In this document: positions 1 through 33,045 of the stretch, piece after piece | How positions within the stretch are numbered: position 1 is the first letter of the stretch | How the letters are laid out: each line of letters begins with the position of its first letter | Virus record (IMG/VR): IMGVR_UViG_3300037423_000659 | Span: 1 to 33,045 of that record | Length of the DNA: 33,045 bases | Reading direction: 5' to 3' (one strand) | Source: a virus | Lineage: Duplodnaviria; Caudoviricetes | Notes under the pieces: generated by a model | What the model was told of the DNA's origin: nothing | Database searches by the model: none | What the model saw: only the letters and a program-made list of their open reading frames with translations | Position numbers and translations under genes: made by a program

Positions 1-42
1 CCGTGTGGCAATCGCATTCTAGGTAGATGGCTTTTGGTTTTG

Positions 43-468
43 TCACGGCGCGTCTCCTCCCTGAGATTGGAGAGCGAGACGGCCGGCGTCAGAAATCCTG
101 CATCTTCCCTTTTCCCAGATGATGGCTCCCTTCTCACGTAAGCCTTCCCATGGTTCCGAGTTGGCAATCATCTCCTTGCGTCTGTCAGCAGGCTCAGTGG
201 TTATCGTTGCGAGCACCGCCAGTTCAGACGGGGAGAATGCGGGGGAAGAATTGAGCACTTCCACCGCAGCCTCAAGGCTTGGCTGGTCTTTGCCATCCAC
301 GCGCCATGTGCTGGTTACTGAGCGATCCGTCCGGGAATACCGATCGTACCGCGACAAGCGAGGGTGCTGAGTGCAGCGGAGCAGATAGGCGAAGAATTCC
401 TTGCCGCCGTTGTAGTGGGCTTCCTCGCGCATGCCACAGTATTTCAAGTCTTCAATAGTGATCATCAT
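43..468 (-). CDS. hypothetical phage protein
   Basis: 141-aa ORF in a tightly ATGA-coupled minus-strand operon; no recognised motif. Confidence 0.75.
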   Translation of the reverse strand: MMITIEDLKYCGMREEAHYNGGKEFFAYLLRCTQHPRLSRYDRYSRTDRSVTSTWRVDGKDQPSLEAAVEVLNSSPAFSPSELAVLATITTEPADRRKEMIANSEPWEGLREKGAIIWEKGRCRISDAGRLALQSQGGDAP

Positions 469-704
469 TTCCCGTCACCTCTATGCAAAGCGAGCTTCGT
501 CTTCGGAATATTCATCCACGCTATTGGCGCGTCATGCCGCATGGACGCATCGTCTGTCAGCCAGCAGAATTCAGGATTAGCCGGGTCGTACTCTCCGCAG
601 ACATAGCATTCCGTTGGCTCGGTATCGCCATCGTAGATGTACGATACGTCAAGCAGGATGCGGCGGTCCTTTGGTGCGGTGGACATGGGTTGCCATTCGC
701 TCAT
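465..704 (-). CDS. small phage protein, DUF551-like
   Basis: N-terminal 'MSEWQPMSTAPKD' and C-terminal 'PIAWMNIP' resemble the WQPIETAPKD...THWMPLP phage family. Confidence 0.7.
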   Translation of the reverse strand: MSEWQPMSTAPKDRRILLDVSYIYDGDTEPTECYVCGEYDPANPEFCWLTDDASMRHDAPIAWMNIPKTKLALHRGDGK

Positions 705-910
705 GACGCCATCCTTTCCGCAGCCATCTTTTCAGCGGCGTCCTTAGCGGCCTGTAGCGTTTTGAACGGCCCGACATCGTTTTTTTTCTCGTCTGGCAAC
801 CACGCTGGCAGGAACCACCATCCTCCGGGCCGATAAGATTGAGCGTTGCGGATTGAGCCTATAGCCTCAGCTTCAAGCCATCCAAAATCTCGCTTTTCCC
901 ATGCGCTCAT
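701..910 (-). CDS. hypothetical phage protein
   Basis: 69 aa, ATGA overlaps at both ends; 'GPFKTLQAAKDAAE' is typical of small phage proteins. Confidence 0.7.
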   Translation of the reverse strand: MSAWEKRDFGWLEAEAIGSIRNAQSYRPGGWWFLPAWLPDEKKNDVGPFKTLQAAKDAAEKMAAERMAS

Positions 911-1260
911 GGCTTATCGCCTTCCGTGTTCTCGGCAAGGGTTCTGATAGCGGCTGCGAGATGATCGTAGATTGCGTAATTCGATTTCGCGGGGGTGTTG
1001 TCGATTAGGCTCGCCGCTTCCTCCAGAGTTTCCTTCCGTGCCGTGGCAACTGCTTCGCCCAGTTCTACCGGCGTCCACATATATTCGCCGACGATGGCCT
1101 TTTCGGTCAGCCGTTCTATTTCTGCTTCTGCTGTGGCGAGAGCGGAGCGGAGACGGGTGATTTCCGTTGACGCTTCAGATACGATACTTGCTTGCATATC
1201 CCATTCGACATCGGAAAAGTCTCCGGCCAGGACATTCAGTCGTTCCACGATGTCGGTCAT
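907..1260 (-). CDS. hypothetical phage protein (coiled coil)
   Basis: 'MTDIVERL...EITRLR...AAAIR' accessory-protein pattern; coupled overlaps. Confidence 0.75.
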   Translation of the reverse strand: MTDIVERLNVLAGDFSDVEWDMQASIVSEASTEITRLRSALATAEAEIERLTEKAIVGEYMWTPVELGEAVATARKETLEEAASLIDNTPAKSNYAIYDHLAAAIRTLAENTEGDKP

Positions 1261-1841
1261 TGCTCGCCCTCTGCTTTTGGCGTCGGTGCGGCGCGGCGCC
1301 TCAACTCAGCAGCGATTTCATCCGCACGTTCATAGAACCATTCGCCAGGACTTCCACCGTGCTCGCCAAACCCATTCGCGATCTTGGCTTCAACCTCAGC
1401 CTGCTCTGCGGTGAGTTCGTCATCCGTCAGGTCTTTCGCCCATCTTTTAACTCTCGGCACATCCGTCGCCTGTGCGACTGGCGAGGCGAAGAGTAGATCG
1501 CTAGTATAGGCGACAATGTCTCCACTGGTGCCGCGATGTTTCCAGCAGCTATTCTCGCCTGCGAATTCAAGTGCCTTCGCAGGCCCTTCGGTAGACCCAT
1601 CGCGAAGAAGGACCATGACCTGCATTTCAGGCGGAACCGGCAAGAAGTCGCCGCCGGCCCATTCGATCCACCGAACTATGTCGCCGGGCTTCACCGCCCC
1701 TGCTGGCGCTGCGGCAAGGGCTGCCTCAATGAACGGCATCAGCTTTTCAGCAAGCGCTCCAGCACCAAGGGAATGGTTGCCATCAACGCGGCGGATTTCT
1801 TGGGCGAGTTGGTCAATGGTGATCATGTCAGCAAACCTCAT
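1257..1841 (-). CDS. hypothetical phage protein (mosaic)
   Basis: 194-aa ORF containing a 'WIEWAGG..PVP...V.V.LRDG...DIVAY' module common in phage accessory proteins. Confidence 0.75.
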   Translation of the reverse strand: MRFADMITIDQLAQEIRRVDGNHSLGAGALAEKLMPFIEAALAAAPAGAVKPGDIVRWIEWAGGDFLPVPPEMQVMVLLRDGSTEGPAKALEFAGENSCWKHRGTSGDIVAYTSDLLFASPVAQATDVPRVKRWAKDLTDDELTAEQAEVEAKIANGFGEHGGSPGEWFYERADEIAAELRRRAAPTPKAEGEQ

Positions 1842-2121
1842 TGAAAAAGTCGTTTAGCAGCCCATCGGTAAAGACTGGCGCGTCCCGGAGCAGCTGATCA
1901 GCCTCAGACACATCGCCGCAACAAATCGTATTGAGATCATCATCTGATAGCGATGAAAGCCATGCGTCGATATTTGCTAGGATTTCCGCTGGTTGCCGTT
2001 CAAGGAAAAGCGCGAATTCACGCAGCATTTGCTTTTCTGATCGGATGATGTTGATTCCGCCGTTGTCGTAGGAAATGGCTAGCGCGGCTCTACGGATGCC
2101 AGGATAGATGTCATTCTGCAT
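1828..2121 (-). CDS. hypothetical phage protein
   Basis: ORF; start placed at ATG 2121 by spacing from the AGGAG SD (alternative 2127). Confidence 0.65.
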   Translation of the reverse strand: MQNDIYPGIRRAALAISYDNGGINIIRSEKQMLREFALFLERQPAEILANIDAWLSSLSDDDLNTICCGDVSEADQLLRDAPVFTDGLLNDFFNEVC

Positions 2122-2458
2122 CTTCATCTCCTATGGCGAGGCCGTAGAAAATATCAGCCAACTCCTCCGCCGCCTCCGTCTGTCCGACAACAACACGGCC
2201 CATCTCGTCATTGACGCATCGACAGTTATTGATCTTTTCAATATGCGGTCGCATCTGCACTAGCGCTGCCTCAAGCTCTTCGATGCGCCGGCACAAGTCG
2301 AATACGACGCGATGCGGCTTGTCTGCCCAATCGCGCGCCATACGGCCATTGCCCCGACCTTCGACAGCCATCCGTGCTTCGTAGGTTAGATCGGTAGGAA
2401 GGTGCGGAATCTGCGCGTCACGCTGCAGTTCTCGTTTTGCTTCGTCACTTATCTGCAT
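2111..2458 (-). CDS. hypothetical phage protein
   Basis: Start MQISDEAK at 2458 with AGGAGG SD; overlaps neighbours. Confidence 0.7.
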   Translation of the reverse strand: MQISDEAKRELQRDAQIPHLPTDLTYEARMAVEGRGNGRMARDWADKPHRVVFDLCRRIEELEAALVQMRPHIEKINNCRCVNDEMGRVVVGQTEAAEELADIFYGLAIGDEDAE

Positions 2459-2936
2459 CTTCCCCTCCTGTGTGGGCTTCGATAAAGCGGCGGGCGGCGC
2501 GGAAATCCGATGGCCCGAACCAATCCACAATGCGATCATTCTGGCAGGCGTTGTCCGTCCAGCCGTTTTCGTCGGCCCAGTTGGTATAGAACGGCTTCAG
2601 AAGCTCTACCGCTTCCTTGAGCGCGGCTTCGGCGTCAGCCAATCTATCGCGGAGTTCAACAACGGCTTCGCTTTCACATGACGACATAATGGACGCGGCT
2701 TTCTCGGCGCCTCGTTCCTCGAATGAACGAGACATTTCCTTAGCGTCGGCCATATCCCAGAAGAGATCGCGCCATGGGATTTGACCGCGATCGGTTTCAG
2801 CATAGGCGGTCTTGGTGACCATCTCCGCATACTGGAATGCTCGTTCGAGTTCGTCCGCCGCTTCCGAGCACAGTATCCCAAGCGGCGATACCGGAGAGCA
2901 TGCGGTGCGGAGACGCTTTACGAGATCGTCGGTCAT
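2445..2936 (-). CDS. hypothetical phage protein
   Basis: Start MTDDLVKRL at 2936 (ATGA overlap); its C-terminal module is shared with 9466-9912. Confidence 0.75.
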   Translation of the reverse strand: MTDDLVKRLRTACSPVSPLGILCSEAADELERAFQYAEMVTKTAYAETDRGQIPWRDLFWDMADAKEMSRSFEERGAEKAASIMSSCESEAVVELRDRLADAEAALKEAVELLKPFYTNWADENGWTDNACQNDRIVDWFGPSDFRAARRFIEAHTGGEDADK

Positions 2937-3289
2937 GACTTCTCCTCTCCCAACCATTTGCGCGCGATCCGTGCTGGGCGCTGCGGATCAAGCATGTTGT
3001 CGACTGGATCTGTGTCCGCGATCTCACGCATGGCTATCTGTGCCTCCGTTATCCATTCCTCCAGATCGAGCCGCCCACCGACTGCATTGGCCGTAGCCGC
3101 TGCATTCTGCTCGAATGCTTCGCGATATTGCTTGGCGTCGGCTTCCGCCTTCTCCAGCGCGTCCAGCACTGCGGCGATGTCTCCGCATGTCGGGGGCGAC
3201 CGTGGCTCTGCCCCGTCTGGTAATTGGGCGCCATTCCAGTCGATTAGAATGTCTCGCAGGGAGGCGATGATGTCGGTGAGGGATGTCAT
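2933..3289 (-). CDS. hypothetical phage protein
   Basis: 118 aa, ATGA-coupled. Confidence 0.7.
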   Translation of the reverse strand: MTSLTDIIASLRDILIDWNGAQLPDGAEPRSPPTCGDIAAVLDALEKAEADAKQYREAFEQNAAATANAVGGRLDLEEWITEAQIAMREIADTDPVDNMLDPQRPARIARKWLGEEKS

Positions 3290-3906
3290 GGCTTTTTCAC
3301 CTCGCGATATGCGGCAAGAAGCTGAGCGCCAACTTCATGGTTGATGCGATCCAATTGCCGGAGCGCCCAATTTAGCCCCTCGCAAAAGCCCCTGTCGGCA
3401 CCGCGATTATGCTGATCGATTTCCCGTTGCGTCTGCCGGCGCTCGCGATCTTCAACGACTGTCGTCACAGTGACGGCGAACGCCCCGCGAGAATGTGGTT
3501 CTGCATTGTGATAGAGAACTGAGCCTGGATCGGTAGCGTCTGGCACCGTACGCCACCACTCATGGCGTACGGATGTCGTATCGGCGCTCAGGTTAACGTA
3601 GCGCCTATCATATATCGCGTCCGCGCTGGTATAGGCATTTACGGCTTCGGCGAATTTCCACAAATCATGATGTCCGCGTGCCCAAAATCCAATGAGGCCG
3701 CCGCCATCCGGCCCGCCTTCACGCAAGTCCTGAATGTCGATGCCATGGCGGCGCTCTTCGCCCCAACTGAATTGAGCGGCGGATAGATATTCGCTCAGTT
3801 CCGACTTGCTGATAAGGCAATGATCTGGATATTCGGCTGGCGATGTCCGATCAGCTTTGTCTAGCAATTCCTGCCATAGGCGGTCTGTGAGTACGTTGAT
3901 GCTCAT
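3286..3906 (-). CDS. hypothetical phage protein
   Basis: 206 aa, ATGA-coupled, GAGGA SD. Confidence 0.75.
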   Translation of the reverse strand: MSINVLTDRLWQELLDKADRTSPAEYPDHCLISKSELSEYLSAAQFSWGEERRHGIDIQDLREGGPDGGGLIGFWARGHHDLWKFAEAVNAYTSADAIYDRRYVNLSADTTSVRHEWWRTVPDATDPGSVLYHNAEPHSRGAFAVTVTTVVEDRERRQTQREIDQHNRGADRGFCEGLNWALRQLDRINHEVGAQLLAAYREVKKP

Positions 3907-4313
3907 GTCCGTTCCTCGGCTGGCTTGAACAGGGATTTGGGTGGCAAGGACGGCTTCTCAGCGCGTCTGGCGGATTTAGCGCTCTGTGGGAAGGGCGCGC
4001 CGTGGAGCTTGCCAGCGTGCCGCACAACGCCTGTAGACTTGTCCCTCTGGCGATCCGACTTTCTGATCCGCTTGATATCGTCGCGCGTTTTGAATTTATG
4101 GCACTGGACACAGAGCGCTCGGCAATTGGCTAAGCTATTATCGCCGCCTAATTCCGCCGGGAGGATGTGATCGAACTGGACGCCGAGCGAAAGGTTGCAG
4201 TTGCAGCGCTGGCCATCTGTGAAGCCATATAGGGCACCTGTGGCTTCGCAGCGGTATTCGGCGCGGGTGAGGGCGGCCTGTCTTGTCTTGCGGGTGAATT
4301 CTAGGCGGGCCAT
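3903..4313 (-). CDS. HNH endonuclease
   Basis: 'RCE...C...QFDHILP..LGGDNSLANCRALCVQCH..KT' HNH signature; start MARLEF at 4313. Confidence 0.88.
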   Translation of the reverse strand: MARLEFTRKTRQAALTRAEYRCEATGALYGFTDGQRCNCNLSLGVQFDHILPAELGGDNSLANCRALCVQCHKFKTRDDIKRIRKSDRQRDKSTGVVRHAGKLHGAPFPQSAKSARRAEKPSLPPKSLFKPAEERT

Positions 4314-4738
4314 CAGTCCGCCTCCCAGAGGGTGAACGGCAGCGGCTCGGGCAAAACCCAAATGTGGAACATGTCCGCGCTATCGACTATCTCGCAGTAC
4401 GGCGGATATACTTCGACGGCGGTTGCTTCCTTGCCTGCGAGTTCGTCCTTAATCCGCTGCATTTCCCACCACGTCGGGCGCACGCCAGAGAGGGACGAAA
4501 CGGCAAGGTGGCGGACGCCGTTTGGCAAAGTGCGATCGAGGACGGAAAACACCTCGTTCCTGTGGGCGGTAGTGAACTGGTAGGCCCATCCCTTCGGATT
4601 TGGCGACACTGAGCCTTTCGGGAATGTGAGCGTCTCCCAAGCCGGCCAGTTGCCGGATTTACGCAGGCGCTCTTCCTTGGCCAGCACAAGGCGGCGCTCA
4701 TTGCGGGATAGGCGCATGATTGCTTCGTTCGCCATCAC
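4313..4738 (-). CDS. conserved phage protein (DUF7694-like)
   Basis: 'HL.VS....PTW.EMQ.IKD.......AVEVYP......D...MFHIW' motif of a widespread phage family. Confidence 0.7.
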   Translation of the reverse strand: MMANEAIMRLSRNERRLVLAKEERLRKSGNWPAWETLTFPKGSVSPNPKGWAYQFTTAHRNEVFSVLDRTLPNGVRHLAVSSLSGVRPTWWEMQRIKDELAGKEATAVEVYPPYCEIVDSADMFHIWVLPEPLPFTLWEAD

Positions 4739-4935
4739 GCCCTCCCTTTCCCCGCCAGCAGCGACGTCATAGCCGCCTGCCGCGCCGCCCGGATATGAGC
4801 AACGGGCCTATGACTGCGCTTGGCCGCGGCCTCGCTCTGGTCGAAGTATCGAAGCTCTGGGCATTGGCGATACAGGGCCTTGCGTCGGCGCCAGGATTGC
4901 CAGGCACGGAGGGTTTTGCGGATGAGGGAGTTCAC
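4735..4935 (-). CDS. small basic hypothetical protein
   Basis: GTG start at 4935 overlapping the upstream stop (GTGA); Arg-rich, 66 aa. Confidence 0.6.
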   Translation of the reverse strand: MNSLIRKTLRAWQSWRRRKALYRQCPELRYFDQSEAAAKRSHRPVAHIRAARQAAMTSLLAGKGRA

Positions 4936-5282
4936 AGCAAATCCTCCACATCCATCTGAGGCGACTTGGCTCGGCGCGTCTTGGCGGCGTTCTGCCGATG
5001 GTGCTTCGCGTCCCAGGTAAGGTGGCATCGCTGGCAAAGTGCTCTGCACCGATCCGGGTCGGCATGGCTTTCGTCATGATCCATGTGAGCGATCGTCAGT
5101 ACGACTTTCGATCCGGTTTCTGGGTGAGGTTGACCGTTCTCGGCTCTGCAGTCCGGAAACTGCGGCGTGCCTTCGCAGCGGTTGCCGGCACGTTCTAGGA
5201 GTGAGGCGCGGAAGGCTTTCCATTCCTTCGAATGAGTGCCGCCGCCGGGATAGAGAGCCATGCGTTCAGAGCGAATGGGCAT
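4932..5282 (-). CDS. HNH endonuclease-like protein
   Basis: 'RAGNRCE...VVLTIAHMDHD...RALCQRCHL' HNH-type motif. Confidence 0.8.
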   Translation of the reverse strand: MPIRSERMALYPGGGTHSKEWKAFRASLLERAGNRCEGTPQFPDCRAENGQPHPETGSKVVLTIAHMDHDESHADPDRCRALCQRCHLTWDAKHHRQNAAKTRRAKSPQMDVEDLL

Positions 5283-5508
5283 GGCTCGCCTCCTCGACCG
5301 GCGTCACCCTATCGAGCAGATAGCAGCCGCGAACCCCCTCCAGCCAGATGACGGCGGAATGCCCTTGTAGGACTTCGGCGCGGGCGGTGGTTTTCGTCTC
5401 GCGGATTTCGCCGCTGTCGAGACGGACTTTAACCTTGTGGCCGGGCGGATAGATGCGGTTGAAGGCATCGCATTGGGCTTGGAGCTTTGCTGGGTTAGGT
5501 CGCTTCAT
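5266..5508 (-). CDS. hypothetical phage protein
   Basis: Start MKRPNP at 5508 (ATGA overlap); beta-rich 'T.T...A.VL.GHSAVIWL.G..GC..L' pattern. Confidence 0.7.
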   Translation of the reverse strand: MKRPNPAKLQAQCDAFNRIYPPGHKVKVRLDSGEIRETKTTARAEVLQGHSAVIWLEGVRGCYLLDRVTPVEEASHAHSL

Positions 5509-6794
5509 GATGCACCGCCAAGCTCTTCCGGTTCGCACCCAAGCATCTCGGAATAAAACTCGATCGCCGACTCCACGCTGGTGGAATTCTCCATGATCGC
5601 CTTGACGCTCGCATGGATGCTCTTGGCGGCTTCCTTGCCTTCAGGTGAGAGACCGCCGAGTTCTATATTCGACCAACGGCGGATGACCTTAGACATCAGT
5701 TCGCCTGATGTCTCCGGCTTCGCGGCCATGTTCAGAACATCCTTTGCGAACCGCCGCAGGACGATGATCTCCTTTTCGGGGATGGAAGAAGAAGAGTCCG
5801 CCGCCAGCGTGGGTGTGTTGGGGGACGGACTAACGGCGGACTCTTCGTTTGAGCCAGTATCGGCGGAGGACTTGGCCGAGTCTTCTGGCTCTGTTGATGA
5901 TGCCTGGACGGAAGGGGAGGCATCATCGCTACCGGCGGCCGGGAAGGAGTCGGCACCGGGATTGGCATTTGTGTTCGTGATTTCGCCGGTTTCGGCGTCG
6001 ACGTGTTCGGATTGCTCTTCCGCCGAATCAAACTCGACAGGCTCACCAACCTTGCGCTGCTTAGCGATGGCGATAGGCTCATCGGAAAGCGGATCAGCGA
6101 TGACGTTGGACGGTGTGATATTGCGGGCTACACGAGACCGAACGGAAGAATCCATGTCCTCCATCTCATCGTCTGTATAGACGCCAAGCATGAGAGCTGG
6201 CTCATAGATGCGGCACCAGTCACGCGTTCCTCGGTATACGAGCATGCGCGGGAAGTTCTTCGGAGACCATGGCGAGTTGTTGCCAGATGTCTTCCACTCG
6301 GCCACAGAGCCGTCAAAGAGCCGCATGTCATCGCGGCGGTAACCAGGCTCAAGTAGAAGCTTGATGTCGTTGGTAATGGGCTTGTCGCTCAAATAGATGC
6401 GCGTCTGCTCGCCTTGGCCGACAATGACATGGTGAAGGTCCATTCCCATCTTCGCTTGCAGGACAGCGGCGACGAGCTTGCCCTCATAGCAAAGCTTGCC
6501 GTGCACGACGGAGACGCATTGGGCGACAGCAAACGGGTCAAGCCCCCAGCGGACGGCCTGGTTGACGACTAGGAAGCAGTTTGACAGGATTTGCTCATAT
6601 GGCAGCAGTTCCTTAGCGTCCTTCGTGCCTTCCATGCGGAGTGCATCTGGGATGAGCGACGAACGCGCCATAACCGTAGCCACGCGCTGCATGTGCTCGA
6701 ACCGCGAGGTATCCAGCAGCGGAACGGCATCGACAACCTCGAGGCGGTCACGCTTGGCGGGGGCATTCTGATTGATGTCGACTATCTGGTTCAT
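5505..6794 (-). CDS. recT: RecT-like ssDNA annealing protein with acidic linker
   Basis: 'NCFLVVNQAVRWGLDPFAVAQ...V.GKL.YEGKL...W...P.ML.YR..R.W.R.Y.P..MLGVYT.DE' RecT/Beta-family pattern; directly downstream of the ExoVIII-like gene. Confidence 0.78.
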   Translation of the reverse strand: MNQIVDINQNAPAKRDRLEVVDAVPLLDTSRFEHMQRVATVMARSSLIPDALRMEGTKDAKELLPYEQILSNCFLVVNQAVRWGLDPFAVAQCVSVVHGKLCYEGKLVAAVLQAKMGMDLHHVIVGQGEQTRIYLSDKPITNDIKLLLEPGYRRDDMRLFDGSVAEWKTSGNNSPWSPKNFPRMLVYRGTRDWCRIYEPALMLGVYTDDEMEDMDSSVRSRVARNITPSNVIADPLSDEPIAIAKQRKVGEPVEFDSAEEQSEHVDAETGEITNTNANPGADSFPAAGSDDASPSVQASSTEPEDSAKSSADTGSNEESAVSPSPNTPTLAADSSSSIPEKEIIVLRRFAKDVLNMAAKPETSGELMSKVIRRWSNIELGGLSPEGKEAAKSIHASVKAIMENSTSVESAIEFYSEMLGCEPEELGGAS

Positions 6795-6797
6795 GGC

Positions 6798-7775
6798 TTA
6801 TGCCCCCTGAGCGTTGCGGTAGTGGTAGTATTGGGGAAGGTCGGTCTCATCGATCTCCTTGAGCGGCTCGTTAAGCACCCATGCCGTGTCAGTCCCAAAC
6901 TCCTCCATGAAGAGCCGGTAATTCTGGACGGCTCGGGTTATGCGCCGCCGGCCAATTTCGAGGAGCGAGTTTTGCGGCGATAGCGTGAAGCCGCTCGTGA
7001 TCGGCGAGCCCTCGGCTTTCCAGAAGACGAACACGAAGGCAAACGGGATGCCTGCCAACTCGATCAGCCAGGGAATGCGGACGCCGTTCTCCTCGGCTCC
7101 GAAGACGGCATCTCGCTTGAGCAGATTGATCATCTGCCGCCGACCTTCGGAATAGTGCTCTGCCGATACCGGATAATCGTAGTTGGCGATCGCATCCATG
7201 CACTGCATCTGGAACGGTTTTTCGTTCTTCGATCGTATCGACTTCAGATCGGTGATGGCGCGTGTTTTGAGATAGTCGAACCGAGCCTTGAAGCGGACGC
7301 CGTCAACTGTCCAGAACACCGAGACTTCAGGCTGGCCACCGGTGAAAGCATTCGCCAAGTTCTTATTGGCTTTGATGAAGGCGGAGGCGGCAAGGATACG
7401 CTGCCAGTCACGGAACTTCACCGGAACTTTTCCTTCTTCTCGGATGGCGGCGATCTCGGCGATGCCATCCTTGCGATTGCCGGGATGGTATTGCGGCGAA
7501 TGGCCGGACTTGAACTTGTCGACGCCTTCAAGCACACACTGATGCAATTGGCGGCCGAAGATTTTCGACGGTGTGTCGTCGCTTTCCTCATCGCGAGCCG
7601 GGTTCATCCAGCTCGACCACCAAAAGTCTGGGGCGTTGTCGACCAGCTTTTTCAGACCGGAGGAGCCTAGCGCCGGATCGGCGTGATACTGCTGATCACT
7701 GAGGCCGAAATAAATGCCATCAGCCAACGGCTTTGCTTCTGCCGGTATTTCCGGCGCTTCGACATGGGCGTTCAT
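6798..7775 (-). CDS. recE: RecE/exonuclease VIII-like PD-(D/E)XK nuclease (DUF3799-like)
   Basis: 'GIYFGLS..QYHAD.ALGSSGLK', 'FG..LH..VLE', 'EVSVFW...KARFDYL...DLKS'. Confidence 0.85.
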   Translation of the reverse strand: MNAHVEAPEIPAEAKPLADGIYFGLSDQQYHADPALGSSGLKKLVDNAPDFWWSSWMNPARDEESDDTPSKIFGRQLHQCVLEGVDKFKSGHSPQYHPGNRKDGIAEIAAIREEGKVPVKFRDWQRILAASAFIKANKNLANAFTGGQPEVSVFWTVDGVRFKARFDYLKTRAITDLKSIRSKNEKPFQMQCMDAIANYDYPVSAEHYSEGRRQMINLLKRDAVFGAEENGVRIPWLIELAGIPFAFVFVFWKAEGSPITSGFTLSPQNSLLEIGRRRITRAVQNYRLFMEEFGTDTAWVLNEPLKEIDETDLPQYYHYRNAQGA

Positions 7776-7785
7776 CGGCTTTGCC

Positions 7786-8955
7786 TCAGTATTTCAGGGT
7801 GACGTTGGGAACGAGGCCGCTGACCATGTGGACAACTATCTTCTGCGCGGCGGCCTGAGAGATGCCAGAGCACTCGATCAGTTCCTTGACGATGGCGGTG
7901 TTGATCGACTTACGGTGAGCTTTGTCTGCATCCCGGCGGCGCTGCTCGGCTTCCTCGGCCGCTTTCTCGTCGGCGAGGCGCTGGCGCTCGGCCGCAGCTT
8001 CTCGCTCCGCCTTGGCTTTCGCCTCAGCGACTTCACGGACGCGGCGTTCTTCGGCTTCCGCCTCTCGGCGGCGGGCTTCCTCTATTTCGCGCTGGCGGGC
8101 AGCCTCAGCCTCGCGGATCGCCGCTGCATGGCGTTCCTCCGCTTCGGCCGCGGCGCGCTTGGCGGCTTCGATCTTTTCCTGTGCTTCGCGCTCTACCCGC
8201 CGGGCGGCTTCTTCGGCGGCCGCAGCAAGATCGGCCTTGCGCTTCTCCTCTGCCAATCGCTCGCGTTCGGCGCGCTCAGCAGCTTCATTGGCGGCGCGTT
8301 CGGCAGCAAGCCGTTCTGCCTCATGCCGTTCCCGCTCTGCCTTTTCGGCGCGCAGCTGCTCCAGTTCGGCCGCCTCTTGTTCCTGTTTGAGAGCGGTTCG
8401 GTAAAGTCTGTTGATGGTATCAACGGCAACATCGTGGGCGACTGCGGCCTGAGGTGCGTATTCGTCCCAGAATTCCTTTCCGAGTTTGATCTCGCGCAGC
8501 TCGGCGGCCATAGCCTGAAGTTCTGCGGTCGATCGGCCAAAGCCAACCCTGCTGTAGGATACCAAGTCCTCAAGACGTGATGTAAGACCTTCGACGCGAT
8601 CTTTCTCAGCTTCCTCCCATGCGGTGAGAGGCTTGCGTACATCTTCTTTCAGAGCATCGAGCCGCTCCTCGATCGTGTTGCAGGCGGCGTTGACCTTCTT
8701 CGTTTGGTCCCGCCAGCTTTCCGTCAGCTTCTTGCCCTGAGCAATCAATGTTGTTTTAGTGCGGGCGACCTTGTGGGCCAGAGAGGCGATTGCATCGCGG
8801 CCTGTCTTCGTCGACACATCGGGAACATGCTTGTCGACGGCTTCCTTGACCTTTGAGTATAGCTTTTCGAACTCCTCGTCGTTGGTGAAGGTTTCGGCCG
8901 TCATAACCGCCGGCAGTTTGATAATGAGATCTGTGGATGCAATTTCCTTGGACAT
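7786..8955 (-). CDS. long coiled-coil phage protein (often mislabelled TolA-like)
   Basis: 'PDVST.TGRDAIASLA.KVARTKT' N-terminus, E/A/R-rich helical body, 'VP.VT.KY' C-terminus; GGAGG SD before ATG 8955. Confidence 0.8.
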   Translation of the reverse strand: MSKEIASTDLIIKLPAVMTAETFTNDEEFEKLYSKVKEAVDKHVPDVSTKTGRDAIASLAHKVARTKTTLIAQGKKLTESWRDQTKKVNAACNTIEERLDALKEDVRKPLTAWEEAEKDRVEGLTSRLEDLVSYSRVGFGRSTAELQAMAAELREIKLGKEFWDEYAPQAAVAHDVAVDTINRLYRTALKQEQEAAELEQLRAEKAERERHEAERLAAERAANEAAERAERERLAEEKRKADLAAAAEEAARRVEREAQEKIEAAKRAAAEAEERHAAAIREAEAARQREIEEARRREAEAEERRVREVAEAKAKAEREAAAERQRLADEKAAEEAEQRRRDADKAHRKSINTAIVKELIECSGISQAAAQKIVVHMVSGLVPNVTLKY

Positions 8956-8956
8956 T

Positions 8957-9196
8957 TCAAACCCTCCGAGAAACTTGGTAATCGTGTTCAGCCCGGCTGA
9001 GACCGACATTGGCCGCGGCAATGATCCCCAGCGCCGCAAGCGCCAGGACCGCGCCGACAAACACCGGCCCGGTTAGATCGCGGTGGCTGAATGCTACCGA
9101 TGGCAGTTCGTGAATGGTGATGGTGCGGGAGCATGACCGATCGCATGATGCGGGATCGCAGCCGCCGAAAACCTGTTGTGGGCAAAGTTCGCGCAT
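8957..9196 (-). CDS. small membrane protein with Cys-rich N-terminus
   Basis: Start MRELCP at 9196; one hydrophobic helix (VFVGAVLALAALGIIAAA). Confidence 0.6.
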   Translation of the reverse strand: MRELCPQQVFGGCDPASCDRSCSRTITIHELPSVAFSHRDLTGPVFVGAVLALAALGIIAAANVGLSRAEHDYQVSRRV

Positions 9197-9197
9197 C

Positions 9198-9473
9198 TCA
9201 ATCCTTCGCTGGGCAAATGACGACTGGCATGAATTTGATCTCGGCCCACGGATAGAGCTTTCCGGCCAACATCTCGGTGATGCGCTTGTCGCGGTTGCAT
9301 TGCGGTGAGGCGTTGTCCAAGGTCTTTCGACCCTGGGCGTAGAATACCAAGCCTCTTTCTGGATGGGTTGCCCACCAGCTGTCGCGGATGACGTGACTTG
9401 GGCCGGAGCGCTTTTCGATATCGGCGAACGGCATAAAGACCAACCGTGGGTCATCGGGCGTGTGCTCAGCCAT
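9198..9473 (-). CDS. hypothetical phage protein
   Basis: Start MAEHTP at 9473 after GGAGG SD; 'SPQCN' motif. Confidence 0.7.
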   Translation of the reverse strand: MAEHTPDDPRLVFMPFADIEKRSGPSHVIRDSWWATHPERGLVFYAQGRKTLDNASPQCNRDKRITEMLAGKLYPWAEIKFMPVVICPAKD

Positions 9474-9912
9474 TGGATGATCCTCCCTGTAGGGCGGCGC
9501 TGGCGGCTCCAAAGTCTGTAGGGCCAAACCATTCAAATATTCTGTCGTTCTTGACCGCGTCAGCGTTCCAACAATAGCTTTGTGACATCGTCAGAGGGTT
9601 GAACGGGACGAACTCCACATTGTCGTCAGCAAAGGTCGCGAACGGCTTCAGCGCCTCCCGCAGCCTCGCGTTCTCCCTCTCCAGTTCCGCTACCCGAGCC
9701 TGGAGAGCGGAGTAGGAGTTGACGGCGGTGCGGCTGTTCCATGCCACAGCTGCATCATCTGCTGAACCCTTGTAAGGCCCTTCGCATCCGCAACCGTCGT
9801 TGTCACATATTATCCAGAAAGTACCCAAGCCGTTGTTCTCAGCCTCACTTTCCGGAGCGCCGCCGCAAAACGGGCACGGCAGAAGGTCTATATTCGTCTC
9901 AGGCGCTCTCAT
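9466..9912 (-). CDS. lar: Lar family restriction-alleviation-like protein
   Basis: 'LLPCPFCGG...C..DGCG...AAVAWNSR' Lar zinc-binding signature plus a C-terminal extension. Confidence 0.75.
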   Translation of the reverse strand: MRAPETNIDLLPCPFCGGAPESEAENNGLGTFWIICDNDGCGCEGPYKGSADDAAVAWNSRTAVNSYSALQARVAELERENARLREALKPFATFADDNVEFVPFNPLTMSQSYCWNADAVKNDRIFEWFGPTDFGAASAALQGGSSNG

Positions 9913-10355
9913 TGGTGGGCTCCAGTGCGATATCCAAGTGCATCGACAGCGTCCCGTTCAATTTGCTTGACCATAGCGGCGTCTTCGTCGCTTAGATGCT
10001 CGCCAAGCGCATGTTCCAAGTGCTCAATCTCAGCGACCAACGTCAGGCAATTCCGTGCGGACTGCCTAGGATTTTTGCCAAATATCCGCCTATGGTGCTG
10101 GATAAGTTCAAGCTCATCGTCGCTCAGGATCGGCTGCGAAATGTCAGTGCCAAGCAGCGTGTTGATGCTGGTATTCAGGGCAGAGGATACGGCTAAGAGC
10201 ATCGATATCGTCGGGTTGACGGAATTGCCCTTCTCCAAATCCCAAATGTGCGATTTGCTTGTGTCGGCGCGGCGGGCGACTTCCTCCAGGCTGATGCCGA
10301 GTTCCTTGCGGCGCTTAGCAATGGCTGGCCCGATGTTGCTGACGACGTCTCCCAT
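9909..10355 (-). CDS. XRE-family HTH transcriptional regulator
   Basis: 'IAKRRKELGISLEEVARRADTSKSHIWDLEKG..NPT' HTH_3 pattern; start MGDVVS at 10355. Confidence 0.85.
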   Translation of the reverse strand: MGDVVSNIGPAIAKRRKELGISLEEVARRADTSKSHIWDLEKGNSVNPTISMLLAVSSALNTSINTLLGTDISQPILSDDELELIQHHRRIFGKNPRQSARNCLTLVAEIEHLEHALGEHLSDEDAAMVKQIERDAVDALGYRTGAHQ

Positions 10356-10564
10356 CACACCACCTCGCTTTCGCGCTGAGCGCAGAACTTGTTGACGCGA
10401 CCGATCTGCCAGAGCGCTGCGGTAAGCTGCCGCTGGACATCCTCGACGGTGGCGCCGGCTGCGAACTGGCTGCCCATCCAATCGCCGAGCGAGGGAAGGA
10501 CGTTGACCCGTACCGCAGCAGCCAGCATCAGTTTTGGATCAGTAGAGATGTAGAGCTTACGCAT
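10355..10564 (-). CDS. hypothetical phage protein
   Basis: Start MRKLYI at 10564; stop overlaps the next ATG. Confidence 0.55.
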   Translation of the reverse strand: MRKLYISTDPKLMLAAAVRVNVLPSLGDWMGSQFAAGATVEDVQRQLTAALWQIGRVNKFCAQRESEVV

Positions 10565-10575
10565 CGTCGCGGTCT

Positions 10576-10941
10576 CTATGCTCGCGAGTGATCGTAAGAG
10601 ACTGACAGGATTGCCCTGCGGTGCGCGACCTGGGCCGCGATGTCGTCCTCGTCCAGGCCGTCGATCTGGTCGAGGAAACAACTATCCACAGCCCCGCGCG
10701 GGCCGGTGACGTTGAACATCTCGTCGGATATGTACGAGCCGTCGCCGCCAAGCTGATAGGCAAGCCCCTCGAAGCTGGCGAACATGTCGGCCATGAAAGA
10801 CCGGAATGCTTCCCGGTTCGTGCGCGGGTCGTTATTGCGGTCAAGCTCGGCTTTCGCGCGGGAGATCGCTGCGTGCATGCTGTCGTAATGGTTTGCCATT
10901 GTCGTTGATCCTTGGGCGCGGGAAGTGATGGTGATGGACAT
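10576..10941 (-). CDS. hypothetical phage protein
   Basis: 121-aa ORF with GGAG upstream (alternative start 10899). Confidence 0.65.
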   Translation of the reverse strand: MSITITSRAQGSTTMANHYDSMHAAISRAKAELDRNNDPRTNREAFRSFMADMFASFEGLAYQLGGDGSYISDEMFNVTGPRGAVDSCFLDQIDGLDEDDIAAQVAHRRAILSVSYDHSRA

Positions 10942-10946
10942 GGGCG

Positions 10947-11348
10947 TTACTCCGCGGCGTCCGCAGAGAACCGATCCTCGAAATGGCTGCGATACCAGTC
11001 TAGCATGATCGAGTTCATGTATTCGTTGATGTGTGGCGGGAATGGCGTATCGACGTGCCGCAACAACGGCTCAATACGCTCCGAGAAATACAGGCTCGAA
11101 CCGTCGTGCCAGCAAGGGCACTTCAAAAGCCAGCATTCCTCGTGATCGGGCTTATCGGAATTGAAGTCGTACATCGGCGTCTTGCTGTGTTTCTCGACGC
11201 CGCCGTAATATTCCTCAGGCCATCTCCAGCCTTCGGACGGAACGGGCTCGGCCCAAATGTGGATCGCGCCCTTATCGCCAATCGCCGTCCACATGTGCCG
11301 CGTTGTGTCGCCTTCTGGCGGAAGATACTTGTACTCAAGGTTTGCCAT
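10947..11348 (-). CDS. hypothetical phage protein
   Basis: 133 aa; 'EKHS.TP......C..L...CWHDGSSL' putative metal-binding motif. Confidence 0.72.
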   Translation of the reverse strand: MANLEYKYLPPEGDTTRHMWTAIGDKGAIHIWAEPVPSEGWRWPEEYYGGVEKHSKTPMYDFNSDKPDHEECWLLKCPCWHDGSSLYFSERIEPLLRHVDTPFPPHINEYMNSIMLDWYRSHFEDRFSADAAE

Positions 11349-11445
11349 CTCATTCCGTCCTTCCGTCTATCCGCATAAGCTCCACGAGGAGGCGTGCGGG
11401 TGATGAGGTGAGCCTTTTCTCTTCGATGCTCAGGAAGGGGGTAGA

Positions 11446-11805
11446 TCAGTCCGCAACTCGCCGAGCCTGTTCGAGGAACGGGTTGAATTCGCGGGAAATG
11501 CGGATTTCGAAGATGCCAGCCGTGAGATCGTAGCCGCCGTGCGGGTTGGCCGCATCCTGAATGAACTGTTCCGGTTCCGTCAGGATGGCGTAGAAAATCT
11601 GCATGCCCTGCGGGACGCGGCTGGTGCGCTCCATGACATCGCCGCCGGTCAAAACGTGATGATGTCCGCTTTCCGAATGCGAGATGATGAAGCCTCGCTT
11701 AGCGCGTTCGACCGGCTTGGTTTCGATGTCGGCCGGAAGTCGATCGATGCGGCGGATATTGCATTCGCCCTGAGCGACGGGAAGATTTGAGACGACGAAG
11801 TTCAT
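11446..11805 (-). CDS. small His-motif partner of the DUF6745-like protein
   Basis: 'AQGE..IRR...LP...HSESGHHH...H....L..G.FEI...RE.....RRVAD' pattern, which I recognise as recurring beside DUF6745-type genes; AAAGGA SD. Confidence 0.75.
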   Translation of the reverse strand: MNFVVSNLPVAQGECNIRRIDRLPADIETKPVERAKRGFIISHSESGHHHVLTGGDVMERTSRVPQGMQIFYAILTEPEQFIQDAANPHGGYDLTAGIFEIRISREFNPFLEQARRVAD

Positions 11806-11816
11806 TGCAGTTCCTT

Positions 11817-12983
11817 TCAGGTTCTGTGGGCTGGGTGGATGTAGTCTGATTGAGGATCACCGATCCGCCATGCCTGCGCGGCAATGGCCGTATTAATTGG
11901 CAAGTTGTCGATGTCGGAGACGTAGGGGATACCTTCGACACAAATGCCGTTTCGAGGGCATTTCATTTTCAAGAAGCGGCCTGGCTGAGAAAGACCTGGC
12001 AAGGTGAGTTCGATCAGCTCGCCGACATCTTCGCTCTCGTGCTTGTCGATCGTCTTGGCCTTGAGGACGGACAGCATGCGCGGCCAGCCGATTATCGCCG
12101 CGCCCACGGCGCGTTGCTCGACGTTGTCGGCCTTCAAGATGATTGCTGGATCGATTGTGGTCTTCTGTTCGATCCATTCAGACGGCACGCGAGTTCCGTG
12201 CCAAGCATGGATAGAAAATCCATCCTCGTATCGGATAGCGGGGCCTGTTTCGCAGTGGATGCGACCGTCATCGTCCAGATGACATTCGGCATGCCGCTCG
12301 CTAACGAAGCAAACGCCTTCGTATGGCAAGGCCCACCCGGAAGACTGGCAAAGCTCCCACAGGCCGCGAAGCTTTTCAGTCTGCTCTTTCAAGTCGCATT
12401 CGCGATGAAAGAACATGTAGAATGCCAGCCATGAGGCGTCATGTTGACCATAGACGCTGTCCCCGACGCTGGCCCCGACGCTGGCCCAGACGCTGGCCCC
12501 GACGCTGGCCCAGACGCTGGCCCCGACGCTGGCCCCGACGCTGGCCCTGACGCTGGCCCCGACGCTGGCCCTGACGCTGGCCCCGACGCTGGCCCCGACG
12601 CTGGCCCTGACGCTGGCCCTGACGCTGTCCCCGACGCTGGCCCCGACGCTGGCCCCGACGCTGGCCCTGACGCTGTCCCCGACGCTGGCCCAGACGCTGG
12701 CCCAGACGCTGGCCCTGACGCTGGCCCTGACGCTGTCCCCGACGCTGGCCCTGACATCACTCTTCAAGACCCCAAGAGCGAGAGCGTTTGCGAGCGGGCT
12801 TTTCGTCCAGATAATGCGAGGCTCTTTCAGCCCTGCGGACGAATACATGAGCCTGATGGCGGCTTCGGCCCGTGGCTTGTCTGCCGGGTCTGTGGACAGG
12901 CCGTAGCCTTTCCACTCGGCCACATATGCCGGAAACTTGTCGATTTGCTCTCGCGTCAGTTTTTCAATTTTTGCCATTCCCAT
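11817..12983 (-). CDS. DUF6745-like protein with internal tetrapeptide repeats
   Basis: 'W...GLST.PAD..RAE.AI..MY...GL..P.IIW..SP' N-terminus; 'GRIHCETGPAIRYEDGF..HAWHG.RVP', 'NVEQR', 'A..AQAW' C-terminus. Confidence 0.82.
   Translation of the reverse strand: MGMAKIEKLTREQIDKFPAYVAEWKGYGLSTDPADKPRAEAAIRLMYSSAGLKEPRIIWTKSPLANALALGVLKSDVRASVGDSVRASVRASVWASVWASVGDSVRASVGASVGASVGDSVRASVRASVGASVGASVRASVGASVRASVGASVGASVWASVGASVWASVGASVGDSVYGQHDASWLAFYMFFHRECDLKEQTEKLRGLWELCQSSGWALPYEGVCFVSERHAECHLDDDGRIHCETGPAIRYEDGFSIHAWHGTRVPSEWIEQKTTIDPAIILKADNVEQRAVGAAIIGWPRMLSVLKAKTIDKHESEDVGELIELTLPGLSQPGRFLKMKCPRNGICVEGIPYVSDIDNLPINTAIAAQAWRIGDPQSDYIHPAHRT
12456..12755 (-). repeat. 25 x 12-bp in-frame tandem repeat GTC-(G/A/T)GG-G(C/A)C-AGC encoding V(G/R/W)(A/D)S
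   Basis: Counted directly: 9 VGAS, 8 VRAS, 4 VWAS, 4 VGDS. Confidence 0.97.
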
Positions 12984-13087
12984 CGTCCTCTATCTCTCAG
13001 CTTCCCGTAGCTTCGGCTGGGCCGGTGTCGGGGGGCCGGTTCCTATCGAAGGTTTAGAAATTGGCCCGTAGGCCAATGCCTAAGCCG

Positions 13088-13285
13088 TCAGGCTGCGCGA
13101 CGTCGAAGAGCTGACGTGCTAAACCAATGACAAGCGAGCAACTCTGCTTCGTGAGCAGCAAATCCTGCTCTGGAAACCAGAAGCCGTTCTACATTTTCGC
13201 GTGAGAGCGCGTTGACGATGGCCATGCGGAAGATCGCTCCGAGCCGGATGTTCAGAACTGCGTCAGTGATTTTCTTGGTTGCCAT
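13088..13285 (-). CDS. first gene of the PL operon, hypothetical (65 aa)
   Basis: Strong AAGGAGG SD; sits where lambdoid N/24 genes lie, but no motif recognised. Confidence 0.65.
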   Translation of the reverse strand: MATKKITDAVLNIRLGAIFRMAIVNALSRENVERLLVSRAGFAAHEAELLACHWFSTSALRRRAA

Positions 13286-13348
13286 CTTCGCCTCCTTGGT
13301 TCTGGTTCCTGCCGCTTCCCGTCAATGTGTTCGGCGGCTGATGGAAAC

Positions 13349-13378
13349 AATCTACAATCATTCTTGTGAGACTGTCAA
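13349..13378 (-). promoter_or_regulatory. PL-like early-left promoter
   Basis: TTGACA (13378-13373), 18-bp spacer, TAGATT (13354-13349); overlapped by operators. Confidence 0.75.
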
Positions 13379-13391
13379 CAAGGAAAATTGT
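13354..13391. promoter_or_regulatory. OL operators: ACAA-TCATTC-TTGT (13354-13367) and ACAA-GGAAAA-TTGT (13378-13391)
   Basis: Two perfect ACAA-N6-TTGT palindromes 24 bp apart; this is the 434/16-3-type operator consensus. Confidence 0.85.
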
Positions 13392-13454
13392 AAAAACGGG
13401 CGTGATGCGGCCCAATTGGGAAAATAATTGTAGACAATGATTGTAGATTAGGGG

Positions 13455-13491
13455 AAAAGAAAAGCGCCGGCGGGATGATCCGACCGGCGCT
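13455..13491 (-). terminator. intrinsic terminator (minus strand)
   Basis: AGCGCCGG/CCGGCGCT stem (13463-13491) followed on the minus strand by TTTTCTTTT. Confidence 0.8.
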
Positions 13492-13499
13492 GTGGCATA

Positions 13500-14000
13500 A
13501 CCAATTGAGAACCGATGCATACCAAACTTGGTATACAAAAGCAACGGGTTGAATGTGCTGCAGGCGAAGAAAAACGCAAAATCTTGGGCCTGCTCGGATG
13601 TTCCCGCCAAGATGATGTGTTCAGAAGCGCAAGCGCAGCGGTCTTACTCGGGTCTTCACCCGCGCCGCCGATCAATCCGGCCTATGAAATCCCAAGCGGT
13701 GACCGGCTCCCAGGCTGAACGGATAGGCATGACGGGATGATGATCCGTCCGAATGGTTTGAACGCGACTTGAGGAACAGACACGGCAACCGAAGCACCAC
13801 AGTATTCTGACGCGTTCCGAAGGGCGTGACTGCCCGAATGGATGTCAGGTGAAGCGCGGGCAGGGTACCGCGAAAACAATGCTAGCCGTGGATATCATGT
13901 CTTGAAAGCGTTCCGGGGTCCAACATACGGGTGCCCTGGCTGGATGGTGAGCCGCCCTTTCGTGGTGGTGAAGGACCATCTTGATTGCTAGAACTATGCC
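13500..14000 (+). ncRNA. candidate large structured non-coding RNA or origin region
   Basis: No credible ORF; at least 7 stems, several with G-U pairs that work only on the + strand (see findings). Confidence 0.4.
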
Positions 14001-14006
14001 TACAGC

Positions 14007-14702
14007 CTAGAATGTCCGGCTAACGACCAGCAAACCCTTGGCAATGATTTCCCATTGCTCGTCCTCGCTGCCATCGAATCTAATCGGGTCTTTAAACCGA
14101 TCGTCGGTAGATTCCGGCCAGAATTCACGAGTTCCATCTTTCTGAAAACGCAGGCGTTTAATCGATCGTTCCCGTAAGTGCCCCCTCGTTCGCTCGATGA
14201 TAACATAGTCGCCAGATCGGGCGTCATTGAGCGGATCGACATAAGGCGTGGCAATCCAATATTGGCCAGGCAGTGCCATCCGGTTCATTGATTCGCCCTG
14301 TACGAGATAGGCCCACTGAGGCAACGGCAAATCGGGGAAAATGGAGCCAAGATATTGCGGCTCTGGATTGTCTTCGATTTCGCGGAAAGCTCCCGCCTCG
14401 ACGCTCCCCTTGATTGGGATCAGGCCGGCGGCTGCTTCTTCCAAGCCGCCGGGGAGTGCTACGATGTCACCTGTTTCCGCCTCTTCTGCATGAGGGATCA
14501 GAGCTAAAAATGACGGGTCCAGTTCATAGGGATAGACATCAAGCGCCTTGGCTATTTCCAGGAGGAACTTTGTCCTTTTGATTTTCCCGCGCTCGATTTG
14601 ATCGATGAGCTGCTGCGAGACGCGGGCTCTCTTAGCCAGTTCGGGTTGTGACAACCCTTTGGCTTCCCTCAGTTCTCTGATCTTTTCGCCATTCACTGCC
14701 AT
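14007..14702 (-). CDS. cI: CI-like repressor (XRE HTH + S24 autopeptidase)
   Basis: 'GLSQPELAKRARVSQQLIDQIERGKIKRTKFLLEIAKAL' closely resembles the 434 repressor HTH; 'AG' cleavage site (EAGAF), 'V.GESM' catalytic Ser, 'IKRL' Lys. True start may be GTG 14696 by SD spacing. Confidence 0.93.
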   Translation of the reverse strand: MAVNGEKIRELREAKGLSQPELAKRARVSQQLIDQIERGKIKRTKFLLEIAKALDVYPYELDPSFLALIPHAEEAETGDIVALPGGLEEAAAGLIPIKGSVEAGAFREIEDNPEPQYLGSIFPDLPLPQWAYLVQGESMNRMALPGQYWIATPYVDPLNDARSGDYVIIERTRGHLRERSIKRLRFQKDGTREFWPESTDDRFKDPIRFDGSEDEQWEIIAKGLLVVSRTF

Positions 14703-14714
14703 ACCCCCTTAATA

Positions 14715-14776
14715 ACAAGACAGTTTGTGAGTCGCCTTACAAGATTGATAGTTGACAGAGACACTAGTGATCTTGT
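14715..14776. promoter_or_regulatory. OR operators: ACAA-GACAGT-TTGT (14715-28), ACAA-GATTGA-TAGT (14739-52), ACTA-GTGATC-TTGT (14763-76)
   Basis: Three 14-bp sites at an exact 24-bp period between the divergent cI and cro genes. Confidence 0.85.
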
Positions 14777-14781
14777 ACAAC
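14752..14781 (+). promoter_or_regulatory. PR-like early-right promoter
   Basis: TTGACA (14752-57), 18-bp spacer, TACAAC (14776-81). Confidence 0.7.
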
Positions 14782-14787
14782 GATTGT

Positions 14788-15045
14788 ATGAGCACTTTTC
14801 GTGACGACATTCAACACGCCATCGAACTGATGGGTAGCCAGAGCAAACTGGCCACGGAGTTGGGCTGCACCCAGCAGGCCATCTCATTCATGCTTTCCGA
14901 CCGATGCAAGAAGATCAGCGCCGAAATGGCGGTAAAGATCGATAGGGCAACGGGAGGGCAGGTTTCCAAGGAGAAGCTCAGGCCGGATGTGTTCGGCCTC
15001 CCAGCACCTGAGGGTGCCTCTGAGAACGTCGGAGCCGCGGCATGA
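14788..15045 (+). CDS. cro: Cro/YdaS-like antirepressor
   Basis: 'AIELMGSQSKLATELGCTQQAIS...SAEMAVKIDRATGGQVSKEKLRPDVF' YdaS/Cro pattern; divergent from cI. Confidence 0.9.
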   Translation: MSTFRDDIQHAIELMGSQSKLATELGCTQQAISFMLSDRCKKISAEMAVKIDRATGGQVSKEKLRPDVFGLPAPEGASENVGAAA

Positions 15046-15578
15046 GCAAGCCATTTCGCCGCAAGACGCCAAATGGCTTCTATGAACCTGCTCTGACATC
15101 GTCGCGCTTCCACATCTACACCGATGGTGCATGCGAGCCGAACCCAGGCGCCGGCGGATGGGCCTTCGTCGTCATCGAAAGCGGCATTGAGATCAACAAC
15201 CGCAACGGCGGCGATATCCAAGCGACGAACAATATCATGGAACTCATCGCGATCCTGCGGGCGCTGGAATACGCCAAGGCGTCGGCGCTGCCCGTGGCCG
15301 ACACGGTAATCTATTCCGATAGCCAGTATTGCGTTCGAGGCTGCACAGAATGGCGGCACGGATGGCAGAGGAAAGGCTGGACGCGCGGCAAGGAAGCGCT
15401 CGCTAATGCTGGACTGTGGAAGGCGATCGCCGCCGCCCATGACGCCTTCCCGTGCAAGATAATTTGGGTTCGCGGCCACAGCGGCGTTCCCGGCAACGAA
15501 CGCGCTGACAGGCTGGCAGATAAGGGCAGGGCCTATGCGATTGAGCATCGCGTCACCGACGTAGGTGTTGCAGCATGA
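15042..15578 (+). CDS. rnhA: ribonuclease HI
   Basis: 'IYTDGAC.PNPG.GGW', 'TNN.MEL.A', 'SDSQY', 'WVRGHSG..GNERADRLA'; all catalytic D/E/D/D residues and the His are present. Confidence 0.95.
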   Translation: MSKPFRRKTPNGFYEPALTSSRFHIYTDGACEPNPGAGGWAFVVIESGIEINNRNGGDIQATNNIMELIAILRALEYAKASALPVADTVIYSDSQYCVRGCTEWRHGWQRKGWTRGKEALANAGLWKAIAAAHDAFPCKIIWVRGHSGVPGNERADRLADKGRAYAIEHRVTDVGVAA

Positions 15579-15646
15579 CCCTCTCCCCCTATCCCATCTC
15601 CCGCCGTCTCCCGGCTCATAAGCGCTCCAATGAGGTGACGGGATGA
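15575..15646 (+). CDS. 23-aa bridging mini-ORF (MTLSPYPISRRLPAHKRSNEVTG)
   Basis: ATGA overlap with the rnh stop and with the next gene's start; absent from the ORF track. Confidence 0.4.
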   Translation: MTLSPYPISRRLPAHKRSNEVTG

Positions 15647-15975
15647 GCACAGACAATCGGTTCGAACTCAAAGCGCAGAAGCTTCCAGAGGCGGAATATC
15701 CGAAAGAAATCTGGTTTTCTGCGCTCAATGCCTATCGTGAAATTGGGCTCAGGCAGGGCGGAGCCACATCTGACCGCGTGAATGCAATTGTGGACGCTAT
15801 CTTGGCCGAACGTGGAGCCGAGCGTGAGCGCTGCGCCAAGATTGCCGATGCACAGGCGGTAGATTGGCTCCAAGGAGTCAAGAAGGCGAACTCCATCGAG
15901 GCGCTCAACTATGCCAACGGTCGGCAAGACGGTGCGCAGGTCATCGCCGCCGCCATCCGCAAGGGAGGCGAATAG
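15643..15975 (+). CDS. hypothetical phage protein
   Basis: 'AERERCAKIAD...IAAAIR' accessory motif; GAGGT SD. Confidence 0.75.
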   Translation: MSTDNRFELKAQKLPEAEYPKEIWFSALNAYREIGLRQGGATSDRVNAIVDAILAERGAERERCAKIADAQAVDWLQGVKKANSIEALNYANGRQDGAQVIAAAIRKGGE

Positions 15976-16218
15976 ATGGCGCGCCAATACGTAATCACCG
16001 AAGCCGAATATCAGTCTCTCTTGGACAAGCTGGAGCTTCACAAGCTTCGCGAGGAAAACGTCGCTGATCCTTACCGTCACCTTGATGATGAATGGCGCAA
16101 TCTCTCCGACAAGGAAAAGGCCAACATTAAGCCGGCGATCGATAGCATTGCTCGCGGGTTCCATTTCGTCGTCGTCCGGTGGGCGCAGGAAATGGGTTTT
16201 GATGGACGGAGGAAGTGA
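15976..16218 (+). CDS. hypothetical phage protein
   Basis: GGAGG SD, 80 aa. Confidence 0.7.
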   Translation: MARQYVITEAEYQSLLDKLELHKLREENVADPYRHLDDEWRNLSDKEKANIKPAIDSIARGFHFVVVRWAQEMGFDGRRK

Positions 16219-16224
16219 CGAGCC

Positions 16225-16500
16225 ATGTGGAACCTTGATCTCAGCTCCATCCCCCGCGATACGTTCATCTGGGCAGCCACCCACAAGGGCGAAGTTGTCC
16301 GCACTCGGTTCATCGCCAAGTCCAAGACAGTCAAGGAACCGTTCTGGCAGGGCGTCGGGCCGGAGACATGCATTCTCGCGTGGCAGCCATTCATCCGGCC
16401 AGCTCATCCATTTGCAGACGCTGGCGAGGCCAGAGCCGAAATAGGCGCCATCCTGGCCGCAGAGCACCTGCCGATCATCAACGACGTTGTGGGAATGTAA
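16225..16500 (+). CDS. hypothetical phage protein
   Basis: 91-aa ORF in the operon. Confidence 0.65.
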   Translation: MWNLDLSSIPRDTFIWAATHKGEVVRTRFIAKSKTVKEPFWQGVGPETCILAWQPFIRPAHPFADAGEARAEIGAILAAEHLPIINDVVGM

Positions 16501-16503
16501 GTC

Positions 16504-16896
16504 ATGGTCACCAAGCAAGACTGGATTGAAGCGAAGGCAGCAATCGAGGCGATCGAGAAGGAACGTTCGGATCTCGTTGCTCACACCAACGAACGGCTGA
16601 GCGCTGCGGAAGAGCGATTTGACGAGATCGAGGAGCAATTGTCCGACAGCGGAGAACTGATCGACCAGTGTGAGGGGTGCAGCCAGCCGATTTTCGAAGG
16701 CGAGAAGCACTTCCGCTGCAACGACGGTATCTACCTCTGCGAGGAATGCGCTCCAACCTATGAAAACCTGCTCAACGACCGCGACTTCTGGGTGAACGAG
16801 GAAGGCGATCAGATGAGCCTGGAACGGGCTCAGGCAATCTACGACGCCCACATCGCTGCCGGCGGCAAGCCGACTGACAGCATGGCAGAGGTGTGA
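16504..16896 (+). CDS. zinc-finger-containing phage protein
   Basis: CEGC...CEEC pairs following a coiled-coil segment. Confidence 0.72.
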   Translation: MVTKQDWIEAKAAIEAIEKERSDLVAHTNERLSAAEERFDEIEEQLSDSGELIDQCEGCSQPIFEGEKHFRCNDGIYLCEECAPTYENLLNDRDFWVNEEGDQMSLERAQAIYDAHIAAGGKPTDSMAEV

Positions 16897-16899
16897 GCC

Positions 16900-17220
16900 A
16901 TGGGCTGGGAACGCTATGGCAAGGTTGGCGACAAGATCGTGTGCATCCGCGACGAAAGCGAAATGATGCATCCTGCCGCGGGCGATGTCATGCCGAAAAA
17001 GGATCAAATCTATACGATCCGAGGTTTCGAGCGCGAAGACGACGATGTGTTCTTCTACCTCGAAGAAATCCGCAATCAGCCTGGTCTCTATTGGGACGGT
17101 TACGGCGAAACCTGCTTCCACAGCGAAGGCTTCCGACCGATCCAGGATCGCAAGACCGACATTTCCAGTTTGACCAAGCTCCTCAACACGGCTCCGGCCG
17201 ACGAACTGGAGGATGCTTGA
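16900..17220 (+). CDS. hypothetical phage protein
   Basis: 'VGDKIVCI....YTIR......L.EI.N......F...FRP...KTDIS' recurrent phage family pattern. Confidence 0.72.
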   Translation: MGWERYGKVGDKIVCIRDESEMMHPAAGDVMPKKDQIYTIRGFEREDDDVFFYLEEIRNQPGLYWDGYGETCFHSEGFRPIQDRKTDISSLTKLLNTAPADELEDA

Positions 17221-17532
17221 ATGTCCGATCTCAGCGCCCGGGCTGGACGATTGATCGCCGACGAACCCGATCTCTGCATGGAGATCGCCAAGCTGATCGA
17301 TGAGCGCACCTCGGCCAACATGGGCCTCACCAGCCGCCAGCGCGAGCTTATGGATTTCATCCGCATGCGGCAGCGCTCCGTAGGCATCGCCCCCACCCAA
17401 GAGGAGATGGCAAACCATATGCGATTGTCCAGCAGGGGCGCCGTAAACCGGCTTGTCGACGCGCTGGAAGAGCGCGGGGCAATCCGCCGCATGCCTGGAA
17501 AGGCAAGAGCAATTCAGGTTGTAGGGGGCTGA
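17221..17532 (+). CDS. LexA-type DNA-binding winged HTH without a peptidase domain
   Basis: 'LT.RQRELMDFI......G.APT.EEMA....LSSRGAVNRLV.ALEERG.IRR.PGKARAI.V' matches the alphaproteobacterial LexA N-domain. Confidence 0.85.
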   Translation: MSDLSARAGRLIADEPDLCMEIAKLIDERTSANMGLTSRQRELMDFIRMRQRSVGIAPTQEEMANHMRLSSRGAVNRLVDALEERGAIRRMPGKARAIQVVGG

Positions 17533-17533
17533 T

Positions 17534-17692
17534 ATGGGAAATTCTATCGGGACGCTGATCGTTATCTGGGGCATCGCTATTTTCTTCGGCCTTTGCGTCT
17601 TGGCCGTCTGGCGCTCTTTCAGAAGCCGCCTAACGGACGATGACAGCACCTATGAGTGCCCCGAGGGCGATCTTCGCAATTTTCGAAAGTGA
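17534..17692 (+). CDS. 52-aa single-pass membrane protein
   Basis: MGNSIGTLIVIWGIAIFFGLCVLAVWRSFR...RK; GGGGG SD; absent from the ORF track. Confidence 0.6.
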   Translation: MGNSIGTLIVIWGIAIFFGLCVLAVWRSFRSRLTDDDSTYECPEGDLRNFRK

Positions 17693-17886
17693 ATTTGGCG
17701 TGGCGACCTGATCTTGGCGGGTCTGTCGCCTTTGCCAGTGGATTGAAAACGTGGGGAAGGGCGGGTTCCTTTCTCAACCATCAGCCCGAGTTCGATAAGG
17801 GCAAATTATCGAAAGTCGGGAACATGATTTGGAAAACCTATGACCGTTTTTTGGCAAATGACAACTCAAGTCGAAAGGAGAAAGCA

Positions 17887-18249
17887 ATGTCTGCAGTAAC
17901 CGCGATCAGCCCCGACTTGGCGGCGGCATACGCGCGGAAGATGATCGAGCGTGAGACAAGGGGCAACGGTGACCAGATGAACGCCATGGAGCGCGTCGGC
18001 CACCGGTGCGGCCTTTCTGCTCGTGCGCTTCGGCGACTTCTCAGCGGAGAAACAAAAGACCCTGGCGTCTCGGTCTTCGCGAGAATTCGGACCGCCTATC
18101 TCAGATATTGCGAAACGCAGATAGCCGAATTGGCACTGGAAATCGCGGCAGACAAAGCGAGGTACGGCGATGAACCTTTTGAGGATCTTGGTGCTGAGGT
18201 TCAAGCATTGGCTGAAAAGATCAAAGCAGCGAAGGAAAGGATCATCTGA
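17887..18249 (+). CDS. HTH regulator (CII-like by position)
   Basis: AAGGAG SD before ATG 17887; 'ERVGHRCGLSARALRRLLSGE' HTH-like segment followed by a helical tail. Confidence 0.6.
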   Translation: MSAVTAISPDLAAAYARKMIERETRGNGDQMNAMERVGHRCGLSARALRRLLSGETKDPGVSVFARIRTAYLRYCETQIAELALEIAADKARYGDEPFEDLGAEVQALAEKIKAAKERII

Positions 18250-18821
18250 TGACAGTGGCAGGGCATAACACGCAGACGGAACGCGAGATGTGGGAAGAAC
18301 AGCAGTTCCACAACGGCGTCGGCCAGATCAAGCGTTTGAACTCCGATATGGCTGGAACGAAGGGCGAGATCGGCGGAATTTATAAACGGCTCAAGGATGT
18401 CGGCTTCACCAAGGCAGATGTGAAATGGGCTTTCGAACTGCAGGACAAGGACGCCTCCGAAGTCATCGCGACAATGGAACGGCGCCTGCGGATTGCGAGA
18501 TGGCTCGGGCATCGCGTGGCTCGTCAGTTCGACATGTTCGACAAGGACCGTACGCCGGCTGAGGATGCGGCCTACGAGGACGGTCTTGCCGCTGGAAAGC
18601 AGCGAAAGCCGAACTCCAACCCATACGATACTGGCAGTCCTCAGGGGCAACGCTGGCAAGCGGGGTTCAACGACGGAACCGAGTTCATCAACAAGGAACT
18701 CAATGCAGCAGTGAACGGCGACGACGGCGCTATCCCCGAGATGGCCGACGATGAAGACGGCAAACAGGCCGACGGCGATGCCGAATGGAATGCCGCGGCC
18801 CCAAAGCAGGCCGCCGAATAG
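18249..18821 (+). CDS. GapR-like N-domain plus RMF-like motif protein
   Basis: 'GHN...IKRL.....GEI..IY...KDVGF' resembles GapR/DUF2312; 'AYEDG..AG......NPY......RW..GF' resembles RMF. Confidence 0.6.
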   Translation: MTVAGHNTQTEREMWEEQQFHNGVGQIKRLNSDMAGTKGEIGGIYKRLKDVGFTKADVKWAFELQDKDASEVIATMERRLRIARWLGHRVARQFDMFDKDRTPAEDAAYEDGLAAGKQRKPNSNPYDTGSPQGQRWQAGFNDGTEFINKELNAAVNGDDGAIPEMADDEDGKQADGDAEWNAAAPKQAAE

Positions 18822-18905
18822 TAGTGCGAGGCCCGCTCATCTCCTCCCTTTGCGGCGGGCCAAATTACGGAGCGCGAATGCTCCGGTCTTTCCCAAGGAA
18901 ATCTG

Positions 18906-19223
18906 ATGCAACCCATCATATGCCATTGCTGCGGACAGGTGATCGGCGAAGTGCCTGAGCTTTCCAGGTTGCGGGGTGAGCTTTCCCATCGCGAGTTCTC
19001 CGTCATGGAGAAGATATTCAAGGCAGGAACTGAAGGCATCACGAGCAAGGCGCTTTCGCAGGCAGTGTTCGGCGATCGGCTTGGCGATCATCCCCGCAAG
19101 CTAGATGAAACCCGCGTGCTGGTTTCGCGCATCAGGCCGAAAATTGAGCGCTTCGGTTTCTTCATCCCAAAGTCAAACCGCTGGAGCCGGTATCGCGTGC
19201 AGCCGCTGGAGGCAACGCTATGA
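18906..19223 (+). CDS. OmpR/PhoB-type winged HTH protein
   Basis: 'CHCCG' followed by 'LSHREF.VM..I...IT...L...VFG...RVLVSRIRPKI..FG..I....Y'. Confidence 0.7.
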   Translation: MQPIICHCCGQVIGEVPELSRLRGELSHREFSVMEKIFKAGTEGITSKALSQAVFGDRLGDHPRKLDETRVLVSRIRPKIERFGFFIPKSNRWSRYRVQPLEATL

Positions 19224-19819
19224 AAATCATGGCTTTCGACACGTCAAAATCCAGCACCGGGTGGGCATTTTTGGAAATCATGTTTCGCAACGGTGCACTC
19301 GCAGACTTGAGAGGAGTTTCCGCCATGCGCTGCGGCTCGTTCAAGAGCGTCGGGGATACGTTTTTTGATACTATCTGGGACTTCCACCCGAAGTTTTTGA
19401 AGTTGATCAAAGAGTTTCGCCCCGACTACGTCATCGTCGAAGAGGGCCTTGCTGTCATCCCTCAGTTCGAGGTGACAAAAAAGCTTCTGACTGGCGAAGA
19501 GGTCAAGAGGCTGGTCGTCAATGCCAATTCGTCATTGGTGCTCCAACGTATCCTTGGGGACGTGCAGGCGATATTGCGTGGCATGAGCATCCCCCACGAG
19601 ACGGTGGCGGTTGAAACGTGGAGGAAGACCTTCCTCGGATACGGCCGCAAGAAAGGCATGACACAGGATGCCTATAAAAAGGCCGCTCGCGCTCAATGCG
19701 AGGCCCTTGGCATCAACGTTTCGAATAACGACCAGGCAGAAGCCGCGGGCATTCTCTACTGGGGAGCGGTTGACAGCCAGCACATCAAGGAAATCGTCAA
19801 CAAACAGGTGGCCGCATGA
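19220..19819 (+). CDS. ruvC: RuvC-like Holliday junction resolvase
   Basis: 'IMAFD.S..STGWA', 'PDYVIVEE', 'WRK', 'NDQAEAAGI' RuvC acidic motifs. Confidence 0.85.
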   Translation: MKIMAFDTSKSSTGWAFLEIMFRNGALADLRGVSAMRCGSFKSVGDTFFDTIWDFHPKFLKLIKEFRPDYVIVEEGLAVIPQFEVTKKLLTGEEVKRLVVNANSSLVLQRILGDVQAILRGMSIPHETVAVETWRKTFLGYGRKKGMTQDAYKKAARAQCEALGINVSNNDQAEAAGILYWGAVDSQHIKEIVNKQVAA

Positions 19820-20001
19820 CGACCAAATCCCATCACTGTCCCAAATGCTCGAAGGCGCTCTCCATCGCTGAAATCATCACCGAGTTCTGCGAGGAATGCC
19901 TCGTTGACGTCAAGCCGACACTCAATCCGCCGGCCCACGACCGCCCCCAGGTAGACCGCGCCGCTCCCCGTGATGGCGAACAGACGGCGGAGGCGGCATA
20001 G
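19816..20001 (+). CDS. small zinc-ribbon protein
   Basis: CPKC...CEEC, ATGA-coupled. Confidence 0.6.
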   Translation: MTTKSHHCPKCSKALSIAEIITEFCEECLVDVKPTLNPPAHDRPQVDRAAPRDGEQTAEAA

Positions 20002-20002
20002 G

Positions 20003-20683
20003 ATGGCAGCAGCATCAGCACGCGGGCTGTTTCGCGCCACAGGCAAGAAATCAAAGCCGGTTCACGTCTACGATCTGGAAGGCAATATTATCAAAGCCGA
20101 CGCCCTCGAGCGGGAGGCAGACGAATTCTATCCAACCCCAGTCGAGCCGCCACGCGCCTTCATTCATGCCGAGATAGAGCGGCTTCGCGACTTCGATAGG
20201 ATTTGGGGGCCTGCCTGTGGAACAGGCGTCATCGGCAAGGAATTGCGCGCGGTAGGGCTGGATACATTTGACAGCGATTTGGTCGACCGTGGCTGCGGCG
20301 CCGAAATCAGGGACTTCTACGACTATCGTGAAGCCCCGGCCAAGGCGATTGTGGAGAACCCGCCGTTCGCGGAATGCGGCTGGGGAAACGGCAAGGCCCG
20401 CTGGCTGAAGCACGCGCTGCAGACGCTCGATATCGAATACATGGCGCTTCTCATGAATTGGGGTTGGCCAGGAGCCGGCGGACTCGCGCCGTTTTACGCG
20501 CAGTTCCCGCCAGCGCGAGTCTACCTAATGCGATGGAAGATCGACTTCACCGGCCAGGGAGCACCCCCGATGCTCAACGGATGGTTCGTCTGGGATCGGA
20601 AATGGCATGGCGAGACCGTTCTCCGCATGCTCGATAGGAAGGACGCGAGGCAGGGCGAGTTGTTCGCGGGAGCGGCGGCATGA
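20003..20683 (+). CDS. DNA N6-adenine methyltransferase (small, NPPF type)
   Basis: 'FYPTP', motif I 'WGPACGTG', motif IV 'NPPF', 'WFVWD'; start ATG 20003 after GGAGG. Confidence 0.8.
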   Translation: MAAASARGLFRATGKKSKPVHVYDLEGNIIKADALEREADEFYPTPVEPPRAFIHAEIERLRDFDRIWGPACGTGVIGKELRAVGLDTFDSDLVDRGCGAEIRDFYDYREAPAKAIVENPPFAECGWGNGKARWLKHALQTLDIEYMALLMNWGWPGAGGLAPFYAQFPPARVYLMRWKIDFTGQGAPPMLNGWFVWDRKWHGETVLRMLDRKDARQGELFAGAAA

Positions 20684-21402
20684 GCGACTATGATGCCCGC
20701 AAGGATAGCTTTGAGAGCTACAACGACGCTGTCGCGGCGCTCAGGGCCAAGCTGCTGCTCGAACGCTGCCCGGCGGCAAGCCGCGTCGAGGTGATCGGGC
20801 AATGCGAGCTTTATCTCGGCGACTGCCTGGACGTGATGCCGACGCTAGGGCGGGTGGATGCCGTAGTGACGGACCCGCCGTACGGGATGAATAAGGGCGA
20901 ATGGGATCAAGAAATCCCAAACTGGTTGCCTTTCGTTCACGGCATTCCGACCGTCTGTTTCTCAGGGGTTGTCGGGATGGCTGATTACCCAAAACCGGAT
21001 TGGATCGGAGCTTGGGTTCGTCCTGCGTCGACACAGCGCAATGGGCGACTGAAAGGGTTTAACAATTGGGAGCCGCTGCTCTTTTTCAACATCAACAGAC
21101 TCGACAATGACGTGCTCATTGAGCCGAACTTTCATGACCAAACTGGGCATCCCACCACTAAGCCAACGCGCCTTATGGAGCGCCTTCTCATAAAGATGCC
21201 TGAAGGCATCGTGCTTGATCCTTTCATGGGCAGCGGCACCACGGGCGTCGCATGCGCCAAGGCGGGGCGCGGCTTTATCGGCATAGAGAAAGATCCAGGC
21301 TATTTCGACATCGCCTGCGAGCGCATCCGCCAGGCCTATCGCCAGCCTGACATGTTCGTTGTCGCTCCTCAACCTGAACCAGTTCAGGAGTCGCTTCTAT
21401 GA
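20680..21402 (+). CDS. beta-class N6/N4 DNA methyltransferase
   Basis: 'GDCL', 'DPPY', 'HPT.KP', 'DPFMGSGTT', 'FIGIE'. Confidence 0.92.
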   Translation: MSDYDARKDSFESYNDAVAALRAKLLLERCPAASRVEVIGQCELYLGDCLDVMPTLGRVDAVVTDPPYGMNKGEWDQEIPNWLPFVHGIPTVCFSGVVGMADYPKPDWIGAWVRPASTQRNGRLKGFNNWEPLLFFNINRLDNDVLIEPNFHDQTGHPTTKPTRLMERLLIKMPEGIVLDPFMGSGTTGVACAKAGRGFIGIEKDPGYFDIACERIRQAYRQPDMFVVAPQPEPVQESLL

Positions 21403-22925
21403 GCCGCATCGAAGACCGCGCCGCAGCCATGGCAAAGACGCGCGACAATCCGTTTGAGCGGCAGTTGCCGGCGAACATCGAAGCGGAACAGGCGCTCTTG
21501 GGGGCGCTGCTGGTGAATAATGAGGCCTATTATGCAATGCTGCCCAGCGGGCTCGAGGCTGCCCATTTCGGAGAACCTATCCACCGGACTGTCTTCGAGG
21601 CCGTAAAGTCCTGCATCGCTGCTGGCAAGGTAGCCAATCCCTACACCATTCGATCGTTCATCTCACCTGATGTTCTAAACAGGCCGGTGGGCGAGACGAC
21701 CGTAGGAGGCTATACCGCAAGGCTTGTGTCCGAGGCAGCATCGATTATCCACGCCAAAGATTTCGCTGACGGCATCAAGTTTGCCTTCCACCGGCGAGAT
21801 GTCTTGCCAACGGCCGACATTATCGAGGGCGCTGCATACAATGCTCAGGACGAGCTCGCCTTTGTTGACCAGATCAGAGAAGCGCGGGACCGACTGACGA
21901 ACACCATCAATGCGATAGAGGGGCAGGGCGCCCAAGACGATGAGCAGATCATCGATAGTTATCTCCAGATGATCACGGGCGAGAACGAAGCCGCAGGTGC
22001 AGACGGAATTCCGCTGCCTTTCCCAGACTTCGAATACCTCATCAACGACAACATGCTTCGCCCTGGAAGGACATACGGAATTCTAGGGGCAAGCGCTGAA
22101 GGCAAAACATCTCTGACGCTACAGGTTGTCTATGCGGCGCTGATTGCTGGACATCCGGTTTGCATCTTGTCCTTTGATCAGGATCAGATGGAAATCTTGG
22201 CGCAGATCACGGCGCAGCAGGAAGGCATACCGTTCTCATCGCAAATCCAGAACTCGCGAAATCATCAGCGTCTTAGCCAGCACCAGATTGACCAGGCCTA
22301 TGGCTTCATTCGAAAGCTGAAACGGAGGCCGTTCGAGATTATCCAATGCCGGACTTCCGACACGGTGCAAAAGCTTGAAACCAAGATGGACGGGTTTCTC
22401 CGGCGGCGCACCAATGGAAAGATGCCACTCTTCGTTTTCGACCATATCCGGGCGATCAAGCCCGCGGCGCAGGCCGACGAAGGCACCAAAGCCCTGCAGA
22501 TTGGACAGGATATCCACGACGCAATGAAAGCCCGCAGAAGCGCCGGTTGGGTGCTCCAACAACGATCGACAACTGGCCTCAAGCGTGAGAACCCGCGGCC
22601 TGCCTCCGCCGACCTATTCGGAGGAGACTCGGCAAAGCAGCCGTTCGATGTAATTTTCTACGTCTTCCGGGCCAGTGAGCACCGCGACGAACAGGTGAGG
22701 ACGGCGAAGGAAGAAAAAGACGTGGCTGGTATCAAAGAACGGTTCAACCGTATCTACGGTAGGGATCGCAATGACGAATACATCCCGATTGAGAATTGTG
22801 TTGAGCTTGGGCTCATCAAGAACCGCTTCGGGCCGAAGAACCGCCGGGCACACCTAGCCTTCGATCCAGAATACACGCGGTTTTCATCTCGACGCCAGCA
22901 GGATCAATGGGAGTTGCTGCCATGA
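21399..22925 (+). CDS. dnaB: DnaB-like replicative helicase (divergent)
   Basis: N-terminal 'P.NIEAEQALLGALL', Walker A 'GASAEGKTS', 'VFDH', 'KNRFGP' arginine finger. Confidence 0.88.
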   Translation: MSRIEDRAAAMAKTRDNPFERQLPANIEAEQALLGALLVNNEAYYAMLPSGLEAAHFGEPIHRTVFEAVKSCIAAGKVANPYTIRSFISPDVLNRPVGETTVGGYTARLVSEAASIIHAKDFADGIKFAFHRRDVLPTADIIEGAAYNAQDELAFVDQIREARDRLTNTINAIEGQGAQDDEQIIDSYLQMITGENEAAGADGIPLPFPDFEYLINDNMLRPGRTYGILGASAEGKTSLTLQVVYAALIAGHPVCILSFDQDQMEILAQITAQQEGIPFSSQIQNSRNHQRLSQHQIDQAYGFIRKLKRRPFEIIQCRTSDTVQKLETKMDGFLRRRTNGKMPLFVFDHIRAIKPAAQADEGTKALQIGQDIHDAMKARRSAGWVLQQRSTTGLKRENPRPASADLFGGDSAKQPFDVIFYVFRASEHRDEQVRTAKEEKDVAGIKERFNRIYGRDRNDEYIPIENCVELGLIKNRFGPKNRRAHLAFDPEYTRFSSRRQQDQWELLP

Positions 22926-23257
22926 TCACCGCCTCAATCGCCCGCGCCATCAACACGCCGAAGGGATGGCAAGCAGAATATTTTTTGTCTGGCGAGAGCG
23001 ACCCGCACAAGCTCTGTGACGCGCTCGGACGGCCTCAGATATATCCAACAGCCCAAGACGCGCGTGTGGCCGCCCTTGAGGCTCTGGTGGCCGCCATGGA
23101 GCGCGCCGACGCCGCCTATATCGACCCGTTGCCGGACCAATTCTGGCTTGAGGTAAAGCCGAAGACACGGCTCGGGCTGATCGTGCAAGCGAAGAAGAAG
23201 TTCGCCCAGGTCGAGGCGGGCCGGGTTATTCCAGTCGAGCGGAGGGCGAGCGCGTGA
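22922..23257 (+). CDS. hypothetical phage protein
   Basis: Start MITASI at 22922 (ATGA overlap with dnaB). Confidence 0.65.
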   Translation: MITASIARAINTPKGWQAEYFLSGESDPHKLCDALGRPQIYPTAQDARVAALEALVAAMERADAAYIDPLPDQFWLEVKPKTRLGLIVQAKKKFAQVEAGRVIPVERRASA

Positions 23258-24030
23258 ACAACCCAGCCTATCAAATCGGCCCCATAGAGGCCAAGCTACG
23301 CGCAGAGGCAGCAGAGCGCCGCAGGAGGTTCAGGGAGGCCAAGCCGCCGGTACCGCGCCTGATGCTGGTCAAACCTGCCGAACCCGCTACAGAAGCCCCA
23401 CAGCGGCTGCCAGTGGCGTTCGACCATCATGTGCTGGCCTACAGGGCTCAAACATCCGGCATCGCCTACGTGCTCTATGAATGCCGAGAGCGCGGGCTGA
23501 CACTCGATGACCTGCGCCGTTCGAACCGCAGCCATGAAATGGTGATGTTGCGGGGTGAAATCGCCCACAACCTGTCAACCCGTTTCGGCTGGAGCTATCC
23601 GCAGATCGCGCGGCATCTCAATCGCGACCATTCCAGCATCATCGGATGTGAGGCGACGTACTGCTCGATCAACCATATAGCAACGCGGACAAAGCAGCCG
23701 CGCCGTGTCGTCACCCCCGAGCAGATGGAAGAGATCAAGCGCCGAATAATGGCCGGTGAAGGCCTATCGACGGTCGCTAGATCGCTTGGCCACTGCGTTT
23801 CCACCATCGTGCGCCGATCGATCGAGAGCGGTTGGTATGTCGTCAACCGCCAGCCGGGCAAGAAGAAGATGGCACTGCCGCTCGACAAGATCGAGCAGGA
23901 TTACAACGCCGGCATGGCGTTCAGGGCTATCGCTGCCAAATACCGCGTCAGCACTCGGACGATCAGCCGGGCTGTGGCTGACCATGGGTGGGCGCGGAAG
24001 GCGGAAGCTGATAGGGCGGCCGGGGAATGA
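23254..24030 (+). CDS. DnaA domain-IV-like HTH plus two further HTHs
   Basis: 'RS.E.V..R.EI...L......SYPQIARHLNRDHSSII' matches Bac_DnaA_C (SLP.IG..F..RDHTTV); two more HTH-like segments follow. Confidence 0.75.
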   Translation: MNNPAYQIGPIEAKLRAEAAERRRRFREAKPPVPRLMLVKPAEPATEAPQRLPVAFDHHVLAYRAQTSGIAYVLYECRERGLTLDDLRRSNRSHEMVMLRGEIAHNLSTRFGWSYPQIARHLNRDHSSIIGCEATYCSINHIATRTKQPRRVVTPEQMEEIKRRIMAGEGLSTVARSLGHCVSTIVRRSIESGWYVVNRQPGKKKMALPLDKIEQDYNAGMAFRAIAAKYRVSTRTISRAVADHGWARKAEADRAAGE

Positions 24031-24464
24031 TTGATCCGCGCGTTCAAGCCATATGCGAGGAATTCGGCATCAAGATCGTTGATGCTCGAACCTATCCTGG
24101 CATTCGCGAGACGCGGGCAATCGCCACAATGGAGCGCATTCTCCACGCGAAGGGCTATGAGCATTTCCGGTTGGTGATGATGACGCTCGGAGAGACAGAG
24201 AACAATCAAGGCCAGATAGACGAATTCCTTCTCTATGCCGTGAGCGACCTTGTGGAGGCTTATGGAGAACTCATCGAAGATGATGCCTCCAGATGGCTCT
24301 CATGCTTCGACAGGGCGCCCATAGGCGAGTTACAATACATCGTGCGCCACCAGCGCCGGCAGAGGCATAAGTTGTTCGGCATGATTGCAGAGCGCATATA
24401 TATCGCATTCGGACCGAAATCAGTGCAGCCAGACCTATTTGACGACAGGCGGAGAACAGCATGA
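24027..24464 (+). CDS. conserved hypothetical phage protein
   Basis: 145 aa, ATGA-coupled; ends in QPDLF. Confidence 0.75.
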   Translation: MIDPRVQAICEEFGIKIVDARTYPGIRETRAIATMERILHAKGYEHFRLVMMTLGETENNQGQIDEFLLYAVSDLVEAYGELIEDDASRWLSCFDRAPIGELQYIVRHQRRQRHKLFGMIAERIYIAFGPKSVQPDLFDDRRRTA

Positions 24465-25186
24465 AAAAGAGCGACCTAGCGGAACTCTTCACCAAGGCGG
24501 CAATCATCGATCGACGGTTGCCGATCATGGCCAAACCGGCGGCCCTGAGGGCACAGCAAATCCCTTATGTGCATGACGAAGCTGATCAGCGCGGATGGTT
24601 CCCCGTTGCAGGTAGGACCAAGAGCGAGCGCATCGCCAACCGGAAGAAGCTGAAGTGCAGCTTGCAAGAAGGGGACATAGGTCGATACGCGGAAGAGCGC
24701 ATGAAAATGCTGGATCCTGATCACCAGCGCATTCTTCCCGAAGATGTCACCGATTGGGAGACGGTCAACGAATATCTCTGGCTGGTGACCGATGAGGACA
24801 ACCGCAAGGCGCTCCTCAATTGGGCAAAGGCAAAAGCTGGTGGCCGCCCGTTCAAGCATTGGTGCAAGAAGAACGGAATTCATGAAGAAACCGGCCGGAG
24901 GCGCAAGGATCGAGCGCTTGGAGTGATTTCCGCGCATCTTATTCGCATCAAATCGCAGAATGACGCAATTGACGTTCTGGCCCTGTTGCCCACACCCCCC
25001 TTTTTCGAGCATATTTCGGATAACATCAGCCGGCATATCGAGGAGCCAAAACCAGGCACATGGATGGACGATCTGGCCTTCAGCCCGGTCGAGCATCCAG
25101 AGGTCAGGGACTTCTCTTGGGCTGAAAAACGGAACGAAGCCCGCCGTCAGCGCGAACGCAAGAGACGCGAGCAGCAGGCGGCATAA
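24461..25186 (+). CDS. putative late-gene regulator (Q position)
   Basis: Last gene before the tRNA/late region; helical C-terminal HTH-like 'FKHWCKKNGIHEETGRRRKDRAL'; function inferred from position only. Confidence 0.5.
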   Translation: MKKSDLAELFTKAAIIDRRLPIMAKPAALRAQQIPYVHDEADQRGWFPVAGRTKSERIANRKKLKCSLQEGDIGRYAEERMKMLDPDHQRILPEDVTDWETVNEYLWLVTDEDNRKALLNWAKAKAGGRPFKHWCKKNGIHEETGRRRKDRALGVISAHLIRIKSQNDAIDVLALLPTPPFFEHISDNISRHIEEPKPGTWMDDLAFSPVEHPEVRDFSWAEKRNEARRQRERKRREQQAA

Positions 25187-25192
25187 CAGTTA

Positions 25193-25268
25193 CGCAGGAT
25201 AGCCAAGTGGTTAAGGCCTCCGGCTCATAACCGGAAGATCGGCGGTTCAATTCCGCCTCCTGACACCA
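25193..25268 (+). tRNA. tRNA-Met (CAT), initiator-like
   Basis: Cloverleaf: D stem GCC/GGC, anticodon stem TCCGG/CCGGA with loop CTCATAA, T arm GGCGG-TTCAATT-CCGCC, encoded CCA; acceptor pairs 1:72 and 2:71 are mismatched. Confidence 0.88.
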
Positions 25269-25274
25269 TCACAG

Positions 25275-25300
25275 CCCGTCGCCACCGCGACGGGTTTTCT
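25275..25300 (+). terminator. intrinsic terminator after the tRNA
   Basis: CCCGTCGC-CACC-GCGACGGG followed by TTTTCT. Confidence 0.85.
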
Positions 25301-25322
25301 ATCTCACCAAGAGGCAATCACG

Positions 25323-25622
25323 ATGACACCTGGCACGGAAGGCATCCGCGTCAACGACAGCAGGTTTGTCGTTATCGAGAACTGCACCTTCAGGCGACGG
25401 AAACCATGGCGCATCCTCGCCGCTATTGAGGTTGTTCGTGTTTTCCTTGTGCGCTGGTTGCCATTGGTCATGCTGGTGTTCATCGTCACTTCTGTGGTGG
25501 ACATCTATTTCCAATACCAGCGCCTCCAGTCACAGAACCGCATGACAGCGGTAATGATCGAACTCGGCAAGCGCGTCGATATCATCAAGGCGCAGCCGGC
25601 TCAGATTGGATCGCCACGATGA
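25323..25622 (+). CDS. membrane protein
   Basis: GAGG SD; hydrophobic helix WLPLVMLVFIVTSVVDIYF. Confidence 0.65.
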   Translation: MTPGTEGIRVNDSRFVVIENCTFRRRKPWRILAAIEVVRVFLVRWLPLVMLVFIVTSVVDIYFQYQRLQSQNRMTAVMIELGKRVDIIKAQPAQIGSPR

Positions 25623-25777
25623 TCCCACACGACCCCGATCGCAACATCACCATGCCGCAAGGCACCGAACGAGACTTCCTACCCACAGACGAGAACGACA
25701 TCAATCACTTCTCCTATCTGAAGTGGTGGTTCGCCTTCGTCCTTGTCTTCGTCGCCGCGATTGTTTTCGTACGATGA
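25619..25777 (+). CDS. 52-aa C-terminally anchored membrane protein
   Basis: MIPHDPD...KWWFAFVLVFVAAIVFVR; ATGA overlaps at both ends; absent from the ORF track. Confidence 0.6.
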   Translation: MIPHDPDRNITMPQGTERDFLPTDENDINHFSYLKWWFAFVLVFVAAIVFVR

Positions 25778-25953
25778 CCGCCACCGCCTTCCCCCACACC
25801 CGCCGTGCCCGGCTGATCTACTACCTGCGCAGCGGCCTGTCATTCATGCTGCTGTCGTGGGCCATGACCGTTGCCCCGCAGCGTGAGCGGTTCTCCCTCG
25901 CTATGGCTGCAAGGGATCATGCCTACAGAACGATGGGGGTGGATGTGAAATGA
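25774..25953 (+). CDS. small hypothetical protein
   Basis: Start MTATAF at 25774, ATGA-coupled. Confidence 0.55.
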   Translation: MTATAFPHTRRARLIYYLRSGLSFMLLSWAMTVAPQRERFSLAMAARDHAYRTMGVDVK

Positions 25954-26207
25954 CATTCACCTTCGCGCTGTCTGACCTCGAAGAGAAACAGGCCAAGACA
26001 GTGAGCGATATTGGCCGATCGTTTCAGCAGCGGTTTACCGCCTTGGGATTCACGCCAGGAACTTTCGCCGATCGCATGGAAGTGGAGCCGAACAACGCCA
26101 TGCGCCTTTTATCTGGGTCAAGAGATTTCAGGATTTGCGAACTGATCTCCGTTGCCGATGTTCTTGGCATGGATGTTGAGATCAAGTTGACGGCTAAGGC
26201 CAAATGA
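25950..26207 (+). CDS. XRE-like HTH protein
   Basis: 'FADRMEVEPNNAMRLLSG..DF.I.ELI.VADVLGM.VEIKL'. Confidence 0.65.
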   Translation: MTFTFALSDLEEKQAKTVSDIGRSFQQRFTALGFTPGTFADRMEVEPNNAMRLLSGSRDFRICELISVADVLGMDVEIKLTAKAK

Positions 26208-26302
26208 CCCGCCCTCTCTGGCTCCCAATTACCTCCATCATCTTGGCGGCGCTGCTATGCTTGGTCCTAATTGCGATGCTGCCGGGAGGGACGGGAGGAT
26301 GA
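26204..26302 (+). CDS. 32-aa membrane peptide
   Basis: MTRPLWLPITSIILAALLCLVLIAMLPGGTGG; ATGA-coupled on both sides. Confidence 0.5.
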   Translation: MTRPLWLPITSIILAALLCLVLIAMLPGGTGG

Positions 26303-26610
26303 ATAGGCAAGAGCGTGAAGCTTTCAAGGCCGGGTTTGCCGATGGCATGCGGCTTGGCATCATCTTCCTTGCCAGCATCGCTGTTGATCTGGCGGCTGCT
26401 CTGCTTATCAATCTCCTCGTGTTTGGCCCGAACCTCGCAAACGCATCCATACACCCCGGCAACGAACCTATCGCCATTCTCCCACAGCCGCTCGCTGACG
26501 CGCAGCAGCCAAAGCCGCGATGCGTGAGGCTTCGCACTACGATCGTCACTGTACACCTTGCTAATGGTGCAGTGCTGATAGCGCCGATGACCATTGCGGT
26601 GCCGTGTTGA
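26299..26610 (+). CDS. membrane protein
   Basis: Start MNRQER; long hydrophobic segment GIIFLASIAVDLAAALLINLLVF. Confidence 0.55.
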   Translation: MNRQEREAFKAGFADGMRLGIIFLASIAVDLAAALLINLLVFGPNLANASIHPGNEPIAILPQPLADAQQPKPRCVRLRTTIVTVHLANGAVLIAPMTIAVPC

Positions 26611-26678
26611 ATAGATCTGGATGGTTCGGGCCTTTATTCGGAAACCCAAAACCACCAACCCAACAACAGGAAACAGAC

Positions 26679-26729
26679 ATGGCAAAGAAGACCAAACCGA
26701 AGCCGATGAAGCCGCGGCCGGGGTGCTGA
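26679..26729 (+). CDS. 16-aa basic peptide MAKKTKPKPMKPRPGC
   Basis: AGGA SD and an A/C-rich unstructured leader; stop lies 1 nt before the next ATG. Confidence 0.45.
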   Translation: MAKKTKPKPMKPRPGC

Positions 26730-26730
26730 C

Positions 26731-26958
26731 ATGAAGCGCCGATCGTTTCTATCGCTATTTGTGCTGTCTCCATTCTCCTCGGCAATTGAGTGCGAGGCTG
26801 CGGCAACCAGCATGAAGATCGAGAAGGCGAAAGAAAAGGTGGCGCGTCAAATAGGCAAGACTGAGGTCGCTGGAATCCGCTGGCCTAGTTCAGTACTTAT
26901 TGGAGCTAGAGGCGGTGGCGGCGGTGCATCTGGCGGGGGCTCTTCTTTGCATGGATGA
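26731..26958 (+). CDS. small protein with a twin-arginine-like N-terminus
   Basis: MKRRSFL...; Gly-rich tail. Confidence 0.5.
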   Translation: MKRRSFLSLFVLSPFSSAIECEAAATSMKIEKAKEKVARQIGKTEVAGIRWPSSVLIGARGGGGGASGGGSSLHG

Positions 26959-26973
26959 CAATGGTGTCGTAGG

Positions 26974-27180
26974 ATGAAGAATCTTTATCCAAATCTTTAC
27001 GCCGCTATGGAGAAGAAGGACGCCGCTCTTTTGCAAGAGTTGCAGGGTGCAATATTTGCCACGGCCTGGGATATATGGCGCGTGAGACATCCAGAGGATT
27101 TCGTCGGTACATCTCATAGCACGACTTTGGCCGAGATGGAGGCTGACCCGGACCGCTTCATCAAGCAGAAAGTTTTGTAA
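26974..27180 (+). CDS. hypothetical protein
   Basis: 68-aa ORF. Confidence 0.55.
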   Translation: MKNLYPNLYAAMEKKDAALLQELQGAIFATAWDIWRVRHPEDFVGTSHSTTLAEMEADPDRFIKQKVL

Positions 27181-27181
27181 G

Positions 27182-27322
27182 ATGAGCACCTATCTGAGAA
27201 TCTTTTGGGATGCGGTGACCAGCCTTCACGAATATTCCAAGGCCAATCCATGGAAGTTTTATTCCGCCTACCTCGTGTTTGTCGTCTGCTTTGTGTCCAC
27301 GGCGCATTACATCAGCGGATAA
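27182..27322 (+). CDS. 46-aa membrane protein
   Basis: MSTYLRIFW...YSAYLVFVVCFVSTAHYISG; starts 1 nt after the upstream stop. Confidence 0.45.
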   Translation: MSTYLRIFWDAVTSLHEYSKANPWKFYSAYLVFVVCFVSTAHYISG

Positions 27323-27399
27323 AGAGACACCAAACTCGTTGTTTTCACTCCAGGCTCGGCTCACCCCCGGCCTTTTCCTCGTCCGGAAGGTAACGCAAG

Positions 27400-27678
27400 A
27401 TGGCTGTAGCGACAGACCCTAAGCACGGCTTCAAGGATAATAACATTCTTGCGCCGGCATTGAATTTCGCCACGATAACCCCGACAGACAGCACGGCATT
27501 TTCATTCGGTCTCACGCGCGCTATTTATGTTGGTGTCGGCGGGGATGTGAACGTCTATGATTATGCTGGCACAGCGTTCCTGTTCAAAAATGTCCCATCG
27601 GGGACGACGCTTCCCGGCCGCTTCGGTGGTGTCGCGTCGACCAGCACGACGGCAACCAACATGATTGCTGAATACTGA
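27400..27678 (+). CDS. head spike base protein (RcGTA Rcc01079-like)
   Basis: 'PA....ITP.D......TRAIYVG.GGDV.V....G...LFKNVP.G..LP......T.TTAT.M.A' family pattern. Confidence 0.72.
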   Translation: MAVATDPKHGFKDNNILAPALNFATITPTDSTAFSFGLTRAIYVGVGGDVNVYDYAGTAFLFKNVPSGTTLPGRFGGVASTSTTATNMIAEY

Positions 27679-27807
27679 TACCCATCTGCGCCAACCTTTG
27701 CTCCTGCCCAACCCGCGGCGGAAATAGAAACGGGTATCGATCACCTGGGAAGACCAGCACCGCGGCGCAGCCGGTCATATGTAGCGGTGTAATCGTGCAA
27801 GCGGGGC

Positions 27808-28041
27808 CTAAAGTCCATTCAGTTTCATTAGATCGTCGTTGATCCGGGTTTGCCAGCCTCCGCCGGTGGCACGGTATTTATCGAGCATCGCGGTAGAAAG
27901 CCGCAACGTGATTGTCTCCTTGCCGGACTTCGGACGTCCGCGCGGTCGTTGCTCACCCGCCGGCAAAGCAGGGTTGGCATCCATCTTCACCGCAGGTGGC
28001 TTTGCGGCAGGCTTAGCGGTCTCTCTGAATTGTATTGCCAT
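27808..28041 (-). CDS. BrnA-like antitoxin (RHH), orphan
   Basis: 'RGRPK..KE.ITLRL....L..YRATG.GWQTRIN..L' BrnA/DUF4415 signature; GAGGT SD. Confidence 0.82.
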   Translation of the reverse strand: MAIQFRETAKPAAKPPAVKMDANPALPAGEQRPRGRPKSGKETITLRLSTAMLDKYRATGGGWQTRINDDLMKLNGL

Positions 28042-28101
28042 ACATAATCATACCTCGAATAGATTTGTTTAACAAATAAAATAGAGACAAGGGAAAGAAA
28101 G

Positions 28102-28494
28102 ATGCCAGACGAAAAACCCCGAAAGAACGGGGATAAAACGGGCAAGCCGACCCCCCCAATCGAACATCAGTTCAAACCTGGCAATCCGGGCCGTCCGAAA
28201 GGCGCTCGCAATCGCTTGGGGGAGGCGTTCATCGAAGACCTTCTAGCTGCGTGGGAAAGCCGAGGCGCATCTGCGATTACGAGCGTGATCGACAAACGCC
28301 CGCAAGACTTCCTCAAGGTCGTCGCATCGCTGATGCCAAAGGATTTGAATGTCAACGTCAACCAGATCGGCGAAATGACCGATGAGCAACTTATTGACAG
28401 GATCAGAAAGCTCGACGCCACCATCGGACCTTTCCTCGCTGCTCATGGAACGGATGGAACTGGCGGCGGAAATCGACAGAAGACAACGCACTAA
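28102..28494 (+). CDS. terS: terminase small subunit
   Basis: 'QFKPGNPGRPKGARN' (DUF5681-like); directly upstream of TerL. Confidence 0.75.
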   Translation: MPDEKPRKNGDKTGKPTPPIEHQFKPGNPGRPKGARNRLGEAFIEDLLAAWESRGASAITSVIDKRPQDFLKVVASLMPKDLNVNVNQIGEMTDEQLIDRIRKLDATIGPFLAAHGTDGTGGGNRQKTTH

Positions 28495-29854
28495 TAAGCT
28501 AAGGGCATATAGTCCTTACGCAAAGCAGGTCGAATTTCACGATGCTGGGGCGACATTCAGCGAACGGCTGTTCATGGCGGGCAACCAGCTCGGCAAGACA
28601 GTGGCTGGTGGTGCCGAATGGGCAATGCATCTCACAGGCCGTTATCCGAAGTGGTGGGAAGGCGCGACATTCGAAAAGCCGCCGCTATTGTGGGCCGGCT
28701 CGGTTACAGGCGAAAGTACGCGGGACAATCCGCAGCGTATCCTGATCGGCCCTCCTGCGAAAGAGGAAGAATGGGGAACCGGCTTTGTCCCTGCTGATTG
28801 CATTGTCGATCGTCAAAGAGCGGTGGGCGTTCCAAACCTGCTCGATAACGTCGTTGTGCGTTGGGGCGGAGGCGGTGATATCCAGGCTAGCCATGGCGTC
28901 ATTTCGTTCAAGGCTTATGAGAAGGGCCGCGAGAAATGGCAGGGCCCGACAGTTGACGGCGTGTGGTTTGACGAAGAGCCGCCGGAGGACATTTACAGCG
29001 AAGGCTTGACGCGAACCAACAACGGTCAGCGCGGCCAATTTGCAATGCAGACATTCACGCCGCTGCTCGGCATGTCAACGGTTGTTCTGCGGTTTCTGAG
29101 CCCTGCCAACGGTGATCCTGGTGCCCTTTCCCGTCACGTCACGTCGATGACGATTGATGATGCGGAGCACTATTCCGAGGAGGAAAAGGCGAAGATCATC
29201 GCAAGTTACCCTGCGCATGAGCGGGAAGCGAGAGCGAAAGGCATCCCAGCGCTCGGGTCTGGGCGCATCTTCCCGGTAACGGAAGAAAGCATAACAGTTG
29301 AGCCGTTCGAAATCCCGAAGCACTGGGCTCAGTTAGGCGGGCTGGATTTCGGTTGGGATCATCCGACAGCTGCGGTCAACATCGCATGGGATCGCGATGC
29401 GGATGTTATCTACGTCATTCGCGAGCACAGGGAAAGCCAGCAGACGCCGGTTATTCACGCAGCAACAGTCAGGCCGTGGGGCGATTGGCTGCCTTGGGCG
29501 TGGCCTCATGATGGCAACAACGACACTGCAGCTGGCGAGAACTTGGCGAAGCAATATCGTGATCAGAACCTCAACATGCTGCCCGAGCGAGCAACGTTCG
29601 AGGACGGAACGAACAGCGTCGAAGCCGGGATCATGGAAATGCTCGACCGCATGAAGACGGGCAGATGGAAGGTCTTCCGCACTTGCCCGAAATGGTTCGA
29701 GGAATTCCGCATGTATCATCGCAAGGACGGCAAGGTAGTGAAGGTCATGGACGACCTCCTGTCTGCATCGCGCTACGCGATGATGATGAAGCGCTTTGCC
29801 GAGGTGAAGCCGTCTCCGCACAACTTCAAGATCGATCGCAGATGGGTGGCATAG
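28382..29854 (+). CDS. terL: terminase large subunit (P22-like)
   Basis: 'KQ.EFH', Walker A 'MAGNQLGKT', Walker B 'WFDEEP', 'TFTP', nuclease 'LDFGWDHP', 'DDLLSASRYA'; start uncertain (28382 or ~28446). Confidence 0.95.
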   Translation: MSNLLTGSESSTPPSDLSSLLMERMELAAEIDRRQRTNKLRAYSPYAKQVEFHDAGATFSERLFMAGNQLGKTVAGGAEWAMHLTGRYPKWWEGATFEKPPLLWAGSVTGESTRDNPQRILIGPPAKEEEWGTGFVPADCIVDRQRAVGVPNLLDNVVVRWGGGGDIQASHGVISFKAYEKGREKWQGPTVDGVWFDEEPPEDIYSEGLTRTNNGQRGQFAMQTFTPLLGMSTVVLRFLSPANGDPGALSRHVTSMTIDDAEHYSEEEKAKIIASYPAHEREARAKGIPALGSGRIFPVTEESITVEPFEIPKHWAQLGGLDFGWDHPTAAVNIAWDRDADVIYVIREHRESQQTPVIHAATVRPWGDWLPWAWPHDGNNDTAAGENLAKQYRDQNLNMLPERATFEDGTNSVEAGIMEMLDRMKTGRWKVFRTCPKWFEEFRMYHRKDGKVVKVMDDLLSASRYAMMMKRFAEVKPSPHNFKIDRRWVA

Positions 29855-32188
29855 TTGGCTGAACAACTAGACGAAACGCGCCTCAAAGCTCTCATTGCCG
29901 AAGAAATCTCGCTTGCCGAGAACTTCGCGCAATCAGAACTGACGCCGGATCGTGAACGCGCGATCAATTATTACAACGGCACGGTTCCCGATGTGCCGGC
30001 TGTTGAAGGTCGTTCGCAATATATCAGCCGCGATGTTTCGAACGTCGTTGGATGGATGCTGCCTGACCTTATGCGCATCTTCACCGCATCCGATCGCGTG
30101 TTGGACTGCATTCCTGAAACACAGAAGGACGAAGAGACGGCGGAACAGGCCGCGGACTACATCAATTATGTCTTCTGGCAGGACAATCCAGGATACCAGA
30201 TCATGCGCGATGCGGAATGGGACGCGCTGGTCAATAAGGACGGGATTATCAAGCAGTTCTGGGAGGTCAAGCAGGACTGCAAATATTCCACCTATACCGG
30301 GCTCGATGCTGATCAAGTCGCGGTAATTCTCGATGAGGAAGGCGTTGAACTCGTAGAGCAGTCGAAGCCATATACCGCACTGACGCCTGTAGAGGTGGAA
30401 GTTCCTCCGCCTCAGCAGCCACAACAGCCGCCGATGGTCGATCTGCAATCACCCGACTTACCGTCGCAGACGAGCGCAGAAGACCAGCAGCAAGCGCCGC
30501 AGCCTGACATGATGGAAGGGCAGGAACAGCAGCCAGAAGCCGCTCCAGAGCCGCCTGAGACAGTCATTCAGATGCAGCCCGTCGAATTGTTCGACATCAA
30601 GATCAAGCGCGTCATCAATAAGGGCAGGTTGACCTACCAGACGGTAGCGCCAGAAGATTTTATCACGGATTCGAACGCCATCGATCTCGTGGAGAATTGG
30701 CGCTTTCAGGCCGAGCGGGCGAAGAACGTCACGCGATCCGACCTGATCAAGATGGGCTTCGACCGTGACCGCATCGATGCCATTCCGGCATTCCAATCGC
30801 AGGACACGTCAACGGAGGACTTGGCCCGTCGTCATCTAGTGACCGGTCAATACGACAATCCAGAGCGTTCAATGGAGAGGGTCAACCTCTACGAATGTTA
30901 TGTGAAGATGGACATCAACGACGATGGCATGGCCGAAATCGTCAAGGTCATGTATGCCGGCGACAGCGGCGGGGCGGAAATCCTCGATTGGGAGGAATGG
31001 GACGACGAAACGCCCTATGACAAAATCCCGTGTAATCCTGTCCCGCACCGCTTTGCATCGGATAGTGTCGCCGATGAAGTAATGGACGTTATGAAGTTCA
31101 AGACGGTTATCGGCCGTCAGTTGTTCGATAACCTCTACATGACGAACACGCCGCAACCGATCTATGACTCTGGCTCGATCCTCAATCCTGATGCTGTGGC
31201 AAACCCTGGCATCGGCGTTCCGATCATCAAGAAGGCTGGCACTGCGCCTATGCAGTGGAACATCACGCCTTTCATCGGCGACAAAGCGCTGATGGCAATG
31301 AACTACCTTGACGACGTGATTGAGATGCGGACTGGCGTCTCTCGTTCGTCAATGTCGCTCGATCCAGAGGTGTTGCAGAACCAGACAGCAGCCGCAGTCA
31401 ACGCAACGCAGTCGAATTCGCATGCGCAGGTCGAGTTGATCGCCCGTGACCAGGCTGAACTCGGATGGAAGCGCGTCTTTCAGAAGTCGCTCAAGATCAC
31501 GGTCAAGAACCAGGACCGCCCGCGCACAATCCGCCTCCGCGATAAGTGGGTGGACATGGACCCGCGCCAGTGGAACGCAAACATGGACATCGTGATCAAT
31601 ATCGGTCTTGGAACCGGATCGCGTGACCGTGACATGGCGATGCTGACGAACATCCTTGCCACGCAACAGGCGGACATGACGCAATTGCAGGCCGCTGGCT
31701 TTGTTGAAGACGCAATCGATATGATCCCGAAGATCATCAAGACGCAGGTCAAGATTGCCGAAGCGGCTGGCATAAAATCGCCTGAGACATTCTATCCTGA
31801 AATCCCGACAGAGCGCCTTGAACAGATGAAGCAGCAGGCCAAAGCGGCCCAAGGACAGCCATCGCCGGCAGATCAGGCAGCGAAAGACAAACTCGACGCC
31901 GAGATGCAGATGAAGCAGGCCGACATGCAAATGAGGGCCCAACAGTCTCAAGCTGACAACGCCATGAAGCAACAGCAGATGCAGCAGGACACACAGGTCA
32001 AGCAGCAGCAGCTTGCCGCCGAGTTGCAGTTGAAGCGCGAGCAGCTTCAGGCCGAGTTGCAGTTGAAGCGCGAGCAGATGGCTGCGGAACTTCAGTTGCA
32101 GCGCGAGTCTGCCATCATGAACGCCCATGCTGCGGCATCAAGGCCGATCGTCAGCAGTGACGTTCATATCGGGGGTCAACCCGGTTAA
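29855..32188 (+). CDS. portal protein (P22-like, long Q-rich C-terminal barrel)
   Basis: 777 aa directly after TerL; 'R.RAI.YYNG...GRS..ISRDV...V.WMLP.L.RIF', 'RTGV', 'G.GTG' portal motifs; TTG start. Confidence 0.9.
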   Translation: MAEQLDETRLKALIAEEISLAENFAQSELTPDRERAINYYNGTVPDVPAVEGRSQYISRDVSNVVGWMLPDLMRIFTASDRVLDCIPETQKDEETAEQAADYINYVFWQDNPGYQIMRDAEWDALVNKDGIIKQFWEVKQDCKYSTYTGLDADQVAVILDEEGVELVEQSKPYTALTPVEVEVPPPQQPQQPPMVDLQSPDLPSQTSAEDQQQAPQPDMMEGQEQQPEAAPEPPETVIQMQPVELFDIKIKRVINKGRLTYQTVAPEDFITDSNAIDLVENWRFQAERAKNVTRSDLIKMGFDRDRIDAIPAFQSQDTSTEDLARRHLVTGQYDNPERSMERVNLYECYVKMDINDDGMAEIVKVMYAGDSGGAEILDWEEWDDETPYDKIPCNPVPHRFASDSVADEVMDVMKFKTVIGRQLFDNLYMTNTPQPIYDSGSILNPDAVANPGIGVPIIKKAGTAPMQWNITPFIGDKALMAMNYLDDVIEMRTGVSRSSMSLDPEVLQNQTAAAVNATQSNSHAQVELIARDQAELGWKRVFQKSLKITVKNQDRPRTIRLRDKWVDMDPRQWNANMDIVINIGLGTGSRDRDMAMLTNILATQQADMTQLQAAGFVEDAIDMIPKIIKTQVKIAEAAGIKSPETFYPEIPTERLEQMKQQAKAAQGQPSPADQAAKDKLDAEMQMKQADMQMRAQQSQADNAMKQQQMQQDTQVKQQQLAAELQLKREQLQAELQLKREQMAAELQLQRESAIMNAHAAASRPIVSSDVHIGGQPG
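32018..32107 (+). repeat. 33-bp period repeat in the portal tail (AELQLKREQ x2 exact, third degenerate)
   Basis: GCCGAGTTGCAGTTGAAGCGCGAGCAG at 32018 and 32051; degenerate copy at 32084. Confidence 0.85.
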
Positions 32189-32248
32189 GAATTCCGCATC
32201 CAGCGGATAGGCGGCTGCGGCCGTCGCTTTCAGCAAGAGGAAATAGCT

Positions 32249-32488
32249 ATGCATAAGATCGAGTACCGGGTGCGCCCGGTGACGCGGTGGATTGTCACGC
32301 GTTGGGAAAGCCAAAGCAACGATAACGGCAATGCTAGCGGCGGATGTGCCCCATGTGGAGAGTTCGCCAACGAAGATGCGGCATACAAAGCCGGTGAAGC
32401 GCTCGCCTTCAAAGAGCGCGAAGACTTGGGCTGGCCTCCCGGTGATGAGCGCATGCAGTTCCCCGACCGTTACAAGGCGGAGGGCTGA
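32249..32488 (+). CDS. hypothetical protein inserted in the head module
   Basis: GAGGA SD; 'EYRVRPVTRWIVTRW...GEF.N...A'. Confidence 0.7.
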   Translation: MHKIEYRVRPVTRWIVTRWESQSNDNGNASGGCAPCGEFANEDAAYKAGEALAFKEREDLGWPPGDERMQFPDRYKAEG

Positions 32489-32491
32489 GCG

Positions 32492-32695
32492 ATGACTGAT
32501 ATTCCAGACGTCGCACTTAAGGTGCGATTCATCGAAAACAAATTGTTCGCAACGAAGGTCACCACTTCGACGTCCAAAGGGTTCCCATTTATCGAACTGG
32601 AGAACGTGAGCGAACCGAAAACTTCTCCAAACGTCTATCTCACGGTTGATGACCTGAAGACGCTGATTGCCATCGCCGAGGCGGACCTAGCGTGA
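32492..32695 (+). CDS. hypothetical protein
   Basis: 67 aa, GGAGG upstream. Confidence 0.55.
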   Translation: MTDIPDVALKVRFIENKLFATKVTTSTSKGFPFIELENVSEPKTSPNVYLTVDDLKTLIAIAEADLA

Positions 32696-32949
32696 CGCCA
32701 GAAGAAAAGCTTGAACGCCAGCGCCTGGCACTCGAAGCCAAGCGCCTCACGACAGACGAAACGCTTATCTCCGCTCTATCCCGCGTCCGGCAAAATGCCG
32801 TCGATGCACTTATCAGGGCGGATGCAACTATTACCGCAGATATCATTCGCTTTCAGACGAAGGTGACGGTCTGCGATGAATTCCTGACTGAGTTAGCGAC
32901 AATGATCGAACTCCAGTCAGTTGAAGAATCCCGGTCCAGAATGGTCTGA
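32692..32949 (+). CDS. small conserved head-module protein
   Basis: GTG start; helical 'EAKRL..DE....AL'; lies between portal and putative scaffold. Confidence 0.65.
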   Translation: MTPEEKLERQRLALEAKRLTTDETLISALSRVRQNAVDALIRADATITADIIRFQTKVTVCDEFLTELATMIELQSVEESRSRMV

Positions 32950-32980
32950 CAGCCGGGGATACCCCAGAGGAAAATGAAGG

Positions 32981-33045
32981 ATGTCTGAAACCGATAGCCC
33001 CGTACAGGGGTCCGGCAATGATACCGCATTGACTATTGATGCCGG
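32981..33045 (+). CDS. probable scaffolding protein, N-terminus (truncated by window)
   Basis: MSETDSPVQGSGNDTALTIDA...; assignment from position only. Confidence 0.4.
   Translation, partial: MSETDSPVQGSGNDTALTIDA

Follow-up and report, generated by a model that had tools for sequence, protein, structure and literature searches.

A conserved, predicted structured RNA element as a likely ColE1-like lytic origin in a lambdoid phage of Rhizobiales

How does a lambdoid phage begin lytic replication when no initiator can be recognised among its genes? The question is raised by a 33,045-base fragment of a phage genome (the window, meaning the whole stretch of DNA analysed; all statements about it cover those 33 kb), for which a sequence-only reading had reported an RNase HI, a RuvC, two methyltransferases before dnaB, a DnaB helicase and a DnaA-C-like helix-turn-helix (HTH) protein, with no initiator, primase or iterons. 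Scanning 72 of the 274 listed open reading frames (ORFs) against PHROGs and Pfam confirmed every one of these genes, together with cI and cro (Table 1), and RecE-like and RecT-like genes are also present. The reported absences hold within the fragment: none of the 72 scanned ORFs matched an O, Rep, initiator or primase family in either library, a 'primase/helicase' profile matched DnaB in its helicase part only, and no iteron array occurs in the window, the longest near-tandem repeat in 13.0–25.3 kb being intragenic and 15 bp long. DnaA boxes are missing from both strands of the window, as are two regulator motifs, and GC skew gives no clear origin signal there. A missing primase, previously regarded as unusual, is ordinary, given that lambdoid phages rely on the host DnaG.

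Here, we propose that the non-coding element between PL and the 3' end of cI is probably the lytic replication origin, RNA-based and ColE1-like, and that it replaces the initiator-plus-iteron cassette of related phages. An RNA-type origin at 13.5–14.0 kb had been suggested before; what stands of this is a region that is conserved, covaries and takes the place of that cassette, and what is not supported is the phage RNase H as its defining part. The enzyme itself is intact, with D28, E67, D93, H146 and D156 (DEDD plus His) all in place, but the expected co-occurrence is not seen, as RNase H accompanies the element in 1 of 50 element-bearing records. Judged from these sequences, it is an occasional passenger among related phages.

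Table 1 Features of the window discussed in the text.
Feature	Position	Strand	Basis or remark
PL promoter, TTGACA-18-TAGATT	13349-13391	-	Promoter scan
Two operator-like sites at PL, ACAA-N6-TTGT	13354-13367, 13378-13391		Read off the sequence
Predicted long-RNA promoter, -35 TAGACA, 17 nt, -10 GAAAAG	13431-13459	+	Back to back with PL
Class-1 conserved non-coding element, ~540 nt	13455-14000	+	Predicted structured RNA and likely origin
Hairpin plus U-run, predicted terminator of minus-strand RNA	13455-13490	-	Overlaps 5' end of long RNA
Predicted antisense RNA, ~115-120 nt, over hairpins I and II	13455-13575	-	Inferred from terminator and candidate promoter
Candidate antisense promoter, -35 TTGGCG, 18 nt, -10 CAAGAT	13581-13610	-	Read from an alignment; overlaps hairpin III
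3' end motif common to subtypes, candidate RNA-to-DNA switch	13990-14000	+	7 nt from cI stop
CI repressor (HTH_3 + S24)	14007-14702	-	PHROGs/Pfam; head-on to element
Cro	14752/14788-15045	+	PHROGs/Pfam
RNase HI, intact, accessory	15042-15578	+	PF00075, E 4e-35; second gene of operon
phrog_26995 protein	18249-18821	+	Family core, 133/165 loci
RuvC-like resolvase	19220-19819	+	147/165 loci
Two DNA methyltransferases, variable passengers	19970-20683 and 20680-21402	+	Immediately 5' of dnaB
DnaB helicase, divergent type found in Rhizobiales prophages	21399-22925	+	Both Pfam domains; Walker A intact
ORF116, small protein encoded next after dnaB	22907-23257	+	Family in 151/165 loci
DnaA-domain-IV-like protein with further HTHs	23254-24030	+	Bac_DnaA_C 27.6 bits, below 31.5 cut-off
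phrog_22699 protein, helical	24027-24464	+	127/165 loci
Q-position gene	24461-25186		

The case for an origin begins with what relatives carry at the same place. What sets the locus apart is the slot bounded by PL and the 3' end of cI. Of the 122 distinct loci that encode this DnaB, 85 could be classed, none with two types: 25 carry a mini-initiator, 24 the class-1 RNA found in the window, 25 class 2 and 8 class 3 (57 loci for the three non-coding families), and the three with a full initiator comprise one full HTH_36 protein and two DUF1376 initiators behind dnaB. The labels of four class-1 loci and one mini-initiator locus were set by hand; 37 loci remain without a type, and of ten of these viewed by eye, four showed nothing recognisable and a fifth was ambiguous. 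The mini-initiator, whose function we infer, is a ~100-aa HTH_36 protein followed by iteron-like repeats, with repeats of 12–24 bp behind its stop codon in 25/25 loci versus 8–11 bp within genes. In the closest relative (G001, DnaB 91% identical, sister of the window on the DnaB tree), a mini-initiator, a repeat pair and an AT-rich tract lie where the window has its ~540-nt element, and in locus L046 a full-length initiator occupies the slot. The exclusivity of slot types is partly trivial, there being one slot behind one promoter. On the DnaB tree the types are scattered, and each slot label requires 19 changes, against 21–22 when shuffled; because these values lie so close, the cassettes swap, and exclusivity is not a matter of simple descent.

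The same separation is seen in whole records: the mini-initiator profile matched 0 of 50 element-bearing records versus 18 of 50 others, and the element model matched none of those 18. Three initiator profiles found nothing in 49 of the 50, the exception being G028, which has the element together with a DUF1376 initiator and primase-helicase; HTH_36 matches below the cut-off, all weak, occur in 5/50. The 29 element-bearing records that are at least 90% complete contain no mini-initiator, no HTH_36 match over the cut-off and no DUF1376. Three element-bearing records that have no DnaB (G023, G039 and G002) retain an O-like initiator in its C-terminal part only, with no repeats. BiPBO1, described in its report as a plaque-forming, inducible phage (PMC4729917), carries the element, and its right operon is the same as the window's, with neither an initiator nor an RNase H annotated.

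Nor do these comparisons support two expectations about the window. The initiator had been sought upstream of dnaB, whereas in this DnaB family it adjoins cI; and the DnaA-C-like HTH protein, a conceivable stand-in, belongs to a family present in 65/165 loci that in Yong-M4-211 also follows a full initiator. That protein, which we judge not to be the initiator, has no AAA+ domain match, and the combination of AAA+, domain IV and DnaA boxes that marks a DnaA initiator was not found. Two other candidates were discarded: the window lacks the RepL-like gene of G001 (L002 17028-17561), which had been considered as the family initiator, and a plus-strand gene to the left of cI in Yong-M2-251 did not hold up once its sequence was read. 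Of the conserved neighbours, ORF116 is a candidate helicase loader; direct search gave three homologues and the Atlas gave clusters without a name, it has no solved relative, and its model (pLDDT 74) did not significantly match the fold of any viral model. The phrog_22699 protein has only a weak, non-significant likeness to a DnaD domain (Z 4.6, rmsd 2.8, 69 aligned) and, one designed protein apart, neither its sequence nor its fold significantly matched a PDB entry. The phrog_26995 protein may be GapR-like.

The element is conserved as a structure. The class-1 model matches 26 DnaB-selected loci (nhmmer, E<1e-40), and a motif scan adds 61 stretches, 58 of them strong matches, the 21-nt search motif itself fixing about 20 alignment columns of the copies. 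Across 33 chosen pairs, 96.9% are paired, a level reached in 0 of 500 shuffles and compared with 37–48% in slid controls, and 21 pairs have changed on both sides. Helix 1, the terminator hairpin, is 98.4% paired with 8 of 10 pairs changed on both sides, helix 2 has such changes in 6/7, and hairpin II varies in sequence and keeps its shape; U-G pairs in helix 3 favour the plus strand. Single-sequence folding of 13450-14000 is no better than shuffles (z -0.31 and -1.27); the structure is visible by comparison alone. Rfam gave no match at gathering score for the window's element (best E 0.77) or for seven loci spanning classes 1–3. Class 1 is absent from the 72,556 plasmid records searched, among which class 2 was found only in four replicons of 430–460 kb. 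A CI gene lies within 3.5 kb of 46 of the 61 copies, and no conserved gene lies downstream.

The signals around the element are predictions. A long RNA would start near 13465 from a promoter that the generic promoter scan missed; by eye, most of 61 distinct copies have TTGAC/TTGCG and (C/T)AAAAG at a 17-nt spacing, bordered by each phage's own operator-like repeats, which at PL in the window we take to resemble 434 operators. A loose pattern for the 3' end, derived from the same copies, occurs in 49/62 of them versus 17.6 in shuffles. Four metatranscriptome runs gave small shares, in contigs of only 151–239 nt at a depth of 2–4.

Under the proposed mechanism, CI bound to the OL operators would hold the long-RNA promoter shut in the lysogen. 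Upon induction, host RNA polymerase would make a ~540-nt RNA, the fold of which may keep its 3' end paired to the template near the end motif. RNase HI, normally that of the host and here with the phage copy as a possible booster, would trim the hybrid, and Pol I would extend the trimmed RNA as in ColE1. Phage DnaB, probably together with ORF116, would load onto the displaced strand, and priming of the lagging strand would fall to host DnaG, while the ~115-nt antisense RNA may damp the process or give it specificity.

Other readings account for parts of these data. The slot could be a regulatory cassette, that is, an antisense-controlled leader for passengers or an anti-immunity or cI-damping RNA, with the small winged-HTH protein a self-regulating repressor beside its operator repeats and replication starting elsewhere by an unseen route. 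The position in the immunity region, head-on to cI, the variable passenger genes often found downstream and the coexistence of element and initiator in G028 fit this reading. We nevertheless consider it unlikely, given that no downstream gene is conserved, the winged-HTH protein is of the HTH_36 type and comes with repeats and an AT-rich tract arranged much as in the lambda origin, L046 has a full-length initiator in the slot, and no other initiator family was found in 49 of 50 records. It is also decidedly unlikely that the element is an origin in which the RNA serves not as primer but as a scaffold or opener, marking the origin or melting it and bringing in the helicase loader, with DnaG priming both strands. 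The retention in several records of the initiator's C-terminal part and a loader-like gene, with the DNA-binding half alone lost, would suit such a role, as would the phage's own DnaB, a fold more elaborate than priming requires and the lack of a strong G-run before the 3' end in the window's subtype. That last point also counts against a ColE1-like primer, since a G-rich tract would serve to make the RNA-DNA hybrid last; such a tract is clear in class 2 and some class-1 subtypes. Against the scaffold reading stand the predicted promoter, length and antisense RNA, which are arranged much as in ColE1, and the RNase H genes that immediately follow the element in the related loci L201 and L145.

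Recombination-dependent replication, in which RecE/RecT D-loops and RuvC start synthesis and the phage RNase H is central, had also been put forward, and the genes for it are in the window. No support for it was obtained: RuvC is as widespread as Table 1 indicates regardless of cassette, RNase H is rare beside the element, and a single infecting genome offers no partner for a first D-loop, so we rate this very improbable. There is a similarly slight chance that an ordinary initiator lies outside the record or among ORFs too divergent to recognise. The record is a fragment of which a subset of ORFs was scanned and two were modelled, and library profiles do miss divergent initiators (L050 has no Pfam match); yet the 29 near-complete records lack all three initiator types, and neither ORF116 nor the phrog_22699 protein gave an initiator fold.

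The origin reading for the window extends, with roughly even confidence, to Rhizobiales lambdoid phages in general. They may have a single socket for plug-in origins, placed behind a promoter under CI control and able to accept either a mini-initiator and its iterons or any of four or more structured RNAs unrelated to one another, the RNAs being lytic origins that replace the initiator's DNA-binding half and feed a phage or host helicase. The swap of element and mini-initiator was worked out in this analysis; the Creative Commons PMC and bioRxiv literature yielded no prior description of the element, and the supplements of PMC5737381 may list related motifs. RNA-started replicons are rare, the paper on MRB plasmids counting only ColE1 and MRB (PMC3035462). 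If the reading is true, the free exchange of a lytic RNA origin and a protein initiator in one socket shows how easily origin type can change, several unannotated large phage RNAs gain a function, the apparent lack of initiators in many rhizobial prophages is explained, and inducible, compatible replicons for rhizobia could follow. The socket would in addition provide several new families of RNA-based replicons and natural protein-versus-RNA controls in near-identical genomes.

Among known systems, ColE1 is described as having an RNA II of ~550 nt whose 5' end is covered by an antisense RNA of ~110 nt (PMC5043065). The window resembles this in having no recognised initiator protein; conserved spacing and a covarying terminator further predict a promoter ~540–550 nt upstream of the element end and a short antisense RNA that spans the 5' end and terminates there. 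It differs in that the element sits in an integrating lambdoid phage with predicted CI control and a phage DnaB, and no Rop-like gene was seen. Homology to RNA II was rejected, with no nhmmer hit and a mean global z of 0.75 (best 3.2 of 62); identities are short (11 nt in the window, 16/17 nt at the L184 3' end), and RF00106 (RNA I) matches ColE1 itself and not the window. MRB plasmids of Vibrionaceae are reported to have an origin without a Rep, in which two RNAs are complementary in part and the smaller one sets specificity (PMC3035462), but these are plasmids, their RNA I is ~68 nt, and the element has no match in the plasmid collection. The structured non-coding motifs ARRPOF and PAGEV, linked to plasmid origins that are either Rep-independent or predicted, are shorter at 223–349 nt as described (PMC5737381), and classes 1–3 have no Rfam match.

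A comparable arrangement, likened by description, is that of temperate cluster A mycobacteriophages, in which a ~600-bp non-coding region is reported to stand in for a RepA gene at a single position in the genome (Wetzel et al. 2020, PMC7157519), as is seen here. Those RNA-based origins are said there to maintain a plasmid prophage and to be dispensable for lytic growth (PMC7157519), whereas the phages considered here belong to hosts of another phylum and a lytic origin is proposed; rather than plasmid prophages with parABS and no integrase, G023, G039 and BiPBO1 have integrases. In the phage of the window, the integration genes fall beyond the record. The lambda O-type iteron origin is likewise absent from the window and present in the relatives' cassette, which shares with the lambda layout, as outlined in PMC5043065, a winged HTH, paired repeats and an AT-rich tract. 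The mini-initiator differs from lambda O in being a DNA-binding domain only, with repeats that start at its stop codon, and its cassette lies beside OL, not in the PR operon.

The window (G000), a virus fragment of 33,045 bases with genes of lambdoid temperate phage type, encodes a DnaB whose named relatives are from Rhizobiales. An ORF scan confirmed the gene list of the sequence-only reading (cI, cro, RuvC, two methyltransferases and the Q-position gene), the intact RNase HI as second gene and a divergent DnaB whose Walker A motif is intact; the proposed DnaA-domain-IV-like HTH protein is also present, with a score below the Pfam cut-off. The claimed absence of an initiator held, given that none of the 72 ORFs scanned (274 in the window) matches an initiator family, and neither iteron arrays nor DnaA boxes were found in the window. 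No primase family occurs among the same 72 of 274 ORFs either, but this had wrongly been listed as unusual: lambdoid phages rely on host DnaG, so their own primase is normally missing. A tRNA gene directly follows the Q-position gene, a 12-bp tandem repeat in a DUF6745 gene encodes a run of four-residue repeats, and a second viral contig, L001, is identical to window positions 20145-32922.

Initiator absence is a trait of the family. Among the 130 largest protein clusters of 165 loci with window-type DnaB (some redundant), no O/Rep cluster was found. Their right operons share RuvC (147 loci), phrog_26995 (133), phrog_22699 (127), the Q-position gene (125) and the small protein behind dnaB, ORF116 in the window (151 of 165). 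By position and distribution ORF116 is the best candidate helicase loader; its predicted model (pLDDT 74) matched nothing in a fold search of viral models, and phrog_22699 resembles a DnaD domain only weakly (Z 4.6). In the isolates DMCA and Yong-M4-211, whose DnaB is distant, dnaB is followed by a gene for a DUF1376-type initiator and the small protein is missing.

What varies is the slot between PL and the cI 3' end. In 36 loci it holds, on the + strand, a small HTH_36 protein of ~100-110 aa (mini-initiator). Two direct repeats start at its stop codon, followed by two shorter repeats, an AT-rich tract and a short conserved motif; the best near-tandem repeat behind the gene measures 12-24 bp in all 25 loci compared, whereas controls taken from within the gene reach 8-11 bp. 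The lambda origin has the same layout, its initiator-binding repeats adjoining an A+T-rich region (PMC5043065, available portion), and because of protein family and layout we infer that this cassette is a replication origin. One locus, L046, has a full-length HTH_36 initiator in the slot. In two others, a gene of a second mini-wHTH family is followed by a hairpin rich in G and by paired 21-bp repeats.

The window's slot is occupied by a conserved non-coding element (class 1), and loci with neither this nor a mini-initiator mostly carry other non-coding families there; in the copies inspected, promoter and 5' start are unchanged. Class 2 (33 loci, ~300-350 nt, no Rfam match) has a G-run ahead of the end motif and includes isolates Yong-M2-251 and Ssp-JY39; class 3 covers 11 loci. 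Class 2 is also seen in four large Pseudochrobactrum replicons and in L003 (OM868082.1), a phage whose deposited host is cyanobacterial and whose gene set, like the element, is elsewhere found in Rhizobiales prophages; its host label may be wrong.

With labels set by hand in five cases, 122 distinct loci comprise 25 with a mini-initiator, 24 with class 1, 25 with class 2, 8 with class 3, one with the full HTH_36 initiator and two with an initiator behind dnaB; none has two cassettes. The other 37 have no slot class, in 33 cases because the slot is truncated or lies close to the end of the locus. Ten class-less loci inspected by eye gave the second mini-wHTH with repeat pair (2), a fourth non-coding type (2), a long wHTH-like ORF (1), an ambiguous case (1) and nothing recognisable (4). 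Across whole records, the mini-initiator profile matches 0 of 50 element-bearing records versus 18 of 50 others (the majority of them used in building the profile), and the element model matches none of those 18. A Fisher test on exclusivity gives 4e-17, although related loci are not independent and a single slot by nature holds one thing; the weight lies in nearly every visible slot being filled, and in one of the fillings being an initiator accompanied by iteron-like repeats. In a quick tree built from 85 DnaB rows, each of the three main labels needs 19 changes, close to the 21-22 of shuffled labels, which argues that cassettes were exchanged often.

The window's element matches 26 DnaB-selected loci (E<1e-40) at 68-86% nucleotide identity in aligned parts, although their DnaB proteins are mostly 26-42% identical, and scanning viral contigs for a motif brought in 61 further stretches, of which 58 match strongly. 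Frequent single-base gaps and the lack of an ORF common to the copies indicate that it is non-coding. For the 5' 320 nt of 49 copies RNAalifold gave 39 pairs, 27 changed on both sides. With six weak outer pairs dropped and ~20 alignment columns fixed by the search motif, 96.9% of cells pair in the 33 kept pairs, slid controls reach 37-48% and 0 of 500 shuffles reach the observed values. Folded singly, the window element is no more stable than shuffles. U-G pairs in helix 3 favour an RNA read from the + strand. Upstream of most of the 61 distinct copies we see, by eye, TTGAC or TTGCG, 17 nt and (C/T)AAAAG, in divergent orientation to PL and amid each phage's own operator-like repeats. The first hairpin and an A-run read as a predicted minus-strand terminator, from which, together with a candidate promoter on the minus strand, an antisense RNA of ~115-120 nt covering the 5' end is predicted. 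Six subtypes can be told apart by their 3' halves, with a similar short end motif in 49 of 62 copies, from which the pattern was itself drawn. Rfam returned no match.

Coordinates of slot elements and accompanying features
Feature	Location	Strand	Remark
Class-1 element	window:13455-14000	+	
Candidate promoter, antisense RNA	window:13581-13610	-	sequence reading
DUF6745 gene	window:11817-12983	-	tandem repeat 12381-12815
tRNA gene	window:25194-25265	+	
Mini-initiator in G001	L006:9805-10260	+	HTH_36 domain alone, beside OL
Second mini-wHTH family	L036:2620-3350, L116:2830-3520		
Class-2 examples	L052:1290-1640, L056:1520-1830		
Class-3 examples	L015:5560-6120, L027:1250-1680		
Fourth non-coding type	L092:1790-2150, L082:120-480		same slot
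O-like C-terminal initiator parts	L248:14200-14652, L254:7357-7656, L266:9944-10486		element-bearing phages without DnaB
BiPBO1 gp77	L236:40713-41402		
BiPBO1 unannotated ORF	L236:39862-40614		
BiPBO1 gp62	L236:34263-34397		
G001 gene behind cro	L002:1178-2251		

We consider it somewhat probable that the element is an RNA-primed, ColE1-like lytic origin, a judgement that covers an RNA-based origin of such kind; RNA from the element would then prime replication, each step being deduced. Four metatranscriptome runs, with contigs of 151-239 nt at depth 2-4, showed no transcript. ColE1 transcribes RNA II from a promoter lying 550 bp upstream; the RNA enters a persistent hybrid, which RNase H trims and Pol I extends, and a ~110-nt antisense RNA damps replication (PMC5043065, same portion). 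The layout predicted for the element is the same, but it has no significant sequence homology to ColE1, and no clear G-run is seen in the subtype to which the window belongs. That the element RNA acts as a scaffold with no priming role appears unlikely to us. RNA-started origins are already known, from ColE1, MRB plasmids (accessible text of PMC3035462) and mycobacterial plasmid prophages, in which a ~600-bp non-coding region in place of repA is dispensable for lytic growth (PMC7157519, in part); ARRPOF and PAGEV offer motif-level parallels (PMC5737381, in part). The element is real at the level of sequence, with a predicted function. No paper in the open-licence literature searched describes it or such an origin socket, and the available sections of PMC12429752, on phiLM21-like prophages, mention neither.

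BiPBO1, an inducible, plaque-forming phage (PMC4729917, available part), shares both the element and the right operon with the window. Its annotated products include neither initiator nor RNase H, a small wHTH protein, gp39, being among its genes; gp77, named DnaA, looks like a RuvC-like gene by eye. An unannotated ORF contains a DnaA-C-like motif, and gp62, which overlaps the element, may be a false ORF. Across 50 element-bearing records, DnaB_C occurs in 37, DUF1376 in one and HTH_36 above cut-off in none (five weak matches below). Two records, G023 (complete, with terminal repeats; 63 ORFs scanned) and G039 (36 of 91 scanned), are without DnaB and encode a 100-150-aa protein whose match to an O-like profile is confined to the profile's C-terminal part, and G002 is similar; no repeats were found in these three genes, two of which precede a phrog_18745 gene. 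A counter-case is G028, which combines the element with a primase-helicase and a DUF1376 protein, whose gene contains no iteron repeat.

The expected co-occurrence of rnh with the 13.5-14.0 kb region did not hold up: RNase H is present in 1 of the 50 element-bearing records and in only one further locus of the 165-locus set. It lies directly behind the element in loci L201 and L145 and behind cro in the window, a placement near the element that is suggestive, with too few cases to count. The closest relative, G001 (75 kb; DnaB 91% identical and sister to the window's in the tree), has no RNase H and a different gene behind cro. That gene, in the window's RNase H position, contains CxxxCxxC and is radical-SAM-like by eye.
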